Source of the DNA: a virus
Taxonomy: Duplodnaviria > Heunggongvirae > Uroviricota > Caudoviricetes
IMG/VR virus record: IMGVR_UViG_2568526411_000004
Length of the DNA: 64,000 nucleotides
Reading direction: 5' to 3' (one strand)
The translations under genes and the position numbers were made by a program. Below are positions 1 through 64,000 of the stretch, piece after piece. Below the pieces are notes generated by a model. The model made no database searches, was not told where the DNA came from, and worked only from the letters and a program-made list of their open reading frames with translations. Position 1 is the stretch's first letter; the number at the start of each line of letters is the position of its first letter.

Positions 1-820
1 GGCACTGTTGCAAATAGTCGGTGGTGATAAACTTATCATCCCCTTTTGCTGATGGAGCTGCACATGAACCCATTCAAAGGCCGGCATTTTCAGCGTGACA
101 TCATTCTGTGGGCCGTACGCTGGTACTGCAAATACGGCATCAGTTACCGTGAGCTGCAGGAGATGCTGGCTGAACGCGGAGTGAATGTCGATCACTCCAC
201 GATTTACCGCTGGGTTCAGCGTTATGCGCCTGAAATGGAAAAACGGCTGCGCTGGTACTGGCGTAACCCTTCCGATCTTTGCCCGTGGCACATGGATGAA
301 ACCTACGTGAAGGTCAATGGCCGCTGGGCGTATCTGTACCGGGCCGTCGACAGCCGGGGCCGCACTGTCGATTTTTATCTCTCCTCCCGTCGTAACAGCA
401 AAGCTGCATACCGGTTTCTGGGTAAAATCCTCAACAACGTGAAGAAGTGGCAGATCCCGCGATTCATCAACACGGATAAAGCGCCCGCCTATGGTCGCGC
501 GCTTGCTCTGCTCAAACGCGAAGGCCGGTGCCCGTCTGACGTTGAACACCGACAGATTAAGTACCGGAACAACGTGATTGAATGCGATCATGGCAAACTG
601 AAACGGATAATCGGCGCCACGCTGGGATTTAAATCCATGAAGACGGCTTACGCCACCATCAAAGGTATTGAGGTGATGCGTGCACTACGCAAAGGCCAGG
701 CCTCAGCATTTTATTATGGTGATCCCCTGGGCGAAATGCGCCTGGTAAGCAGAGTTTTTGAAATGTAAGGCCTTTGAATAAGACAAAAGGCTGCCTCATC
801 GCTAACTTTGCAACAGTGCC
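1..820 (+). mobile_element. IS26: IS26 (IS6 family) copy 1, complete 820 bp, terminal inverted repeats GGCACTGTTGCAAA / TTTGCAACAGTGCC
   Basis: The exact IS26 left end is at 1-14 and the right end at 807-820. It encodes the canonical 240-aa Tnp26. Confidence 0.95.
46..768 (+). CDS. tnp26: IS26 transposase (DDE, IS6 family)
   Basis: The 240-aa protein MLMELHMNPFKGRHFQRDIILWAVRWY... is identical to the second copy at 22354-23076. Confidence 0.95.
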   Translation: MLMELHMNPFKGRHFQRDIILWAVRWYCKYGISYRELQEMLAERGVNVDHSTIYRWVQRYAPEMEKRLRWYWRNPSDLCPWHMDETYVKVNGRWAYLYRAVDSRGRTVDFYLSSRRNSKAAYRFLGKILNNVKKWQIPRFINTDKAPAYGRALALLKREGRCPSDVEHRQIKYRNNVIECDHGKLKRIIGATLGFKSMKTAYATIKGIEVMRALRKGQASAFYYGDPLGEMRLVSRVFEM

Positions 821-849
821 AATATAAGTCTTTTGCAAAAGGAATAAAT

Positions 850-2565
850 ATGTCAGAGGTAGTTACGATTGCCGCCGACGCGGTAAATGCCGTGCTGAGT
901 CAGCCCAGCACAAAAGTAAAACTAATCGTTCAAAAGGCGCTTTCGTACCAAGTTGACGGCGCTGAAACAATGGCTGTTTTTAAACAGCATAAGTGGGATG
1001 GCCGTTCGTCCTTCTTTGTGTATAAAAATTGCTCCTTCCCTGCCGGCTTTCTTCATTTCGTCGCTGCCAATCTTCGCCGTGAGGGGTACAAGGTCAATAT
1101 TGTTCGCAAGCCCTTCCCTGCCCCTTTAGGCCCTGAGCGCCCACAGGTAGACGCTTTTGGTTATGACTCTAAATATGATTACCAACCAGAGGTTATGGAC
1201 AGGTTGGTAAAACATGGCCAAATCATTGCTCAGATTGCTACAGGTGGCGGTAAGTCACGTATTGCCCGTCTTTGTTTCGCTCGTATTGCTCGCCCTACCC
1301 TCTTTCTCACCACGCGCTCAATCCTGATGTATCAAATGAAGGATGCGTTTGAGAAAGATATGGGCATTCCATGTTCTGTCTTTGGTGATGGGCAATTTGG
1401 CAACGTGAACGCTCAAGGTCAGACGACTATCAAAATGATGTCGGTTGGCACAGTACAGACATTCATGAGCAAGTTGGAAGTCACCACAATTCAGGAAGAG
1501 TTCAATGTTCTGTTCAATGCCGTGCAGGAGAAGTTCAAAAAAGAAATTGTGGCATTGAAGGGCAAGTTAGCGAAAGCCAAGAAAAGTACAGCTGAAATTA
1601 CAGCTGCTACAAATGATCTGATTTCTAAACAGCAGGCATGGTTGAAGGCCAACAATCAAGACATGGCCAATAAGGCCAAAGCCAAATTTGACGAAAAGAA
1701 TATCGAGCGTCAAAAAACCATCAAGCTTCTTTCCATGTTCGAGTTCGTAATTTTGGAAGAGGCGCATGAAGCTTCAGGTAATTCTTACTACGAAATCTTG
1801 CGCTATTGTAAGAATGCTCATTACCGCTTGGCATTAACCGGTACGCCGTTTATGCGTGAGAGCGAAGAGTCGAACATGCGTCTAATGGCATGCTCTGGCC
1901 CGATCGCAATCAAAGTCACTGAGGAAATGCTAATTCAGCGCGGTGTACTTGCTAAGCCTTACTTCAAATATATTGAGCTTCGCAAAAAGCCAGATCACCT
2001 TCTCCGCACTACTGGTTGGCAATCGGCATATAGATTGGGTGTCACAGAAAATGAAGAACGCAATTTAGCTATTGTGAGTGAGATTATTCGAGCCAAAGCT
2101 TACGGTTTGACGTCGATGATTCTTGTGCAACATACATCGCATGGCGAGCATTTAAACGAGCTTTTAACGCAATATGGTTTACGTGCTGAGTTCATTAAGG
2201 GTGAAAACAATCAAGCTGAGCGCAAACTAGCGTTGAACAAGCTTGCCAGTGGTTCGGTTGATGCGCTAATTGGTACAACCATTTTGGATGTGGGAGTAGA
2301 CGTTCCAGCTGTGGGTATGATTATTCTTGCGGGCGGCGGTAAGGCTGAAATTGCATTGCGTCAACGTATTGGTCGCGGTTTGCGTGCGAAGAAGATTGGT
2401 CCAAATGTGGCGTTCATTGTCGACTTTACAGACCATTGGAATACACATACCAAAAAACATGCTACGCAGCGACGCGAGATTGTTTTGCATACTAAAGGTT
2501 TCGGAGAGAACATTGTTAATGATTTCAATTTTGAACAATTAGGCTTCACCAGATTGTCTGCATAA
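850..2565 (+). CDS. SF2 DEAH-type DNA/RNA helicase
   Basis: Motif I IATGGGKSR, motif II LEEAHE, motif III LTGTPF and motif VI QRIGRGLR are present. The ATG at 850 has an AAGGA SD; the track start at 808 is a TTG inside IS26. Confidence 0.8.
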   Translation: MSEVVTIAADAVNAVLSQPSTKVKLIVQKALSYQVDGAETMAVFKQHKWDGRSSFFVYKNCSFPAGFLHFVAANLRREGYKVNIVRKPFPAPLGPERPQVDAFGYDSKYDYQPEVMDRLVKHGQIIAQIATGGGKSRIARLCFARIARPTLFLTTRSILMYQMKDAFEKDMGIPCSVFGDGQFGNVNAQGQTTIKMMSVGTVQTFMSKLEVTTIQEEFNVLFNAVQEKFKKEIVALKGKLAKAKKSTAEITAATNDLISKQQAWLKANNQDMANKAKAKFDEKNIERQKTIKLLSMFEFVILEEAHEASGNSYYEILRYCKNAHYRLALTGTPFMRESEESNMRLMACSGPIAIKVTEEMLIQRGVLAKPYFKYIELRKKPDHLLRTTGWQSAYRLGVTENEERNLAIVSEIIRAKAYGLTSMILVQHTSHGEHLNELLTQYGLRAEFIKGENNQAERKLALNKLASGSVDALIGTTILDVGVDVPAVGMIILAGGGKAEIALRQRIGRGLRAKKIGPNVAFIVDFTDHWNTHTKKHATQRREIVLHTKGFGENIVNDFNFEQLGFTRLSA

Positions 2566-2571
2566 GAAAGG

Positions 2572-2602
2572 TTGCCACTTTAATGAGTGGCAATTCTTTT
2601 TG
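2572..2602 (+). terminator. rho-independent terminator after the helicase
   Basis: TTGCCACT-ttaatg-AGTGGCAA stem followed by TTCTTTTTGT. Confidence 0.7.
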
Positions 2603-2657
2603 TGACAAAGGTTTATGTATATAATTACTTGCGACAAGACAGTTTTTAGAGAAAGTT

Positions 2658-2936
2658 ATGCCATCGTTTGATTCAAAGAAGTTCTATGACGAAAAGGGTT
2701 TGGTACGTAAGCCATTCACTGTGACGCAAGAAGCCTCAGAGATTATTGCTCGTTTCGCTGAGAAGTACCCTACCCTTACGCAAGGCGATATTGTCTCGGT
2801 TTTGGCAGGTTTTCTTGAAGATGATCGCATGAGCTATGTAGTTGAAGAGGCTTGTGCTAAATTCGCTGAAGCCAAACCACCAAAAATTCATGCGAGAGCT
2901 GGTGGGCGGCCAAAAAAGAAAACAGAAGATTCTTAA
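2658..2936 (+). CDS. hypothetical protein with AT-hook-like C-terminus (GGRPKKK)
   Basis: 92-aa ORF downstream of the helicase on the same strand. Confidence 0.45.
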   Translation: MPSFDSKKFYDEKGLVRKPFTVTQEASEIIARFAEKYPTLTQGDIVSVLAGFLEDDRMSYVVEEACAKFAEAKPPKIHARAGGRPKKKTEDS

Positions 2937-3172
2937 TACTTTATAAGGTAAAAAATATGATGGTGTGGACTCCTACAATTGAAGCGCGTAAAAATTCTGA
3001 ATAACGATATTGAGTATGCGGGAATCAGGCTTTCCGACAAGGATGTGGAAGTATAAGGACTCATTCTCCGGCAGCCAGTCCTGAAAATATAAGGACGTTA
3101 TAGGAGGTCGGAGATTTAGGAAGGCTATGCATCCGGGGTTGAGCGAAATCTCTAGGACTTCGCTACTCTCTG

Positions 3173-3370
3173 TCAATTTAAAACTATGCGCTTGTTTGTA
3201 TGTTCGATATATGTGCATAAGAGCGCGAGACACACATAAAATATAAACGTCATAGCAAAATACAGCTTTGCAAAACTCAATGACACTTCACCGCTAACTG
3301 TATAAAACACCATTACAGCAAGCATGATTAAAACGAACACATTTATGATAATAATTATTAATGTTTTCAT
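3173..3370 (-). CDS. small hydrophobic two-TM protein
   Basis: 65 aa, strongly hydrophobic; a palindromic operator lies just upstream at 3406. Confidence 0.3.
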   Translation of the reverse strand: MKTLIIIIINVFVLIMLAVMVFYTVSGEVSLSFAKLYFAMTFIFYVCLALLCTYIEHTNKRIVLN

Positions 3371-3405
3371 AGCATCGCACCTTACAAGCTACTGACCGCT
3401 TATGC

Positions 3406-3423
3406 AGTCAGTAGTGACTGACT
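3406..3423. promoter_or_regulatory. palindromic operator, variant AGTCAGT-AGTG-ACTGACT
   Basis: Inverted 7-bp arms with a 4-bp spacer. This is the same half-site as the CAGTCAGTACTGACTG family. Confidence 0.6.
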
Positions 3424-3429
3424 TTTAAA

Positions 3430-4131
3430 TTAGCGTTTTTTCTCGATAGTGAATGTTTTAAACATTTCGACTATTAACGCGGTCACGTCTTCACTTGTAA
3501 AGCTGACCATACCGTGTTTTTCACCTTTCACAAGGTCGCATATATTGAACATTTGTAACATTGCTTTAGTTGAACATGTTTGAGTCGGTGCGGTATTCAT
3601 GCCCGTACTATGATACTGTCTAACGCGTTTAACGTTCTCTAACCCGTCTTTGTTCTCTATAGCAGCACACAAGCAACGTTCAAGCTCAAAATGACGTAAT
3701 TGTTTAAACTCGATTAAATTACGCAAAATAGAACGTGTGTACGGGTCAATCTTCATGCAGTTGTTTTGTGCAATTGCTTGCATGAGCTTGCGACACTTAA
3801 CAATTGCTTTGCTTGCTAAATAACCGTCTTTACCTTTTATATCTTCACTGTAATTACCGATAATGTCAGCGAATGCTTTTAGCTCGATACCTTTAATTAA
3901 ACATTGCTCTATAGTTGCTAAACCTGCATCAGTAGAGAAAAAGTTAATTTCACTTACTATGTCGCGTGATAACGGTTGATGCACCTTGCGTATCTCAAGG
4001 TTCGCAAGAATAGTCTTTTGTATGTTCTTAGCGCGTGCTTTGAAGTTTGTTTTAACTTCTTTTTTAGCAGTAGCAGCGTTTTCTATAGTTGTTTCAGCAG
4101 CTAAAAGATCAAGGTTTGCTTTAGTATTCAT
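3430..4131 (-). CDS. hypothetical protein
   Basis: The ORF track runs 3430-4209. An internal ATG at 4131 (MNTKANLD) has a GAGAT SD; the first ATG lacks an SD and sits on the palindrome at 4222-4240. Confidence 0.5.
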   Translation of the reverse strand: MNTKANLDLLAAETTIENAATAKKEVKTNFKARAKNIQKTILANLEIRKVHQPLSRDIVSEINFFSTDAGLATIEQCLIKGIELKAFADIIGNYSEDIKGKDGYLASKAIVKCRKLMQAIAQNNCMKIDPYTRSILRNLIEFKQLRHFELERCLCAAIENKDGLENVKRVRQYHSTGMNTAPTQTCSTKAMLQMFNICDLVKGEKHGMVSFTSEDVTALIVEMFKTFTIEKKR

Positions 4132-4221
4132 AGTAAAAATCTCACATCGGTTAAGTTGTTTTAGATACCGTCTAACTTTTTCGAGTAAGTTGTTTCGGTA
4201 TGAGTACATATTAGCACAAAA

Positions 4222-4240
4222 TTGACTTGTTACAAGTCAA
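4222..4240. promoter_or_regulatory. perfect 9-1-9 palindrome TTGACTTGT-T-ACAAGTCAA (operator)
   Basis: Seen directly. A related imperfect copy is at 4772-4790. Confidence 0.55.
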
Positions 4241-4365
4241 TTATTAAAAATAATTTGTTTATTTGTTTAAATTTTGATCAAACAAATAAACATGCTTTAA
4301 AATGCAATAAAACGCCCTTTTTAGAGCGTTTTATTCAAAATGGTATGATCTATCGACTATAGTGC

Positions 4366-4692
4366 TTAAATCACTGTTAAGCGTATGTTATGCACGTTTA
4401 ACGCAATGCTACGGTACTGCATAAAGTTAAGCATGTATCTATTAATAAAATCATTCATAAATGCGCTTTTAGATACCTTTAAAACTTTTTTGTGCTTAGT
4501 GATAGCTGTTAAGTATTCAATGCGCTTGTTTTGTCTCTCTATGCACTTATCAGCGTGAACTATTGCGCGTTGCTGTATTAAATGCATGTATGCGCGTTTA
4601 CCTTCTAATACACTATTAAGCAATTCACTATCATTGTTTAATTCATTAGCAAGTTTAGCTATAGCATTTTTACGCATAATTTGAGTTGTCAT
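4366..4692 (-). CDS. hypothetical protein
   Basis: 108-aa ORF with an AGAAGG SD upstream. Confidence 0.5.
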   Translation of the reverse strand: MTTQIMRKNAIAKLANELNNDSELLNSVLEGKRAYMHLIQQRAIVHADKCIERQNKRIEYLTAITKHKKVLKVSKSAFMNDFINRYMLNFMQYRSIALNVHNIRLTVI

Positions 4693-4771
4693 GATAAAAC
4701 CTTCTATTTAGTTAAGTTGTGTTTGTCGGTTTGTTTCGAGCTAACCGACTGAGTGAATAATTGCACCTAAA

Positions 4772-4790
4772 TTGACTTGTTGCAAGTTAA
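4772..4790. promoter_or_regulatory. imperfect copy of the TTGACTTGT-T-GCAAGTTAA palindrome
   Basis: Lies upstream of the 4692 gene start. Confidence 0.45.
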
Positions 4791-5090
4791 TTTTGAACGC
4801 AAAATAATCACTCGTTAAAAATAAAAACGAAATTAGAGTCAAAATCAATGAAAACCTTATGGCACAAGGGTTGGCGCGATTTTTGGGTGATCACGTCCGA
4901 GGCAATTCCTATCAAAAATTGGATTGCCGTGTGGCTCTTCCACGGCGGCACTGAGGCGAGTGGCAGCTCCTTATGCGAGCGTGCGGGTGTTTTAGGAAAA
5001 TTCTATAGTTCAGCCGAGGCAACGCCGTTTTTCACTCTTGGATGGGGCGTGGATCTGCTTTGGATTGTCCTAGGCATGTTGCGTACGATA

Positions 5091-5117
5091 ATAAAAAACC
5101 GCTCAAGTTAGAGCGGT
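5091..5117 (-). terminator. rho-independent terminator (ACCGCTC-aagtta-GAGCGGT)
   Basis: Stem-loop followed by a T-run on the minus strand, downstream of the 5215 gene. Confidence 0.65.
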
Positions 5118-5214
5118 GCAGTCATGTCCATGTTGAGTGAGCATCAGCGCTGTTCTACACAGCATGAAGGCGGTCAATTAAGCTCAACCGCGTTCACTTA
5201 ATCAATGTGTCAGC

Positions 5215-5712
5215 TTAATTGTGCAAGTCGTCGTATGTTGCTTTGCTTCCATCAGAAAATTCTATTACACAATTTTCTAGGTCCACTATCATGCTATCAG
5301 TGCGCTTTAGCTCACTTCGATAATGTTGGATTTCTTCGTCATCTTCTTCATCTATGAGGTCAATTACATGTGCGCAGTAGTCTGTAATGTCGTTAATCTC
5401 TGCAACTGCTGCATATAGCGCTTTGTGTTGTTCGTGATTAAGATGTGATAAATCCATTGTGCTGAAGTATTCGTAGAAGTCCTTAATTGTCAAACCGTCG
5501 ACATACGTATAGTTTTTAGCTGATAGGTTTTTATTATCCGCATCTTCTTTAGAGTGAGAGCTATAGCGAAAAACACCCTCGTCATTCTTGTGACTTGGAC
5601 CGCACAGAGGAGATACGTTGTGTAGATATAAAGATATTATGCACGGTCGATCGAATCCTATAATTACTGCGTCATATCCTGATCTCGCTATACGGTGTGC
5701 TGTAACTTTCAT
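5215..5712 (-). CDS. hypothetical acidic protein (C-terminal DEEDDEE run)
   Basis: 165 aa with an ATG start; the conserved leader lies upstream. Confidence 0.55.
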   Translation of the reverse strand: MKVTAHRIARSGYDAVIIGFDRPCIISLYLHNVSPLCGPSHKNDEGVFRYSSHSKEDADNKNLSAKNYTYVDGLTIKDFYEYFSTMDLSHLNHEQHKALYAAVAEINDITDYCAHVIDLIDEEDDEEIQHYRSELKRTDSMIVDLENCVIEFSDGSKATYDDLHN

Positions 5713-5719
5713 TTTTTAA

Positions 5720-5753
5720 CTCTATGTTGCTTGTTTCGATAGAGCTATTTTCT
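5720..5753 (-). promoter_or_regulatory. conserved early leader GAAAATAGCTCTATCGAAACAAGCAACATAGAG (minus-strand sense)
   Basis: Belongs to the ATCGAAACAA leader family and is preceded by TCCACAAAC...ATTGAGAAAAT promoter-like sequence. Confidence 0.6.
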
Positions 5754-5910
5754 CAATGCGTTTGTGGATATATAACACATGGCTTAGGCGTTGTGTGCAT
5801 GTTGCCTATGGGGGGTGGCCGCGCCGTGGATGTGCCGAGGATTGGCCTCATGAAAAATGCCTAGGCCTGTGCCTAAGTGAAAATTGGATTGGCCTAGGAA
5901 ACAATATGAT

Positions 5911-5939
5911 CAAAAGAAAACCGCTCATACAGAGCGGTT
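5911..5939 (-). terminator. rho-independent terminator (AACCGCTC-ataca-GAGCGGTT)
   Basis: Stem-loop plus TTTTCTTTTG on the minus strand, downstream of the 5947 gene. Confidence 0.65.
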
Positions 5940-5946
5940 CAGAGTG

Positions 5947-6312
5947 TTAGCGTTTAAAGTTTAAGTGTGTCAATTCTTGCATTTGCTCACACATAAATTG
6001 TTGAGCTTCGATATAAGTCGTAAATATTACTTGTCGAGTTATCTTTGAGACTTCATACACAAAGTCATCGGTCTGTGAAAGGTTATACGCTTCAAGTTTT
6101 TCATGCTTATCTGCGTCCACTTTGCAAACGTTTACTAAATAATGAATCTCTTCTTCATTTTCATGCACAGACAAATGAAGCGCATAAGCATCAATTCCAG
6201 AGTTCAACAAGATGATTTGACCGTAATGTACGTTTAACACATCTAAATCAGCTATATGCGAAAAGGTCCAGTCGCTTTTCTTTACTTCATCGTTGCTGTC
6301 ATAAGTTTTCAT
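5947..6312 (-). CDS. hypothetical protein
   Basis: The track start at 6372 is a TTG lying upstream of the promoter and leader. The ATG at 6312 (MKTYDSNDE) directly follows the conserved leader. Confidence 0.55.
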   Translation of the reverse strand: MKTYDSNDEVKKSDWTFSHIADLDVLNVHYGQIILLNSGIDAYALHLSVHENEEEIHYLVNVCKVDADKHEKLEAYNLSQTDDFVYEVSKITRQVIFTTYIEAQQFMCEQMQELTHLNFKR

Positions 6313-6349
6313 AGCTCTATCTCTATGTTGTTTCGATAGAGCTATTTTC
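6313..6349 (-). promoter_or_regulatory. conserved early leader ...AAAATAGCTCTATCGAAACAACATAGAGATAGAGCT-ATG
   Basis: Preceded by AAATTGTTTGTCCAAAATCAGCTTGTGAAAAT, which reads as a -35 TTGTTT, a 17-nt spacer and an extended -10 TGTGAAAAT. Confidence 0.6.
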
Positions 6350-6405
6350 ACAAGCTGATTTTGGACAAACAATTTAAGGACTTGGAGACGTTAAGTCTTT
6401 TTTGC

Positions 6406-6699
6406 TCATATCTTCAACTCCGCTGTGTCGGTTTGTTTTGGATAACAATTGCAGCCTATCGACAATTCCTCACTGACACCGCCCCACTCTGCCACTATAT
6501 CTAGGTCGCTGTGATTGTAGGCTTGATTGTGACCGCAAGGTTTCCATGTATTTAAACCGCGTGGGCGTAGCTTACCTCTAAACATCTTCCAAACAGAGCC
6601 TTTTATAGCGAATGTGCCATCACCGTTTACTTCGTGAACTGTAACTCGGCTACCGTTGCGTGTGCGGTAGTCGCCTGCTTTAGTTATTAGTTGAGTCAT
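6406..6699 (-). CDS. hypothetical protein
   Basis: ATG at 6699 (MTQLITKAGDY) downstream of an ATATCGAAACGAACAA leader; the track start at 6783 is an upstream extension. Confidence 0.5.
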   Translation of the reverse strand: MTQLITKAGDYRTRNGSRVTVHEVNGDGTFAIKGSVWKMFRGKLRPRGLNTWKPCGHNQAYNHSDLDIVAEWGGVSEELSIGCNCYPKQTDTAELKI

Positions 6700-6707
6700 G
6701 ATTAAAC

Positions 6708-6735
6708 CCGTTGTTCGTTTCGATATGTATTGTGA
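6708..6735 (-). promoter_or_regulatory. leader-family element CATATCGAAACGAACAACGGG
   Basis: Variant of the ATCGAAACAA leader. Confidence 0.45.
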
Positions 6736-7240
6736 TATTTCATAGCTGGATATGCACCGCATGGCATAGGCAATATTCATCAATCGCCTATTCCGATTAA
6801 CCGCATGTTTGTGCCGAGGACATGCCAGTTTTTGCGTGGAACATTCCGAGGATTCGCCGTGATATTTTGAATTGGCAGCTGTGAGGAATAGCCTCGGCGC
6901 GAAAATTTTTGTTCCACTTGCCTGTGTGTATGTGTGATTTTTTAGGAAATATTTAGTTCAGGAAATTTGTTGGGATTTTTCATTTTCTCTATAAAGATTT
7001 TAAGTCATGACCATTCCGATGTGAAAACGCTAGAAGAAGTGAAAATGCCCCCCCTTCCCCCCCATAGCCTAAAAAGACATTTACATGAGAAGGAAGGGAG
7101 AAGGCATCTACTTCATCCGCGCCACATCGGAATGCGAACATTCCGTAGTTGGTAAACGCCGACCCTAAGCAAAACGCACCCCTATCGAAAAGCAAGATGG
7201 GTCCACTGCCAGCAGTGAAAACTATCTTGGGTGCAATTGT

Positions 7241-7258
7241 AGTCAGTGCTTACTGATT
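7241..7258. promoter_or_regulatory. degenerate palindrome AGTCAGT-GCTT-ACTGATT
   Basis: Same half-site family, one mismatch. Confidence 0.35.
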
Positions 7259-7721
7259 TTTCAAGTGTAAGAAGTTTGGCTGAAACAATTTTTTAACAAC
7301 AGAATCCACCGCTCCCTTCGGTCGCTCCATGCACATTGCACAACTCCTCTCTCTATGTGTTATTACTCTATAACCGCCTATACACATACTTCCTATTGTT
7401 CTTACTCTCCGTGTATGATGAATTGTCCTTCTAGCTATACTTAGTGAAATCCTTATTGTGTATAGTGTTCAGTATGTACTTATCATTATCCGTGTAGTTG
7501 TTAGAGTTTTTGTCTGTATTGATTGATTGTTTTTAAGATCGTTTGCAATTGTTCTATTGTTTATCAGTTTGATTATTTAGATAGCATTATGAAAATATGC
7601 TGTTTGAGTTAAATTTGCTGTTCTATGGCTTAGTTGTAGATTAGTTGGATTGTTTGTCAGTAAGTTATCTATTCTTTAGTACGTTTTGGAATTTAGTTGT
7701 CTGGTGTTTGAATAGTAAGTC

Positions 7722-7779
7722 CGTATTATCATATTACCGTGTGTATGTATGGTCGTATGGTAATACGGTAATATGATAT
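7722..7779. other. lox-like inverted-repeat site A (TATCATATTACCGT arms around GTGTATGTATGGTCGTATG)
   Basis: About 80% identical over ~55 bp to site B at 56203-56254, which sits next to the tyrosine recombinase gene. Confidence 0.45.
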
Positions 7780-8124
7780 TTCAGCCTAGAGATAAATTGC
7801 CTCATTCTGTGCCTGATAATTTGTTATAGCGTTCAGGTAAAAAATACAGCCTTAAAGTAAATTTGCTATTTGCGCATAGAATCGTTTTAGAGAGCGTTTT
7901 GCTTGTGTTTAGTATGATTCATCATCTTAGTGATAAAAGCGTCTCTAACGCGCGTTTATAAGCGATTATAAGCGGTTTAAGTGAGAGTGTTTGCTTATCT
8001 GGTTTTAGCATGGTTCGGCGGGTAAGTAATGAATTAGTTACAAGTCAGTTTATTTGTATAAAAATACTTATAAATCAATGATGTATAATAATATCTCTAT
8101 AACTGTCTGTTTTTGCTTATTTTA

Positions 8125-8165
8125 GATAAAAAAGAGCCAGCTCTAAAGAGGGGCGTAGAGCTGGC
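8125..8165 (-). terminator. rho-independent terminator (GCCAGCTCTA...AGAGCTGGC)
   Basis: Stem-loop followed by TCTTTTTTATC on the minus strand. Confidence 0.55.
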
Positions 8166-8430
8166 AAAAAGGTGACTTGTGAGACTTTTTTCTCTATCAA
8201 TACACTCGAATATTCTATCTAAAGAGCTTCGTTGTCTTGATGTGAGTATTGTATAAATACCGAGTAGGATTGAGAAGGGGAGGCGTTTATATCGCCTGTC
8301 GTGTTTCCTATTAAACTCATTATAATGATTGCATGTAACGTGAATTGAGTACGGCGTATGTTGACCGCATTAATTGTTCTTGGAGCGATAGGGCTCATTT
8401 ATTTGATGCTCAAAGCCATGAAGTGATTAG

Positions 8431-8474
8431 ACAAAAAGCCCTGAGCATTCAGGGCTATTATTTAGTTATTTTCT
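8431..8474. terminator. bidirectional terminator (AGCCCTGA-gcat-TCAGGGCT)
   Basis: The hairpin is flanked by T-runs on both strands, downstream of the 8546 gene. Confidence 0.65.
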
Positions 8475-8545
8475 AATTGCGCAAATATCTGCTCAAAAAT
8501 GATCGATTTCATAAAAAAAGTGCAAATATTTGCTCAATATTGGTC

Positions 8546-9088
8546 TTAATAGTTTCGGTAAACCTTTCCTTCAGCTACAAGATAATCACTAATTAAAGCG
8601 TCGCGCCCGTAACGTTCATAGTCGAAATAACCTTGAATGTCCTCTGGTATTTCCAAAGCAGAACATTCATCAATTAAATAGCGTCCAAAATCATCGTCAT
8701 TTTCGTAGTCACACACGTAACGATCTTCGTGCCACTCTTTAACGTTTGACCAATCAGCATAGTTGCCTTCAACTAATGCAGCGTATGTGCCAACTTCTTT
8801 AACTTCATCAAGATCAAGGCTTACTAAAAACTCAATTAAAGTTTCAAGCATTTTGAATGATGAGACTTTTATCTCTTCGTTGGCCCAAGTGTCTTCTAGC
8901 TGCCAAAACTCTATCTCTACATCGCCTAACTCATCTATGAAGTCGTCGTATTCATCAAAGTAAAGGTTAAAACCGTGTTGATGCGTAAAGCTGAAGCCTT
9001 CTAAGCGAAAACGTTTCTTGTTATCAGGGTTAGAAAACTTCGCTAAAAACTGCTCTATAGTCACTTGATCGTTAGTTTCGTAAGTCAT
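8546..9088 (-). CDS. hypothetical highly acidic protein
   Basis: 180 aa, rich in D/E (DEYDDFIDELGD, YENDDDFG); ATG start with the conserved promoter and leader upstream. Confidence 0.6.
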   Translation of the reverse strand: MTYETNDQVTIEQFLAKFSNPDNKKRFRLEGFSFTHQHGFNLYFDEYDDFIDELGDVEIEFWQLEDTWANEEIKVSSFKMLETLIEFLVSLDLDEVKEVGTYAALVEGNYADWSNVKEWHEDRYVCDYENDDDFGRYLIDECSALEIPEDIQGYFDYERYGRDALISDYLVAEGKVYRNY

Positions 9089-9092
9089 TTTA

Positions 9093-9125
9093 AAAATCTC
9101 TTTGCTTGTTTCGATGAAGTAATTC
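9093..9125 (-). promoter_or_regulatory. conserved early leader TTCATCGAAACAAGCAAAGAGATTTTTAAA-ATG
   Basis: Preceded by AAATTGTTTGTCCAAAAACCGATTGAGAGAAT (a -35, a 17-nt spacer and an extended -10). Confidence 0.6.
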
Positions 9126-9174
9126 TCTCAATCGGTTTTTGGACAAACAATTTGTGGCTTAGGCGTTGTTATCT

Positions 9175-9205
9175 ATAAAGAAAAACCGCTCACGATGGAG
9201 CGGTT
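9175..9205 (-). terminator. rho-independent terminator (AACCGCTC-acgatg-GAGCGGTT)
   Basis: Same stem sequence as the terminators at 5091 and 5911. Confidence 0.65.
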
Positions 9206-9223
9206 AAATTAGTGGACTTTAAT

Positions 9224-9601
9224 TTAAAGACCATGATCTGTGGTCGTAAAATCACTGTAATAAAGAGCGTTAGTGGCGGTGTCTAAATGTATTTTGGAAG
9301 TCATTTCAAAATATTCTTCACTCTCTTCGCAAACTAATTGATTATATTCGGAGTAACCGTCGGCAATAAGAGCAACCGCCTTTATTACAGCATCTATGAA
9401 CTCTTGCTTGTATTCATCTAGGCGCATAGTGGTTTGTAGCTTTAAACCCGTTTCTGCACTTGTGTAGGTGTTCATGTGCTTATCTGGTTCGCCAATGTAT
9501 ATCTCAGCGAGATAAGGTTGATCTGCGGATATTATTGCGGTCTGAGCCTTATTAGAGAAAAGCTCGTTTACTGCGCGGTATATGGTGACGATTGGTTGCA
9601 T
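9224..9601 (-). CDS. hypothetical protein
   Basis: The ATG at 9601 (MQPIVTIYRAV) follows the leader immediately; the track start at 9670 lies upstream of the leader. Confidence 0.55.
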   Translation of the reverse strand: MQPIVTIYRAVNELFSNKAQTAIISADQPYLAEIYIGEPDKHMNTYTSAETGLKLQTTMRLDEYKQEFIDAVIKAVALIADGYSEYNQLVCEESEEYFEMTSKIHLDTATNALYYSDFTTTDHGL

Positions 9602-9610
9602 TATGTTTAA

Positions 9611-9640
9611 CTCTATTTGTTTCGATAGAGTAATTTTCAC
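9611..9640 (-). promoter_or_regulatory. conserved early leader GTGAAAATTACTCTATCGAAACAAATAGAGTTAAACATA-ATG
   Basis: CTCTAT...ATAGAG inverted repeat around CGAAACAA. Confidence 0.6.
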
Positions 9641-9795
9641 AATTGAAAATAGGGGAGACAAAGGCAACATACGTTGCCTTGTGTGTTAGCCATACTGCAT
9701 GCATTGCATGCAAACGCTGATATTTACATTGGTGCTGATTGAGTTTGCTGTGCATCCAAGTAATGCAACGCACGCCAAGATTATTACTAATGGCT

Positions 9796-10014
9796 TCATG
9801 CCTTCTTGCCTCTTCCCACAAACCAATCAACCGCCTTACAGAGCATTTCGTCTTTGTGCCAATCTTCAATCACACGAGTTTCATCTCGGTCATGTGAGAA
9901 GAGCGGGCCACAGTAGTTGTTCCATGTCATGTATACATATCGCCCATCAAGTAAGCGCAATCTAAAAGTTGGAACCAGGCACACGAAACCGCCGGGCATT
10001 CTTCTGCAAGTCAT
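9796..10014 (-). CDS. small hypothetical protein
   Basis: ATGA overlap with the stop codon of the 10011-10352 gene. Confidence 0.35.
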   Translation of the reverse strand: MTCRRMPGGFVCLVPTFRLRLLDGRYVYMTWNNYCGPLFSHDRDETRVIEDWHKDEMLCKAVDWFVGRGKKA

Positions 10015-10352
10015 GCTGCTTTCTGCTCCGCTTTTTGAATCAATGTGCGGAGGCGCCAGATATACGTTTGCGAATAGCCATTGTCCGTCTTGATCGGTAT
10101 TGTTTTGAATCCGCGTGCCTCAGCTTGCGCAACTAGCTTTTTAGCTCTCTCTAAGCTGCCAATATGCTCTAACGCTGTCTTTGGCTGTGGTAACTTGCCA
10201 CTCTTGCGTAGCCTTGCAATGTTTGAGTTGATCGTTCCTACAGTTCTGTTCAGCTCCTTTGCTATTTCAGCAATTGGAGTGTTATTAGAATGTAAGGTGA
10301 TTAGCTTATTAATTTCACCTGTTGTCCAATAGCGAACCTTTGCAATGCTCAT
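10011..10352 (-). CDS. HTH DNA-binding protein
   Basis: The NTPIAEIAKELNRTVGTINSNIARLRKSG segment looks like a helix-turn-helix. Confidence 0.5.
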   Translation of the reverse strand: MSIAKVRYWTTGEINKLITLHSNNTPIAEIAKELNRTVGTINSNIARLRKSGKLPQPKTALEHIGSLERAKKLVAQAEARGFKTIPIKTDNGYSQTYIWRLRTLIQKAEQKAA

Positions 10353-10382
10353 GGCTTGCCCTCCAATGCATCAAAGCGAACT

Positions 10383-11018
10383 CTAATCTTCATTAATGAC
10401 CTCCTGAGATTTGCCAGCCGTTTTAACCACAATGGAATACACAGGCTCAAAATACTCTCGCGTTCCCTCTTCATCTCCCCATTTGTACCCACCGTAATGC
10501 AAAGCTTCCACTGTTGATTGCGGCATTTTCTTAGGAATTGCGACATACCCATCTGGAATTTGTTTTGCATTATTAATCTGTGCATACAAATCTTGTCTTT
10601 CATCAAGCAATTCAGTGATTCGATCTTGAAGTTGTCCAACTTTAAAATCTTTTGATCTGTTTAATCTTTTTTCTTCAGCCAGTTCATCTAACAAGGAATC
10701 AATTTGTCGATAAAGGTTTTTCCAGTATTTATTAGGGTTTTCGTCATGATCTTTAAGAACCTCCCTAATTAATTGTTCTATATCTTCATCTGACATAAAC
10801 TCCTTGTCACCGTTCGCTTTTTGCTCTGTAAGCTGTCTGTTAATCTCAGCGTCCAGCAAATCACGGGTTGATGGGTGGCCAACCTTCTCACCTACCAGAT
10901 ACCGCAAGCGTTCATTTTCAGCCTGCAACTCAATCAACTCGCACGGCGTACCATGTCGACCGTCATGAAAGCCTGCTTTGTACGCTGCCTCTTTTATTTC
11001 TATTTGTTCATTCATCAC
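10383..11018 (-). CDS. hypothetical coiled-coil protein
   Basis: 211-aa ORF with charged heptad-like segments. Confidence 0.5.
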   Translation of the reverse strand: MMNEQIEIKEAAYKAGFHDGRHGTPCELIELQAENERLRYLVGEKVGHPSTRDLLDAEINRQLTEQKANGDKEFMSDEDIEQLIREVLKDHDENPNKYWKNLYRQIDSLLDELAEEKRLNRSKDFKVGQLQDRITELLDERQDLYAQINNAKQIPDGYVAIPKKMPQSTVEALHYGGYKWGDEEGTREYFEPVYSIVVKTAGKSQEVINED

Positions 11019-11455
11019 ATTAAGCCTTCTACAAAATCTCTAACTTCTTCAAAAACGTCAGTTCTAATGGAGTGTTCTATGCTTACGTTTTCTTCATACA
11101 GCCTTTGCTCTTCATTGAAGCCGTCTCTGCAAAACTTGAGAACCTTCTCTAGTGCCGACATCGCTGAACTAGGAATGGGTTGAGCGTCTATACTTTCCAC
11201 GTCAACAACAATGATGTTTTGCACGTCGTAATCTCTTAGTACTTCATCCAGAAGCGATACAGTCAAATCACTTGAACCTGCAAGTATGCTAGAAAAAATC
11301 TCTATACGATCTTCATTGGATAGCGTGTTAAGCTTCTCTTCATCGCGAAAGAACGCCATGAAGTCATCACGATTAAATGTGTCAGTCTGCATTTGTTTAA
11401 CTCTTGAAAACTTTCTTAAATTAATGATATTGAAAGTTTTTTGGATATTGCGCAT
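11015..11455 (-). CDS. hypothetical protein
   Basis: 146-aa ORF whose start/stop overlaps the neighbouring gene. Confidence 0.45.
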   Translation of the reverse strand: MRNIQKTFNIINLRKFSRVKQMQTDTFNRDDFMAFFRDEEKLNTLSNEDRIEIFSSILAGSSDLTVSLLDEVLRDYDVQNIIVVDVESIDAQPIPSSAMSALEKVLKFCRDGFNEEQRLYEENVSIEHSIRTDVFEEVRDFVEGLM

Positions 11456-11491
11456 TGGGGGTTAAGTTGCCAATGCGCAAAGCTTTATGCC

Positions 11492-12118
11492 TTAACCTGT
11501 GTACGGCTCAAGTTGCACATCGAAAACTTTCATTTCGAAATCCAACTCATCTGGAGTAAAGAAGTGTTCACTGTAAAGCCGGGCAGCTTCCGCCTGTGTT
11601 TCAGCCTTAATTTGAACTATCGCTGACGCTTTAAATTGCCACGTTGGTATTTTTGGCTCTTCAAGCGTAACGGGTCTGTTTGCAAACAATTTCATGTCAT
11701 GCGATGCGTTCGAGTCATCCAAAAACTTAACTACAGTTCGGTCTTCGCTGAGTTCGACAGTTTGGAATTGATCTACTATTGCCCAGTTATGCCCATCGCC
11801 ATCAATGAGTTGAATAAGCCTAATTTCAGTTTCAGGACTAGGGCCTAGCAAATTTTTACTCCACTTGATCGTCTCTGAGCCAACGGTGCCATAATCTGCC
11901 TGTTTTAATGCCTGCCAAAGTTTCATTATTGGTCCAACCTTTGTAATGCTCACTTCATCGTATATGCCTGAGTAAAAACCTTCCTCAAGAACAATCTTAA
12001 TCGGTCCTTCCGCGTAGGTTTCATCTTCCAAATACTCACGCGCCTGTTGAAGCGTGTCGACGGTCTTTTCGCCACAACGTTGTGTGTCTTTTTCAATCCA
12101 TTTAACTAAATATGGCAT
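11492..12118 (-). CDS. hypothetical protein
   Basis: 208-aa ORF. Confidence 0.5.
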   Translation of the reverse strand: MPYLVKWIEKDTQRCGEKTVDTLQQAREYLEDETYAEGPIKIVLEEGFYSGIYDEVSITKVGPIMKLWQALKQADYGTVGSETIKWSKNLLGPSPETEIRLIQLIDGDGHNWAIVDQFQTVELSEDRTVVKFLDDSNASHDMKLFANRPVTLEEPKIPTWQFKASAIVQIKAETQAEAARLYSEHFFTPDELDFEMKVFDVQLEPYTG

Positions 12119-12194
12119 TTATCCTTCCACCTCTATCGCTTCAGGATCTATCGTCCCGTCTAAATTTGTGTTGCTTGTTTCTGTGCCTAAATCA

Positions 12195-12671
12195 TTAATC
12201 TGCTTCATTGCTCATTACCTTTTCTGCAATGCTTTTCTTCAATACCTTGCGGGCTTGTCTCATTGCGTATTTAGCTCTACTGTCACAATGATGGTTCGCT
12301 AAATAGCGGTTATCGGTTAATTTCGTATGACCTTTAACGTGTCGACATCTGAGCTTTAGTTCATACATTTTGGCGGTGTCTAATATGTGATTTAGAACAA
12401 CTGCAATGTCAGGACGAACCTTGCACTTACCGCTAAGGCAGAAGAGAACACCCTCGTTGTCTACTTGAATTAAAACCTCATCACCTTTTGAGATAAGCCC
12501 GGCATTGATAGACGCCTGCAAAGAGTTAGCTACGCCTTTAAATTCCGCCTCGTAGCTGTCTTTAACAACGCCTTTAATAATGTTCCCACCCGCACGTTTG
12601 CCTCTGTCTGACGCGCACCAGTATCCAAACCCAGCGGCGCCAGTTTTGTGACAAAGCGAGGCATCAGTCAT
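12195..12671 (-). CDS. rnh: RNase H (RNase HI-like)
   Basis: MTDASLCHKTGAAGFGYW resembles the RNase HI N-terminus (FTDGSC.GNPG); HVKGHTKLTDNRYLANHHCDSRA resembles VKGHAGHPENERCDELA. The start is set at the ATG at 12671. Confidence 0.6.
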   Translation of the reverse strand: MTDASLCHKTGAAGFGYWCASDRGKRAGGNIIKGVVKDSYEAEFKGVANSLQASINAGLISKGDEVLIQVDNEGVLFCLSGKCKVRPDIAVVLNHILDTAKMYELKLRCRHVKGHTKLTDNRYLANHHCDSRAKYAMRQARKVLKKSIAEKVMSNEAD

Positions 12672-13200
12672 TAATGTCACTAGCATAAGAGTGGTCCAAC
12701 TCTTCAAAAACAAGGTCGTCTAACTGCTCTTCTTTGAATCCAAAGTTATTAACAAGGCATTGACGAGCGGTTGCTTCATTTTTGAATATGCAAATTTGCT
12801 TTGAATCATCCAAAATGTATTCAAGACCGTTAATTGATACGCCTTCAATATGTCGACCAACACGAACAGGTGGCGCAACTTTAAATAATGGATCTGCGCC
12901 AATGAATACTTCATCAGGAATGTTGTTCCAGTTACGACGAAGAATGTCGAACTCACCTTCGTTCCAATAGTTCAAAAATTCCATTGCGTCATCGGTGCCA
13001 TCCACATTGTCACTTAATATGTATTGGATAACAGCAAGAGCCGGGTCGTTAGTGCGCTCTTTTATTTCGACGATTAGATTTTCTTTGGCGGACTTAAACT
13101 CTTCCTCAATGATTGCGTGATCTTCGAGTGGTTGACTGCCAATGTTTTCATGTGCGCGAGTGGCTGATTCAAACGCATATACAAGGTCAATTAGGCTCAT
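12664..13200 (-). CDS. hypothetical acidic protein
   Basis: 178-aa ORF. Confidence 0.5.
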   Translation of the reverse strand: MSLIDLVYAFESATRAHENIGSQPLEDHAIIEEEFKSAKENLIVEIKERTNDPALAVIQYILSDNVDGTDDAMEFLNYWNEGEFDILRRNWNNIPDEVFIGADPLFKVAPPVRVGRHIEGVSINGLEYILDDSKQICIFKNEATARQCLVNNFGFKEEQLDDLVFEELDHSYASDIND

Positions 13201-13793
13201 ACCGCTTCCTCCTCGCGTTTTTCAGCTATGCATTCTTCTAAGTGTTGAATTGCACTTACTTTTGAATCAAAAGGCCCTTGCCAACAATCATTGAAATGAA
13301 TGTCCCATTCGACCACGCCATGTTCTACAAATCTTTGAAGCTGAACCCGACCGTAAAATGGCACATCATGCGCCCACCAAATTTCGTTATCGTCGGTGCC
13401 AAATTCGATCTTAGAGTTTTGCGCCACTGCTTCAGCTTTATAGACGCCTTCAGCGTGTTTAATTAGATTTATTACAGGAGTTCCTTTTGGAAACCACGTT
13501 TGCCCAATCATGCAATCGTTTTCCAGCGTTAAAGCCTCCACGATTGGAACTGGGCCAGCTTTCAATCGCATTATTACGTCAATAACATTTTGCGAATCTT
13601 CGTCAAACTCAATCCACCCTTTGTCGTAAACTCCAAAATGGTATTGTTCGTTTTTTAAATCATTTGCCACTTGCGAATTAACAACTTCAAATCCTGTTTT
13701 TGATTTGACAAACTCTAAAAAACTTACTGTCGTGTCGTTATGTAATTTTTTTAGAGATGAAAGCACGCTATATAGCTGATAAGAATGTGACAT
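13197..13793 (-). CDS. hypothetical protein
   Basis: 198-aa ORF with an ATCGAAACATACAGG leader-like element upstream. Confidence 0.5.
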   Translation of the reverse strand: MSHSYQLYSVLSSLKKLHNDTTVSFLEFVKSKTGFEVVNSQVANDLKNEQYHFGVYDKGWIEFDEDSQNVIDVIMRLKAGPVPIVEALTLENDCMIGQTWFPKGTPVINLIKHAEGVYKAEAVAQNSKIEFGTDDNEIWWAHDVPFYGRVQLQRFVEHGVVEWDIHFNDCWQGPFDSKVSAIQHLEECIAEKREEEAV

Positions 13794-13863
13794 TTTTCGT
13801 TATCCAGTAGTTAAGTTAGGAGACGGGCTGTACATAAGCACAGCCTGTATGTTTCGATATGGA

Positions 13864-15066
13864 TTAGAAATTAACTACACGTTCGTCTTTGTTAAGGTAG
13901 CTGAAGGTCGGACTTGCCTGAACGGTCACAACCACGTCATGCTCCTTGTCAGTCAAGGTAAAGACACGCGTTTTAGGGTCAAACTCACACTTGACGTCAT
14001 TTGGTTTAACAATGCGGTGATATGGCTCAAGCTCAATAAATTTATCTTCAGCCATAAAGCCGATGCACTGTTTAGCATCGCCGTTTTCGTCTTCCCAAAG
14101 TTTGCCATCGTCGGTTTTTCGGAAACCATTAGGTCGAATCATTAAACGGAACTCAAATGTATCGTCTGTCATCATTCGTTCGATGTAGTCCGCATCAAAG
14201 TAAGTGAAGTCAAATGAATCCGAAACGTCATAACCTTTGTAGGTTGCTTCTTTTTGAAGGCGAATATCATCATAAGAAATGGTAGGTTTAATATTTAAAA
14301 ACTTGCCTAGATCGCGGACTGAAATGTTTTGACCTTCTGATTTATTAATTTCCTTAATTAAGATGGTCAACATATCCATGTTGAACATTGAGAAACGCCC
14401 TACGTATTCAAGAATTTCGTCGATGCGATCTTTGTTTATTAGTACGTCGTTTGCATATTCGCGAATGGTTGACTCGCTGATGCTGCCAAAGTGTATGTTG
14501 TAATAAACACGACCCGGACGGTTATGGAAGTACTCATAGCGCGAGCTGCGAGAATCCGCATTCATAGTGAGAATGAAAAGTGTGTGCATTGGGTACATGC
14601 CATCAAGAAGTGTTAGCATGTCATTAACTTGTTCTGGCTTGGTGTAAACCTTGTCGAACTCATCAATGAAAACAATTTTTTGTTGGTTAATTTTTTGAAG
14701 GAAGCCTTTGTAGTCATCACCGACATAGGCTTCACTTTGTAAAATGCAAATACCGCCACTTTTCACAAAATCAACGCATAGCTTTTTAGCTAATAGAGTT
14801 TTACCTGTACCCTTAAAACCTTCAAGCATGATAGTTGTGGGTATTTCTGTGCGCTCATTGAAGGTTTCCATGATGCGGTCTTGATGTTGGTAGGCGTTAC
14901 CATACGCTTTCGGAATTAATGTAAGCGGGTTGGTGATTTGAAGGTAGAAACCGAGCTTGTCATGAAAACATAAGCGGTAAAAACCAGCAGGCAAGCTATC
15001 AATAGCGACGCCACTTACATCTGGAGCTAAGTGATAAGTGTCGTTTTGGCGAAGATATTGTGTCAT
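13864..15066 (-). CDS. AAA+ ATPase
   Basis: Walker A GFKGTGKT, Walker B IVFIDEFDK, sensor 1 TMN and arginine NRPGR are present. The N- and C-terminal domains are unassigned. Confidence 0.7.
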   Translation of the reverse strand: MTQYLRQNDTYHLAPDVSGVAIDSLPAGFYRLCFHDKLGFYLQITNPLTLIPKAYGNAYQHQDRIMETFNERTEIPTTIMLEGFKGTGKTLLAKKLCVDFVKSGGICILQSEAYVGDDYKGFLQKINQQKIVFIDEFDKVYTKPEQVNDMLTLLDGMYPMHTLFILTMNADSRSSRYEYFHNRPGRVYYNIHFGSISESTIREYANDVLINKDRIDEILEYVGRFSMFNMDMLTILIKEINKSEGQNISVRDLGKFLNIKPTISYDDIRLQKEATYKGYDVSDSFDFTYFDADYIERMMTDDTFEFRLMIRPNGFRKTDDGKLWEDENGDAKQCIGFMAEDKFIELEPYHRIVKPNDVKCEFDPKTRVFTLTDKEHDVVVTVQASPTFSYLNKDERVVNF

Positions 15067-15132
15067 GGTTGCGACTCTCTGTTAAGTTAAATGTATGATA
15101 GATAAATAATTTTGGGGTTAAATGCTGGCGTC

Positions 15133-15540
15133 TCACTTTGCCAGCTTTAATTCCTCGACCACATGTTTGATTTGCTCGCATGCATATTCGCTTTGACCTT
15201 CAACCGCATGACGTAGGTGAGTGAATGCTTCCATTACTTCAGCCATTCGTTTGCGGTTTTCTCCGCGCAAGTGTCCTTGCAGTGCAAAAAGCTCTTCTGA
15301 AAGACGTTTCAAATCGCTCGAATCGATTAAATTTCCTTTGATTTCGCCTAAGTAGCCTTCAATCGCGTCTTTATCGATTACTTCGTCTTCTAAGTCTTCA
15401 ACCCGCTCAATAAGCTTTTGTTGAGTTGCGAGGCATAAGCATCCGTTAAGACGAAACTCTTCACGCGGAGTCATTGCAGAATAAATAATATGAGAGTCAT
15501 TAAAATCACTAAATAGTGACTGATCTATACATATGTTCAT
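15133..15540 (-). CDS. hypothetical protein
   Basis: 135-aa ORF; a palindromic operator lies upstream at 15598. Confidence 0.5.
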   Translation of the reverse strand: MNICIDQSLFSDFNDSHIIYSAMTPREEFRLNGCLCLATQQKLIERVEDLEDEVIDKDAIEGYLGEIKGNLIDSSDLKRLSEELFALQGHLRGENRKRMAEVMEAFTHLRHAVEGQSEYACEQIKHVVEELKLAK

Positions 15541-15597
15541 GCGCTTATCTCTTAATACGGTGAGATAAATATATAAAATACATCGCGGATTATAAAC

Positions 15598-15611
15598 AGT
15601 CAGTACTGACT
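15598..15611. promoter_or_regulatory. palindromic operator AGTCAGTACTGACT followed, in the minus-strand sense, by TTTATAAT
   Basis: Perfect palindrome. Confidence 0.65.
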
Positions 15612-15751
15612 GATCAATTGGAATTGTGATTATTTATAAAAAAATGCGTTTTAAGCGCTTTTAGATAAAAAGGGTGTAATTTATTAACCGTGACGAACAA
15701 ACGCGATATACGAGAAAATACGCGCATTAAAAAGGGCAATTTAATTGCCCT

Positions 15752-16141
15752 TTACCATGCATTCTTTGTGTTTGTGACCATTTTCTTTGGCGCTTCGACT
15801 TTAGAGGTTGTTATAGGGTTCTTTCTTTGAACGCCCTCTACATTTAAAAAGTCAAAACTTACGCGCCACTCAAGACCCGGATTGGCACTATCGCTCGTTT
15901 CAACTACCGTTGCTGTTTTGGTGTTTATTTTGGTGATGCGAACTCGTCGATTGACGCCCTTTCGGGAATCAACAAAAGTTGCATATCGCCCAACTTCAAT
16001 ACTGTAATCTATACGAGATTCTATTTCTTGCTTTACCCCTTCTTGAAGTTGGAAAAGGGCCTCTGTAGATAATTTCTTCAAAACACTTAAATTCATAATT
16101 GGCACCCGAATTTGAGGAAGGCGAACCCTCCTAATCATCAC
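15752..16141 (-). CDS. hypothetical protein
   Basis: 129-aa ORF. Confidence 0.45.
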   Translation of the reverse strand: MMIRRVRLPQIRVPIMNLSVLKKLSTEALFQLQEGVKQEIESRIDYSIEVGRYATFVDSRKGVNRRVRITKINTKTATVVETSDSANPGLEWRVSFDFLNVEGVQRKNPITTSKVEAPKKMVTNTKNAW

Positions 16142-16144
16142 TGA

Positions 16145-17098
16145 TTAAAGCTCTGGAAATAATTCGCTTTTGATCTTCATCAAAAGAAGAGAGTTTGGAT
16201 TAGGCACTAAGCGACCCTGTTCATCTTTCAAGGCAATTTTGAGCATCGGTAACATTTGCATCATCTGACCGCTCTGTGCGCTTGCAGTACCAGGAGAGTA
16301 AGGCTTTGCAAGAAGATTTGAATACAAGTTACCCGTTTTCTTTGTTGTGATATAACCGTCTTTCAACAAAACGCCAAAAGTACGATGCATAACAACATTT
16401 AATTCACCGCCATTCTTCAACCATGTGAAGAGTTGAACGATTTTTTCAGCAACCTTCTTTTGAGTCGTAATAGACGAACCTGAACCCGGACGCGCATTAA
16501 GAATGTTTAACAATTCTTGCTGTCTAGCTTTTAAAGCTTCTGGATCTTTTTCAAGTAATTCAGCATCTTCAACTTCAAGTAGAAGGTGGTCATAAGCATC
16601 GTCGCCTAATCGAGACAACAAAACAGCCGATACTTTGCTATTTTGATATGTTGTTCGATAAGTAGACGGTGAAGCTTCGCGCTGATTCTCTTGATTTTTA
16701 GCGGCTTCAGTCTCTTTTTTAGTCTTTTTAGACTTCTTTTCGACCTTCTTCTCTTCAGTGGAAACTTCTGTAACCGCTAAAGATAAGTCGAGTGCGGATG
16801 CATCAAAATCAGTATCTTCAATCAGACCTTCGAGAGTATCTTGTGGTTCAGTCGCTACTTGTTCAGTTTTAACTTCTGTTTGTGTGGCAACCTCTTCAAC
16901 TAAAGATGCATCTAATTGAAGATCTTCAATGGATAAAGCAGCGTCGTCTATGCTTGCTTCGGTCGTTTGAGCTGTAGAACCTTGACCATCAAGAACATTG
17001 ATTAAATCAGTTAAATCAGTTGTTTCATCAAAAAGCTGTTCAAGAAAAACTTCATCTTGTTGAATGTTTGCTTGAGCTGTCATGTTTACCTCATTCAT
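16145..17098 (-). CDS. hypothetical protein with ~120-aa highly acidic N-terminal region and Lys-rich linker
   Basis: 317 aa. The ATG at 17098 follows the conserved promoter and leader (TTTTTTGTCCAA...CATAAT...ATCGAAACAA). Confidence 0.6.
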   Translation of the reverse strand: MNEVNMTAQANIQQDEVFLEQLFDETTDLTDLINVLDGQGSTAQTTEASIDDAALSIEDLQLDASLVEEVATQTEVKTEQVATEPQDTLEGLIEDTDFDASALDLSLAVTEVSTEEKKVEKKSKKTKKETEAAKNQENQREASPSTYRTTYQNSKVSAVLLSRLGDDAYDHLLLEVEDAELLEKDPEALKARQQELLNILNARPGSGSSITTQKKVAEKIVQLFTWLKNGGELNVVMHRTFGVLLKDGYITTKKTGNLYSNLLAKPYSPGTASAQSGQMMQMLPMLKIALKDEQGRLVPNPNSLLLMKIKSELFPEL

Positions 17099-17125
17099 TG
17101 CGTTGTTTCGATGAATGAATTATGA
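17099..17125 (-). promoter_or_regulatory. conserved early leader TTCATTCATCGAAACAACGCA-ATG
   Basis: Leader-family member. Confidence 0.55.
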
Positions 17126-17201
17126 CTAACCGCCGTTGGACAAAAAATAGATTTTGATGGCGAGCTGCAAAGGTCGCCTTGAGCAAGATTTGGTCAACTT
17201 A

Positions 17202-17912
17202 CTAAGCGCAATTCAACTCTTCGTTTTTAAGTGGAGCATCATATGAAACGGGCTTAAACGTATTACAGCATTCGTAAATGCTTGTTGAGCCTACTGGATC
17301 TGAGATCACTAGCGTTCCATCTTGACGTTGCATGAAATTACCCGTGTGGAGGTCGGGAAATGCATCGGAATTTTGCTTCAAAAATTTAGCCATTGTTAAA
17401 AAACTCATGCTAAGCGATGGGTGATCTTTTAAATGGTCATCAAACGCCAAATCCATTAAGCAAGTGATATTTCGCTCATGGCGGTCATCAATAAAGCTAC
17501 AACCATTTAGAATGCGTAATTTTTTACAAATACGATTCACCAATGAGCGATTAGGCCCCTTAACAGGTAGCTTATGAAGTCGTTCAACCTCATACAAGTA
17601 CATCGGTACAGGCATGGTTTTGGGTTGAGTAATAGCAGTCTTGCTAATGTTTTTGCCAACAATAAATTCACCCACTTTGCCAAAGTCCCGGATAGGCCGA
17701 GTGAAATGATTACTCTCGCGAGATAGAGAGTAGGGGCCAAACAATGACTCATAACCCATAGCGTCAATACTTAGTTTTAAAACCGTATCTGAATTACCGC
17801 TTTCGTAGACACCTGAGAACTGTCCACGCGCAATCAATTTTTTCCCTTTGAGTGCGCTATGAGTGTTTCTAACCGTCTTCACGCTTTGATCGTTTAAAAT
17901 AAAAATGTTCAT
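17202..17912 (-). CDS. protein-kinase-like fold protein
   Basis: Gly-rich loop ARGQFSGVY, VLKL lysine, catalytic-loop-like DLHTGNFMQRQDG and ISDPVG (DFG-like). Confidence 0.45.
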   Translation of the reverse strand: MNIFILNDQSVKTVRNTHSALKGKKLIARGQFSGVYESGNSDTVLKLSIDAMGYESLFGPYSLSRESNHFTRPIRDFGKVGEFIVGKNISKTAITQPKTMPVPMYLYEVERLHKLPVKGPNRSLVNRICKKLRILNGCSFIDDRHERNITCLMDLAFDDHLKDHPSLSMSFLTMAKFLKQNSDAFPDLHTGNFMQRQDGTLVISDPVGSTSIYECCNTFKPVSYDAPLKNEELNCA

Positions 17913-18000
17913 ATTCTCTTAGACTTAACAAATTCAATCTATTAGATACTTTTTTAGTTGGAGACTAAACGCGAGGGGGTTATTTGCCAGTCTGGAAATT

Positions 18001-18252
18001 TCAAAATTGATGATCTAAATAATCTGCATATGCAACTGATTTTCTACTCTTTTCCATTAATAGCAGAATTATTTTACTACGCAAACTTATTGGAATAGGG
18101 CGTTCTTCCGCCATCCATTGTCTTACTCTGCTTGAGTCCACATCAATCGCGCGAGCCAATTCTGTTTGCCATTGAGTGCCGTAAAGTATCTCACCTGCCT
18201 GTTTTAACTCTTCGGGCGACATGCGAGAGGCTTCAGAATCAAGGTTATCCAT
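18001..18252 (-). CDS. Cro/YdaS-like HTH regulator
   Basis: TQWQTELARAIDVDSSRVRQWMAEERPIP matches an XRE/Cro-type HTH. The ATG at 18252 is used; the track start is a TTG. Confidence 0.55.
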   Translation of the reverse strand: MDNLDSEASRMSPEELKQAGEILYGTQWQTELARAIDVDSSRVRQWMAEERPIPISLRSKIILLLMEKSRKSVAYADYLDHQF

Positions 18253-18440
18253 GTTCAATCCTATGATTTGTCAGCCGATAAAGAAAAAGCAATTAGATTT
18301 TTCCAATTGCCTTTCCCCCAACTTAACTAAGTTATCTCATCGTTTTCCTATCTTTCGATAGGCTCGAAACAAACAAACAAGATAAAGAGAGTTTTACAAC
18401 TCATTGGATAAATATAACCGCATGAATCGCTAGGGTCAAG

Positions 18441-18716
18441 TTACAATTGGTCAATCAAATATTTGTATCGTTCAAAATTCTCAGTAGAACTTTCAAGGTC
18501 TTCGGTTAGGAAAAACCAAACTTCGTTAAATATATCCAGCTTCTTTTGAACTTCAGCCTTTATCATATGAGTAGCCATGCCGATTACAAGCAAAACCACC
18601 GCGCCTATCCAGAAAGGCGGGAAAAACAAACAAAGAAACCCAATAATCAAACATCCGTATGAAATGCGCTTAGTGTTTCTAAAGCTCTTTGTTTCGATTG
18701 ATATGTTTTCTTGCAC
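18441..18716 (-). CDS. small membrane protein
   Basis: Two hydrophobic helices. Confidence 0.4.
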   Translation of the reverse strand: MQENISIETKSFRNTKRISYGCLIIGFLCLFFPPFWIGAVVLLVIGMATHMIKAEVQKKLDIFNEVWFFLTEDLESSTENFERYKYLIDQL

Positions 18717-18870
18717 TTCTGATAAGAGGCTTTTAAATTCTTCTTCGCCTACAAGGTGTTTAAATATAATCTTTAAGCGTCATAATCACAGGTTAAATTT
18801 CAAGGACTTGGACATATATTACAATGATTCCTTCGTGACTTGAAATTTAACTTGTGGCTATTGGGCCAGA

Positions 18871-19404
18871 TCACACAATCTTATAAAAACCGCGATCTAA
18901 GCCTGCAAAGAAACACTGCATCATTACATCGACGTCATAGTCGGCTGCGTGAGCTGCATTGGGGTCATAATCAATATTGAGCGCAAAACAAAGTTCGCCC
19001 AATTTCGGTGATTTTCCATCAAAAGTAGCCCATCGACCATTTTCCATCGTACAGAACTGACGAACAGGCGGTAATAAGGATCCAACGCGTCTAAGCTCTG
19101 CTTGCGTAAAGGGCATATCAAAGTCAATGTTATGAGCAATTACTACGTCAGCTGTGCTTAAAAGGTGATGCACAGTTGGCGCAACTTGTTCCCATTTAGG
19201 GCAACCTAAAAGCTGGCTATAATCAATTCCGTGAACAGCCTGAGCTTTGGGGTCGATCGGTCGTTCTGGATCGATGCGTTGTACGTATTTATCAACGAGC
19301 TGTCTTGTGTCTGAGTCATAAGACAAAATTGCAACTTCAATAATGCGATGACCGTCGGCTTGCTCTAAACCTGTAGTCTCGGTATCAAAACCACGTAAAA
19401 TCAT
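18871..19404 (-). CDS. DnaQ-like 3'-5' exonuclease (DEDDh)
   Basis: Exo I FDTETTG, exo II HNIDFD and exo III HAADYD motifs. Confidence 0.75.
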   Translation of the reverse strand: MILRGFDTETTGLEQADGHRIIEVAILSYDSDTRQLVDKYVQRIDPERPIDPKAQAVHGIDYSQLLGCPKWEQVAPTVHHLLSTADVVIAHNIDFDMPFTQAELRRVGSLLPPVRQFCTMENGRWATFDGKSPKLGELCFALNIDYDPNAAHAADYDVDVMMQCFFAGLDRGFYKIV

Positions 19405-19676
19405 TCTGAAACGCCTTCCTCAGTAATCGTATTTTTAGTTGAATAAGGGAAAGTAAACTGCAAAGTGTTGATAACTGCCTTGATAGTGTTTTGAGCTATT
19501 CGAATTTCATCTGGATTATCAAGCAAAATCTTCTCTTTGCCGGTGTTGAGAATAATATGCTTTGGCTCTTGACCTTCTTCGCTTTGAACAATGCCAGTTA
19601 AGCGATTTAAAGTGTCTTCAAACCAAACTTCGGTTTCCTGAAGCATTTCTAAGTGACTTCTTGCTATATTTTTCAT
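19401..19676 (-). CDS. hypothetical protein
   Basis: 91-aa ORF with an ATGA overlap to the exonuclease gene. Confidence 0.45.
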   Translation of the reverse strand: MKNIARSHLEMLQETEVWFEDTLNRLTGIVQSEEGQEPKHIILNTGKEKILLDNPDEIRIAQNTIKAVINTLQFTFPYSTKNTITEEGVSE

Positions 19677-19710
19677 TGCATAACCGCCTATTGCTTAATG
19701 GTTTATTGAT

Positions 19711-19728
19711 TCAGTCAGTGATGACTGA
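19711..19728. promoter_or_regulatory. palindromic operator variant TCAGTCA-GTGA-TGACTGA plus an extra half-site at 19731-19740
   Basis: Half-site family with a 4-bp spacer. Confidence 0.55.
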
Positions 19729-19771
19729 TCTCTGACTGAATTGTAAAACATCAATACTGGCTTATCAGCTA

Positions 19772-20593
19772 TTACTTAACGTTTACGAGTGGAGTTGCGC
19801 TATTTGAAGGGAGTAAAACAGTGTGAGTGCCTTGTTGAGCAAAGGCTTGTTGTGCTTCAATTTCCATCTTTTTGATTAGCATTGGCGTGAGTGACGCACC
19901 AACAATACGGTTGGCTTCAGCTTCAGCACGAGCTTTGGTTAAAGTAACTTGGGCTTGAGCATCTGCAAGGTGTTGCTCTTCTTTTTTACGTGATATATCA
20001 AATTCAATTTGAGCGGCACGAGTAATTGCTTGTTCCAATTTTTCGTCAGTAACAAGAGCGCGGACAGAAGCACCAGCAATGGTAAATGTATTGGGCATTT
20101 CTTTATCTAAAGACTTCTGTAATGAAGCTACAACATCAGCCGCGATTTCATCACGCTTTAGATGAATTTCGCTGGAATCATATTTTGCCGTTGCTTTGAA
20201 AACCGCTTCAAGTGCATGGCGTTTAACAAAGCGTTCGCCCACCACTGTGTCGCCGTCTTTATTTGCCCCCAAGTCACCAGCTAGTTTAGAAAGTGTGTCA
20301 GCGACTTTATTTGGCTGAATCATGTAACGAATGTCCATATCGACTTCTTGCATCGATACATTATCTTTCGTCTTCGGGTGAATGTTTTCAAGTGGAACGG
20401 TAGTTTCACGGACGCTAATTACCTTTAGGTCACGAGTGATGGTTTGATACACACCCGGAGCCAATTCGTCCATTTTCATTTTGCCGAAAACCGATTCAAC
20501 ACCTACGTGACCAGTTTCAACCTTTGAACAACCAGTAAAAGCCATTGTCATGCCGACAGTGAGAGCTATAAGGATTGAGCTTTTTAACTTCAT
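19772..20593 (-). CDS. SPFH/band-7 domain lipoprotein
   Basis: Signal peptide plus lipobox (AFTGCS). The central region looks like a prohibitin/HflKC-type domain with a coiled-coil C-terminus. Confidence 0.55.
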   Translation of the reverse strand: MKLKSSILIALTVGMTMAFTGCSKVETGHVGVESVFGKMKMDELAPGVYQTITRDLKVISVRETTVPLENIHPKTKDNVSMQEVDMDIRYMIQPNKVADTLSKLAGDLGANKDGDTVVGERFVKRHALEAVFKATAKYDSSEIHLKRDEIAADVVASLQKSLDKEMPNTFTIAGASVRALVTDEKLEQAITRAAQIEFDISRKKEEQHLADAQAQVTLTKARAEAEANRIVGASLTPMLIKKMEIEAQQAFAQQGTHTVLLPSNSATPLVNVK

Positions 20594-20594
20594 G

Positions 20595-20777
20595 TTAAGT
20601 TCCTATAGTCGCATAAACGTAAATAGCCAAAAGTACAGTGATAACGACTAAGATTTGCCATCTGTACTTGTTCAAGTGACTAAACGCCAATTTGCGAATT
20701 TTTGTGTTAAATGCCGCTGTCACAAACGCAACAACGACAAGGATGATTAAAAGTGTTTTGAAGAGAATTGAGATCAT
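20595..20777 (-). CDS. 60-aa two-TM membrane protein (possible minimal NfeD-like partner)
   Basis: Hydrophobic; translationally coupled to the SPFH gene. Confidence 0.35.
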   Translation of the reverse strand: MISILFKTLLIILVVVAFVTAAFNTKIRKLAFSHLNKYRWQILVVITVLLAIYVYATIGT

Positions 20778-21007
20778 TTCTTCTTAGGCTGAGCTTTGCG
20801 TTTAACTTTGGATTTGAGGATGATCTTTTCGATTTCATTCTTGTTAGCAAGAATGAACGATTTAACATCCACATCATCAATGAAAGCAGGCAATTCAGAC
20901 TCGACATACGCATGGTTAATACGGAGAGCTTCTTCATGCTTTACATATTCATCGTAAGTGCGGTGAAGTGTGCCGTCAGATGCTTGATGTACCGTAATAC
21001 GTGGCAT
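20774..21007 (-). CDS. hypothetical small protein
   Basis: 77 aa with a Lys-rich C-terminus. Confidence 0.4.
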   Translation of the reverse strand: MPRITVHQASDGTLHRTYDEYVKHEEALRINHAYVESELPAFIDDVDVKSFILANKNEIEKIILKSKVKRKAQPKKK

Positions 21008-21009
21008 TT

Positions 21010-21726
21010 TTAAGCTCCTGCCTTCAGATCAGTGCCGAAACCACGTTCTTTAAGAAAGTTGGTCACTTCATCACGAAGGGTTTGGGTGCCCATGTCTTCA
21101 AAAGTTTGAGTGATTTGCTTAACAACATCTTCCAAAGCAACACCGCGTTCCTGAAGGGCCATGAAATTCAGAGCGGTCAACTTAATTAACTCTTTGATAT
21201 ATTCAGCTTCCGAGTATTTGTTTTCGTCGCCGTTGTTTAAAGCTACGCTTAAACCGCTCAAAACGCCCACGCTTTGTTGCGTGCGAAGTAATAACTCATC
21301 AAGATTTGGCACTACAAAGCGATGCATTTTTTCGCTCGCTGTATATGCTTGATCTAACGTATTGATGTTTACCGCTTGGATTTTGTTACCACCTGAAGCC
21401 ACAAAATTTGCATGTTTTGGAAGTGCTTGATTTGCTCCCGCTGTACTAATTTTGCCTTCAGCTTTTGTTGCTTTGCCTAGAAGACCTAAACTTGAAATTA
21501 CCCCACTATCTGTAATTTGCACTCCAGCTCCACCCACAGGGCCAGCAGCGAGGTTAGCATTCGAAACAAAAAATTGATTTGCAGCTGCTTTAGTTTCAGT
21601 TGTCGCGGCTTTATCAGTAGAAGGATTGAGTTCAGCTGGTCGTAAACCATCTTTGGTCATTTCTAAAACTACCACTTGGCCCATTCCAGATTTTTCAATT
21701 TCCTTTGCAAAACAGTGAAGGCACAT
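21010..21726 (-). CDS. hypothetical protein
   Basis: 238-aa ORF; a possible internal start is at MGQVVVLE. Confidence 0.5.
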   Translation of the reverse strand: MCLHCFAKEIEKSGMGQVVVLEMTKDGLRPAELNPSTDKAATTETKAAANQFFVSNANLAAGPVGGAGVQITDSGVISSLGLLGKATKAEGKISTAGANQALPKHANFVASGGNKIQAVNINTLDQAYTASEKMHRFVVPNLDELLLRTQQSVGVLSGLSVALNNGDENKYSEAEYIKELIKLTALNFMALQERGVALEDVVKQITQTFEDMGTQTLRDEVTNFLKERGFGTDLKAGA

Positions 21727-21817
21727 CTTTTGTATTCCTAAAATTAATTTTGAACTTCATAAAAGCACCGCTAAACGGTTGTAGCGTTCCCTTGTGTGCT
21801 TTTATGGCGAAAAGTAT

Positions 21818-21831
21818 AGTCAGTACTGACT
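21818..21831. promoter_or_regulatory. palindromic operator AGTCAGTACTGACT followed, in the minus-strand sense, by TATACT
   Basis: Perfect palindrome. Confidence 0.65.
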
Positions 21832-21878
21832 GATTTAATGGCAAATATTTTTCACAAAAACAATTAACCAAACATTAT

Positions 21879-22217
21879 TTAATCAGTTGCGATCGTAATC
21901 ATCCGCAGAGCAATGCGCTCAACCTCTCTAAGAGGAAGTGCTTCGGGATTCTCGTGTATGACATTGGTGTTTGACGAAAGGAAACCCCAATCGCCGTCCG
22001 TCAAACACTTTGTTTTACCCGCAAACTCAAGCATCCAAAGATCATTTTGAGCATCGTAATAGAACCCATCGCGAAATTCGCGAAAGTAAAACTTAGCATC
22101 ATCACTGTTAAAGCTATGTTCTGTTAAATATTTAATCGCTTGAGACGCAACTAAACGACTAATTTTTTCTTTTGGTTGGGTCCAATACCAATCAAGCTTC
22201 ATTGCGGTAGTGTGCAT
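21879..22217 (-). CDS. hypothetical protein
   Basis: 112-aa ORF. Confidence 0.45.
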   Translation of the reverse strand: MHTTAMKLDWYWTQPKEKISRLVASQAIKYLTEHSFNSDDAKFYFREFRDGFYYDAQNDLWMLEFAGKTKCLTDGDWGFLSSNTNVIHENPEALPLREVERIALRMITIATD

Positions 22218-22301
22218 ATTATCTACCAGCTGCTATCCGAAGATGATGAACTGCTACTGTCATACGATGAGCCGCCGTCTGAGCTGTACGATGAAGAACT
22301 C

Positions 22302-23121
22302 GGCACTGTTGCAAAGTTAGCGATGAGGCAGCCTTTTGTCTTATTCAAAGGCCTTACATTTCAAAAACTCTGCTTACCAGGCGCATTTCGCCCAGGGGAT
22401 CACCATAATAAAATGCTGAGGCCTGGCCTTTGCGTAGTGCACGCATCACCTCAATACCTTTGATGGTGGCGTAAGCCGTCTTCATGGATTTAAATCCCAG
22501 CGTGGCGCCGATTATCCGTTTCAGTTTGCCATGATCGCATTCAATCACGTTGTTCCGGTACTTAATCTGTCGGTGTTCAACGTCAGACGGGCACCGGCCT
22601 TCGCGTTTGAGCAGAGCAAGCGCGCGACCATAGGCGGGCGCTTTATCCGTGTTGATGAATCGCGGGATCTGCCACTTCTTCACGTTGTTGAGGATTTTAC
22701 CCAGAAACCGGTATGCAGCTTTGCTGTTACGACGGGAGGAGAGATAAAAATCGACAGTGCGGCCCCGGCTGTCGACGGCCCGGTACAGATACGCCCAGCG
22801 GCCATTGACCTTCACGTAGGTTTCATCCATGTGCCACGGGCAAAGATCGGAAGGGTTACGCCAGTACCAGCGCAGCCGTTTTTCCATTTCAGGCGCATAA
22901 CGCTGAACCCAGCGGTAAATCGTGGAGTGATCGACATTCACTCCGCGTTCAGCCAGCATCTCCTGCAGCTCACGGTAACTGATGCCGTATTTGCAGTACC
23001 AGCGTACGGCCCACAGAATGATGTCACGCTGAAAATGCCGGCCTTTGAATGGGTTCATGTGCAGCTCCATCAGCAAAAGGGGATGATAAGTTTATCACCA
23101 CCGACTATTTGCAACAGTGCC
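22302..23121 (-). mobile_element. IS26: IS26 copy 2, complete, inverted relative to copy 1
   Basis: GGCACTGTTGCAAA at 22302-22315 is the reverse complement of the right end; TTTGCAACAGTGCC is at 23108-23121. The flanking 8-mers AAGAACTC and ACTACAAC differ, so there is no simple TSD. Confidence 0.95.
22354..23076 (-). CDS. tnp26: IS26 transposase
   Basis: The 240-aa protein is identical to the one encoded at 46-768. Confidence 0.95.
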   Translation of the reverse strand: MLMELHMNPFKGRHFQRDIILWAVRWYCKYGISYRELQEMLAERGVNVDHSTIYRWVQRYAPEMEKRLRWYWRNPSDLCPWHMDETYVKVNGRWAYLYRAVDSRGRTVDFYLSSRRNSKAAYRFLGKILNNVKKWQIPRFINTDKAPAYGRALALLKREGRCPSDVEHRQIKYRNNVIECDHGKLKRIIGATLGFKSMKTAYATIKGIEVMRALRKGQASAFYYGDPLGEMRLVSRVFEM

Positions 23122-23157
23122 ACTACAACTATCATAAAGATCCAAAACCAGCCGTCG

Positions 23158-23580
23158 TTATGTATCATTGCGTTTCTCTCCTCTCAAAATTGCAATAACG
23201 TCATCAAACTGCTTAAAAAACATGGATTGACCAATACAAGTCATGTCAGCCCTTGCAAGCGCCGAATTAATACGATTTTGAAGTTCGTCCACTTTTAATT
23301 GTTGTTCCTGCCAAGCCTCCCATTGCAAACCAATTGCTAAAGGAACTGATCTTCCTTGTCGGCTTGGTATATACAATTTTCCATTATGAAAAAATGCCGT
23401 TGTTCTATGCTTCTGAATATGGCGAATAAAACGCAATTCATGATCTTGAGTTGCGCCATAATCTTTCAGTTTTTCATAATAAATACGTTCGCCATCCACA
23501 ACATACGAGGCGCACGACAAGCATTGATCAGTCTGCTCTCGGCAAACGGGGCATGATTGGAAATTTTTAAACTCACTCAT
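23158..23580 (-). CDS. Cys-cluster (zinc-finger-like) protein
   Basis: CPVC...C..C near the N-terminus. The ATG at 23580 overlaps the upstream gene's stop. Confidence 0.45.
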   Translation of the reverse strand: MSEFKNFQSCPVCREQTDQCLSCASYVVDGERIYYEKLKDYGATQDHELRFIRHIQKHRTTAFFHNGKLYIPSRQGRSVPLAIGLQWEAWQEQQLKVDELQNRINSALARADMTCIGQSMFFKQFDDVIAILRGEKRNDT

Positions 23581-23776
23581 GGCTGGCTCCTTTAAATGCC
23601 CCAATCATCGCCTTGTACATCTCTCTGCGCTTTCTATTTGTTTCAGGATGCACATCACTTCCTTTAACTGGGTTCATGTAGCAGTGAGCAGCATTAAGCA
23701 TTTTTTGTGTAGGCTCTTTAGGCACTAGAACATAGTCACCGCTTTCAAGCATTTTGATTTGCTCATCAACAAGCAT
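23573..23776 (-). CDS. hypothetical small protein
   Basis: 67 aa, within a translationally coupled chain. Confidence 0.35.
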   Translation of the reverse strand: MLVDEQIKMLESGDYVLVPKEPTQKMLNAAHCYMNPVKGSDVHPETNRKRREMYKAMIGAFKGASHE

Positions 23777-24002
23777 GGTCTTTATCCTCCAAAATGCCTT
23801 TGAGGACCCTGTAGAAGCCTAATAGCTCATCATCAGAATATTCACGTAGATCACCACACGCATAGATGGCTTCACTAAGCTTTAAGAGCTTTAGTTCATT
23901 TGCATCAATCTCAGCCTGTCGACTTTGTTTTCCCGCTTCAAATGCATCTACACCTGTGTAATTCAAATTCTTTTTTGCCCAATTCAAAAATTCTTGATTC
24001 AT
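23766..24002 (-). CDS. hypothetical small protein
   Basis: 78 aa. Confidence 0.35.
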   Translation of the reverse strand: MNQEFLNWAKKNLNYTGVDAFEAGKQSRQAEIDANELKLLKLSEAIYACGDLREYSDDELLGFYRVLKGILEDKDHAC

Positions 24003-24307
24003 TCCCCGCCTCCGTATATTGATTCGTGGACAGCCACGTCTTGCTGCAATTCCTTGATCTCGTCTTTGCTTACTCCAGCAAACTCAGAACCGAACGAAAT
24101 CAAATAAGCCAAGTGATCTTTTGCTTTCGACAATCCGCCAAGCTGCGCTATACGATCCAAAGACTCCACTAGACGCTTGAGGTCTTTCAAATTAATGAGT
24201 CCGTCCGCTTGCTTATAGATGACATGAGTAGAACCATCTATTGCGGCTTCAATAACCTCTCTCGCCTTCTTAAGTCCAAAATCCTGAATAAATTTAACAG
24301 CATTCAT
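23999..24307 (-). CDS. hypothetical protein
   Basis: 102 aa. Confidence 0.4.
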   Translation of the reverse strand: MNAVKFIQDFGLKKAREVIEAAIDGSTHVIYKQADGLINLKDLKRLVESLDRIAQLGGLSKAKDHLAYLISFGSEFAGVSKDEIKELQQDVAVHESIYGGGE

Positions 24308-24501
24308 CTTTCACGCTCCTTGCCGGTGCCTTCACAGCTACCGCATGGGATTGAGTCACCATTAGGTCGGCACGAGTCATACCAACCTGAACCATTGCAG
24401 GCTGTACAAGGTACTAATTTGTTTCGATACACATGCTTGAAGTAATGCTCAGTACGAGCGGCTTTTCTGGTTTTAAAATCATGCTTTGCCATTTTCGTCA
24501 C
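24304..24501 (-). CDS. small zinc-ribbon protein (CxxC...CxxC)
   Basis: CTACNGSG...CGSCEGTG resembles a DnaJ-type zinc finger. Confidence 0.4.
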   Translation of the reverse strand: MTKMAKHDFKTRKAARTEHYFKHVYRNKLVPCTACNGSGWYDSCRPNGDSIPCGSCEGTGKERER

Positions 24502-24874
24502 CCTTTATGATGACCAATCCTTTAATGGTCTGTTTGAGGGTTTGATTTTCAGCCTCAATCTCGCGAGTTTTTGCGTACTGCTTGTCAAATGCATCTTTCC
24601 AATACTGCAAGTCGTCTCTAACGTTTTTAAGCCCTTCGGCTTTTCCGCGTGCGTAACCTTTATTACGCTCACGACGAACCAATTTGTGCCAGCTGAGATC
24701 TTCATTAACCCACATGCGAAGGAAGTCAAATAAACGACCTTCTTTTGTATGAATGACCTCTACAAAAGGAATGCGTATTAAAAGAAGGTCTTGCGGCTTT
24801 TTTCTATCACCCAAAGTCCAGCCTTTCTTTATCCCCAAAGGCGATTGGTGATTTGTAAATCTAATAACGATCAT
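24479..24874 (-). CDS. possible PD-(D/E)xK / VRR-NUC-like nuclease
   Basis: The D...EVIHTK arrangement is only weakly motif-like. Confidence 0.3.
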   Translation of the reverse strand: MIVIRFTNHQSPLGIKKGWTLGDRKKPQDLLLIRIPFVEVIHTKEGRLFDFLRMWVNEDLSWHKLVRRERNKGYARGKAEGLKNVRDDLQYWKDAFDKQYAKTREIEAENQTLKQTIKGLVIIKGDENGKA

Positions 24875-25110
24875 TTCTTTTCCTCTTCAAGTTTCTCGAC
24901 CGCGATGCACTTAAACACCTTCTTACCTACAAAGAACCCGCCTAGACGTTCACATTCAGAGGCGATCATTGAGTGTGTGTAGTTGTGACACATGAACCAC
25001 GCAACAATGAATCCCAATAAAAACCAAGCCATCTTGCTCATCCAAAAACTCGAATCAAAATTGCGATGCACATAATCACCGCGCCAATAACAGCTAAACC
25101 GACCAACCAC
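24871..25110 (-). CDS. small membrane protein
   Basis: 79 aa with a hydrophobic helix. Confidence 0.35.
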   Translation of the reverse strand: MVGRFSCYWRGDYVHRNFDSSFWMSKMAWFLLGFIVAWFMCHNYTHSMIASECERLGGFFVGKKVFKCIAVEKLEEEKK

Positions 25111-25208
25111 AAAGAGGGGAGGGTATTGATATTCATAGAAACCCCGTTATATAAATTGATAAAAATGGCAGCTTACGCTGCCACTTCCTTGTTAATTACT
25201 TACGCTTG

Positions 25209-25415
25209 TTAGCCACCAAGACGCGTTACACGATTCGATAAGCTATAAACCGAGGTGCTTAAAGAACTAATAGCGGACGCATTCGCGTCAGCACTTTGTT
25301 TAAGCTGCTTGATTTCTTCACCCTGCGCCGTAACAGTGTTTGTGAGCGCTGTCACTTTTGCAGTAAGGTCGGTTACTTGCGCTTGTAATTGTTGGACCGC
25401 TGCGTCACTCATCAT
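25209..25415 (-). CDS. small coiled-coil protein
   Basis: 68 aa, Ala/Gln/Thr-rich heptads. Confidence 0.35.
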   Translation of the reverse strand: MMSDAAVQQLQAQVTDLTAKVTALTNTVTAQGEEIKQLKQSADANASAISSLSTSVYSLSNRVTRLGG

Positions 25416-25504
25416 TAACTCCTTTTGATTCTGAGTGTTTGCGCTTCAACTTCTTTATTGAAGCTCTGTTAAATTGGGGTCTCAATGACCTCAGATTGAT
25501 TCGC

Positions 25505-26188
25505 CTACTGGCGTGTTTCAGTGGCAAACTCAATCCCATTCATGGAATCAGGCTTGCTTGAAACTGTTTCCTTTGCATCCAATTTGGCAATTAGCGAAAT
25601 CCGTGCTTTGTGCCAGCATGAATGACAAAGAGAAATACGTTTATTAAGATCAAGGACGTCGCGTTTGAGATACCAATGCGGCACTCGTAAACGACCATCC
25701 ATAAACAGGCCCAAAACAATCGTGTTTAGCTTTTCAATGAAAGCTTTACAGCACTTGGCTGAGCCTTCTTTTTTGACCAAAGGAATACCCGGCTGAACAA
25801 GCATTACCCCCGTGAAATATTTGTTTTGGACTTCAAAGCATTTGTTCAAATACGCTTCCAAGCGCTGAGACTGTTCATCGCTTAAACCGTCTGTCACGGC
25901 AGCGAGGGTGTACATCATCAGGTCAATAGGCGTGCGATCTGTAATGACTGGTTCGAGTTTGCTCTCGCCCATGAAGTGTTCAACGTATAAATCCTCAAGG
26001 CGGGCAATCATATGCTCTTGGATCTTCATTCGATCATCGAATGAGTAGGTCTGATTCGATGAATCAAACCCAATCTCACGTTGCCATCCTGTGATGTCAC
26101 TTTTCAGAAAAATAGCACCGTGCTTTTCCGCGTATGCTTGAGCAAGCGCTGTCTTACCAGTACGGTGACTTCCACAAAGACCAAACAT
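25505..26188 (-). CDS. P-loop nucleoside/nucleotide kinase (dNMP-kinase-like)
   Basis: Walker A GSHRTGKT and a DRTPID motif like the ERS/DRS motif of dNK-fold kinases. Confidence 0.45.
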   Translation of the reverse strand: MFGLCGSHRTGKTALAQAYAEKHGAIFLKSDITGWQREIGFDSSNQTYSFDDRMKIQEHMIARLEDLYVEHFMGESKLEPVITDRTPIDLMMYTLAAVTDGLSDEQSQRLEAYLNKCFEVQNKYFTGVMLVQPGIPLVKKEGSAKCCKAFIEKLNTIVLGLFMDGRLRVPHWYLKRDVLDLNKRISLCHSCWHKARISLIAKLDAKETVSSKPDSMNGIEFATETRQ

Positions 26189-26646
26189 TATTCTGTACCT
26201 GTGCTTCCGAAGCCGCCTTCACCGCGTTCAGTTGATGAATCAAATTCATCTACAACAGTCATCGCTAGTTGGAATGTTGGCAAAACAACATATTGAGCAA
26301 TGCGTTCACCCGGCTTTAATACAAATGGCTTGTCGCCGTTGTTGCGGAGACACGCTTTAATTTCACCTTGATAGTCGCTATCAATAACGCCAGTGCCATT
26401 CGCTAAAACAATTCCATGTTTAACGCCTAGCCCTGAACGTGGGTACAGCATGCCCACCAAGTTTTTGTTTTTTAGGTGAATGGCGATGCCAGTTGATACG
26501 AGTAATTGTTCTCCCGGATTCAACGTTACTTCAGCGTCAAGGCATGCACGTAGATCCAAACCCGCAGAGCCTTGAGTGGCATATACAGGCGCACCAAACT
26601 CACTTAATAAGCGGTCATCTAAAATTTTTACTTCCACTGGAACCAT
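26188..26646 (-). CDS. dut: dUTPase
   Basis: 152 aa with AGLDLRA, RSGLGVKHGIVLANGTGVIDSDYQGE and a C-terminal GGFGSTG motif. Confidence 0.9.
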   Translation of the reverse strand: MVPVEVKILDDRLLSEFGAPVYATQGSAGLDLRACLDAEVTLNPGEQLLVSTGIAIHLKNKNLVGMLYPRSGLGVKHGIVLANGTGVIDSDYQGEIKACLRNNGDKPFVLKPGERIAQYVVLPTFQLAMTVVDEFDSSTERGEGGFGSTGTE

Positions 26647-26939
26647 CAGTTAATTTCCTTCTTTACATCTTCAATGGTTAAATTTTGAGGCGCTGTGATT
26701 AGCTTGCTTAAAGCTGCGCCAACAGTACGAGCGCGAGCAGCTTCGGCATTTGCTTCATCTTGTTTGAATAAGATTTTTGCTGCTTCTTCGCCGTGATTGT
26801 TTGCTTCGCGAAGTTTTTGTTCTTCCAAAGCGCTTAGTTCTTCAACTTGCTTGGTGATATTTCCAATAATCAAGTCGACCGATTTCTGTGGCTGTGGGCT
26901 TGACTCATTTGAGCCGAATAACCATTTCCAAAAGCTCAT
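26646..26939 (-). CDS. hypothetical protein
   Basis: 97 aa. Confidence 0.4.
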   Translation of the reverse strand: MSFWKWLFGSNESSPQPQKSVDLIIGNITKQVEELSALEEQKLREANNHGEEAAKILFKQDEANAEAARARTVGAALSKLITAPQNLTIEDVKKEIN

Positions 26940-27796
26940 GCTGCTTCCTTAAATTGAAGTTCGATTAATTTTCGATGCTGTACAAAGCCATCGAAATTCC
27001 CATGTAGATGTTTGTTTTGCCATTCGCCTTTGAACAACTTCACTAACCACGGATTGCGAATATCTGGTGTGGCTTGGTGTTCAAATGGAGAGGCATGTAG
27101 CGGCTCAGAACCCACTAGCTTTTCGCAAAGGCGAATATCCTTTTGGATGTCTGGCGCTTTACCGTCATGCCGCAAGTAGGACACACGACAACAACGAGCC
27201 GCCGACACTTGCAACAAAATGTCGGTTGGATACTTTTCGCGTTCTTCATCCAGAATGTACGGAAGGTGCCACTCATTAGGGGCCAATAAGACAGGTATTG
27301 ATTTTTCTAGCGCAGCCTTCATTAATGCAGTTAAGGCAAAAATGGTTGGGTCCGCATCTTCGTGATGGCGTAGCTCAAAAAAGTTATCGAAGCTTGTCGC
27401 TGTTAAAACCACTTCAATAAATTGGAAAGGTTCTAAAATGCGATTAACAACTTGTTTGTGCAGACCAAGATCGTCAGCCATGAAACGTGCGGTATTTACT
27501 GCATTTTTAGCAGCTTCCAACCATGCTTCACGCGCAAGCTCCTTTTTGTACTCATTCACCTCTTCCCAAGCTTGCATACCAGCTTGGTTTTTACCCCAAT
27601 GAACAGGCATTGCCGGATTTGCTTCAACTTGGTTAATCAACTTGATAACAGGGATGGCACGCGAGCTTGAAGCATTGCGACTAAATACGCGGTGGGTCAT
27701 CACTTCACTGTGAATAAAGCGCGGATAACGCAGCTGAAAGGTAGTAATTCGCTTACCTTCATGGCTGCAAGAATCCGCAATAATTTTGACTTGCAT
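26936..27796 (-). CDS. thyX: flavin-dependent thymidylate synthase ThyX
   Basis: ThyX motif HRVFSRNASSSR (RHRxxSxNxxSxR). Confidence 0.8.
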   Translation of the reverse strand: MQVKIIADSCSHEGKRITTFQLRYPRFIHSEVMTHRVFSRNASSSRAIPVIKLINQVEANPAMPVHWGKNQAGMQAWEEVNEYKKELAREAWLEAAKNAVNTARFMADDLGLHKQVVNRILEPFQFIEVVLTATSFDNFFELRHHEDADPTIFALTALMKAALEKSIPVLLAPNEWHLPYILDEEREKYPTDILLQVSAARCCRVSYLRHDGKAPDIQKDIRLCEKLVGSEPLHASPFEHQATPDIRNPWLVKLFKGEWQNKHLHGNFDGFVQHRKLIELQFKEAA

Positions 27797-27866
27797 TGTT
27801 GGGTAACACTCACTTTTTAAAAAGAGGTGACTAATGCCACCCCTCGTTCTCTGAGCGTTAAAGTAT

Positions 27867-27880
27867 AGTCAGTACTGACT
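27867..27880. promoter_or_regulatory. palindromic operator AGTCAGTACTGACT (followed by TATACT) in the divergent thyX / doc-module region
   Basis: Perfect palindrome. Confidence 0.65.
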
Positions 27881-28026
27881 GATCTTTTGGAGTTTATTTT
27901 CAGCAAAATAGGCTTATTTTTAGCCAGTTGTTTTATGTTTACGAATAAACAGTTAAAATGAACCATGACATTCGATCGACGCAATGAATTGACATTGGAT
28001 CGACGTTTGTTAAAGAGGTTAATTAC

Positions 28027-28389
28027 ATGAAAAGATTTAGCGAGTTTTTAGCTGAGCGTAAAAACAAATCTAAAAGCGAAAGAATTTTAGAGCTTCAAAG
28101 AGTTTTTAAATCAACTCCTGAAGTTAGCGAAGAAGAGAAGGAACGCTTAGTTAAAAGATATTTGTCACAACACGCCAGCATTAAAGAGGCGGTTGAAGTT
28201 ATGACGTCTTTAAAGCTTTCTCAGGAGTATGCGAAGGTTATGGATGAAATTCATAACGATGTGTTGGCTCGCGCGGCTGTAGCAATGGAGTTAAATGCAT
28301 CTCCTGCTTCTGAGCGTTTGGTGCGCGGAGTTGCTCGCAGTGTTATTCGTGATCATCACGAGGAACTCGAACGTCTGGCTTATAAGTAA
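28027..28389 (+). CDS. putative antitoxin partner of the Doc toxin (not Phd-like)
   Basis: 120-aa helical, charged protein. Its stop overlaps the doc start (TAATG). Confidence 0.4.
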   Translation: MKRFSEFLAERKNKSKSERILELQRVFKSTPEVSEEEKERLVKRYLSQHASIKEAVEVMTSLKLSQEYAKVMDEIHNDVLARAAVAMELNASPASERLVRGVARSVIRDHHEELERLAYK

Positions 28390-28808
28390 TGTATGATCCA
28401 GCGCCATTAATTAACGCAACGCTTGTTGAAGCGATTCATAGCGAGATTTTAGACAGCGTAGAAGGAGGCATGAGAGGTCCAACTAATTATGGTCTTCTCG
28501 AAAGTGCTTTAAATAGAGTTCAGCAGTATGTTTATTATGACGGTTTGAATGACATTTATGAGATTGCGGCATGGTATGGGATTTCTATTTCCACTCAACA
28601 TGCATTCTCAGACGGCAATAAGCGAACTGGATTAACCGTAATGTTGACTTACCTTCGTATGCAAGGCGTCTATATCGAGCCTAATCAAGATCTTGATGAC
28701 ATGATGGTTGATATTGTGCAAAGCGCACAATCAACAGAAGATGGAAATCATAAAGAGATTGCTGAGGCTTTAGCTGAGTATCTCTATCAGTATGTTCATC
28801 AGTTATAG
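28389..28808 (+). CDS. doc: Doc/Fic-family toxin
   Basis: Fic/Doc motif HAFSDGNKRTG (HxFxDGNKR). Confidence 0.8.
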   Translation: MYDPAPLINATLVEAIHSEILDSVEGGMRGPTNYGLLESALNRVQQYVYYDGLNDIYEIAAWYGISISTQHAFSDGNKRTGLTVMLTYLRMQGVYIEPNQDLDDMMVDIVQSAQSTEDGNHKEIAEALAEYLYQYVHQL

Positions 28809-28837
28809 AAAAGGCGCATTAAGCGCCTTTTCTTTTA
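28808..28837. terminator. bidirectional terminator (GGCGC-attaa-GCGCC flanked by A- and T-runs)
   Basis: Lies between the convergent doc and nrdB genes. Confidence 0.7.
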
Positions 28838-29827
28838 CCATGCTAACGCACCGCCAGTTTTGTAGTCTGTTACGCGTGTTTCAAAGAAATTCTTTTCGGC
28901 TGTATTAGGCTTAGAGAACTCTTCTACCCACGGAAACGGATTTACCACACCAGGATAAGGCACAAATGGCGCTCGAATTTGAGCGGCGCGTTTATTAGCT
29001 AAATATTTAATATACAGTTCAATCGCTTCTGGATTGGTAACGCCTTGATGAATATATTGACCCCAACTAATTTCCATTTTGGTAGATTCATCAATGATTT
29101 TAGCCGCATCTTCCCAAAATGAAGAAGTAAACACTTCAGGATTTTCAATACGCAATGTTTCAATCATGTTCAAGAACAGATCAAGATGCGTTCCTTCTTC
29201 ATCACGTTGAATATAGCGAATCATATCCGCAGAACCCAACATCTTACCTTTGAAAGCAAGTAGATAAAATCCTAAGAATCCTGAGAAGAAATACTCGCCC
29301 TCAAGCATGACGTTAGAAATGCAAGCAAGGGCAAAACCACGCGCTGAGAACTGATCTCCCAAGATGCGTGATTGACGCAAAATAAACTCGTTTTTCTTCG
29401 CCAAAATACCATCGCGTTCAAATGTCATATAGACACTCATTGGGTCCGCTGAGACCGTTTCGATGAGTTTGGCATAAGACTCTACATGGTTGGCTTCCTC
29501 CCAAGCTTGACGGGACAAACATATGGCAACTTCCGGTGAGGTCACATGTTTTGCAATATTTTGGTTGATATTGTGAAATTGAATGCCGTCAAGGTTCGAT
29601 AAAAACGCAAGGCTCTTGTCATACAATCGACGTTCCGCTTCGGTAAGCTTGTCTCGATAGCAAATGCCTTCATTACTCAAGTCGACCACTTCGGGGAACC
29701 AATTGTTATCCTTCATGCGTTGATGAATGTCTCTGGCCCATGTGTGTTTCATCGGGCTGATCGCCATAAGGTCATCCTTTGGCCCTAAAATTAAGCGTCG
29801 ATCATTAATTCGGTTTGCGTATGTCAT
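28835..29827 (-). CDS. nrdB: ribonucleotide reductase small subunit (class I)
   Basis: 330 aa with the EEANHVESY iron ligands typical of R2. Confidence 0.85.
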   Translation of the reverse strand: MTYANRINDRRLILGPKDDLMAISPMKHTWARDIHQRMKDNNWFPEVVDLSNEGICYRDKLTEAERRLYDKSLAFLSNLDGIQFHNINQNIAKHVTSPEVAICLSRQAWEEANHVESYAKLIETVSADPMSVYMTFERDGILAKKNEFILRQSRILGDQFSARGFALACISNVMLEGEYFFSGFLGFYLLAFKGKMLGSADMIRYIQRDEEGTHLDLFLNMIETLRIENPEVFTSSFWEDAAKIIDESTKMEISWGQYIHQGVTNPEAIELYIKYLANKRAAQIRAPFVPYPGVVNPFPWVEEFSKPNTAEKNFFETRVTDYKTGGALAW

Positions 29828-29873
29828 TTCTTTATTCCATGAAAGAGGGGCGTTAAAAACACCCCTGCATAAT

Positions 29874-29891
29874 AAGTCAGTAGTGACTGAC
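29874..29891. promoter_or_regulatory. palindromic operator variant AGTCAGT-AGTG-ACTGACT
   Basis: Upstream of nrdB. Confidence 0.55.
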
Positions 29892-29906
29892 TATATTAAC
29901 CTAAAA

Positions 29907-32297
29907 TTATTGGCAACTTTCGCAATCAGGCTCGAAAATCGAACACAATTTGGCTTGTTGGTGAGCTTCTGCATCACTCAATGTCGCCCCTTGAGCCACT
30001 GCTGATTTCAATGCTTCAATGACGTCATCTTTTGCCGATGCTGAATCTTTGGTAGCTGATTGGCCACGTAGGTAGTAAGTGGTCTTCAAACCCTTGCGGT
30101 GAGCTTCGGTGTAAATGAGGTCTAAGTCTCTACCAGTTGTTCCTTGCTTAGCGAACAAGTTAGTTGATTGAGACTGACAGATCCATTTTTGTCGAACAGC
30201 TGCGGCTTTAATAATCCATAGCTGATCAACATAGAACGCCTCTTTAAGTAAGTGATAGTTTGTTCCAACATGACGCACCGATGGGTCAATCACTTTGTAC
30301 ACGCCACCTAAGTTCGTTTTATAGAACTGAAGCAGGAATGGCACTTCTGTGCATTGGGTTGTACCGGCAATGTTTGAGATCGTTGCCGTTGGTGCAATTG
30401 CCATGATGTTTGAGTTGCGCATGCCTTTCTTGACTTTCTCGCGCAAGGCTTCCCAATCGAAACGACGTGGGCGATCAAAGAAAGGCTTGCCATCTTCCAT
30501 CTTCTTAGCAGTGTCAATTGGCAAGATGCCTTGTGACCACTTAGAACCTTCAAATGAAGGATATGACCCAAGCTCTTGCGCTAGATCTGCTGAGGCTTCA
30601 ATTGCAAAGTAAGAAATTGCCTCAAACAATGCGTCTGCTTGTTCAAGATGTTGATCACTTTCAAAATCTACACCTTGTTTTACTAGCCACTCGTAATAAC
30701 CCATTACACCTAAACCAATTGGGCGGTGACGAAGGTTAGAGAGTTTGGCGCGTTCTGATGGGTAGTAGTTTACGTCAATCACCGAGTCGAGATTTCGGAT
30801 GGCCAAACGAACTGCTGTACGCAATTTTTCTAATGGATTATCGCCCGACATTACAACGGCTAGGTTGATTGAGCCAAGATTACAAACAGCTGTTTCTTCT
30901 TTAGATGTATTTAGCGTGATTTCGGTACACAAGTTACTGTGGTGAATTACCCCCACATGCGACTGAGGGTTACGGCGGTTACTCTCGTCTTTGAATGTAA
31001 TCCACGGGTGGCCCGTTTCAAACAAGTTAGAAAGAATATGACGCCACACTTTAATTGCAGGCAATTGGAACTCAAATTCACCAAGCGCTTCAAGCTCTTC
31101 ATAACGGGCTTCAAATTCTTCGCCATACAACTCATGAAGCTCAGGGAATTTATGCGGAGAGAAGAACGACCACATTGCTTCCGGGTCTTCTTTGCGTTTC
31201 ATTAACAAATCAGGAACCCAAGCGGCAGGGAATACATCATGCGCACGAAGTCGGTCATCACCAGCTTCCTTCTTGAGTTCACAGAAGGACATGAAATCAG
31301 GATGCCAAGATTCAAGATAAGGCGCCACAGAACCTTTACGTTTACCGCCTTGATTTACCGCGACAGCTGTATTGTTTTGAACTTTGATGTAAGGCACAAC
31401 ACCGCTAGAGATACCATTTGTACCAATGATGATTTCATTTTCACCACGCACAGGTGTCCAATCTGTGCCGATACCACCAGCAAACTTAGACAATAAAGCT
31501 GTTTCTTCAATGGCTCCAAAGATTGAAGCATAACGACTGTCACCAAGTTCGGCTGTGATCGTGTCTGATACTTGGTTTAAGTAACAGCTAGACAACTGAG
31601 GGCGTAATGTACCGGCATTGAAAAGCGTTGGTGTTGAAGAGATATAGTTCAAAGTTGAATACATTTCATAGTATTCAAGAGCGCGCGCCGTGCGGTTTTC
31701 AGGCTTTTCTTTAATTGCGACACCCATTGCTACACGCATCCAGAAATGTTGCGGCAATTCGATAATTTCACCTGAAGTTTTACCAGTCGCTTTTTCGTAC
31801 TTAACATCGCGATTTTTGCGAATAAAGTAACGGTCTTTTAGAGTATCTAGTCCTAAATAACCAAACAGCAAATCACGCTCTGGCTTGATTGCGGCATTAA
31901 TTCTATCTAGGTCGTAGCTTTGCAATAAAGCAGGGTCGAGAAGGTTGCAAGAAACACCCCCCTGAATGTAATCCTTAATGTGAGGATATTTAAAACCACC
32001 ACCATCGACCTTTCCTTGCTCGCCGCATACAAGTTTGTATAAATCTAAGAGCAATAAGCGAGCCGCTACAAATGAAGCATCTGTCATGGTTGCAGAAGTT
32101 AGTTTAGATGCTGCGCTAATTAAAGCTTCTTGAATGTCGCTTGTTTTAATACCGTCATAGATAAGCATAATTGCATTATCAATAACTAATTGAGGTGGCA
32201 CGTTTGTGTTTTTTGTGGCCCAAATTACCGCTTTCTCAATTTTTTCTTGAGAAAAAGGCTCCGTAGAGCCGTTGCGTTTGGTTACACGGTTGGTCAT
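29907..32297 (-). CDS. nrdA: ribonucleotide reductase large subunit (class Ia)
   Basis: 796 aa with an ATP-cone-like N-terminus, the NLCTEI active-site motif and a C-terminal CESCQ cysteine pair. Confidence 0.9.
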   Translation of the reverse strand: MTNRVTKRNGSTEPFSQEKIEKAVIWATKNTNVPPQLVIDNAIMLIYDGIKTSDIQEALISAASKLTSATMTDASFVAARLLLLDLYKLVCGEQGKVDGGGFKYPHIKDYIQGGVSCNLLDPALLQSYDLDRINAAIKPERDLLFGYLGLDTLKDRYFIRKNRDVKYEKATGKTSGEIIELPQHFWMRVAMGVAIKEKPENRTARALEYYEMYSTLNYISSTPTLFNAGTLRPQLSSCYLNQVSDTITAELGDSRYASIFGAIEETALLSKFAGGIGTDWTPVRGENEIIIGTNGISSGVVPYIKVQNNTAVAVNQGGKRKGSVAPYLESWHPDFMSFCELKKEAGDDRLRAHDVFPAAWVPDLLMKRKEDPEAMWSFFSPHKFPELHELYGEEFEARYEELEALGEFEFQLPAIKVWRHILSNLFETGHPWITFKDESNRRNPQSHVGVIHHSNLCTEITLNTSKEETAVCNLGSINLAVVMSGDNPLEKLRTAVRLAIRNLDSVIDVNYYPSERAKLSNLRHRPIGLGVMGYYEWLVKQGVDFESDQHLEQADALFEAISYFAIEASADLAQELGSYPSFEGSKWSQGILPIDTAKKMEDGKPFFDRPRRFDWEALREKVKKGMRNSNIMAIAPTATISNIAGTTQCTEVPFLLQFYKTNLGGVYKVIDPSVRHVGTNYHLLKEAFYVDQLWIIKAAAVRQKWICQSQSTNLFAKQGTTGRDLDLIYTEAHRKGLKTTYYLRGQSATKDSASAKDDVIEALKSAVAQGATLSDAEAHQQAKLCSIFEPDCESCQ

Positions 32298-32342
32298 TTT
32301 GTTTCCTTGTTGCGTTACGTTGTGTGGCTTTCGCCACGAGAA

Positions 32343-32663
32343 TTACCAAACAAATGCTTTTGTTCGGGGTTTATCTGAAGCAAGCGGAGCAGCCTTTTCA
32401 GGTTCGATTTCGTCGACGCCGATCACCACTGCTGCTTTTCCGTCTTTGACAATGTTTGAGAACAGTGATTTCGCCCAAGCATTCGCCATAGGGTCTATAG
32501 AGTCCCATTCATCCATGTAAATCGCCTTTGATGACGGCTTGGCGGGTGTAGAGGTCACCCATACGTCTTTACCTTGTCTTGCTAAGTCCTTTGTGAGCTG
32601 ATCTATAAGCTTTTGATTGAAGGCAAACCTTCCCATGCTGCGAGGTCTGTGAAGAATCACCAT
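32343..32663 (-). CDS. hypothetical protein
   Basis: 106 aa. Confidence 0.4.
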   Translation of the reverse strand: MVILHRPRSMGRFAFNQKLIDQLTKDLARQGKDVWVTSTPAKPSSKAIYMDEWDSIDPMANAWAKSLFSNIVKDGKAAVVIGVDEIEPEKAAPLASDKPRTKAFVW

Positions 32664-33262
32664 GCCACCCCACCAGTTCGAGGGGTATCTTTTGTGATGC
32701 CCACTGATTCATCTGAGGCTTCTTCAAGCTCTTTTTCTAGCTCTTCAGGTGTTTTCTTTGGCGTTATGGGTGGAACGATAATTGAGTCACGTTCAAAATA
32801 GCCATCCCATGATTCAGCTTTTTTATTCCGCAACGAGTCATAATCAACTCGACTTACCAACGAAGAAATTGCACTTGCGCTTGCTTTGACTGAAAGGTCT
32901 GCCGCACTTACTCTCGATGTGAGATTTGATAAGCTGTTTGTTAGCTCGTTTGCGCCTAATGGAGCAGGGCAGATAACTGGTCGAAAAATCGTTTGCGAAT
33001 CACATCTTATCGTTACTCTTAGCTCATCCTCCCAGCTCTTGCGAGTGCGAACAACTTCGCTTTGAACCTTAAAGCAATGACAATTCAGGCATTGAGAGGA
33101 AATGAAGCCTTCGTTTACCGCTATTTTCATAGCCTTACTTTTGGAGTAACTAAGTGCGGCTTCAATATCTCTTTCGAGGGGGTCTAACCGAACGGTAACA
33201 CGAGCGGGATTTCCTTCTGCAAAGAGTTTTAGTTTGTCATTGCTCATCTGTTGGTGATCCAA
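32657..33262 (-). CDS. hypothetical protein
   Basis: 201 aa. Confidence 0.45.
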   Translation of the reverse strand: MDHQQMSNDKLKLFAEGNPARVTVRLDPLERDIEAALSYSKSKAMKIAVNEGFISSQCLNCHCFKVQSEVVRTRKSWEDELRVTIRCDSQTIFRPVICPAPLGANELTNSLSNLTSRVSAADLSVKASASAISSLVSRVDYDSLRNKKAESWDGYFERDSIIVPPITPKKTPEELEKELEEASDESVGITKDTPRTGGVAW

Positions 33263-33312
33263 AAACCTAATAAATAAAATATTAAGGCGACAAATCGCCG
33301 CCTTAATAGTAT

Positions 33313-33326
33313 AGTCAGTACTGACT
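33313..33326. promoter_or_regulatory. palindromic operator AGTCAGTACTGACT followed by TATACT
   Basis: Perfect palindrome. Confidence 0.65.
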
Positions 33327-33344
33327 GATCTAGTGCCTAATTTT

Positions 33345-33938
33345 TTAATTTAGTTGGGCATTTTTTAACTGCTTGAGCATCTGAATTGCAGATTTAAACT
33401 CGTCGGTGTCCAAACCTGCCTTAATCGCGAAAGTAGCATCTGCCAAATGTTCGTTACTACTTAATGGCTCTAGTACGCCTTTGATTTTTCGCATTGGCCA
33501 TTTAGCTTCAGGATGAGCATTCATTGCAGCTTCGATCATTTCGCCCTTTGTTGCGGTTTTAATGCCGGTTCCAGCTAATTTTACTTCGGTCGGTGTGACT
33601 TGAATTAAAGGAAGCGGACAACTAGACAAAACCCCAATGCAAATACCGTAAGAAACCATTGCTCGCGCTGACTGAGAGCCAACAGGAACTTCGCAAATAG
33701 CAAATGAAGCACCCTTACAAGCTTCTTTTAAACCATCATGAAGCGATTTTGCCCGGCGTAAGTCATCACTGTTTTTGCGAACAACTTTTTTAGTTGCCTT
33801 GTTCTCTTCAGATTTAATTAAGTTCATGCTCACAACAGAGAATGAAAGATCTGGATCATCCAAATTCACATCGGCAACTACGATTCCGAAATTCTTTAAT
33901 GATGGGTCAATCCCGATTACGCGTACTGTATTACTCAT
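33345..33938 (-). CDS. RuvC-like Holliday junction resolvase
   Basis: N-terminal VIGIDPSLKNFGIVV matches the RuvC catalytic-Asp motif. Confidence 0.6.
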   Translation of the reverse strand: MSNTVRVIGIDPSLKNFGIVVADVNLDDPDLSFSVVSMNLIKSEENKATKKVVRKNSDDLRRAKSLHDGLKEACKGASFAICEVPVGSQSARAMVSYGICIGVLSSCPLPLIQVTPTEVKLAGTGIKTATKGEMIEAAMNAHPEAKWPMRKIKGVLEPLSSNEHLADATFAIKAGLDTDEFKSAIQMLKQLKNAQLN

Positions 33939-33941
33939 TTT

Positions 33942-34574
33942 TTACCACACTGCCACATTGTTTTTTAAACTTTGAATCTTTTGCTCGCGCACACAGCGGA
34001 GCTTCTTGATTTCCGCTTTTGCCTCTTGGATTGATTTGATCGCTGGTCTAAATGACAAGCTGTCGAAAACTTCCGTCAGCGTTTCATGCAATCCGTTAAA
34101 AAGCTGACGGCCACGATTTATATCAACCATGATTTCTGCAAAATCGGCAGCAAAAGCGGGTCTGAAGCGGAGGTGAATTAAATCAAGGATGTCCTCTTGA
34201 ACTTTCCAAAAGTCCATTTGCTCAATGAGGCTTTCATTTATGCCAGCCTTAAACAAAAGGAATGATTCTCCACCCAAAAACTCTCGCTGCGTCCAAGAGT
34301 CCGTACCGCTTTTATAGATTTTTCGAACCTGAATATTCCCACCCTGAGCCAACATAAACTCGTTAGCAAATGACAGAGGGGAAAATTCAGAGTCGTTAGC
34401 ATTCATATCAAGTTCAGCATTCATTTGATGCACAACGCCAGAAAGGATTTCCTTCACTTTTGAAGCGAGTTTTGCATCCTCATTTGCGCACAAATTCAAA
34501 TGCTGCTGAATTAAACTGTCCTCCTTTTCTAGCTGAGCGAGGACTTCATCCTCAATAGCTTCATAGATGTTCAC
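33942..34574 (-). CDS. hypothetical protein
   Basis: 210 aa. Confidence 0.45.
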   Translation of the reverse strand: MNIYEAIEDEVLAQLEKEDSLIQQHLNLCANEDAKLASKVKEILSGVVHQMNAELDMNANDSEFSPLSFANEFMLAQGGNIQVRKIYKSGTDSWTQREFLGGESFLLFKAGINESLIEQMDFWKVQEDILDLIHLRFRPAFAADFAEIMVDINRGRQLFNGLHETLTEVFDSLSFRPAIKSIQEAKAEIKKLRCVREQKIQSLKNNVAVW

Positions 34575-34674
34575 AAATGCTCTCCTTGCAATTAATGTGT
34601 GAATTTGTATGCCCTTAACGAAAAACGCGCTAATACGCGCAATCTGTGCGTATTAGCGGTATGTTTAGACGGGA

Positions 34675-36627
34675 TTAAACGAGATTTGCACCGCTCACAG
34701 TTGAGTAACCATTTTCCTTAGTGACTACCACAACATCGTCAATCCAATCTCGCAGCTCTGAATGCGACACAACGATCACGGTGCCTCGTTCTCGTGCTTT
34801 TCGCTCAAGCACACCCATAAGACGTTCAAGACCTGATTTATCCAATGCATCATCAATTTCGTCACCGATGAACAAACTAATCGGCTTGGTTGCGCGACTA
34901 GCAACCAGATCTTGCAGTGCTAAAGCGGTAGCTAAACGAACCTTACGTTTTTCACCGCCGCTCAAACCTTTAAATGACTCTCCGCCCGTATTGTCACGGA
35001 CATCGATTGTGAATTTTTCTTTAAGCTCTTTTTTGCTGTTAAGCGTCAAGGTCGACCAAACCGCATGAGTGTTGCCGTCAGTAAGTGCGCCGAGATAGTC
35101 TTCGGTTCGCTCATTCAAGAACGGCGTAACTGTATCGAGAATATGAGCGCGCACACCTGATGGGCCATAAATCAAAACCGCATGTTCATGTAATTCAACT
35201 AACGCTTGCAATTCCTGCACTTCCTGATCAATTGCAGAGTTCTTTGCGATGTAATCCGCAATTTTTGCTTGTTGGTCAGCTTCCATTGCTGAGAATGGAT
35301 TCGCCTCATTCATTACATCTTTTGCGCGCTTTTTGATTCTTTCAATGTCCTTGAGATTGCGGTCAATCTCAGAGCTTGACGAAGTAAATGCAGCAATTGC
35401 GCCTTCAACAGCAGCCTTGTCAGCATAGAGCTTGCGAACGTCCAGCGAATTGTTTTGAAGGAAGTCATTGAGGTTCTTCTCAGCCGCTTCAAATTCAGCT
35501 TTCACCTGTTCCATTTCGGCTTTGGCTTTCAGCGCATCTTGTTTTGCAACTTGGGCTTGATTCATTTGAACCGACCGCGCTTGCTGTAAATCACTAGCGC
35601 AAAATTCTTTACCGCACTGTGTGCAAGGCGTACCAACTAAACCGTCAATGCCTCGAATTTTGGTCGCTAAATTATTTAAATTAGTTTTAAGAGAAGAATA
35701 ATTATTATTAGTGATGCGGTACTTGATACCCAAGTCATCACGGATCTGAGTTAATTTCTTTGCCTCATTAACTAAATCTTCCGCTTTACTAATCGCGGTT
35801 TCAATACTTTGTTTCTCGGCATTGAGAGCGTTAATGTCGGTATTGCCCATTTGGACTTTGATGTCTTCAATAGCCTTCTTCAGCGGTAACGCTTCGCTCA
35901 ACACAGCTCTAGCGCGTGACTCTTTTGTGTCGTCAAACTGCTTTAATTTCGCTTGTGTCTCAGCCAGTTGACTCTGCATGGTCGCAAGTACCGTCGCAAA
36001 ATTATCGCGTATTGTGAGCTTATTTGAGAGCTTCGCTTTAACTTCGGCTAACTTACGTTTTGCAATGGTGTGCGCTTGCTCTAAAACCTGAATGCCAGCC
36101 GCCTCTTCAATTAAGACTTTCAGGTTTTTATCCGTAAGGGCGGGGAGGTTTGGCATCATTTCCTGACCCGCATATACGGATGACATAAAGACATCTAGCG
36201 TAGAACCAACAATATCAACTACAAGCTCCTGAGTTTCTTTATCAGTGCCTTTCGTGATGTTGCCATTAGGTAACTCATTGCCGTAAATATCGGTTTTTAA
36301 GACAATCAGCGCGTTTTTGTGTGTCGCATGTTTGCGGTGACGAGCGATTTTGTAACACTGTCCATTGTCATGAATCGTGAGTTCGACCGCACAATCCTTT
36401 TTGGCCGTCTTATTAATGACTAAATCTCCTGTAACGTCTCTTGCGGTAGTTCCGTAGAGGCACCAACATAAAGCGTCAACAATGGATGACTTACCTGAAC
36501 CATTTGAGTCTGCGGATGAGTTGTCTTTGTTTTCACCTTGCACCAACAATAATCCACGATTAGCTAAATCAAGACGGGCTTCGCCAATCGTTAAGAAGTT
36601 ATTAATCTTGAGTGTTAAAAATTCCAT
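34675..36627 (-). CDS. SbcC/Rad50-like ATPase (gp46-like)
   Basis: Walker A NGSGKSS, a long coiled-coil with a CxxC hook (CTQCGKEFC), the LSGGEKRK signature, and LFIGDEIDDALD Walker B / D-loop. Confidence 0.85.
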   Translation of the reverse strand: MEFLTLKINNFLTIGEARLDLANRGLLLVQGENKDNSSADSNGSGKSSIVDALCWCLYGTTARDVTGDLVINKTAKKDCAVELTIHDNGQCYKIARHRKHATHKNALIVLKTDIYGNELPNGNITKGTDKETQELVVDIVGSTLDVFMSSVYAGQEMMPNLPALTDKNLKVLIEEAAGIQVLEQAHTIAKRKLAEVKAKLSNKLTIRDNFATVLATMQSQLAETQAKLKQFDDTKESRARAVLSEALPLKKAIEDIKVQMGNTDINALNAEKQSIETAISKAEDLVNEAKKLTQIRDDLGIKYRITNNNYSSLKTNLNNLATKIRGIDGLVGTPCTQCGKEFCASDLQQARSVQMNQAQVAKQDALKAKAEMEQVKAEFEAAEKNLNDFLQNNSLDVRKLYADKAAVEGAIAAFTSSSSEIDRNLKDIERIKKRAKDVMNEANPFSAMEADQQAKIADYIAKNSAIDQEVQELQALVELHEHAVLIYGPSGVRAHILDTVTPFLNERTEDYLGALTDGNTHAVWSTLTLNSKKELKEKFTIDVRDNTGGESFKGLSGGEKRKVRLATALALQDLVASRATKPISLFIGDEIDDALDKSGLERLMGVLERKARERGTVIVVSHSELRDWIDDVVVVTKENGYSTVSGANLV

Positions 36628-37736
36628 TACTCAGCAACCTCCATGCGCGCTTCTGTCAAAATTGATTGGCACAGCGCATCAAGTTGAGGGCTGTTTAACG
36701 GCGAGTTAGTAATAAATTGAGTTACGGACGACTCAATTGACGCGCCAGCTTTTACCGCTGCGTTTGCACGTTGAACGTCTGCAACTGGTTTGGACGCAAT
36801 GATCGTCACACCTTGAGCGCCAATATCTGTAAGGTATTTGCGGAACTGCTCAATTTCGATTTGTTTAACGATCTTGATTTTTGCGCGGACATAGTTACCA
36901 GGCACAACAGCTTGAATGTCTAATTCATCCATTGAGCCATCAATTTCAACAAAGGCAGGTAAATGGGATTTGTACCAACGCACATCGGTGTTATTTACAA
37001 CTAAGAATCCTGCTTTATGGCCAACGTCAGACCATGTGTAGTGAGCCAATGCACCTACCGAATAAACAGTTTCGCTAAGTTGTTTGTGATGATGGTAGTG
37101 ACCGCTAAATACGAGCTTAAATCCATATTGCTCAAGATCACTTGCGGTAAGTCCATGCTCAGGTAATCCCGCAATAACGCCGTCTACAGGCGCATGAATC
37201 ATTAACGTCCAATCACTTATGCTTTCCATAGAGCGCAAAGGCGGAGGGGATGGCATTGATTCGATGTGCTTTTTAGCCTTTTCTATCTCGTCTTTAAGCC
37301 CTTTTACGCTTTCAATCCACGGTATCATCACAACACGATCATCATTGAAGAAAGTAGGCTTATTAACGATTTGACAACCGATACCTTCTAATGCTGTTAC
37401 TGCAGAGCCGGTGCGTGTGACATGACGATCTTCAAGATCATGGTTGCCAGCTAATATACGAATGATAAAACCTTCTTCAATCAATTGGCGGTAAACATCA
37501 AGCGTAGGGTTTAGTACTGAGGGCGCAATCTGCCCGCGCACATGAAATAAATCACCTGTGTGATAAATAGTGTTGCCGCCTGCGCTTTTAACTTCTGCTG
37601 CAAGACGGCGAACTTCGTTTAAACACCCTTCTAAACGGTTATTGATACCGTTAGCAGTAGTGTGTGAAAACGCACTCCAATTATGGTGATGCGAATCTGA
37701 CTGAATGCCATAAGGTTTCATAGATATAGTTTCCAC
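36627..37736 (-). CDS. SbcD/Mre11-like nuclease (gp47-like)
   Basis: Phosphoesterase motifs GDLFH, GNHD and GHYHHH. Confidence 0.85.
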   Translation of the reverse strand: METISMKPYGIQSDSHHHNWSAFSHTTANGINNRLEGCLNEVRRLAAEVKSAGGNTIYHTGDLFHVRGQIAPSVLNPTLDVYRQLIEEGFIIRILAGNHDLEDRHVTRTGSAVTALEGIGCQIVNKPTFFNDDRVVMIPWIESVKGLKDEIEKAKKHIESMPSPPPLRSMESISDWTLMIHAPVDGVIAGLPEHGLTASDLEQYGFKLVFSGHYHHHKQLSETVYSVGALAHYTWSDVGHKAGFLVVNNTDVRWYKSHLPAFVEIDGSMDELDIQAVVPGNYVRAKIKIVKQIEIEQFRKYLTDIGAQGVTIIASKPVADVQRANAAVKAGASIESSVTQFITNSPLNSPQLDALCQSILTEARMEVAE

Positions 37737-37766
37737 AAAATTGTGTGATAATTATAGACATAAATA

Positions 37767-37780
37767 AGTCAGTACTGACT
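37767..37780. promoter_or_regulatory. palindromic operator AGTCAGTACTGACT
   Basis: Upstream of sbcD. Confidence 0.65.
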
Positions 37781-37782
37781 GA

Positions 37783-38181
37783 TTATTTTGCCATATAAAA
37801 ATGATGGTTGCCTATTTGACCAACATATTTGAGTTGTTTTTCCCAGCCTCGCTTACGATGTGAGAAAAAATGAGTAACACCGCTGTACCGTACTGGAACT
37901 GAAAATCGACCATTTAAGGCTTGTTCTGCAATTCGTTTTGAATCTTCCCAAGCTTCTTTTTCTTTTGGCTTTCCGCTGCTGTTGAGCGTTCTACCGCTTA
38001 CCTTACTTGCAGTCCATGAGAATTGATGTTTTCTAAGGACTTCCTGACAAATTTTACTATTGTCGCCTTCAGCGCGGTTAAGGGTGGTAATTGCAACTAA
38101 CTCTTTGCCTAGCTTTGGTTCACCTCGTGCTTCGTGGTAAATGTTCAAAGCTAGGCATGTCAGCGCGGATGTCAAAATCAT
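37783..38181 (-). CDS. SleB/CwlJ-family cell wall hydrolase
   Basis: The NIYHEARGE motif. The start is set at the ATG that overlaps the upstream stop (TAATG); the N-terminus is signal-like (MILTSALTCLA). Confidence 0.6.
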   Translation of the reverse strand: MILTSALTCLALNIYHEARGEPKLGKELVAITTLNRAEGDNSKICQEVLRKHQFSWTASKVSGRTLNSSGKPKEKEAWEDSKRIAEQALNGRFSVPVRYSGVTHFFSHRKRGWEKQLKYVGQIGNHHFYMAK

Positions 38182-38429
38182 TATGGTCGAACTCCTTGTC
38201 GTATTTTCTTCACAGCTGAAAGCCAATTTTTCTCGGCTCTATGGCAAGAAGGAGAAACAGGAGCGGGGAGAGAAAAGCCCGTTTTTGGGTCTTTCAAGAC
38301 AACGTGACCGCCTTTACTTTGGCGATATGTCCAACCTTCCTTAATTAAGGCTTTAGCTGCTCGGTCAATCGTGCGATTGTTAGAAATGTTCATATCTTTA
38401 AACTCTTTGTTTGTTTCAGATATGAACAT
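38181..38429 (-). CDS. small basic protein with weak HicA/YcfA-like resemblance
   Basis: The EGWTYRQSKGGHVVLKDPKTG segment matches the pattern only loosely. Confidence 0.25.
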   Translation of the reverse strand: MFISETNKEFKDMNISNNRTIDRAAKALIKEGWTYRQSKGGHVVLKDPKTGFSLPAPVSPSCHRAEKNWLSAVKKIRQGVRP

Positions 38430-38463
38430 TTTAAAAGTAAGTCATTGGTGACTGAATAATAGG

Positions 38464-38844
38464 CTACTTAATTTTGAGTGATTTTTCAAGATTGCCGTGA
38501 AAACGCTCTGAATTGATCATGAATTTGTTCATGTTTAAACGTTTGTACAAGCCTTTTGATGTGCTGTGTGGTTCGCAGTTCTCGAGAAAGTGGCTTAAAG
38601 GGGTGAGGTAGTAAGTGCATTTCTTGTTTACGCGGTGAACTACCCCAATTGCATCAATTGAGTTGTTAATACAATGACTGATGATAATAGGTTCAAAAAG
38701 CCATGAGTTGGTCTTTAAATCAATATTGCGATTCTTAGCTCCTGATCTCATGGCCAAGTAGATAGATTTGCCGCCTTGCGTGTAAACCATGCCGACTTGT
38801 TTGCCGTTGATTGAGTGTGGTTTTCTCATGAAAATAACCCCCAA
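38464..38844 (-). CDS. hypothetical protein
   Basis: 126 aa. Confidence 0.4.
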   Translation of the reverse strand: MGVIFMRKPHSINGKQVGMVYTQGGKSIYLAMRSGAKNRNIDLKTNSWLFEPIIISHCINNSIDAIGVVHRVNKKCTYYLTPLSHFLENCEPHSTSKGLYKRLNMNKFMINSERFHGNLEKSLKIK

Positions 38845-39344
38845 TTAGGATTTGTTCTTTTTGAATAATTAGGATTTGTTCTTTTTGGATTTGGAACTTC
38901 GGGTTGATCTACACTTTCTTTGGTGAGCGCAAAATACGCCCCAAGAAAGCACAGCACTTCTCTGGCTTTTGAGCCACCAACAGCCCCTTCTATCTTTCCA
39001 ATCAGCTCTCCCGCTCTAAACGAGTTATTAAAAAATACAGTGTACTCCTCGCGTTCACATTTATGATGAGTGGCATCATTGTGTTCGCGCATGTAGGTGT
39101 GAATTTCATCAAGGGCATAGCTGTACAGCTCCCCAACATTGAAATGCTCTTCATCATTGGATAATTTCACTTCGGGTCGCTGAGAGCCTAATTCTGGTAC
39201 GTCTCGACGCGTGTGACCTTTGACATAAGCCATCTTAGTTCTGTCTAACGTGGAGATAATCATTAGACGGCTGTTTTCATACTCGTTTCTAAATCGGTAT
39301 TCTAAGACGCTTAGCTCAGCATTTAGATTCGGGATGTATTTCAT
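38826..39344 (-). CDS. WGxWS-tail family protein (paralog 1; tail KRTNPNYSKRTNPNWGLFS)
   Basis: N-terminal region homologous to the 39341 gene. The start at 39344 forms an ATGA overlap with the upstream stop; the track start is a TTG. Confidence 0.5.
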   Translation of the reverse strand: MKYIPNLNAELSVLEYRFRNEYENSRLMIISTLDRTKMAYVKGHTRRDVPELGSQRPEVKLSNDEEHFNVGELYSYALDEIHTYMREHNDATHHKCEREEYTVFFNNSFRAGELIGKIEGAVGGSKAREVLCFLGAYFALTKESVDQPEVPNPKRTNPNYSKRTNPNWGLFS

Positions 39345-39778
39345 GACCAAGCTCCCCAATTTGGATTGTTGCGTTTCGGAACGGGTGGATCTCGAAAGAA
39401 CTTCAAAACCGCATTTTTATAATAAAAACCAACTGTTCTAGTTAGTTTCGTCTCTAACATACACATTTGACTGTCATCGTTAAAATAAAGAGGCGATGCC
39501 CACCAAATATATTCGGCCTTTCCAGCTACATCTCTTTTGACTTCCTCAATGAAAGTCTTTCCATTGGCGAACAGCTCTTCTTTATCTGTGTTTTCAGATG
39601 TTAAAAGGATTGTTTCCATTGGAGGCGCATGTGGTTCTCGCCAATTATAGAGACCCTTCAAAAAAGCCATTTTGGTTTCATTTGCATTGCTTAAAAACAT
39701 TAAACGGTAAACATAATTGCCTTGTTGAAAAAGATGCTCAACAACGTTTAGATCTGGCTCTAACTGTTCTTCTAACAT
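39341..39778 (-). CDS. WGxWS-tail family protein (paralog 2; tail KRNNPNWGAWS)
   Basis: Paralog of the 38826 gene; TAATG overlap with the upstream gene. Confidence 0.5.
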   Translation of the reverse strand: MLEEQLEPDLNVVEHLFQQGNYVYRLMFLSNANETKMAFLKGLYNWREPHAPPMETILLTSENTDKEELFANGKTFIEEVKRDVAGKAEYIWWASPLYFNDDSQMCMLETKLTRTVGFYYKNAVLKFFRDPPVPKRNNPNWGAWS

Positions 39779-40176
39779 TATGCCCAGCTCCCCCATTTGC
39801 CTTTGTAGCGTTCCGCTCGCTCGCGATCTGCGCGAGCTTTCATTTCTTTTCTAATCGCTTCCTGTTTTGCGGCTTCTTGAGCTTCTTTATGATATTTGTC
39901 GAAAATTTCTTTGGCTTCTAGCTTTGTGTAGACGGTAACTGGATATCTTTTCTTTAACTCCGGCACTTCAAAAACAATTAAGTCGATAATTGCGTTGACG
40001 GTTTCGTCAAATGTACTTGCCAAACCACCAAACTTACCCGCTCGAAATTTTCTCAACCACAATAAGTAATCAACACCTTCAAAATCGGAGTCATTCTGAA
40101 GCATGAGAATAAGTTCAGCCGGTGTTCGCCCTTTGTATTTCCCTTCAGGAAACTTCTCATCAAATTTTATAGTCAC
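39778..40176 (-). CDS. WGxWS-tail protein (tail KGKWGSWA), unrelated body
   Basis: 132 aa with a charged coiled-coil segment. Confidence 0.5.
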   Translation of the reverse strand: MTIKFDEKFPEGKYKGRTPAELILMLQNDSDFEGVDYLLWLRKFRAGKFGGLASTFDETVNAIIDLIVFEVPELKKRYPVTVYTKLEAKEIFDKYHKEAQEAAKQEAIRKEMKARADRERAERYKGKWGSWA

Positions 40177-40526
40177 TCTATTCGCCTTAAATAAATAACT
40201 GTTGATTTCTTCATTGCGCTTGCGATGTGTGGCCCGTAAAGCTTTAAGGTTAATTTATATAAGCGCTCTGCGCTTCTGCATTTGTCTTCGCTGTCAATTT
40301 CGGTGTGATTATCAGCACCGTAATAAGCGCATAGCTCGCCAAGCTTCCCGACAATTACACGATCAACAATCGCTAAACCTTCGATCATTTTAGTTTTTGA
40401 ATTTTGGAGATACACTCGATCACCAGCGGCAAGTTTCTTTGACCATGTAACCCCCAAACGAATTGTATTGAAGTGATCATCCATGCCTTGTAGTGGTGGT
40501 ACAAAATCCAAAACATAATGTTTCAT
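40173..40526 (-). CDS. hypothetical protein
   Basis: The track's GTG start at 40559 lies inside the terminator hairpin; the ATG at 40526 is preferred. Confidence 0.4.
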   Translation of the reverse strand: MKHYVLDFVPPLQGMDDHFNTIRLGVTWSKKLAAGDRVYLQNSKTKMIEGLAIVDRVIVGKLGELCAYYGADNHTEIDSEDKCRSAERLYKLTLKLYGPHIASAMKKSTVIYLRRIE

Positions 40527-40530
40527 AAGC

Positions 40531-40579
40531 AAAACCGCCCTAATAAAAATGTTATTCACACTTTTAGTTTAGGGCGGTC
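40531..40579 (-). terminator. terminator-like hairpin (ACCGCCCTAA ... TTAGGGCGGT) with T-run on the minus strand
   Basis: Downstream of the recA-like gene. Confidence 0.5.
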
Positions 40580-40598
40580 TAACTATTACTCCTGAGAA

Positions 40599-42095
40599 TT
40601 ATTTATCGGACTTGGGTAAGAAAGCTTTTAACTGCTCCATGCCATTAGGTTCTGCGTTTAACTTGGCTACAAGCTCTTTGACAAAGTACTTCTTGCCATC
40701 TGTCCATGTAACACGAGGCTTGTTGTATTCAATCCAACCGCGCTTAATTAAATGATCAAGCATAGCGGCGATATGATCGAAGTAAGCCACATCAAATTCG
40801 TTGTACATCATGCGTAAATTGCACTCTTGGAACGGTCGAGTGAATTTTGTTTTGACGCATTGAACGGTAATGTTTTGGCCCACAAATTCCTTTTCACCAA
40901 CTTCGTCTTTGTCCATGATTTTTTGACGACCTAAAGCCAAGCGTGCAGAAGCGTAAAACTCCATTGCTTTTCCGCCTGGTGTGCAGTTGTGAACAATGAA
41001 GCCATTGTCTTTGTTGCCCGCAAGGAAGTTGTGATTGCCCTCAATGGTAATGTCATACATGCGGGTGTCTAACTTCTTACCGCCTTCGCGAACCTCTGTG
41101 ACGACAGCATAGGCGGTTTTGTGCTTATGAGTAACAAGGTGATAGCCAACCTTCACATCCTCTGCGTTAATCCAGCCACACTCGCGAGTAAGAATTTTGT
41201 GATCGTTTGTTGCTGTAACCGCAGATACGCCATTCTTCGTTTCAGGTGTAGTTGCTCGAATGTGAATCCAACGCTTGTCGGTATCAGCGATAGAGCCATT
41301 GTCATGCCAATCAACGATAAATTTAGGCTCAATTTCACCTGTTGTTTCGTTGTATGACCACACTTCCTTGTTGATCTTGTTCTTAACGATTTCCTTGATT
41401 GTTGCAGTTGTGCCATCAACAAAGGGAATTTGAACGTCACCACGTAAACAGCGAGGATCACCAAACATAACACCCGGCTTTAAGCGCATTTGGTTGAGAT
41501 ATACGAATGTCGCGCTAAACTCTTCAGCTCGGTGACTCATGGTTTTTAACGTAGAAGACGTTACACGAGCCAGCGCCGTAGTGTCATTCATGGTGTATTC
41601 ATCAATTTCTTTGCCAGCTTGCGATTTAGGTAATGCAGCAGCAATAGAGTCAAATACAACTAAAATTGGCGCATCATCAGGAATAGCTTTAGATGCACGA
41701 ATTAACTGGCACGCTTTAGCGGCAAGTGTGTTTCCTTCCTCCCATGTTGCAGGCTTCGCGTAAATCCAATATGGACGCTGTGTGTTAAGACCGAACCCTT
41801 CAGCCAAACGAACATCGAAAGAGCGTTCCCAGTCAATGAAGATTGCACAGCCACCCATTTTCTGAGCGCGAACCATCCATTCAGTAGCGTCAGCAGTTTT
41901 ACCAGTAGATGATTCGCCAAATACTTCAACCATTCGACCAAATGGCAAACCGCCTTCGTAGCTTCCTGAAATAATGCGGTTTAATTCAGGGTTGCCCGTA
42001 TCAATCCAACGAGTGACCGCTTGTTCTGCATGGTTATCACCGATTGCTTTGAATAATGCGTCATTTAGTGCGTCGATTTGTGCTTGTGCTGTCAT
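40599..42095 (-). CDS. RecA-like recombinase (UvsX/RecA family) interrupted by a mini-intein
   Basis: Walker A GESSTGKT and RecA-like FVYLNQMRLKPGVMFGDPR | intein | CTPGGKAMEFYASARL. The start is the ATG at 42095 (MTAQAQ). Confidence 0.8.
   Translation of the reverse strand: MTAQAQIDALNDALFKAIGDNHAEQAVTRWIDTGNPELNRIISGSYEGGLPFGRMVEVFGESSTGKTADATEWMVRAQKMGGCAIFIDWERSFDVRLAEGFGLNTQRPYWIYAKPATWEEGNTLAAKACQLIRASKAIPDDAPILVVFDSIAAALPKSQAGKEIDEYTMNDTTALARVTSSTLKTMSHRAEEFSATFVYLNQMRLKPGVMFGDPRCLRGDVQIPFVDGTTATIKEIVKNKINKEVWSYNETTGEIEPKFIVDWHDNGSIADTDKRWIHIRATTPETKNGVSAVTATNDHKILTRECGWINAEDVKVGYHLVTHKHKTAYAVVTEVREGGKKLDTRMYDITIEGNHNFLAGNKDNGFIVHNCTPGGKAMEFYASARLALGRQKIMDKDEVGEKEFVGQNITVQCVKTKFTRPFQECNLRMMYNEFDVAYFDHIAAMLDHLIKRGWIEYNKPRVTWTDGKKYFVKELVAKLNAEPNGMEQLKAFLPKSDK
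40986..41450 (-). other. 155-aa mini-intein (Hint domain, no endonuclease domain) within the RecA-like gene
   Basis: It begins CLRGD after ...FGDPR and ends ...FIVHN before +1 Cys (CTPGG). Removing it restores a RecA-like FGDPRCTPGG core. Confidence 0.7.
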
Positions 42096-42105
42096 GTCTT
42101 TAATC

Positions 42106-43170
42106 TCAATTAGTTTGTGTCGGTAATGCTTGTTTGAACGGTTGAACAAAGTTATCAATTACGTTCAAAATGGATGCGAAGTTCAGCTCCGCGCATATGT
42201 CAATGAACTTGTCTAAGTCAAAGTTGCCTTTGTCTATTTCAAGGTGTTGCTTCTCTAAAGGATGTGGGTTGATCAGCTGCATGATTTTCATATTTCGAAT
42301 GAAGATCGAACGACCTTGACCGATATATGCGTCCATGTGTTTTTTCAGCTGTTTCTTGTGTTCCTTCTCGTTCTCTTCGTCACTTAGAGAGTCGTCACGT
42401 TGATAATGGAATAAGTTTTTCCATTGCTCTTTCGTGTAGGGAGAAGTGCCTTTCCACAATGAGCGTTGAGCTTTATTGGCTGGTTTAATTTCGCCACTTT
42501 CGCAACGTTGAATGAATTTACCAACCGAACCATGTTCAGCTAGAAATAACGGCGCTGTTGCTTCACCAATACCGCCAACTCCCGGTATGCAGTCAGAAGA
42601 ATCGCCTTGAAGAGCTTTGCCCTCCAAAAACGCTAGTGGAGTTTTATAGCCAGTCTTTTCAACAAAATTTTCAAAGGTAATAACCTTCTCATTTCGTTTG
42701 TCACGCAAATCTTGCCAACGCACACCACGACGTATGAGTTGCACCCAATCTACGTCGCCTGACGCAAGTAAGATTTCTTGATCTGGATTTTTCATGATTT
42801 GCTTTACTAAGATTCCAGCTAAGTCATCAGCTTCATGAATGTATGAAAGAATCTGCGTAATGCCTAAAGCAGATAGAGCCGCTTTGATAAACGGTAACTG
42901 CGCTTTGTAAGCTTCTTTATCAGCGACCTTTTCAGGTGTATCAGCAACGCGCTTAATTTTGTATTCAGGGCACATATCAAAGCGAAATTGAGCTTTTCCA
43001 TCCCATAGCACATAGATTGTTGCTAACGGGTTGCGGATGCGTAATTCGCGCACTGTACGAAGAAAACCGTACACTGCCTGAGTTTGCATAACACCCGAAT
43101 GCAGTTTTGTAGCGTGATGAGCTGCGTAACCAATAGAGTTCGCATCAATTAAAATCGTTAAATGTGGCAT
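42106..43170 (-). CDS. 5'-3' exonuclease / flap endonuclease (FEN, T4 RNase H / T5 D15-like)
   Basis: N-terminal PIN-like domain (ILIDANSIGY) and H3TH GDSSDCIPGVGGIG. Confidence 0.85.
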   Translation of the reverse strand: MPHLTILIDANSIGYAAHHATKLHSGVMQTQAVYGFLRTVRELRIRNPLATIYVLWDGKAQFRFDMCPEYKIKRVADTPEKVADKEAYKAQLPFIKAALSALGITQILSYIHEADDLAGILVKQIMKNPDQEILLASGDVDWVQLIRRGVRWQDLRDKRNEKVITFENFVEKTGYKTPLAFLEGKALQGDSSDCIPGVGGIGEATAPLFLAEHGSVGKFIQRCESGEIKPANKAQRSLWKGTSPYTKEQWKNLFHYQRDDSLSDEENEKEHKKQLKKHMDAYIGQGRSIFIRNMKIMQLINPHPLEKQHLEIDKGNFDLDKFIDICAELNFASILNVIDNFVQPFKQALPTQTN

Positions 43171-43226
43171 ATTTGATACCCTCTGACGAAGAAGCCACCT
43201 TGCGGCGGCTTCTTGTTGATTAACCG

Positions 43227-44114
43227 TTAAACTGGAATATCGAGGTCTAATAACGCTTCTAAATCAGTGTTAAGGTTGATCGGGGCATGCTCAACCGTTT
43301 GAGGTTGTGCAGGCTGAGTAACTTCGGTATACGAAATTTCCTCTGCGGTCTGTTGATATGCAGGTTGCGCAGCGCCGCCAGCAGCTAAGCCAATTGCAGC
43401 AGGTGCAGTACGAGGCGTATCGTTGCTTTGAGCGGGCGGTAACAAACCTACAACTTGTTGAACGTGTCCTAACGAGCGTTGTAAACGTTCGTCATTTTCT
43501 TGAGAAACATATTCATCAAGATTGTTAAGTTTTTCGTAAACTTGTGGAGGAACTGGTTTGGTTTCGGCATCTGGTAAAACAGTGTATTTGGTGTTCATAC
43601 CTGAGCCGTTTCGGTTAATCACAATGACTTGTGAACCGTTAGGATCAAATAAACGCGCACCCCATTTAGCCAATACATCAAAGATTGCGCTAAATACTGT
43701 TTTAGGCACTTCTAAGATTTGCGGATCGTTTGGACGGTCAGAATCTAAAGCCAAAACGTTCATTAAATAAGTTTGGCGTGAACCACACTCTTTTAATGCT
43801 TCGACTTGAGCTTCTGTTGTAGCTATGTTAGCAGCTTGTTTTAAAGCGCCACAGATCGGGCAATCCTTGCCAAATGTCTTATCTAAACAAACATAAGTAG
43901 ACTGTAGATCACCGTTTGCATCTTTAATAAAGTGCATACCGAAATCGTGGAACCACACGTCTTGCTTACCTTGCTTCCAACCCCACCCCGGAAGTAATAC
44001 ATAACGATTCGACCCATCTTTAGGTTTGAGAGTTTTCTCACGCGAGCGAATAGCGTTTTGCTTATTTGCTGCGGTTTCCATTAATTTAGCTGGGTCTAAA
44101 ACGAATTGAGTCAT
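43227..44114 (-). CDS. putative ssDNA-binding protein (gp32-like)
   Basis: Cys/His cluster (H..C..CPIC), acidic C-terminal tail DLEALLDLDIPV, and a position between the FEN and replication genes. Confidence 0.4.
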   Translation of the reverse strand: MTQFVLDPAKLMETAANKQNAIRSREKTLKPKDGSNRYVLLPGWGWKQGKQDVWFHDFGMHFIKDANGDLQSTYVCLDKTFGKDCPICGALKQAANIATTEAQVEALKECGSRQTYLMNVLALDSDRPNDPQILEVPKTVFSAIFDVLAKWGARLFDPNGSQVIVINRNGSGMNTKYTVLPDAETKPVPPQVYEKLNNLDEYVSQENDERLQRSLGHVQQVVGLLPPAQSNDTPRTAPAAIGLAAGGAAQPAYQQTAEEISYTEVTQPAQPQTVEHAPINLNTDLEALLDLDIPV

Positions 44115-44233
44115 GTTACAATTTCCTTGAGTAGCTTTGCGTTGATTGCTTTGTTGCTTTGAGACTTGTTAAAACTTGCGAATCGCTTCATTTCGACGTG
44201 CTGCGATTCGCTTGTTTTAACGGTTGATAGTAT

Positions 44234-44247
44234 AGTCAGTACTGACT
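44234..44247. promoter_or_regulatory. palindromic operator AGTCAGTACTGACT followed by TATACT
   Basis: Perfect palindrome. Confidence 0.65.
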
Positions 44248-44264
44248 GATCTTTTCAATAAGAA

Positions 44265-45371
44265 TTATTGGGTATATGTACGATTTAATGAGCGAGCAGC
44301 GTTTTCAACCGCGGCCATCGAATCGTCATTATGATTATCTTGATTTAATATCCGCATCTGACCTTGTAGCTCGGCGCGCAAACTAGATCCGCGTTGAATT
44401 AACATGTCACGACGATGTACAAGCGCAAACACATTTCCCTTATGGATGTTGGCGTATTGCGTTGCCGTAGCATGTACGTCATAAGCCAGTTCCCATGTTG
44501 GGTCTCTGCGAATATAAGCGTCAATGAGACGTTCAGTAGGCTTTTCACCTGCTTTAATAAGTGATTTACGGTACACCTGAAACAACGTAGCTTCTACATG
44601 TTCGAGCTGTCGCTTCGCCAGTGCTTGCTGATGATCTGCGAGAGCTTGTTGAGCTGACCAGTAAGCCATTAATGAAGGTTGAGCTGTCATACATTGGTCA
44701 ATTGTGACATCGGAAATCGCTGTTTCTATCTGAAATGCGTGTACATCCGGCTTGTATTTCAGGTTTTCTAATGTGATACCTAATTTTCCGACATATCCCG
44801 TTGCTCGCTTTTGTTGAGCCATTGCTGATGTTTGTTGCGCAGGGCTTGGAGCAGCTTGCTCAGCAATAGGTTGAGGATTTTTAGGAGCAGTTGCGATAGG
44901 TGGTACGACGCTAGTATTAGCAGGAGCGGCGGATGGAGTAGAAGCGGTCGTAGCAAATATTTGATCAACAACTTTTTGATCTGCATCATTGTCCACCCTT
45001 TCTGGAACTGGCGGTTGTAACGTAGTCTGCTGTTGTGGTGGGGGTGTTTGAGTCTCTGGTTCTAATTCAACTTTTCCTTCAGCGTGTTTAAGCATTCCAC
45101 CAACATTAAAATTGGCGAACATAGCTTGAGGTGTTGATGCAACAGGGGTTGGCTCAGGAGTAATAACTTGCTGCACTGGCGGCTCAGGTACCGCTTGAGG
45201 CTGTGGAGAAGGTGCGGTCACTGTTTGTTGAACTACTTGAGGCTGTGGTTCTGCTGCTGGTGCAGAAGGTTGCTCAGCTGGCGTAGAATGCATTTCGCCA
45301 AGCATGTCTAATTCTTCAAATAGTTTGTCTAAGTCCTGTTCTGTTGCGAAATCTTGTGTTTGAGTTGTCAT
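44265..45371 (-). CDS. hypothetical Pro/Gln-rich protein
   Basis: 368 aa with a central low-complexity P/Q/T region. Confidence 0.55.
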   Translation of the reverse strand: MTTQTQDFATEQDLDKLFEELDMLGEMHSTPAEQPSAPAAEPQPQVVQQTVTAPSPQPQAVPEPPVQQVITPEPTPVASTPQAMFANFNVGGMLKHAEGKVELEPETQTPPPQQQTTLQPPVPERVDNDADQKVVDQIFATTASTPSAAPANTSVVPPIATAPKNPQPIAEQAAPSPAQQTSAMAQQKRATGYVGKLGITLENLKYKPDVHAFQIETAISDVTIDQCMTAQPSLMAYWSAQQALADHQQALAKRQLEHVEATLFQVYRKSLIKAGEKPTERLIDAYIRRDPTWELAYDVHATATQYANIHKGNVFALVHRRDMLIQRGSSLRAELQGQMRILNQDNHNDDSMAAVENAARSLNRTYTQ

Positions 45372-45425
45372 AAATACCTCTGCGTTAAAAATAAGGTGTC
45401 ACTATAAAATTATTAAACGAAAAGT

Positions 45426-45445
45426 CAATCAGTAGTGACTGACTT
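45426..45445. promoter_or_regulatory. palindromic operator variant AATCAGT-AGTG-ACTGACT
   Basis: One mismatch. Confidence 0.45.
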
Positions 45446-45455
45446 TTCAGATAAA

Positions 45456-48400
45456 TCAACTTAATACTTCAGCCACTTTTTCAAAGGCTAAAGTAAGGTC
45501 TGGTAATTTTGAAGGGTCAAACGGTAATTGAGCTGGACTAATCCCGCATACGATTGTTGCATCAAGCGTTGGGTCATAAACCGCTGTAGCATTCAGTTCT
45601 GATATTCCACCTTTAACCGACGGTAAGAACTTTTTGGCCACCGAAGATCCTAGCGCAACAATAATGCTCGGTTTTACGAGTTTTATCTCTTCTTCCAAGT
45701 ACTTACTACAGTTGTTAATCTGCGAGTTAGTAAGAAACTTATCTGATTTACGCGCTTTCACCATAGTTGTGTAATAACCATCACTAGGATTTAAGCCAGC
45801 GTCTTTAATTGCCTGTTTAAGATAAGTTGAGACATCACCGACCATAAGTTTGTCTTGTTTGTCCTCATCGACGTTAGGACAATCTGTGACAACCATAAAC
45901 TTAACTTTGTTACCACAGCGCATAGTAGGGTGCTTTTTACCTTTCAAATCACAAGCGTCACACTGTTTGTATTCTTGAGCCACCATAATGATGCGACTCT
46001 TTAAATGCTGCTCGGTTAGATCAGCAACACGGTCAGCTTTTACAGTATCAATGATAATGCCGGGCAATAAGTCCATTTGAGCCTTGCGACGGTCGACGTG
46101 TCGTGCAGGTAATTGAGTAGGCTCAACACTCGCTAAAGCGCCAATTGCATTAAGCGATTCAACCACTTTGCTGTTTACCTTTGTTTTAGGCTGTGCTGCT
46201 GCTTCTTGGAACTCAAAGAGACTATCAAAACGTTTTTTAATTGGCGCATCGTCGTCATAGCCCCAAACGGGTGTTTTGTCGCGTTTATACTTAACAATCT
46301 TCAAGTCACGATGCTTTTCGCGTAATTTCACAATAGCGCGCGCCGTTGTCTCTGACACACCCTTTACAGCGTTAAAAGGTGCAAGAATGTTGTGATTGTC
46401 TAAAATGGTGTAACGATCAGAAGATAAGTTAATATCGGGCGGCAATACTTCGATACCGCATTCGCGCGCATCCTTTACCAACCCCTTCAATTTGTCTTCG
46501 TCTACGATTGATAAAGAGGCTGCGAAATACTCAGCAGGGTAGTGGACACGAACGTATGCACACCATACCGAGATAATCGAATAAGCCGTTGCGTGACTTT
46601 TGTTGAAACCATAGCCAGCAAAGGCTTCGATCTTGTCAAAGATGCGACCGGCTTCTCCTGGTTCTACTCCTGATTTAGCAACGGCGCCATCAATGAACTT
46701 TTGACGCATTTTAGCCATTTCATCTACATTCTTTTTACCCATTGCTTTACGGAGTTTATCCGCTTCAGCATTTGTAAAACCTGCAAAATCCACAGAGACT
46801 TTCATTACCTGTTCTTGATAGATTATGACGCCTAGCGTGTCTTTGAGTGCTTCAACCATATTAGGATGATCGTAACTTACTGAACGCATACCCTGACGCG
46901 TAGCAACATAATCATCTAAAAGTCCTGAATCCATCGGACCCGGACGATACAACGCGGTTGCAGCTGAAATATCATCAAAGGTCATTGAACCGCCTTTCGC
47001 AATATCTTTAAGCAGCTGCTTCATGCCTCCTGATTCAAACTGGAACACGCCCGTAGTATTACCGTTTGCGAAAGCTTGCAATGTTTTTGGGTCATCTAAT
47101 GGAATTTCTAAGTAATTTAGATAAATACCATGACGTTCTTTAATATAATCACGGGCGATATTCAGCGTATCTAAAGTGGACAAACCGAGTAAGTCCATTT
47201 TGACCAAACCGCAATCTTCTACAACGCGTTTATCCCAATTGACCACAGTGTCTTCAGATCTTCGCTCTAATACAGCGCGATTCACAATCGGCTCACCTGC
47301 AACAACAATACCGGCAGCGTGTTGGCCAAATGACTTCATTGTGCCTGCAAGTTTGACCGCGTGCTTCCAGATCTCAGGATGTGCTTTTTTAAATTTCTCT
47401 AATTCAGGAACCGCTTTAGCTGACTCTTCCAAAGACATTGTTTGGCCATGATCTTTGAGTACGAATTTTGAAGCTGTGAGTTCAAGAGGTGTTAAACCAC
47501 TTAGACGACCAACATCACGTAGCGCTGACGCAGAGGCTAAGGTCGAATAGTTGGAAATACCCGCTACGTAGTCTTTACCGTATTTATCAATCAAATACTC
47601 AACGACCTTATGACGACGTGAAGAGGCAAAGTCCAAGTCAGCATCGGGTAAGTCTAAACGTTCAGGGTTAATAAAACGCTCAAAGATCAAACCGAATCGA
47701 ATTGGATCGACGTCGGCAATACCGATTAGATACGCAACAAGTGAACCATTAACCGAACCACGTCCCGGACCTACAATCACACCATTGTTTTTCGCCCATG
47801 TAACAAGGTCTTCAACCATAAGGAAGTAAGATTCAAAACCCATGTTTTTAAGCGTTTTTAACTCATAGCCTAAGCGTTCTTTGTAAACGGTATCGAGTAA
47901 ATTTTTAGGTGGCAAATAGCCTAAGACGGGCTTGCTAAAACGTTTTTTCCAACCCTCAACGCATAACTCGCACAACTTCTTAAACTCATCATTAGCGAGT
48001 TTAGGCAATGAAACTGGTTGTTTTTCAAACTTGTACTGGCACTTTTGCACTACTTCTTCGCAGTTCTTAATGCCATTTGTCCAAATTGCAGTTACCGATT
48101 TAGGGTCAAGTACAGTGCGATTAAACTTAATTCCGCGTGCAATAGCAGCTTTAGTGCGGTCTATGATTGCGCTAGGCTCTACAAATGCAAATTCCTTAAC
48201 ATACTGACGACTGCGAAAAGGTGCATCTAACTGCGTGTTACTCGCAATGGCACTCATCACATCCATCGTACTAGCGTCTGCATTATCTAAGTAGCGGAAA
48301 GGGTAGGTGACAAGTGGCTTGCAGCCCAATGAGCCAACCAGCTCGATTGCGCGCTTATTCATTTTGTCGAAAAGGGGAGTGTTTATAGGGCAAAGTTCCG

Positions 48401-48911
48401 CATAGAAATCTTCACCAAAACGCGCTTTGAGTTGACGAGCTATATTTTCATAGTCTGGATGACTACACATACCGAACATATCGCCTGTAGATATGATGAC
48501 GTCTTCTAACTCAAGCAAGTCTTTTAAACACGAGCGTGGATTGTAATAAAAGCGCTCTGGAGTATTTGCTTCGGTCAATAGCCTAAGCAGCCCTTTGAAT
48601 CCAACCTCAGTCTTCGCGTAAACCTTACAGATAAACGACAGATTTTCTTTAGGAATCTCTTGAGATTGTTTTGTAGGTCGACGGTAGGTAGGGTCGTCAT
48701 AAACACGTACACGCACGCCAGCAATTGGTTTTATGCCTTCTTTCTCAGCTTTGTAAGTGAACTGAATTAACGCATGCACGCTCATATCATCCACTAAAGC
48801 CACCGATTGATAACCCAACTCCTTCGCTTTCTCAATGATATGATCAACTTGAAGCATTGACTGACCAATCGAGAAGTCCGACTGTACGGAAAGGGCATGA
48901 TTAATATTCAT
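45456..48911 (-). CDS. dnaE: DNA polymerase III alpha-like (DnaE, PHP N-terminus) with C-terminal UDG-fold domain
   Basis: 1151 aa with a PHP N-terminus and polIII alpha core motifs. The C-terminal ~190 aa resemble a family-4 UDG with a degenerate GExPG motif. Confidence 0.85.
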   Translation of the reverse strand: MNINHALSVQSDFSIGQSMLQVDHIIEKAKELGYQSVALVDDMSVHALIQFTYKAEKEGIKPIAGVRVRVYDDPTYRRPTKQSQEIPKENLSFICKVYAKTEVGFKGLLRLLTEANTPERFYYNPRSCLKDLLELEDVIISTGDMFGMCSHPDYENIARQLKARFGEDFYAELCPINTPLFDKMNKRAIELVGSLGCKPLVTYPFRYLDNADASTMDVMSAIASNTQLDAPFRSRQYVKEFAFVEPSAIIDRTKAAIARGIKFNRTVLDPKSVTAIWTNGIKNCEEVVQKCQYKFEKQPVSLPKLANDEFKKLCELCVEGWKKRFSKPVLGYLPPKNLLDTVYKERLGYELKTLKNMGFESYFLMVEDLVTWAKNNGVIVGPGRGSVNGSLVAYLIGIADVDPIRFGLIFERFINPERLDLPDADLDFASSRRHKVVEYLIDKYGKDYVAGISNYSTLASASALRDVGRLSGLTPLELTASKFVLKDHGQTMSLEESAKAVPELEKFKKAHPEIWKHAVKLAGTMKSFGQHAAGIVVAGEPIVNRAVLERRSEDTVVNWDKRVVEDCGLVKMDLLGLSTLDTLNIARDYIKERHGIYLNYLEIPLDDPKTLQAFANGNTTGVFQFESGGMKQLLKDIAKGGSMTFDDISAATALYRPGPMDSGLLDDYVATRQGMRSVSYDHPNMVEALKDTLGVIIYQEQVMKVSVDFAGFTNAEADKLRKAMGKKNVDEMAKMRQKFIDGAVAKSGVEPGEAGRIFDKIEAFAGYGFNKSHATAYSIISVWCAYVRVHYPAEYFAASLSIVDEDKLKGLVKDARECGIEVLPPDINLSSDRYTILDNHNILAPFNAVKGVSETTARAIVKLREKHRDLKIVKYKRDKTPVWGYDDDAPIKKRFDSLFEFQEAAAQPKTKVNSKVVESLNAIGALASVEPTQLPARHVDRRKAQMDLLPGIIIDTVKADRVADLTEQHLKSRIIMVAQEYKQCDACDLKGKKHPTMRCGNKVKFMVVTDCPNVDEDKQDKLMVGDVSTYLKQAIKDAGLNPSDGYYTTMVKARKSDKFLTNSQINNCSKYLEEEIKLVKPSIIVALGSSVAKKFLPSVKGGISELNATAVYDPTLDATIVCGISPAQLPFDPSKLPDLTLAFEKVAEVLS

Positions 48912-48942
48912 TACATTCCTTTAGCAATTTAATAAGTAAAAA

Positions 48943-49632
48943 TTAATTAGATTCAAATAACTTAGGATTAGCTATGAGTTTTGACTCAGACTCAACGGCG
49001 ATTTCAAATGCCTGAAAAATCTTGAAAGCTAATGATGTGTGACTGCCAGCTGTACCATCTGACCACTCAAGACGGCTCATATACTCGCTCTTCAATTGTG
49101 CGCGTGTTACACCGCCCTTAATTAACATTTCAATAAGGATTGCAAGCCACTTTGGGCCAGTCTTTTCAAGTGGATTAACACCAGCTGTAAGGTCTTTCTT
49201 GATACGGTCGACTAAACCAGTCTTACAAAGCTGTACCGCAAACGACTGTGCTTTCACTGGAAGCTCTGCGATTAGAGTGTTTTGATCGTCTGTTAATTTA
49301 AATTCGACCTTCTCAACCTTAGTTTTGCGCGGCACTTTCATTTCAGGCATAGGCATTTCTTTGCGTTCAGCTGCTTTTTCAGCCATTTCTTGCTTCATAC
49401 GCTCTTCAATGCGCGCTCTCGCTTCTTTCTTGGCCTTTTCGTGTTTTTTCAAATAGTCCTCAACGTTAATTACGCCCTTAATGCGATTTAACGTCTCTGT
49501 TACCGCTGGAATACATTGTTCAAATGCTGGACACTCTTTGCATACCGCACTTTCATGAGAAAAACATGAGACGGCACCAAAACAAGCGGGCGCATTCAAT
49601 GCAGCTTTTTTATGTTCATTTTCGTGTGTCAT
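48943..49632 (-). CDS. hypothetical protein with N-terminal Cys cluster
   Basis: 229 aa. Confidence 0.5.
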   Translation of the reverse strand: MTHENEHKKAALNAPACFGAVSCFSHESAVCKECPAFEQCIPAVTETLNRIKGVINVEDYLKKHEKAKKEARARIEERMKQEMAEKAAERKEMPMPEMKVPRKTKVEKVEFKLTDDQNTLIAELPVKAQSFAVQLCKTGLVDRIKKDLTAGVNPLEKTGPKWLAILIEMLIKGGVTRAQLKSEYMSRLEWSDGTAGSHTSLAFKIFQAFEIAVESESKLIANPKLFESN

Positions 49633-49707
49633 TAATTCGCTCTCTTTTGCGCATACAGCGCTTTAAACCGTTTAACTGATGTTTGTTAGCTGACTAACTT
49701 AAAAGCG

Positions 49708-50406
49708 TCACATAAGCTCATTGCTAAGCAATTTGCGGATCTCTTTTGCTGCTTCGTCGATTAGCACCAACTCCTTATTGTTTCTTGCTGTGCGTTTAAC
49801 ACAGCGCACAATAAATGCGAGATTGAGAGGCTTTACCATCGCTTTGTAGTGGGAGCTGTGAAATTGAAGCGCAAACTCTCTTTTGGCATATTGAGCCTCA
49901 TACTCGCGCTCAAATTCTTGGTCTGGATGAATAACCTGTTTAAGCAGCGCTACGGCCAAAGGACTTAATTGCTTTTGCACGTAGCTAAGAAGGTTGGATA
50001 GATCCACTTGTTCTAATGAGTTTTCCTGCTCTACGTCCAAAAAGACTTCGGCATCTACCGGCTCGCTTTCGTGATGATTCGCAAGGTCAAAGAAAGAGAC
50101 TGTATTAATCGAACGGTCGCCAACAGCATTTTCGATAATGCGATTAATACGGTTATATGCCGACTTTACGAAGTAGGTCGAGAAACGAAAATTTTGTTTC
50201 TCATCAAAGCCTTTGATCGTTTTCACGAAAACTTCAAAAAGTAGGTTGTGAATGTCTTCGCCGTCTTGAAGTTCGATCGGAACCTGCATCCCTGCGCTTT
50301 GCATATTGGCAACACGTTTTAAAATGTTGCTTGTTACTTTGTTGATTAAGCCAACATGCTCTTTGTAGAGTTCGTTTACTGATTTATTCATGCCGCTATC
50401 TCCCAA
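49708..50406 (-). CDS. sigma-70 family sigma factor
   Basis: Region 2 signature FDEKQNFRFSTYFVKSAYNRINRII (FD..G.RFSTY..WIR). Confidence 0.6.
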   Translation of the reverse strand: MGDSGMNKSVNELYKEHVGLINKVTSNILKRVANMQSAGMQVPIELQDGEDIHNLLFEVFVKTIKGFDEKQNFRFSTYFVKSAYNRINRIIENAVGDRSINTVSFFDLANHHESEPVDAEVFLDVEQENSLEQVDLSNLLSYVQKQLSPLAVALLKQVIHPDQEFEREYEAQYAKREFALQFHSSHYKAMVKPLNLAFIVRCVKRTARNNKELVLIDEAAKEIRKLLSNELM

Positions 50407-50420
50407 AGAAGTGTTCGGAA

Positions 50421-51620
50421 TTACCCGAACACTCGCTGCGCAATTCCCTTCACAATTTCGTAATCGCGGGAAGATTGTTTGTTGGCATAAGCTAAAGAGA
50501 TACCCGTATTCATAGAGCCGCGCATCACACCTAATTTCGCCGCATAGATTAGAGAGCGCAAAGAAATCGTATCGCTAATTTCTTTATTGCTATAAGCAGC
50601 GCGCACCTTAGTTGCAAACTCAACTAGATTTTTCGCATCTATTGGGTCAATTTGTGTGTGACGTACAATGGCTTTTGCTTCATCTTCTTTAGACATGTAA
50701 TGCTTTTCCATCACCATGCCAAAGCGGTCATAGTTCGCCGTGTTTTGAATGGTTGTTCCTGAATACAAACCTGTTTCATCACCCGTACCATTGGTGTTAC
50801 CCGTCGCACAGAAGCGGAAATTTGGATGAGGTTTGATAATGCGATTTTCAGGGTCAGCTTCTTTAATGTTGAGCGGCTTACCTTCCATAACAGCTTGATA
50901 AACAGACAATACACTTGGCTGCGCAAAGTCATATTCGTCAGCAAGATATAACCAGCCATGCTTCATCGCTAACGCCAACGGCCCAAGTTGGAAAGTCATG
51001 TTTCCATCAACTACAGTCCACATGCCGACGATATGTGCTTCTTCTGTATTGGCGGTGTGCTGAATACGAACGACTGGTCGACCAGTTCTTGCAGCCACCT
51101 GATCAATAAGTTCTGTTTTACCAGTACCTTTGTGGCCCCAAACATAAAAAGGAATATTCAGTTCAAGCGCGATAAGGGTATTTTTCAACACATCAATTTC
51201 AAAAACGTATGTGTTGTTAATTTCAGGCACCATGTCTGGTGATGATGAGTTCTCAATACAAGATACTGGGATTGGATCACCCTGTGCGTTTTTACCTTCT
51301 GGGCCAGAGATTTCAAAAATTTCATGTAAATTACGCGCAACTAAGGTGTCTTTAGCGACGAACGAACCCGGCTTTTGAATTACCGAACTTGGTTGAGCTG
51401 GCTGAGCTGCCGCTTGTTCTTGAGCCTTTTTCTTCTGCTCTTCCGCTTTCATTCTGATGCGCTCGATTAAAGCTGGCGATTGGGTCGGTGCATTAGGATA
51501 AGAAGATTTATAATTCTCAAAAGTCACCTTTGGGTGATCAGTATTAAGGTGATGAGGTATAGAATGCACTTGAGCTTTACAAATTTCGCATGCGATTGTT
51601 TCATTTTGATTTACAGTCAT
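50421..51620 (-). CDS. MoxR/CobS-like AAA+ ATPase
   Basis: Walker A GHKGTGKT and Walker B LYLADEYDF. Confidence 0.7.
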   Translation of the reverse strand: MTVNQNETIACEICKAQVHSIPHHLNTDHPKVTFENYKSSYPNAPTQSPALIERIRMKAEEQKKKAQEQAAAQPAQPSSVIQKPGSFVAKDTLVARNLHEIFEISGPEGKNAQGDPIPVSCIENSSSPDMVPEINNTYVFEIDVLKNTLIALELNIPFYVWGHKGTGKTELIDQVAARTGRPVVRIQHTANTEEAHIVGMWTVVDGNMTFQLGPLALAMKHGWLYLADEYDFAQPSVLSVYQAVMEGKPLNIKEADPENRIIKPHPNFRFCATGNTNGTGDETGLYSGTTIQNTANYDRFGMVMEKHYMSKEDEAKAIVRHTQIDPIDAKNLVEFATKVRAAYSNKEISDTISLRSLIYAAKLGVMRGSMNTGISLAYANKQSSRDYEIVKGIAQRVFG

Positions 51621-51705
51621 TTTTTAAATCTCACAAAGATAGATTTTGACAAAACTTTGTCTTTTGAATATGCGTGAATGATACTAATATCTTCTAGGAA
51701 AAGAT

Positions 51706-51719
51706 AGTCAGTACTGACT
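51706..51719. promoter_or_regulatory. palindromic operator AGTCAGTACTGACT
   Basis: Perfect palindrome. Confidence 0.65.
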
Positions 51720-51759
51720 GATTATTTAAATAACCCCAACTGACTATCTTGCTCACGAA

Positions 51760-53817
51760 TTACTTGAGAAGTAATGAGCGAAGCTCGCCAATAACCGTGT
51801 TAGGTAAGTCGGCAACAGATCTCAAAACGACATTTTTTGGATAGAACTCTTTTACGCTTTGCGTATTGATTCCAATTCCAATAACTTCAAATCCTGAGCG
51901 AGAAATTTCCTGAACGGTTGTTTTGAGGTGTTTGTTTAGCGTTGGGGTCGGGCCGCTACCATTTGGATTACCATCACTTAACACCATAATGATTTTCCGT
52001 GCTTCTTTTTGAGCGCTTAGCCGCTGTGCCGCAATTTGAAGACACTCCCCATCAACATTCGTGTTTAAGAACCTAACATGAGGCAACCATGCAAAACGAT
52101 GGCGGTTTTCGAGCGTTAAGCGCTCATTAAACCCTTTAATGACTGGCATATATAAACCTTCCGTTCTTGTGTATCGAATCGTTTTGCCATTATGCGTAAA
52201 GCTTTCTTTTGCGTGTGGATCACCGTTTTTAGTTGTGAATCCAATAACTTCATGATTAATGTTGAGACGGTCAAGAACAGATGACATTGCATATGACGCT
52301 TGAGAGGCTGTGTTAATGCGTTCGCCCTTCATTGAACCTGAACAGTCAATTAAGAGGGTTACAGCGACATCTTTGGAACGATTCTCTTGTTTGCGACGGA
52401 ATATACGGTCGTCTCTAACAGCTAAACGAGAAAGTGACGCCTGGTTAATTTTTCCTTGCCGTAAACCGTTCTCCCATGTTCTTGCTGATCGAGCAACCAT
52501 AAGACGTTCCAAATCTTTTTGAATTGTTCCCGTAATTTTATTGGTTGCTCTATCTAAATCATCCATAAAGGACGATTTGTAATTTCTGCCAATTTTTAAT
52601 GTTTCGATAACGTCATATCTGTTTGTATAAACGAGATATGGCGCAGTGCAAGCAAAGTCTTTTGCTTCATTGCTTAACTGAACGGCAAACGAGGCGTCAA
52701 AATCATTCGCTGACTCCTTGTCGATCTCTTGCAAAATCGCCTTAGCGTCTAAATTAAGCTTTCTTAATTCCTTTTTCTTTTCTGACGTCTGATTCTCAGA
52801 GTCGCTAGACTCGTTGCCTTCATTGCTGTCGCCCTTACCATTCGATTTGTCAGACTTATTTTGGTGGCGCTCACTTTTACCATCTGATTCGTTCCCACCA
52901 TCCTCATCTTCGGATTGACCGCCTTTACCTCCATCACCTTGTTCGTCTTGCTCATCAGCATCGCCTGAAGACTCACCGGCACCATCTTCTTCAGAATCGC
53001 CATCATCTCCCTCACCAGCGCCTTGCTGACCGTCTGCATCTGAACCTTCATCTTCGTCAGAATTTCCGCCACCTGAGCCGCCTGGTTGCTCATCTTCATC
53101 TTCGTTAGATTGACCATTTCCTTGTTGATCACATTCTTCTTCCTGTTGTTGATCTTGCGGGGGTTGTTTCTCGTCTTCGGGACTTTTTAGAGCTTTGTAA
53201 ATTTCTTTAGCTAAGCGAACGGCATCCTGAGACGACTGCATTGATTGAAGTTGTGGCGCAAGGTGTTTGATGGCAGCATGAATATTTGGCAACAAATGAA
53301 TCTTGTCGCGCATATAAATTTCAAAAGTTGATTGACCCGAAAGGCTGCGGAGATATGGAGTGGCCAAGATACCCATAATCTTTGTTTCATCAACATCGGG
53401 ATGCGCCATAACTTCTTTAAATTTCGGAGTAATCATCTCTTCTAAAAAGAAGTGTGCGGTGTGATCTAAGTTAGAACCAGAACCTCTAAATTTTTCAGCC
53501 ATGCATTTTTCGATGCGGGCGTCTTCTAAAATATTTGCGAGACTTTTTAAAAGGTAATCGCCAACGCTATTTAGGGCTTTAAAATCAGAGAAAAGAACAT
53601 GTGCAACCTCATGATCTAAGAATCCCTGTATTGCTCTTATAAGTTCTTCTGATGCATTGTCCGAAAGGTACGGTAAATTGATAGAAATCGGATTTCCATT
53701 AATGTCAGACTTGACGTATGCTTCCATACCTATTTGAGTTACTTCAATTTTTTTCTCAATGAGAGCATTTGTGATTGCAACGATAGCGTTGCGTAAATTA
53801 GCAATGCGATTGTTCAT
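51760..53817 (-). CDS. CobT-like vWA-domain protein with long acidic/Gly-rich low-complexity insert
   Basis: vWA MIDAS LLIDCSGSM; central D/E/G/S-rich region. Confidence 0.65.
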   Translation of the reverse strand: MNNRIANLRNAIVAITNALIEKKIEVTQIGMEAYVKSDINGNPISINLPYLSDNASEELIRAIQGFLDHEVAHVLFSDFKALNSVGDYLLKSLANILEDARIEKCMAEKFRGSGSNLDHTAHFFLEEMITPKFKEVMAHPDVDETKIMGILATPYLRSLSGQSTFEIYMRDKIHLLPNIHAAIKHLAPQLQSMQSSQDAVRLAKEIYKALKSPEDEKQPPQDQQQEEECDQQGNGQSNEDEDEQPGGSGGGNSDEDEGSDADGQQGAGEGDDGDSEEDGAGESSGDADEQDEQGDGGKGGQSEDEDGGNESDGKSERHQNKSDKSNGKGDSNEGNESSDSENQTSEKKKELRKLNLDAKAILQEIDKESANDFDASFAVQLSNEAKDFACTAPYLVYTNRYDVIETLKIGRNYKSSFMDDLDRATNKITGTIQKDLERLMVARSARTWENGLRQGKINQASLSRLAVRDDRIFRRKQENRSKDVAVTLLIDCSGSMKGERINTASQASYAMSSVLDRLNINHEVIGFTTKNGDPHAKESFTHNGKTIRYTRTEGLYMPVIKGFNERLTLENRHRFAWLPHVRFLNTNVDGECLQIAAQRLSAQKEARKIIMVLSDGNPNGSGPTPTLNKHLKTTVQEISRSGFEVIGIGINTQSVKEFYPKNVVLRSVADLPNTVIGELRSLLLK

Positions 53818-53834
53818 AATAGATCCTTAGCGAT

Positions 53835-53852
53835 TCAGTCAGTGATGACTGA
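53835..53852. promoter_or_regulatory. palindromic operator variant TCAGTCA-GTGA-TGACTGA
   Basis: Upstream of the cobT-like gene. Confidence 0.55.
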
Positions 53853-53976
53853 TTATTTATGATCATATTATGACGATTTAGAGTTGGGGTGTATAGAGTT
53901 TTGTTTGGCTTCAGCAAGAGGGCGACAAATCACCGCCTCAATCTTGCTAACTTCACTAATGATATTCTTATAAAAA

Positions 53977-54177
53977 TTATGGATTTATCACTCTAACTAT
54001 ACTTTTTGGAGCGCAGGTATTAATTACCTCAATGTCCCCTAAATTCAGATGCTTATAGCGCTTTATAGTGTAAAACCCGTCATTTAGCAGTGTTTCTACA
54101 CCTTCTGTTTTTTCTAAAATTTCAGCAAGTTCATCCAAGTCTACAGTTTGGAATTGATCATTCAATGTCACAGTCAT
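53977..54177 (-). CDS. small hypothetical protein
   Basis: 66 aa. Confidence 0.3.
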   Translation of the reverse strand: MTVTLNDQFQTVDLDELAEILEKTEGVETLLNDGFYTIKRYKHLNLGDIEVINTCAPKSIVRVINP

Positions 54178-54404
54178 TTAAATCACCATTCTGATTTATC
54201 AAGATTTTGAAGAGGCTATTAATATACGTCTCATCATTTCAGCCCCGTATATTATAGTTTGGGTTCGCTCAAAAGCTTTTAATAAAATCAGTCAGAAGTG
54301 ACTGTTTGAACATTTAAAAGCCAGTTGTTGATCGTATTCATAAATTCTCCTTATGTGATAATTAACAAAACTTAATACAGTGTGAAGTTTTGTAAGTTGA
54401 TGGG

Positions 54405-54468
54405 GTTTATATAAACTGTTAATTTTTAGACAATTTATATAAACGGTTAATTTTAAATAGTTAATTTT
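54405..54468. repeat. iteron-like direct repeats (TTTATATAAAC x2, GTTAATTTT x3)
   Basis: Seen directly in the ~600-bp noncoding region upstream of the HTH / recombinase / par module. Confidence 0.5.
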
Positions 54469-54778
54469 GGACTTTCTACATTGCCATATTGTAATTTTTT
54501 CCTTTTTTGACTAAAAAAAATAACAAAAAATCTGGAAAAAATTAGTCCATTCAATCGAATACACTTTGCATTCGCTGCATCTAGTTTGTAAACTTGGGCG
54601 TATATAATTCACGAGTGACTGATTTTTTCTATAAAATTAGTCCCCCCACCACCTATAATAGTGCTGTAATTCAAAATCAGTCAGTTCTGAGTATATATTT
54701 GGTCTCATGTTCTGGATTATTACAAAGTGAATTACGACTCATCATAGGAAAAATTTAACTCTGTATTTGGAGAGGCAA

Positions 54779-55243
54779 ATGGCTAAAAATCGCAACAATA
54801 TGAACGTGGCAGAATATCTCGCAGACTTAATCGAGAATTCTCCTAAAAGCCAGCGTGAGATTGCTGAGGAAATAGGTTTTAAACGCCCTAACGTTTTATC
54901 GATGATTAAGAGTGGTGAAACTCGCTTACCGATCGATAAAATCAAGCCTACCGCTTTAGCATTAGGCGAAAACCCTACTCGCCTTCTTATACGCGTTCTA
55001 AAAGAATATGCACCGGACTTAATTGATGTTGTCGAGTCAATCACTGGGCAAACTCCATTAACCCCTAACGAAATTAATATCGTCAAAACTATTCGCAGTG
55101 TAACTATGGAAGACCCTTCTTTTTATGGAGACACTCGTGACAAGTTTGTTGACGTAATTAAGGAAATGGAAAGCGAGACAATTAAGCACCGCGCTGAGCT
55201 TCAAAAAAATAAGGAGGAATCGGCATTCAGATCTCAGAAATGA
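54779..55243 (+). CDS. XRE-family HTH transcriptional regulator
   Basis: SQREIAEEIGFKRPNVLSMIKSGE HTH; ATG with a GGAGAGG SD. Confidence 0.7.
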   Translation: MAKNRNNMNVAEYLADLIENSPKSQREIAEEIGFKRPNVLSMIKSGETRLPIDKIKPTALALGENPTRLLIRVLKEYAPDLIDVVESITGQTPLTPNEINIVKTIRSVTMEDPSFYGDTRDKFVDVIKEMESETIKHRAELQKNKEESAFRSQK

Positions 55244-55278
55244 AACAAGTGTAAATACCTCATTTGCCTTCCCTAAAA

Positions 55279-55316
55279 ATGCCCGAATCAGATCGGGCAT
55301 TATTTTATGTTTTTTA
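55279..55316 (+). terminator. rho-independent terminator (ATGCCCGA-atcaga-TCGGGCAT + T-run)
   Basis: After the HTH gene. Confidence 0.75.
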
Positions 55317-55607
55317 AATACTTGGCTAACTTTTCGCATATTCACTTCCTCTTACTTTTTCCCAAACTTGAAAACGTTACAAATTCAAATTTAGCACAGC
55401 TTATCCATTAAAATCCATCATTAAAATAGCTGCATATTCAGAAAAGTCTGTATACGTCGAATGATGACGCACTTTCGTTGTTTCGTCCATAAAAAATATA
55501 ATAAAAGGCTTCTTTTATTACATTTTTTATTTTTCGACATGTGGTAGACTGTTTTTATATCCTTTCCGTTTTTGGAAAAATGTAATAAAAAATTATTTGG
55601 TCGATTT

Positions 55608-56195
55608 ATGGCAAGAACAACAACTGGAAAAGCCCCATATGTGTCAGAAGATGATCTTGAGATTACTTTAGCCACTCAAACGGGCGTAAATGCATTACGG
55701 AACAAATGTGTTTTGTATTTCTCACACTTCCTTGGGCTTCGCGCTAAAGAATTATCAATGTTAAAGGTCGGCGATGTTTACGATGTGAAGAAGGGTAAGC
55801 TGAAGGATATTATTCGATTGCTCGGTAATATTACTAAAGGCAACCGCTACCGAGAGGTATTCCTGGTCAATCCAATCGCTAGATCACTGGTAGAAGAATA
55901 CATAACAAAAGAAAGACCAAAGGATCCAGACGCACCTTTATTTTTATCGCAGAAGGGCGGTCCATTCTCACCAAATAGCATGGTGACCATGATTAATAAC
56001 TGTTATAAGAAGGCTGGTATTCAAGCAACCAGCCATTCCGGTCGACGTTCCTTTGCCACAAGGCTAATAAGAAAGGGCGGTGATATTTATTCAATTCAAC
56101 AATTGATGGGGCATAGCTCAATCCTGACCACGCAAAAATATTTTGCATCGGATCCGGAATTGCTCCGCAGTATAGCCGAGAAATTAAACGACTAA
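55608..56195 (+). CDS. small tyrosine recombinase (catalytic domain only; FimB/FimE-like size)
   Basis: The HSGRRSFATRL (HxxR) and LMGHSSILTTQKY (catalytic Tyr) motifs. An alternative start is at 55572. Confidence 0.8.
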   Translation: MARTTTGKAPYVSEDDLEITLATQTGVNALRNKCVLYFSHFLGLRAKELSMLKVGDVYDVKKGKLKDIIRLLGNITKGNRYREVFLVNPIARSLVEEYITKERPKDPDAPLFLSQKGGPFSPNSMVTMINNCYKKAGIQATSHSGRRSFATRLIRKGGDIYSIQQLMGHSSILTTQKYFASDPELLRSIAEKLND

Positions 56196-56202
56196 GCGTA
56201 TT

Positions 56203-56254
56203 ACCGTATTACCATGTGTGTGTATAGTCATATGATAATACGGTAATACCAATA
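56203..56254. other. lox-like site B: 18-bp inverted arms GTATTACCGTATTAYCAT around a ~16-bp spacer
   Basis: Immediately 3' of the recombinase gene; related to site A at 7722-7779. Confidence 0.5.
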
Positions 56255-56396
56255 TGTATTTTAAATACTATCTTTATGGTCTTATTTACAACTTAGCATC
56301 ACGTCTTACAGCGCTTCTAGTTTACAACTTCTATTCAATTCACTAGAATGATTCTGTTTTATAGGCGTTTATGCCAACTTAACTAAGGAAATTTTG

Positions 56397-57074
56397 ATGA
56401 TTATCGTGTACGCCAATACAAAAGGCGGCGTGAGCAAAACAACTCTTGCCACATCTACTGTGGCCGCGCTGCACCAAAGAGGTAACACTGTTATCGGTAT
56501 TGACCTAGATGCCAACAAAGGCTCTTTCGAATGGAGCCAAGCACGAGAAGCCGAAAACGAAGTAGAAAACGGTAAATTTTTTCATTTAACAGGCAATATC
56601 GAAGACGAAGCTCGTCGCTTAAATGAAGAATATGATTACGTCGTAATTGACACGCCGGGATATGACTCTGCCGAAATGCGCTCGGCTCTTTTAGCTGCGG
56701 ACGTTATTGTTTCGCCTCTTAAAGTTGGAGCTCAAGATCTCAAAGGGCTTTATACGCTTTTGGATTTAGTTGATTTGATCAATGACACTGTTCGCAAACC
56801 GGCTGGCGAGAACCCAATTGTCGTGCATCCTGTTATTACCCAAGCTCCTGCGGCCGATAATTCAGTTGATTTACGCGACACCATTAAAGCACTTGAAGCG
56901 ATTCAAAACGAAGCCCCACGTCTTCAAACAATTATGCGTTTACGTATGCCATATAGCCGCGCTTATCGAAACAACGTCGGCATTACTGAAATGGAAATGG
57001 ACGTAAACAATCGAGTTGCAATTAAAGAATTTGAACAGTTACTTGAGGAGATCATTGAAAATGGCAAACGATAA
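56397..57074 (+). CDS. parA: ParA partition ATPase (type Ib, no N-terminal HTH)
   Basis: Deviant Walker A KGGVSKTT. Confidence 0.85.
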   Translation: MIIVYANTKGGVSKTTLATSTVAALHQRGNTVIGIDLDANKGSFEWSQAREAENEVENGKFFHLTGNIEDEARRLNEEYDYVVIDTPGYDSAEMRSALLAADVIVSPLKVGAQDLKGLYTLLDLVDLINDTVRKPAGENPIVVHPVITQAPAADNSVDLRDTIKALEAIQNEAPRLQTIMRLRMPYSRAYRNNVGITEMEMDVNNRVAIKEFEQLLEEIIENGKR

Positions 57075-57477
57075 AAATGCACCATTGCCTCAGCGTGCAG
57101 CACGCGAAGCTAAAGAGTCTATCTTAAATTCCGCTCCTGTAGCAGCTCAACCTTTAGCGCCAAAAGTTGAAGCTCCGCAAGTAGAAGAACCTGAAGCTGA
57201 AGTGGTTGAAGTTCAACAAAAAGCAACTGAAGCGACTAACTTTCTAAACGACGCAGCACCGTGGCGTAAAAAGTCCACAATGTCTGAAGAAGAGTTGATG
57301 CTTGCAACCAAGAAGTTTTCAGCAAACCTTCCGATGGAATTATATTTAAGACTCAACTTTATTGTTGCTATTGAGCAGTTAAATAGTCCAAAAAAACTTG
57401 ACATGACGCAGATTGTGACTAAAGCTCTAATGGAGAGTACAGAAAAGACTCTCAAAAAAATGGGTTACAAGGTCTAA
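57061..57477 (+). CDS. small ParB/ParG-like centromere-binding protein
   Basis: 138 aa, immediately downstream of parA and overlapping it. Confidence 0.5.
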   Translation: MANDKNAPLPQRAAREAKESILNSAPVAAQPLAPKVEAPQVEEPEAEVVEVQQKATEATNFLNDAAPWRKKSTMSEEELMLATKKFSANLPMELYLRLNFIVAIEQLNSPKKLDMTQIVTKALMESTEKTLKKMGYKV

Positions 57478-57490
57478 GAAAGCCATTTGA

Positions 57491-57517
57491 GAAAGTCGCC
57501 TTTGGGCGGCTTTTTTA
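57491..57517 (+). terminator. rho-independent terminator (GTCGCC-tttg-GGCGGC + TTTTTT)
   Basis: After the par operon. Confidence 0.7.
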
Positions 57518-57518
57518 T

Positions 57519-57550
57519 GCAAAGAAAAGGCCCTGAGATAATCAGGGCCT
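57519..57550 (-). terminator. terminator hairpin AGGCCCTGA-gataa-TCAGGGCCT (minus-strand)
   Basis: Convergent terminator for the 57663 gene. Confidence 0.6.
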
Positions 57551-57662
57551 TGTAAGACTACAGATGCAGAATGAATTATAGGAGTAAGTTCAATATTTTA
57601 ATGTATTTTTGAGAAATGATTAATAGTAAATACTAAATAATAATAGAATTGCCAAAATAGTC

Positions 57663-58067
57663 CTAGAATAGTGTATTTTTCTGGATGCGCCCGCTTCTGA
57701 GCCAAAAATCTTTATTGGCTCTGACAAATTCATCTTCTGTAAAAATGCGGTTTACCCACCAAGAAAAGAAGTTGTAGTCATCCGCTTCGAGTTGTATAAC
57801 CGCATTATACGCAGGAGGCACATGCACCGTGATTGTTGTGCCCCTGTCGTCATATCTTATGCGAACAATTGGTGACGTTTCTAAGTCAGTTTTAGCGCTT
57901 ATTTCAACGATAATAGCGTTATCTCGATGATTTTGAATCATCGAGTATTCAGCTTTAAATACGTTCAAATACGCGGTAGCAAGTTGTCTTGCGGCAGCGA
58001 GTACGTCTAATCTGATCTGAAGCATTCGAGTCACCACAGGCTCATTGTTCAGATCTATTTTTAACAT
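57663..58067 (-). CDS. hypothetical protein
   Basis: 134 aa. Confidence 0.45.
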   Translation of the reverse strand: MLKIDLNNEPVVTRMLQIRLDVLAAARQLATAYLNVFKAEYSMIQNHRDNAIIVEISAKTDLETSPIVRIRYDDRGTTITVHVPPAYNAVIQLEADDYNFFSWWVNRIFTEDEFVRANKDFWLRSGRIQKNTLF

Positions 58068-58081
58068 TTATTAGATGATTT

Positions 58082-58696
58082 CTATAGATACATTACAAAA
58101 TCAACGTCAATTTCATCCGTAATCAATCGTGAATATCCAGACAACAATTCACGCCATGTTTTGCCGAAAGCACGATAAACTTCAGACTCTAAGTCATCCA
58201 GTGGGACATGTTGGCCATTCTCAACTTTCCAAAAAGCATTGATCGTTCTTGAGCTAGGAATTAATGAATTAATAATACTTGTGGCCAAAGCCGTGTTTGG
58301 ACAAACCTTAATCGCCTGCTGGTATGACATGGTTTCTATCTGAAAAGAAGAATAGTGCGTTTCCATTCCGAACAAAAAGGCATGTTGATAGGTCTGACTT
58401 AATTTTTGCAAACCTTCTTTTAATTCGCTTGTGAGTAAAAAGTTTTCGTTTGGTTCGACATAATCACGCAAAGGTGACGTTAAAACATTTTCTAACTCTG
58501 CAAACTGCACCTGACGCACTAAATAATTAATATCTCGGTCTATATCTACATCGGGATAGTCTGATTTAATAATTTTTCGGAAAGCTAAGAATTGAGCCGG
58601 AATAACCGTATCAACCTCTGCCGTCCACATATCTGTTTTAGAAATTAATGAATTTTCAAGTCTTGGCAAAACACCAGGAACATCTTTTAAAAGCAT
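58082..58696 (-). CDS. hypothetical protein
   Basis: 204 aa. Confidence 0.5.
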   Translation of the reverse strand: MLLKDVPGVLPRLENSLISKTDMWTAEVDTVIPAQFLAFRKIIKSDYPDVDIDRDINYLVRQVQFAELENVLTSPLRDYVEPNENFLLTSELKEGLQKLSQTYQHAFLFGMETHYSSFQIETMSYQQAIKVCPNTALATSIINSLIPSSRTINAFWKVENGQHVPLDDLESEVYRAFGKTWRELLSGYSRLITDEIDVDFVMYL

Positions 58697-58775
58697 GAAA
58701 AAACTCCATGTGCCTACATGGAGTTTAGTATAGTTAGACAGTGCTGAAAAACTTGGAATTATTTGCTTAGGCTAA

Positions 58776-59411
58776 TCAAACTGCCTTTGCCTTTTCGGTT
58801 TGATCAAATGGTTTTTTCATCACATGCTGCATGATGATGTCCGTCACATGCTTTAAATCGGATGCTGTATTAAACGACGCAAAAACCATATCACAAGAGC
58901 CGTCAGTGGTTGATGATTTAAGCCAGTTTTGCTCAACTTCCAACATAGACGCCATACGGTCAGTTAAATCTGTTAATTCATTAGCGCTCGCCATTTGAAT
59001 GCGATTCATAAACCGTTCAGCTTGTATTACCGAGCTTATGTCAAGGTAGATCGACAAATATCGCATTTGATTACCTTGAAGATATTTTACAAGCTTACGA
59101 CGACCGACGGGTTCAATCACTATCAAAGAGTCAAACGGCGCATCTATTGCTTGAATGATCTCTTTCTTGCGCACACCGTACATGACGCCACCATGCACGT
59201 TAAACTCAATAAACTCGTCTTTGTTAATGGCATCGCTGAATTGCTCTTTGGTCAAGAAGTGGTAATGGACACCATTTTTCTCGCCTTCACGCGGTTGTCG
59301 AGTTGTGCAAGTTACGATTCGCCCAAAACCGCCATTCTCAATAAGGTGTTTCGCGAGAGTCGATTTCCCCGAACATGTTTTTCCTGAAATTATTAAAATC
59401 ATTTTATTCAC
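58776..59411 (-). CDS. gmk: guanylate kinase
   Basis: P-loop ISGKTCSGKST and Gmk motif TTRQPREGEKNGVHYHF. Confidence 0.65.
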   Translation of the reverse strand: MNKMILIISGKTCSGKSTLAKHLIENGGFGRIVTCTTRQPREGEKNGVHYHFLTKEQFSDAINKDEFIEFNVHGGVMYGVRKKEIIQAIDAPFDSLIVIEPVGRRKLVKYLQGNQMRYLSIYLDISSVIQAERFMNRIQMASANELTDLTDRMASMLEVEQNWLKSSTTDGSCDMVFASFNTASDLKHVTDIIMQHVMKKPFDQTEKAKAV

Positions 59412-59414
59412 CTT

Positions 59415-59804
59415 TTAATCGCGGTCTAGGCATTTCCAGCCTCTAAAGTTTAAATTTGAATAAGGCGCACAGTCGCCCCAAGCGTAATATTCATATTCAG
59501 GGCCAGTAGAGCGCTTTTTCTTTGCCGCCGAGCTGCTTACATATGATGTGCGAGCGGGTGTCGTTGGCTTCGTTACTACTGGCTTGCTAACGGTCGGCTT
59601 ATAGCTTGTTCTCACTGGCGTTGTAGATATTGAGCGAATTGCCGAAGGGCGTGAAACCGAAACAGATCGCGCAGAAGATACCGACGCACGGGCAGAAACT
59701 GCCGCGTGTGCCGATGGTGCAAAAGTAGCTATGCTTGCCGCTGTTAAGATTGCAGCCGCAACAACTAACAACGCTGATTTATGCTTACCTTGTATTTTTC
59801 GCAT
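59415..59804 (-). CDS. secreted Ser/Thr/Pro-rich protein with signal peptide
   Basis: The N-terminal hydrophobic segment ends AHA; the rest is low-complexity. Confidence 0.4.
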   Translation of the reverse strand: MRKIQGKHKSALLVVAAAILTAASIATFAPSAHAAVSARASVSSARSVSVSRPSAIRSISTTPVRTSYKPTVSKPVVTKPTTPARTSYVSSSAAKKKRSTGPEYEYYAWGDCAPYSNLNFRGWKCLDRD

Positions 59805-59809
59805 TGTAT

Positions 59810-61213
59810 TTAACCTACCTGTACGTTTTTAATCGCGTTATCAAATTGCTCATAAATGCGCGCTAGATCGTCTGCAACCGTTTTGTCTAAGCGATAACAG
59901 TCTTCAACCATGCGTGGCAAAAACAACGAATAATTAGGACTGCTCGCTGAAGGTTTTAGAATCGTGTTCGAACGCACAGTAATGATTCGACCAATCCAGT
60001 CTTCCGGGTTTGCGTCCAATTCGTCACGTAATTTTTCATTTTTAACGGCGACGTCGACAATTAATTGACCGCACGCTGACTTGCAACTTAATGCCCCTGC
60101 CCTTCCTTCATTTTTCGATCCAGCCTTGCCTTCATTGATACCCACGACTTCTAACTCACAGTCAGCCTCAAGCTTTAATTTGATTTGTTCTTTACTTGTG
60201 CCGTCTTTCCAAATTGCTGTTGAGTTTTTAATAACCGTGCCTTCTTTTCCTAATAGCAGCTTCTCTTCACAGTGCTTATATGCTTCGCTTAGGCTATTTA
60301 CAATACGGGTCTCGATGATGCGAATGTATTTACCGCCCTTAACCATGTTAAACAGTGCGCGAAAACGATTAGCGTATGGCGCCTTAAATACCCCTTTTGG
60401 CACTACCGCCTCAAAAGGGATGAAATCCCACACTTTATAAATTGGACGCTCATTCTCGGCAAATTTACCGCCCTTCAAGACGCTATTAAGAATGCCATTG
60501 CCAATCTCTCGTGGAAGCTCTACACCATCACGCTCGACAAGTAGCTCGCCGTGATACTGGAAGTTAGGCTGAAGTAAAAGCTCCGCTTCTTCTACGATGT
60601 CTTTAAACTCATCCATAGGGAATTGAGAGCCTTGACGAGAGACAAATGAAAGTAGTTCATTTGCACGTTTATTTCCGTTCGCGTACATGCCGTCTGCTTT
60701 CTCTTGTGAGAAAACGCCTTTGCCCCATGTCCACGTATCAAATTTTGCATCTTTAGGCAAAGAACAACGTTGATATGGAAATTCAGGAATTAAGCCTTTG
60801 CATGCTTTATTGATTGTTGATTCACTAAAGCCTGCGCGTAAGTCTTTACGCAAAATTCGAATAAATAGATCGCCTGACTTTTCGCTCAATTGAGCCAGCT
60901 GACAACGAACCGCTTCGCGAGCTGCATTGCCTGTAAGTTCACGTTTTTCTAGTGCGTATATGATTTCTAAAGTATCCGCTTCGTCAAACCATAGCTCACC
61001 AGTGCCCTTTGCATCTTTATCCGGGAGAATACCAAATATGCGGAATGGGTTATAAGCAAGTGAACACACTTCTTTAAATAAAGGATTGCTTATGTAGTGG
61101 CTCACCATTTCCAGTTTTTTATTTTTAGAACTCTCTTGAGCTATTTCATTGAGCGCCTGACACACAAGGTCGCTATTGAATGTTTGTGTTAAGACTGGCT
61201 CCAAAGTTGCCAT
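59810..61213 (-). CDS. ATP-dependent DNA ligase
   Basis: Nucleotidyltransferase motif I EKADGM (KxDG); 467 aa. Confidence 0.7.
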   Translation of the reverse strand: MATLEPVLTQTFNSDLVCQALNEIAQESSKNKKLEMVSHYISNPLFKEVCSLAYNPFRIFGILPDKDAKGTGELWFDEADTLEIIYALEKRELTGNAAREAVRCQLAQLSEKSGDLFIRILRKDLRAGFSESTINKACKGLIPEFPYQRCSLPKDAKFDTWTWGKGVFSQEKADGMYANGNKRANELLSFVSRQGSQFPMDEFKDIVEEAELLLQPNFQYHGELLVERDGVELPREIGNGILNSVLKGGKFAENERPIYKVWDFIPFEAVVPKGVFKAPYANRFRALFNMVKGGKYIRIIETRIVNSLSEAYKHCEEKLLLGKEGTVIKNSTAIWKDGTSKEQIKLKLEADCELEVVGINEGKAGSKNEGRAGALSCKSACGQLIVDVAVKNEKLRDELDANPEDWIGRIITVRSNTILKPSASSPNYSLFLPRMVEDCYRLDKTVADDLARIYEQFDNAIKNVQVG

Positions 61214-61241
61214 TTGTTACTCCAATTTTTACATTGGCCCG

Positions 61242-61499
61242 TTATAAACGGGCCAGATAATCACGCTCAATGCGCTCTATATTTGAAACTCTTTGCTGAG
61301 CTATCAGCTCAACGCCACTTGCTAAATCAGCAACCATTGCTCTGATTTGCTCATCGTCTAAATGCTTCGCCGCAGCAAAGTTACCCAACTCATCACCCAT
61401 CAATTTTTTAAGGGCGTTAATGATGTCTTTTCGTGTTGCGCCTTTAGTTCGCTTAACCTCAGCAACTTGGCAACTTAATATTTGATATAAATCAGTCAT
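61242..61499 (-). CDS. hypothetical protein
   Basis: 85 aa. Confidence 0.4.
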   Translation of the reverse strand: MTDLYQILSCQVAEVKRTKGATRKDIINALKKLMGDELGNFAAAKHLDDEQIRAMVADLASGVELIAQQRVSNIERIERDYLARL

Positions 61500-61519
61500 A
61501 AATTACCTACCACTAATAC

Positions 61520-62119
61520 TCAAACACTTAATTGTTGTCGCTTTGCTTTGGCAATATCTATTAATGACATACCTTTTTTAACAGTCAGTACTGACTGATC
61601 TTTATGTGATGATAAAGGTTTCTCAGTGGAATTTAAAGCGGATTGTTGATTTTCCGACTTCATTTCCTTAGCAATGCGACTATTTATGGCGTCTGCAATC
61701 GAACCAACTTCGAATGTATTTACTGGCTCTGACGGCGTAAGAGTTGGCTTTTTAATGTCGTTTTTAATTACGATATCGGAAATTTTAATACCGTATTGAG
61801 CTGCGTTGTGACGCACGTTCTGGCGCATCTTAACTCGGTTGATGTAGTAGATCGCTGCACCATTCCGCTTCTCTTCTTGGCGCATAGTCAACGCCTGACA
61901 AACTTTATTGCATATTGCAGCTGAGCAACCAGACTCAACAGATGGAAGCAATTTACCCGCCTCTATCTCGCGTATGCGATTTAAGCACGAAGCATAAGCT
62001 GGGCGATAACCAGAAGCGCCACAATATTCAAGGTAAAAAGCATTGTCCCCTTGAGCAGAAGCTTCAACAGGGTAAATTGCTGTATCGACGAATGGCACTA
62101 TTTCTATACGATTATTCAT
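61520..62119 (-). CDS. hypothetical Cys-containing protein
   Basis: 199 aa. A palindromic operator lies within its 3' end. Confidence 0.45.
   Translation of the reverse strand: MNNRIEIVPFVDTAIYPVEASAQGDNAFYLEYCGASGYRPAYASCLNRIREIEAGKLLPSVESGCSAAICNKVCQALTMRQEEKRNGAAIYYINRVKMRQNVRHNAAQYGIKISDIVIKNDIKKPTLTPSEPVNTFEVGSIADAINSRIAKEMKSENQQSALNSTEKPLSSHKDQSVLTVKKGMSLIDIAKAKRQQLSV
61583..61596. promoter_or_regulatory. palindromic operator AGTCAGTACTGACT lying inside the 3' end of the 61520-62119 ORF
   Basis: Perfect palindrome ~90 bp upstream of the 61499 start. Confidence 0.55.
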
Positions 62120-62201
62120 TGAATACTCATTGTTTGTTTCGGTATGGTCATTTTATTAAGCGACAGTAGGGGTTTAAATAGATGCGGTTTGATAGCCATA
62201 A

Positions 62202-62624
62202 TTAACTCCAACTACCCCAAACCAAACTCTTGCCTTCCGTCTCATATCTTGAGCTTGCTTTTGACACCAAGATTCTTATCTTGGCTTCAGTCAAAAACTT
62301 GCCGATTCGTTGAACAATGTCCTCAGTCGATAGCATTGAGTTGTTTTTAAATGCAGATAGTCCAAACTGAATTGCTTTGGAGCCTGCAAATTTTTCGTCT
62401 TTTCCTAATTTTTCCACCTCAAGCGCAATGTGATTTATCCCCTCATTAATGCGGCAGACAAAACTATTGTCTGTGATCTTGAATTTGCCATTTGCTTTCT
62501 GATTGACAATAAAATCAAAAACCACACATTTGTTAGGGTCGTCACCGACGCTAACAAGATGGATGGATCTAGTTGTAGAAAAGTCATGGCTCATGTATGA
62601 ACCGCCAGTTTTAAGCCTGATCAT
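62202..62624 (-). CDS. WGxWS-tail protein (tail LVWGSWS)
   Basis: The ATG at 62624 forms an ATGA overlap with the upstream stop; the track start is a GTG. Confidence 0.5.
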   Translation of the reverse strand: MIRLKTGGSYMSHDFSTTRSIHLVSVGDDPNKCVVFDFIVNQKANGKFKITDNSFVCRINEGINHIALEVEKLGKDEKFAGSKAIQFGLSAFKNNSMLSTEDIVQRIGKFLTEAKIRILVSKASSRYETEGKSLVWGSWS

Positions 62625-63136
62625 GACCACGCACCCCACTTGGAGCCATAGCTTTCTTGGATACGTTTCGCTTCTGATGCTTTTGATACTGGCACAGTCG
62701 GCATTGCGTATTGGTCATCCATAACCCCAAAAAGGTATTCAAGGTAGTCATCTGCCAAAAATTGACTTAATGTCGCCTTCATTATTCTGTTTGCGTTAAA
62801 TTCGATCATATGTGGTCTTCTCACCACAATTTCGTGTGCGCAAAGGTCTCTAAATTTTCCAAATAGCGTGTTTGCCAATTTGCGTTCTTCAGGCGTGTGT
62901 GAGGTGTAGCCTTTTGATTTTTTCTCATCAATCACTTTTGAAAGATGCTCTTTGGCTGAGCGCGCATCCTTAAAAAGATAAACCACTTCTTGAAACCGCC
63001 CGGATAACTTCCCGTAATATCCTCTAACCCAACCCGCGCCAGTTTGGGTGTTATACGCATGGATAAGCATATAATCTTTGCCGCCCGAACTTGAGTCACA
63101 GATCATGTATTCAACCATTTCGATTTTAAGGGTCAT
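62621..63136 (-). CDS. WGxWS-tail protein (tail SKWGAWS)
   Basis: 171 aa. Confidence 0.5.
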   Translation of the reverse strand: MTLKIEMVEYMICDSSSGGKDYMLIHAYNTQTGAGWVRGYYGKLSGRFQEVVYLFKDARSAKEHLSKVIDEKKSKGYTSHTPEERKLANTLFGKFRDLCAHEIVVRRPHMIEFNANRIMKATLSQFLADDYLEYLFGVMDDQYAMPTVPVSKASEAKRIQESYGSKWGAWS

Positions 63137-63147
63137 TTGATCGCTTC

Positions 63148-63504
63148 CTATCTTGTAGTTACATCGCCAGAAAGGGTTTCAATATCGCCCTTGATCACAC
63201 GCGCTCGAACATCGCCAGTAACGGTCTCAATATCACCAGTAACGTCGCCACAAGTCACGTTGCCCGATACTGTGCTAATGTCGCCCACATTGCCTTCAAT
63301 TCTGACATTTCCACTTGTAGTATCCACTGAATCACAATCGCCATTTATCACAACTTCAATTTTTGGCGAAAGGCCCTGAACGCAACCTCCATCAATGAAA
63401 ATGCCATCGTCTTGAATGACCACGTTTGAGCCGTGATAACTTTTACCATTGATCTTTATTTCAGATGGCTTTCTGTTAAATAATTTAAGAAACCTTTGAA
63501 TCAT
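63148..63504 (-). CDS. beta-helix repeat protein (bactofilin-like repeats)
   Basis: Repeated xxGNVxxGDVxG units. Confidence 0.4.
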   Translation of the reverse strand: MIQRFLKLFNRKPSEIKINGKSYHGSNVVIQDDGIFIDGGCVQGLSPKIEVVINGDCDSVDTTSGNVRIEGNVGDISTVSGNVTCGDVTGDIETVTGDVRARVIKGDIETLSGDVTTR

Positions 63505-64000
63505 TTTTTGACTCCATATTGTAGCTTGAGAGTTACCGCGCTCATTTCATTGACGACAATTGCCGATCTGTAGAGTGAGCGCACCATTTCTGGTGGAATT
63601 TCATTAGGGTCTTTGCCGGGAGGGAGGATGGCTATTCGTACAGTGATGCCACATTTACGAACCATTAGAGCTGCTTCGATTGCATCTTGAATTGCTCGTC
63701 GCTCTCCATCCCACATAAAGGTCAAGCGTTGCAAACCAGCCTCTTTGAGCTTTAACAGTTCTGCGAATTGTGTTTCTTCATCGCCGTATGAAAGGTGTTT
63801 ACCGAACGAACCAATGACACCGACATTGCAAAGTGCGTCATCTTCTGAAAAGGCTTGATGTATAGCCATGACGTCAAAAGCGCCTTCACCCATCGCAATA
63901 TCTACGCATCCATACGCGTTATTACCGTTGTAAAGAAAGGCAGCTGTAGACGCATAACCTGAAGGAAAAAGATATTTCTTCTCAGCTAAGCCTGTAATGT
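63501..64000 (-). CDS. DnaG-like primase, Toprim domain (partial; 5' end beyond window)
   Basis: Toprim EGxxD (MGEGAFDVMAIHQA) and GKDPNE. The reading frame stays open to the window edge. Confidence 0.55.
   Translation of the reverse strand, partial: ITGLAEKKYLFPSGYASTAAFLYNGNNAYGCVDIAMGEGAFDVMAIHQAFSEDDALCNVGVIGSFGKHLSYGDEETQFAELLKLKEAGLQRLTFMWDGERRAIQDAIEAALMVRKCGITVRIAILPPGKDPNEIPPEMVRSLYRSAIVVNEMSAVTLKLQYGVKK

Follow-up and report, generated by a model that had tools for sequence, protein, structure and literature searches.

The recombinase gene on the minus strand of the window (the whole 64,000-nt stretch of DNA analyzed) raises the question of whether the 155-residue segment interrupting its product is an intein and, if so, whether it still splices and how it came to lie there. 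The gene occupies positions 40599..42095, stop included, according to the ORF list, with its ATG at 42093-42095 and its stop codon at 40599-40601, and it encodes a precursor of 498 aa (55.9 kDa). An earlier note made from the sequence had described it as RecA/UvsX-like, in agreement with the matches of the ORF to Pfam RecA (2.9e-38) and to PHROG 97, "UvsX-like recombinase" (1.5e-82); the RefSeq entry for the same CDS, WP_000126617.1, is named only "recombinase". Against NCBIfam TIGR02012, the bacterial RecA equivalog, the host protein scored 134 bits, below the cut-off of 325 bits, and we therefore rejected its assignment as a chromosomal recA product or bacterial RecA proper.

The host protein is a phage-type RecA-like recombinase encoded within a phage replication module. 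The same module in the window encodes a Pol III alpha subunit with a C-terminal UDG domain, a gp32-like SSB, a 5'-3' exonuclease, Mre11- and Rad50-like proteins, ribonucleotide reductase, thymidylate synthase, a ligase, and a helicase. The closest phage exteins were those of SSU5-like Klebsiella and Salmonella phage-plasmids and of Pseudomonas phage nickie; a megablast search of the gene against the phage collection gave no match. The 10 kb around the gene was at least 99% identical to 27 Acinetobacter baumannii plasmids in PLSDB, of about 105-114 kb, all of which were typed as non-mobilizable, and the exact 498-aa protein was recorded on at least 1000 contigs. The host element is thus an A. 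baumannii phage-plasmid-like element with a phage-type replication and recombination module.

Translation of positions 40986..41450 on the minus strand gave exactly 155 codons, from CLRGDVQIPF to NKDNGFIVHN, which were flanked in frame by KPGVMFGDPR and CTPGGKAMEF. The insert proposed in the earlier note, which began with CLRGD, ended with FIVHN, and was followed by Cys, was therefore correct to the base. It corresponds to precursor residues 216-370 and has a predicted mass of 17.5 kDa. Alignment with Escherichia coli RecA divided the remainder of the protein into an N-extein of residues 1-215 (41451..42095, minus strand), which carries Walker A and the first half of DNA-binding loop L2 and ends in the N-terminal flank given above, and a C-extein of residues 371-498 (40602..40985, minus strand), which starts with CTPGGKAMEFYAS and contains the rest of L2 together with the C-terminal portion of RecA.

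Blocks A, B, F, and G of Hint domains, a search for which had been suggested as a check, were all present with the expected residues. On the minus strand, the block A nucleophile Cys1 lies at 41448..41450 and was invariant in two family alignments; block B, T81-N-D-H84 (TxxH), lies at 41199..41210, with T81 and H84 invariant; block F, Y132-D133, lies at 41052..41057 and was invariant; and block G, composed of the penultimate H154 and the terminal N155, lies at 40986..40991, was likewise invariant, and was matched by NCBIfam intein_Cterm. Thus, all of the class-1 residues (Cys1, T81/H84, Y132-D133, and H154-N155) were invariant in the family alignment, in which C1, T81, and H84 were unchanged across 18 relatives. 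The +1 nucleophile, Cys, is the first residue of the C-extein (40983..40985, minus strand); this position is Thr in intein-free alleles, equivalent to T208 of E. coli RecA. Class 3 inteins have no nucleophile at position 1 and are marked by a Trp-Cys-Thr motif with a Cys in block F; since Cys1 is present and block F is Y-D without Cys, this class was rejected.

The 155-aa stretch alone scored 41.4 bits against Pfam Intein_splicing (PF14890; gathering score, 35.8), the match spanning all 155 of the 155 profile positions. The NCBIfam intein_Cterm model was matched above its cut-off (32.5 versus 15.6 bits) and intein_Nterm just under its own (22.7 versus 24.5 bits). The top matches in a sequence search of the PDB were all mini-inteins, including Npu DnaB (3e-6), MJ0781, Spl DnaX, and the Mtu RecA mini-intein. 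AlphaFold2, supplied with an alignment of 18 relatives, predicted an all-beta HINT structure (pLDDT 94.3, pTM 0.88), for which the top 20 Foldseek matches were intein splicing domains throughout, with TM scores of up to 0.87. The best was the Mtu RecA intein splicing domain (TM 0.77-0.87), followed by the Ssp DnaB, NrdJ-1, and Npu DnaB inteins. By these sequence comparisons the resemblance to an intein is not due to chance, and the assignment to the class-1 mini-inteins is supported by every feature of sequence and predicted fold that was examined.

When the insert was removed, the protein aligned with E. coli RecA without a gap (nqmrlkpgvmfgdpr-ctpggkamefyas versus nqirmkigvmfgnpe-tttggnalkfyas, the hyphen marking the junction), so that the canonical segment FGDPR|CTPGG is restored by excision, as the earlier note had proposed. 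With numbering anchored on K72, the junction corresponds to E207|T208 of E. coli RecA. By this alignment the insertion point is within DNA-binding loop L2, which comprises residues 195-209; the note had rightly connected the site with the conserved RecA loop, but had placed it next to the loop rather than inside it. The intein-free protein P0011 (343 aa), from locus L006, has an uninterrupted loop, FGDPRTTPGG, in a gene order that is the same as that of the window, and its extein DNA was 81-83% identical to ours. This contiguous loop in a syntenic relative indicates that the segment is an insertion rather than a native domain. Classified by length, the best 120 homologues comprised 74 intein-free proteins, 41 with a full-length intein, and 5 with a mini-intein. 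All of the homologue junctions that we examined were in L2, mostly in the form GDP[RT]|C...HN|CTPGG and in a few cases at V201|M202; homologues with a contiguous, non-intein insertion, which would have spoken against an intein, were not found among them.

The insert matched no endonuclease family in Pfam. Relatives such as P0003 (locus L005) have a 355-aa intein at the identical junction, and the window intein aligned to the initial 111 and the final 44 residues of that intein. The 200 residues between them were absent and, in both the protein and DNA alignments, the gap amounted to 600 nt and was in frame. These 200 residues contain two LAGLIDADG-like motifs, and Pfam LAGLIDADG_2 was matched in the relatives; the window copy therefore lacks exactly the double-LAGLIDADG domain, which bears out its description as a mini-intein without a homing endonuclease. 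The deletion scar, K111|T112, maps to 41115..41120 on the minus strand, and the AlphaFold2 model, in which the junction falls between the strands formed by residues 104-109 and 111-122, was confident across it. Four more natural mini-inteins, of 157-165 aa, were found in the family. Their deletion ends (THKHK|LPDEPECLTE in P0005, KALTG|LTETTY in P0002, KMLT|RANESV in P0006, and RNVFA|RANEAV in P0010) differ from that of the window copy (THKHK|TAYAVV), and the differing ends of the five imply no fewer than three independent losses of the endonuclease, and as many as five. No other ORF resembled intein or LAGLIDADG sequences when all of the window ORFs were compared. The small ORFs adjoining the gene, in which a free-standing or second endonuclease was sought, had no Pfam match, and no further inteins were found in the helicase, ribonucleotide reductase, ligase, and Pol III alpha genes of the window.

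For the intein, comparisons of the window copy with P0003, P0005, and P0002 gave dS values of 0.63, 0.37, and 0.92 and dN/dS values of 0.07, 0.11, and 0.10, respectively, the ratios being averages over the whole divergence, since the window lineage (at least 99% identity) is too uniform to display constraint after the deletion. For the extein, the synonymous differences from the same three relatives were saturated (0.74-0.84), with a dN of 0.22 against P0005, and dN/dS against the intein-free P0011 was 0.06. By these substitution ratios, purifying selection acts on both the splicing domain and the extein; for the former, this is expected if splicing is needed. The intein DNA was 87-88% identical between the window and L005, compared with 69% for the extein. 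The intein is far more recent than the divergence between the genes that carry it, which is the signature of horizontal transfer by homing. A co-conversion tract beside the site was not demonstrable; the identity of the flanks was barely raised, and L2 is conserved in any case.

Taken together, these data make it very probable that the insert is a genuine class-1 mini-intein in L2 of an A. baumannii phage-plasmid-like recombinase, that it descended from a homing intein, and that it is competent for splicing. The 55.9-kDa precursor would be made with L2 split by a 155-residue HINT domain. An N-S acyl shift at Cys1 would then produce a thioester, attack on which by Cys+1 would be followed by cyclization of Asn155 and release of the 17.5-kDa intein, and an S-N shift would finally link Arg215 to Cys371, giving a 38.5-kDa recombinase with the intact loop FGDPRCTPGG. 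We infer that the precursor does splice and that it would be inactive before splicing. The ancestor would have been a 355-aa homing intein with a double-LAGLIDADG endonuclease, which an in-frame deletion of 600 nt would have taken out. Without its endonuclease, the window copy would be unable to home by itself and would now be passed on with the plasmid; it would nevertheless stay splicing-competent, because a working recombinase could arise only after precise excision at the protein level.

The deletion could instead have inactivated the HINT domain, leaving a relic in a recombinase that is either dead or tolerant of 155 extra residues in L2. Deletions of the endonuclease domain can impair splicing until compensated, as is known from engineered mini-inteins, and recent decay would not yet be visible in so nearly clonal a lineage. 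However, the catalytic residues are all intact and invariant, the low dN/dS of the intein extends to the comparison between two mini-inteins, the extein ORF is intact and itself constrained, the predicted fold is confident over the scar, and four further natural mini-inteins of similar size exist; moreover, L2 is the DNA-pairing loop, which is unlikely to accommodate an insert of 17 kDa permanently. We therefore consider a splicing-dead relic very unlikely. It is extremely unlikely that the segment belongs to some other class, whether a Hint domain of the bacterial intein-like (BIL) or another non-intein type or a domain native to this lineage of the recombinase family. A weak Pfam PT-HINT match (24.4 bits, below threshold) and the appearance of BIL structures further down the fold list point in that direction, but true inteins were the best matches. 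BIL domains are Hint domains of variable, non-conserved proteins and usually lack a +1 nucleophile or ligation, whereas this segment interrupts a conserved enzyme at a highly conserved point, possesses Cys1, His-Asn, and Cys+1, and is absent from the contiguous alleles of syntenic loci. A BIL domain was rejected on the grounds of the conserved site, Cys+1, and the intein-free alleles.

Two other possibilities accept splicing but differ as to why the intein persists and how it spreads. By analogy with inteins of other recombinases and of helicases, it may have been retained because splicing, and with it recombinase activity, answers a cue such as ssDNA or the redox state of a Cys1-Cys+1 disulfide. 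Both nucleophiles are Cys, in contrast to the Thr at +1 of intein-free alleles, and the site lies in the ssDNA-binding loop; the Pho RadA intein (PMC4513877) and mycobacterial DnaB inteins (PMC8529194) are documented examples of conditional splicing. However, the coexistence of free, full-length, and mini alleles and the discordant histories of intein and extein fit selfish homing without any benefit to the host, and such a switch seems quite unlikely. It is unlikely, too, that the mini-intein is still mobile, either in trans through the LAGLIDADG endonuclease of its relatives or by recombination between co-resident phage-plasmids. The mini-intein of P0005 is close to that of the window (dS 0.37), and the two have the same left deletion end, THKHK, in exteins that are very diverged (dN 0.22, with synonymous sites saturated); full-length alleles are common in A. 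baumannii plasmids, with 112 PLSDB records. Against continued mobility, the right deletion ends of the two mini-inteins differ, the A. baumannii full-length inteins share only about 54% identity with the P0003-type intein, which is the type closest to the window copy, and the data are equally well explained if full-length parents, closely related and already homed, underwent deletion independently. A splicing-competent mini-intein inherited with its plasmid thus remains our preferred reading.

Among the plasmids of PLSDB, the family is concentrated in Acinetobacter: 138 of the 140 plasmids that carry it were from this genus, 112 having a full-length copy and 27 a mini-intein. It provides a compact natural example of the homing cycle, in which syntenic elements carry alleles that are empty, full-length, or, in several cases, shortened independently.

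The relationships of these inteins within L2 raise a further point. To our knowledge, inteins at different sites of one protein are, as a rule, unrelated. The full-length inteins at E207|T208 (site d) were, however, homologous from end to end, endonuclease included, to inteins elsewhere in L2. Site d inteins matched the site b intein of the jumbo phage Erwinia pEa_SNUABM_17 with 37% identity (E = 4e-72) and the V201|M202 inteins with 28% identity (E = 6e-28), and the site b intein of Mycobacterium barrassiae RecA was 25% identical to P0003 over 383 columns (E = 9e-22), both LAGLIDADG motifs included. Inteins at the P-loop and at KFY|C of RecA-family proteins, by contrast, had no detectable kinship to those at site d. 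When 1.84 billion representatives were searched with a profile of the intein family, 669 clusters were detected at E <= 1e-30, the distant members being mostly metagenome proteins; in a scan of genome contigs, a generic block F pattern also returned many unrelated cyanobacterial inteins, and only the top RecA loci were kept. From the profile matches and close homologues, approximately 170 inteins with placeable junctions were aligned to E. coli RecA. Their +1 residues fell mainly at positions 205 (90 inteins) and 208 (54 inteins), with smaller numbers at positions 202 (14), 209 (4), 201 (3), and 207 (3) and single examples at 204 and 211. The family is thus spread over L2 in a staggered series of at least five well-supported positions, or as many as eight with the single examples counted. 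Comparisons across positions gave best identities of 41-51% for the closest site pairs, values that equal or exceed the median identity within positions (34-41%), and a neighbor-joining tree without support values needed at least 15 changes of position.

In view of these matches, we put the chances at about even that site d and the M. leprae-type site b represent one lineage of LAGLIDADG inteins whose insertion point has repeatedly moved within the codons of L2. The RecA insertion sites were treated as independent invasions by Topilina et al. (PMC4513877), and a search of the literature for inteins in L2 or at closely spaced sites turned up nothing pertinent. A few members of the family were also observed in KxDG ligase-like proteins, so that some of the L2 positions could be re-invasions rather than local shifts. 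If the single-lineage interpretation is true, insertion points evolve locally, against the rule that inteins at separate sites are unrelated. The staggered positions, if confirmed by a supported phylogeny, would show how an intein shifts its site, and the family would offer natural mini-inteins that work in slightly differing extein contexts.

The intein itself is not a discovery, since it was catalogued in 2015. Topilina et al. (NAR 43:6631, PMC4513877) distinguished five RadA/RecA insertion points, a to e, and their Table 1 lists A. baumannii ABNIH1 F9IG70 and IS-143 K1ED71, each with an intein at d (216-370). The listed element agrees with ours in species, in the length class of the host protein, and in coordinates, 216-370 being the same 155 aa, and we regard the two as almost certainly one element. 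Some database entries for near-identical proteins also already bear the name "intein C-terminal splicing region domain protein". The finding is thus correct but already known; the intein call adds nothing to the field, and its value is in annotation. The 2015 paper does no more than list the site d intein, with no mention of a phage-like plasmid, of full-length LAGLIDADG alleles, or of kinship with site b, and a literature search found no discussion of the A. baumannii site d intein beyond that listing. The "A. baumannii RecA" and "E. coli RecA" inteins of the literature are located in genes of phage-like plasmids, not in chromosomal recA.

Among known systems, the M. leprae-type site b intein (206-570) is a full-length LAGLIDADG intein that is also inserted in L2 and is homologous from end to end to the site d inteins. 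It lies three codons upstream, at G204|N205 with Ser at +1, whereas the window intein is at E207|T208 with Cys at +1, and, with its endonuclease still in place, it resides in a bacterial RecA encoded on the chromosome, whereas the host of the window intein is a phage-type recombinase. Splicing of the M. leprae RecA intein is reported to occur in mycobacteria but not in E. coli (reviewed in PMC5874633), and splicing of the window intein may likewise depend on the host. The closest match in fold, the splicing domain of the M. tuberculosis RecA intein (PDB 2IN0, 3IFJ, and 3IGD), was 25-28% identical to the window intein in the structural matches, and its similarity in the sequence search was only weak. 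The M. tuberculosis RecA mini-inteins, like ours, are HINT domains (approximately 140 aa) left in a RecA host once the endonuclease was removed; however, they are at site a (residue 252) and resulted from deletion in the laboratory, whereas the deletion in the window is natural. The Pyrococcus horikoshii RadA intein is, like ours, a natural mini-intein in a RecA-family recombinase; its precursor is inactive until spliced, and it serves as a model of conditional splicing. It differs in its site (c1, in the P-loop), its archaeal host, and its unrelated intein lineage, and it matched the window intein only weakly.

The recombinase gene carrying the mini-intein (window 40599-42095, minus strand) was compared with related loci L005:6001-8124, where a full-length intein is present, L060:151-1725, and the syntenic, intein-free L006:6001-7032. 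DNA identity was 87-88% for the intein but 69% for the host gene; synonymous sites were saturated in the extein, whereas dS was 0.4-0.9 in the intein. Divergence is thus much lower in the intein than in the gene around it, and the closest relative of the window extein is an intein-free allele; these sequences indicate horizontal transfer of the intein between diverged recombinase alleles. The +1 residue (window 40983-40985) is Cys, in contrast to the Thr of intein-free alleles (T208 in E. coli), from which we predict a Thr-to-Cys change in the DNA-pairing loop of the spliced recombinase. Cys1 and Cys+1 would constitute two catalytic cysteines, between which a disulfide could form.

With the full-length intein P0003 as the reference, the deletion end-points differed among five natural mini-inteins (window 41115-41120, P0002, P0005, P0006 and P0010), so the endonuclease domain was lost on at least three independent occasions in this family; each time, the splicing domain was rejoined at the same point.

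In loop L2 of RecA, homologous full-length LAGLIDADG inteins occupy staggered insertion points: their +1 residues fall at positions 201, 202, 204, 205, 207, 208, 209 and 211 of the E. coli protein. The comparison covered the window mini-intein (40986-41450), the proteins P0033, P0040, P0121, P0143, P0217, P0229 and P0250, and L001:2083-5658 and L010:1501-2592, among others. Identity between positions (<=51%) was as high as that within positions, and the sites named b and d in the literature hold a single intein family. A few inteins of the same family interrupt P0194, P0212, P0221 and P0225, proteins that do not resemble RecA and are possibly ligase-like, downstream of a K-x-[DH]-G motif; these insertions suggest occasional jumps into other host genes.

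In the replication module to which the recombinase gene belongs, the minus-strand gene for a DnaE-like Pol III alpha (window 45459-48920) encodes a C-terminal domain of the uracil-DNA glycosylase superfamily (Pfam UDG, residues 1005-1136, 1.3e-11). The product is a predicted polymerase-UDG fusion, an architecture also present in L005 and L006. This phage-type module also includes CobT-like (VWA) and 'porphyrin biosynthesis'/ATPase-like genes (window 50424-53826, minus strand).

The UvsX-like recombinases of the jumbo phages Erwinia phage pEa_SNUABM_17 (L001:2083-5658) and Yersinia phage fHe-Yen9-02 (L002:2125-5628) reach approximately 1170-1190 aa because each contains two inteins, the first at site b (VMFG/C...HN/SPE) and the second, unrelated to it, at ALKFY/C...SHN/S. 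The RecA of Escherichia phage Cyrano (L003:1483-3822) carries a 422-aa intein (residues 65-486) inserted in the P-loop (GPPSAGK/C...SHN/T). Topilina 2015 (PMC4513877) gives matching residues in its entries 'E. coli RecA c2 (65-486)'; the 'first E. coli inteins' reported there at c2 probably reside in SSU5-like phage-plasmid genes rather than in chromosomal recA.

Follow-up and report, generated by a model that had tools for sequence, protein, structure and literature searches.

The closest described elements are the 'AB' group of phage-plasmids (Pfeifer et al. 2021, PMC7969092), amongst which is the Acinetobacter plasmid pABTJ2 (Huang et al. 2014, PMC4411360), and whose two subgroups differ in their replication genes and in parA (PMC7969092, PMC4411360). 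The element carrying the locus considered here belongs to the same family, sharing a circular form, a size of ~110 kb, phage structural genes, Rep_3 replication and a parA gene. In contrast, pABTJ2 represents the other subgroup, and its versions of the HTH, ParA and partner proteins show 30–35 % identity to those encoded in the window (the whole 64,000-nt stretch analysed). No published description was found for the ribbon-helix-helix (RHH) partner, the octamer elements, the core site, the recombinase swap or the dispersed palindromes set out below, and a full-text literature search with the motif sequences returned no match.

Phage P1, a plasmid prophage, possesses a Cre/loxP system (343 aa; 13-8-13), type Ia ParAB/parS partition and a C1 repressor with dispersed, asymmetric 17-mer operators. 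The present element resembles P1 in having a tyrosine recombinase with one palindromic site beside its gene, a doc toxin, an operon for active partition and, scattered over many operons, a palindrome of repressor-site type. Beyond these likenesses, the two differ in several components: Cre has two domains, whereas the window's recombinase has 195 aa and a 16-6-16 site with a third arm; P1 ParA is of type Ia and works with an HTH-type ParB, whilst that of the window is of type Ib with an RHH partner; and the C1 operators are asymmetric, unlike the 18-bp palindromes found here. No sequence relationship between P1 and this element was detected beyond the superfamily level. N15, whose SopAB system is of type Ia with four dispersed centromere sites, is likewise a phage-plasmid whose genome has centromere-like sites at two or more widely separated points, although the window's system is of type Ib with two sites (more in the other subgroup).

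Identity of the element

Positions 54000–57600 of the window show 100 % identity to 27 complete circular A. baumannii plasmids of 105–114 kb, and the segment carrying the recombinase alone is matched by 128 further records, all 155 matching records being plasmids. An identical plasmid encodes terminase, portal, capsid, tail and holin/lysis genes as well as RepB. With regard to public assemblies, the HTH gene is listed in 4409 blocks, 3739 of which have it on contigs of 50–200 kb, and in none of the 4409 does it reside on a contig >1 Mb; the core site of the recombinase was found in 18 IMG/VR viral contigs. The preliminary description had proposed an extrachromosomal phage-plasmid that does not integrate, with a plasmid-type module in which an XRE regulator and a tyrosine recombinase accompany a type Ib ParA and its small partner, alongside a Doc module. 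Each of these points is borne out: the four genes are present, as is the toxin gene (28389–28808; Fic/DOC, 2.8e-14), and both the circular plasmids with phage structural and lysis genes and the restriction of the HTH gene to smaller contigs agree with the proposed state. The phage-plasmid identity is thus correct, yet already published (PMC7969092, PMC4411360). The Doc locus forms a further plasmid-maintenance element:

28027..28808, plus strand: Doc toxin gene and upstream 120-aa ORF (RefSeq annotation of the identical plasmid; no Pfam family match for the 120-aa ORF)

The AT-rich region, the HTH regulator and a dispersed palindrome

The left part of the locus comprises the following:

53977..54177, minus strand: ORF66, a 66-aa acidic protein, divergent from the HTH gene (ORF list; CDS in the identical plasmid; PHROG 8838)
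54178..54778: AT-rich divergent regulatory region from ORF66 to the HTH gene (GC 0.336; no DnaA box or RepB iteron)
54406..54468: a pair of 21-bp direct repeats with an incomplete third copy, the 'iterons' of the preliminary description (repeat search)
54779..55243, plus strand: XRE-type HTH regulator, 154 aa, with a long C-terminal helix (Pfam, PHROG, model)
55278..55310, plus strand: intrinsic terminator 3′ of the HTH gene (terminator scan)

The lowest-GC 1-kb bin of the window is 54001–55000 (GC 0.336). Positions 54151–54300 and 54501–54750 retain 93–97 % identity to relatives, as against just 75–85 % for the genes alongside, and the 21-bp repeats fall in the least conserved portion of the intergenic region. 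In the other subgroup, a 64-aa ORF without clear similarity occupies the position equivalent to ORF66.

The strings first listed as iterons, TTTATATAAAC twice and GTTAATTTT three times, do occur in this noncoding region; both are pieces of one 21-bp direct repeat, TTTATATAAAC(T/G)GTTAATTTT, with copies at 54406–54426 and 54434–54454 (95 % identical) and a partial third at 54454–54468. Each repeat starts with a 12-bp palindrome, (G/A)TTTATATAAAC, and a 20-mer of the repeat is present in two copies in the window, where 0.12 would be expected; Tandem Repeats Finder did not call it. That 54190–54770 is an iteron-type plasmid origin would suit its AT-richness, the 2.5 repeat copies and the A-tracts, but is most improbable given that no initiator gene is adjacent, that the copies are spaced at 28 bp and hence out of helical phase, that they are so poorly conserved, and that neither a DnaA box nor the RepB iteron was found there. 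The only annotated initiator (Rep_3) is about 10 kb away and has both: in the record of the identical plasmid, 92.5–93.7 kb contains this gene, four tandem 22-bp iterons (TTTTCGGTAGTTAAAAATTCC) and a perfect TTATCCACA DnaA box, with a fifth iteron copy near the rep start. The name 'iterons' therefore does not hold for the repeats at 54406–54468. By the coordinates of that plasmid, the RepB origin lies 3.7–4.8 kb past window position 64000, and sequence features point to vegetative plasmid replication starting at this iteron oriV beside repB, ~4 kb beyond the window end, rather than within 54178–54778. The AT-rich region might conceivably serve as a lytic-cycle origin.

A second feature of the region is an 18-bp palindrome, TCAGTCA-N4-TGACTGA, of which the window contains 17 instances when up to 2 mismatches are allowed, where 0.15 would be expected. 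Four copies flank the HTH gene:

53835..53852: perfect copy, 18 bp before the start of the CobT-like gene (motif scan)
54288..54305: copy with 1 mismatch, located 111 bp before ORF66 and unchanged in relatives (motif scan, alignment)
54605..54622: degenerate copy with 2 mismatches, overlapping a weak plus-strand promoter-like match and holding TGACTGAT (motif scan)
54677..54694, plus strand: copy TCAGTCAGTTCTGAGTAT, holding TCAGTCAGT, 85 bp upstream of the HTH start, invariant in relatives (motif scan; 3 mismatches to the 18-mer, detected with a related 16-mer core)

It is here, with four sites in 850 bp, that the density of the palindrome peaks. The last copy occupies the spacer of a promoter-like TTCAAA-18-TATATT (54670–54699), although promoter-like matches in the region are not enriched overall (16, versus 13.3 expected in shuffled sequence). 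TGACTGAT and TCAGTCAGT had earlier been taken for isolated operator half-sites; the strings exist, at 54616 rather than 54612 and at 54677 rather than 54679 (the original positions being off by 2–4 nt), but they are not isolated, as both belong to the dispersed palindrome. The entire plasmid harbours 30 such sites, 27 of them within annotated intergenic DNA, preceding ~30 early and late operons; no copy stands ahead of repB, parAB, the doc gene pair or the recombinase gene. None of these sites occurs in the other subgroup, which carries 28 sites of a related yet different palindrome at matching intergenic positions. The symmetric changes between the two versions would equally preserve a hairpin in RNA or in DNA.

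The HTH protein matches PHROG 8 'transcriptional regulator' (1.3e-10), whilst Pfam HTH_19 and HTH_3 fall under their cut-offs. Its structural model is of low confidence (pLDDT 62), with an N-terminal domain that superposes on XRE repressors such as DdrO, C.AhdI, SinR, P22 C2 and Stl at 1.6–2.0 Å over ~60 residues. The terminator that follows the gene keeps its stem, with a variable loop, in relatives and in the other subgroup. The gene would be monocistronic, one of three separate transcription units in the island, and its product, which is probably self-controlling, would be a prophage repressor binding the dispersed palindromes as operators. The link between this protein and the palindrome is circumstantial, and other regulators encoded by the element may bind it.

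A different role for the palindrome, in which it would serve no operator function for the neighbouring HTH protein and would act as an RNA hairpin (in processing, stability or attenuation) or as a promoter element, is conceivable if doubtful. Several copies occupy very short gaps in late operons, such as that between terminase and portal or the one after the capsid gene, two were picked up by the terminator scan, and base pairing is kept between subgroups. Within the genome, however, the two outermost bases on the left side of the palindrome (window plus strand) vary without a compensating change in the other half, and the four central bases vary freely. Furthermore, a −10-like hexamer follows most copies, and the sites are concentrated at the HTH gene whilst avoiding those for maintenance, all of which speaks against this alternative. 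A close parallel to such an operator set is provided by the stoperators of mycobacteriophage L5, asymmetric 13-mers bound by a monomeric repressor: these, too, are ~30 repressor-type sites, mostly in short intergenic gaps, oriented with transcription and spread over early and late regions, but those of the window are palindromes with a candidate binding protein.

The recombinase, its candidate core site and the exchange between subgroups

55491..55528: candidate recombination core, AAAAAATATAATAAAA - GGCTTC - TTTTATTACATTTTTT, with 16-bp inverted arms and a 6-bp spacer (inverted repeat)
55575..55590, plus strand: third arm repeat GAAAAATGTAATAAAA, 17 bp before the start codon of the recombinase gene (arm-motif search)
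55608..56195, plus strand: tyrosine recombinase, 195 aa, catalytic domain only (Pfam, PHROG, XerA alignment)

The recombinase matches Phage_integrase (Pfam, 5.7e-27) and PHROG 216 (3e-57), aligns with the XerA structure 5hxy and, as read from its sequence, retains all of the catalytic residues R45, K77, H143, R146, H169 and Y178. The core site folds with a z-score of −7.0; its arms are invariant among lineages whilst the spacer is variable, and across the whole plasmid the arm motif is confined to the recombinase locus, with one core site per genome. A homologue of 59 % identity has the same site layout with different arm sequences. Amongst the closest known systems are Xer/dif and the tyrosine resolvases of plasmids, in that the best sequence matches are XerA, XerC and XerD and that dif likewise has inverted arms around a 6-bp spacer; the Xer-family and FimB-type profile matches are, however, all far below their cut-offs (99 bits vs 220 for XerA), the core-binding domain is missing and the arms are unrelated to dif.

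Context suggests that the protein is probably a multimer resolvase, a role to be read with the caveat that it lacks the N-terminal core-binding domain of Cre/Xer and has the size of FimB/FimE invertases. It would resolve plasmid multimers at the adjoining 16-6-16 core and third arm, the latter being a possible autoregulatory site, and perhaps circularise incoming DNA, as Cre does at loxP. The RefSeq label 'site-specific integrase' and the phage integrase family match could instead indicate an integrase with the palindromic core as attP for chromosomal integration. This is very unlikely, since the protein is short and devoid of arm-binding as well as core-binding domains, every matching record is a plasmid, none of the 4409 blocks listing the HTH gene has it on a contig >1 Mb, and the recombinase gene accompanies parAB in each of three diverged module versions, including one on a plasmid with RepB and iterons close by. 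Nor does a FimB/FimE-type invertase flipping a promoter segment seem anything but highly improbable: despite the fitting protein length, a low-scoring match over the full length to the tyrosine-type DNA invertase family (2.3e-13; 50 bits vs a cut-off of 221) and the mutually inverted arms 2 and 3, 48 bp apart, each genome has a single complete core, the 48-bp interval is very short for inversion, and no flipped variant appears among 41 loci with the core site.

The recombinase cassette is 99–100 % identical between the two subgroups, against 30–39 % for the neighbouring proteins, and the left edge of the identity block coincides with the core spacer. By sequence comparison, the two phage-plasmid subgroups have exchanged this gene. 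On a contig of 222,013 bp, the two reciprocal hybrid junctions are separated by 106,967 bp, precisely the length of a free plasmid of this type. The contig looks like a fusion of one element from each subgroup, although assembly through the shared 0.7-kb cassette could have joined the two artificially. The crossovers in it are as compatible with ordinary homologous recombination as with site-specific exchange.

The probable partition operon and the octamer elements

56198..56249: centromere/operator candidate A, a tandem pair of GTATTACC octamers separated by 20 bp from an inverted pair (repeat search)
56321..56349, plus strand: parA promoter candidate TTTACA-17-TAGAAT (best scan match, 10/12; conserved in relatives)
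56397..57074, plus strand: type Ib ParA ATPase, 225 aa (profile and PDB sequence matches)
57061..57477, plus strand: ParA partner, 138 aa, overlapping the parA stop codon (model, domain searches)
57495..57551: back-to-back terminator hairpins, ending the parAB operon and the converging minus-strand genes (scan, sequence reading)
7721..7778: octamer element copy B, 48.5 kb from A, in a ~1.7-kb stretch without an annotated gene (motif search)

Assignment of ParA to type Ib stands, with PDB sequence matches to MipZ and to ParF of TP228, a deviant Walker A motif (KGGVSKT, read from the translation) and no N-terminal DNA-binding domain. Its profile matches are PHROG 164 ParA-like (2.3e-41) and ParA_partition (5e-29), the latter under the NCBIfam cut-off (101 vs 180 bits). 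The small partner had been termed ParB-like, which does not fit: no ParB domain was found, the protein is not a ParB/Spo0J homologue, and the model predicts an RHH fold for its C-terminal domain, the partner type expected for type Ib systems. Disorder is predicted for its N-terminal tail, which bears a conserved LPxR motif. No sequence similarity was detectable to TP228 ParF/ParG/parH, pSM19035 delta/omega or pCXC100 ParA/ParB, and compared with known type Ib RHH partners the protein is longer, with an extra helix in the model and a longer predicted loop between the two C-terminal helices. The operon is closed by hairpins on either strand, that on the minus strand (57551–57527) from the scan and that on the plus strand (GTCGCC..GGCGGC, then T6) read from the sequence. 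The recombinase–ParA–partner trio recurs in a 55-kb Acinetobacter plasmid, 1.4 kb from a divergent RepB gene and iterons.

As to the centromere, the preliminary description had pointed to TTTACAACTT, which is indeed present twice, at 56285 and 56321. A two-copy 10-mer is weak evidence alone, and this role is not upheld: the copy at 56285 is not conserved in relatives ~80–85 % identical, that at 56321 contains the −35 hexamer of the parA promoter candidate, and a better candidate, octamer element A, lies 70 bp upstream. Element A has a folding z-score of −5.4 and arms conserved in relatives, and is one of exactly two copies in the whole plasmid, A and B being identical at 47/62 positions. This arrangement of 2+2 inverted 8-bp units at two distant loci sets it apart from known type Ib systems. 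The other subgroup, whose partner is 35 % identical, displays the same two-locus pattern with a different motif, TCTATATAGATTTCTACAT, at the par-proximal site and at the equivalent distal gene-poor region.

The GTATTACC element might alternatively be only a transcriptional operator or the terminator of the recombinase gene, in line with its hairpin-forming sequence, its location after the stop codon of the recombinase gene and ahead of the parA promoter, and the fact that RHH partners of type Ib systems, such as ParG and omega, are also repressors. Such a restricted role is unlikely, as copy B is not 3′ of a gene, no T-run follows the octamer hairpin, and in type Ib systems centromere and operator are usually identical or overlapping repeats. 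As a centromere, the element would be bound by the RHH partner at the octamers upstream of parA and at the copy 48.5 kb away; the partner would also stimulate ParA through its flexible N-terminal tail and repress its own promoter.

Identities, domain content, the sites with their statistics and the variation among relatives were observed directly, whilst we infer the binding and functional assignments of all parts of the module. Taken as a whole, it is likely, with a probability of about 0.8, that the window derives from a known circular A. baumannii phage-plasmid of about 107–114 kb, of the AB subgroup with a 282-aa Rep_3 initiator, in which 53.9–57.6 kb is a lysogeny and stability island with the origin elsewhere, the HTH protein serving as repressor, the recombinase as resolvase and parAB as a type Ib partition system.

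Identity of the element and position of its origin

The region at 54000–57600 matches 27 complete circular A. baumannii plasmids (104.6–113.7 kb) from end to end at 100 % identity, and in 128 further Acinetobacter plasmids the match is confined to 55361–56169, at ~94.7 % identity. The window itself aligns end to end with NZ_CP026705.1, its position 64000 falling at record position 97326, except for IS26-bounded rearrangements and a missing resistance island. This plasmid encodes terminase, portal, major capsid, tape-measure, tail, holin and endolysin-like proteins, alongside a RepB-family initiator and many DNA-metabolism genes; the structural and lysis genes of the identical plasmid (terminase, portal, major capsid, tail, holin), together with RepB, are located outside the window. 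It thus joins phage genes with replication and partition genes on one circular extrachromosomal replicon of ~110 kb in Acinetobacter, and the element belongs to the ‘AB’ phage-plasmids described by Pfeifer et al. (2021). Nothing was seen to indicate integration into a chromosome: amongst the 4409 blocks of a public assembly collection that list the HTH gene, none has it on a contig of >1 Mb, the longest contig bearing it measuring 50–200 kb in 3739 blocks and 0.2–1 Mb in 10. A phage-plasmid maintained outside the chromosome, as the preliminary description had proposed, is therefore borne out, and is already present in the literature. Megablast searches returned no close match to 54000–57600 in deposited phage genomes, in agreement with the published remark that no phage is known for the AB group (Pfeifer 2021, PMC7969092). 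The same study divides the group into two subgroups with ‘highly divergent’ replication genes and parA; the subgroup other than that studied here is represented by pABTJ2, of 110,967 bp (Huang et al. 2014, PMC4411360).

Several further features accompany this backbone. Two IS26 copies lie at 1–820 and 22300–23121 of the window, and relative to NZ_CP026705.1 the IS26-bounded msr(E)/mph(E)/aph(3′)-Ia island and ~2.5 kb around record 31.2–33.7 kb are absent. The identical plasmid carries macrolide and aminoglycoside resistance genes, and family members carry defence systems. A Doc toxin gene (Fic/DOC, 2.8e-14) follows a 120-aa ORF without a Pfam match at 28027–28808 (plus strand), this pair neighbouring the nucleotide-metabolism genes nrdB, thyX and dut. 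No tRNA genes occur in the window, and an Rfam scan of 53500–58000 and 6600–8700, at E-values up to 1, gave sub-threshold chance matches only.

All listed strings and all four genes of the preliminary description are present in the sequence, although the AT-rich stretch at 54190–54770 is not the iteron origin that it was taken to be. The strings TTTATATAAAC and GTTAATTTT prove to be halves of a single 21-bp direct repeat, each copy of which opens with a 12-bp palindrome, (G/A)TTTATATAAAC. The repeat has no counterpart elsewhere in the window (2 matches, with 0.12 expected), and the part of the intergenic DNA that holds it is the least conserved (75–79 % identity, against 93–97 % in the flanks, in relatives that are 80–85 % identical). 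The stretch is flanked by a 66-aa ORF and the HTH regulator gene, with the Rep_3 gene ~10 kb distant. An origin here was rejected because there is no adjacent initiator, no set of at least three phased, matching repeats of 17–22 bp, and no DnaA box; none was found at ≤1 mismatch throughout 52222–64000, and RepB iterons are lacking from the whole window. The origin is instead located beside the RepB gene, 3.7–4.8 kb past the window end.

Repeats of the AT-rich stretch and features of the origin
Window 54406 and 54434, with a partial third at 54454: starts of the 21-bp direct repeat (2.5 copies, spacings of 28 and 14 bp)
Identical plasmid, record 92807–93655: gene for the Rep_3 initiator (Rep3_N, 2.7e-23)
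Identical plasmid, upstream of the Rep_3 gene: four tandem 22-bp iterons, TTTTCGGTAGTTAAAAATTCC
Identical plasmid, immediately 5′ of the rep start: fifth iteron copy
Identical plasmid, upstream of the Rep_3 gene: AT-rich stretch and perfect DnaA box, TTATCCACA

Partition operon, recombinase and their candidate sites

Genes and sites of the stability module
54779–55243, plus strand: HTH regulator gene
55491–55528: candidate recombination core, AAAAAATATAATAAAA-GGCTTC-TTTTATTACATTTTTT, 80 bp upstream of the recombinase start (folding z-score −5.4 for the octamer set below, −7.0 here)
55575–55590: third arm
55608–56195, plus strand: recombinase gene
56198–56249: element A, 2+2 inverted GTATTACC octamers directly 3′ of the recombinase stop
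56397–57074, plus strand: parA
57061–57477, plus strand: partner gene
7721–7778: element B, ~55 bp, 47 of 62 positions identical to element A

ParA comprises 225 aa, with a Walker A motif (KGGVSKT) at residues 9–15 and no N-terminal DNA-binding domain. It is matched end to end by ParA_partition (model positions 1–203), at 101 bits against an NCBIfam cut-off of 180, and by the ParF and MipZ structures; both its small size, within ~200–230 aa, and its deviant Walker A are those of type Ib proteins. The partner gene overlaps the parA stop codon and encodes a 138-aa protein with no Pfam or NCBIfam match and no ParB N-terminal or HTH domain. A ParB/Spo0J assignment is ruled out by the lack of a ParB domain, and true ParB-domain genes are found near the terminase gene. 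Sequence and profile searches of the PDB yielded nothing useful for the partner, and an exhaustive search of 1.84 billion representative proteins detected only 21 homologues, just 3 close relatives being reached by word-indexed searching. These homologues have in common the pattern PWR..MSEDEL..S.N.P.EL.LRL and an N-terminal LPxR motif, and the structural model predicts a disordered N-terminal tail followed by a confident beta-alpha-alpha C-terminal domain. As modelled, parA and its partner have the architecture of a type Ib system. The earlier partition reading was right, and already known.

The TTTACAACTT repeats that had been put forward as a centromere are poor candidates, and that assignment was wrong; the octamer elements are better supported. 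Only two copies of the octamer element exist in the plasmid, and the arms of element A are kept in relatives. In the other subgroup the par-proximal repeat is a different one, TCTATATAGATTTCTACAT, and the same 19-mer, with related copies, recurs at the corresponding place, ~6.7 kb past its ParB and helicase genes. The argument for par sites in that subgroup rests on this exact 19-bp repeat and its position rather than on the count of its 12-bp par motif, which at 12 copies is only in modest excess over shuffled sequence (mean 1.7, maximum 10). A third motif, of ATGGGT repeats, occupies the same place in the 55-kb Acinetobacter plasmid pTG29392_2. The strongest evidence at hand for partner binding sites is a motif that changes together with the partner protein and does so at two loci, and the octamer elements are accordingly presented as candidate centromeres. 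Element B lies in a stretch that is gene-free by annotation (~6784–8545), bounded by the ArdA gene and its neighbour, for which Rfam is empty.

The recombinase, at 195 aa, consists of a catalytic domain preceded by only ~25 residues. Alignment with XerA and inspection of the sequence show a complete tyrosine recombinase catalytic set (R45, K77, H143, R146, H169 and Y178). Its best matches are XerA, XerC and XerD, with FimB-type invertases weaker and all far below family cut-offs; the three Xer models align from positions 98–123 onward, at 84–99 bits against cut-offs of 220–335. Given these scores and the lack of an N-terminal core-binding domain, classification as a two-domain recombinase of the Xer/Cre type was rejected. 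The arms of the candidate core are invariant over 41 loci and the arm motif occurs nowhere else in the plasmid of either subgroup, the spacer being GGCTTC, TGTATC or, once, TGCATC. An equal layout with different arms, AATGCCCTAAAA-TACATA-TTTTAGGGCATT plus a third arm, accompanies the 59 %-identical recombinase of pTG29392_2. From one core per monomer, the linkage to parAB and the lack of integrated copies, we infer that the recombinase would resolve multimers and might also circularise DNA as Cre does. When one genome per species was scanned with the recombinase, only an A. geminorum contig and an unrelated Chloroflexi sequence matched, and no chromosomal context emerged.

In pTG29392_2 (2700–2900 and 3989–5893) a trio of recombinase, ParA and predicted ribbon-helix-helix (RHH) protein is found, its members being 59, 42 and 31 % identical to those described here. 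A RepB gene of divergent orientation lies 1.4 kb from the trio, and the interval holds an array of eight iteron copies. Recurrence of the trio near RepB in a smaller Acinetobacter plasmid suggests that it behaves as a portable stability cassette.

A dispersed palindrome and the HTH regulator

The two operator half-sites previously noted as isolated do exist as strings, with coordinates off by 2–4 nt, but they are not isolated, forming part of a palindrome that is distributed genome-wide. The sequence TCAGTCA-N4-TGACTGA matches the window 17 times at ≤2 mismatches, against 0.15 expected, and the full plasmid at 30 sites, 27 of which fall in annotated intergenic DNA.

Copies of the palindrome
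Window 3404, 15596, 19711, 21816, 27865, 29873, 33311, 37765, 44232, 51704 and 61581: examples of dispersed copies
Window 53835, 54288, 54605 and, in plus orientation, 54677: densest cluster, at the HTH locus
L003 (the stretch reaching beyond the window that includes repB) 7206, 13848, 17558, 27764 and 46528: dispersed copies

Window copies mostly lie 18–118 bp upstream of the start of a gene on the same strand, and those of the late region fill very short gaps, such as that between terminase and portal. In transcriptional orientation, the consensus reads TCAGTCAGTACTGACT and continues with ATACT, creating a −10-like TATACT. The copy at 54677 occupies the spacer of a promoter-like sequence, 85 bp upstream of the HTH start. 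Neither repB nor the recombinase gene, parA or the doc pair is preceded by a copy. A two-box promoter recognized by the element's own sigma-like protein was rejected, as the boxes would be only ~8 bp apart; this is further weakened by the lack of a sigma domain, in Pfam, in the homologue encoded in the window. The other subgroup has no TCAGTCA-N4-TGACTGA site; a related palindrome that differs from it, TAGTAAG-NN-CTTACTA, is present there in 28 copies at matching positions (moxR/cobT, terminase/portal, tape measure/next tail gene and parB/helicase), a pattern that resembles a subgroup-specific repressor network. Beside repB, at 46580–47119 of L003 and outside the window, a 179-aa gene annotated as RNA chaperone Hfq has the plasmid initiator on one side and a DnaB-like helicase on the other, and a perfect palindrome copy lies ahead of it.

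The palindrome might alternatively act as an RNA hairpin. Copies from a single genome vary at the outer positions of their left half (plus strand of the window) without compensating change in the other half, which favours a protein-binding site and makes the hairpin less likely. The most economical reading of the sequence would be a self-regulated prophage repressor with dispersed operators, and the HTH protein encoded alongside is the candidate for this role. P1 C1 operators and the ‘stoperators’ of L5 are known examples of a repressor with dispersed operators, and the palindromes described here are similar to them. That the HTH protein binds the palindrome is a circumstantial link, to which we give slightly less than even odds. 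The protein scores 20.8 bits with HTH_19 (cut-off 30.2) and 1.3e-10 with PHROG 8, and its sole PDB sequence match is Rco of pLS20 (E = 0.19). In a low-confidence model (pLDDT 62), too poor to inform on the C-terminal half, the N-terminal domain superposes on XRE domains at 1.6–2.0 Å.

Exchange of the recombinase cassette between subgroups

Between the subgroups, protein identity is 30 % for the HTH protein, 32 % for ParA, 35 % for the partner and 39 % for the CobT-like protein, and 98.5 % for the recombinase. The window DNA at ~55500–56160 is 99–100 % identical to the other subgroup, against only 68–89 % for the nearest relatives of the window itself, and on the left this block of high identity stops at the core site and its spacer. 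This indicates a recent replacement of the recombinase cassette, with its left boundary at the core spacer. Three of the 6 spacer positions distinguish the window lineage (GGCTTC) from all others (TGTATC). The CobT-like VWA protein (51760–53817, minus strand; CobT_C, 2.6e-37) has a long acidic low-complexity insert, and its gene is paired with an upstream gene for a MoxR-type AAA ATPase, the pair being kept beside the stability module in both subgroups.

Contig AYOH01000009.1 (222,013 bp, GCA_000516095.2) contains both reciprocal hybrids of the subgroups, with sequence of this subgroup to the left and the other to the right at one junction, and the reverse at the second; the junctions are at ~23.8 kb and ~130.8 kb of the contig. 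The two crossovers fall within an interval from the spacer to 160 bp on its right, where homologous recombination could have generated the hybrids as well as site-specific exchange. The contig could also be an assembly artefact; the distance between its junctions, 106,967 bp, is the exact length of free plasmids of this type. To judge from these junctions, it looks like a fusion of one element per subgroup through their common cassette. A 238,815-bp contig (GCA_028737535.1) also bears the module.

The near-identical cassette, the block of identity ending at the core spacer and a fusion joined inside the cassette together lead to a reading that we hold at a probability of roughly 0.3. The recombinase cassette may be a common docking and exchange point for phage-plasmids that differ in regulation and partition, with the spacer variant (GGCTTC versus TGTATC) deciding which elements recombine site-specifically. 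Each subgroup would have its own co-evolved repressor network of ~30 sites and two-locus centromere, and the subgroups would be mutually non-immune and compatible.

The element and its plasmid lifestyle were known already, and the value of these results is in its anatomy rather than in a new kind of system. This finer anatomy appears to be undescribed, judging by a full-text literature search for the motif sequences, and would fit known kinds of system. Such phage-plasmids occur commonly in clinical A. baumannii, with the HTH gene present in >4,000 public assembly blocks, and locating the origin, centromere and resolution site matters for typing, the construction of mini-replicons and curing strategies. 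If the exchange reading is true, the subgroups could co-reside and trade modules, different operators and centromere motifs combined with one common recombinase cassette providing a concrete, testable route to co-existence, fusion and module exchange.
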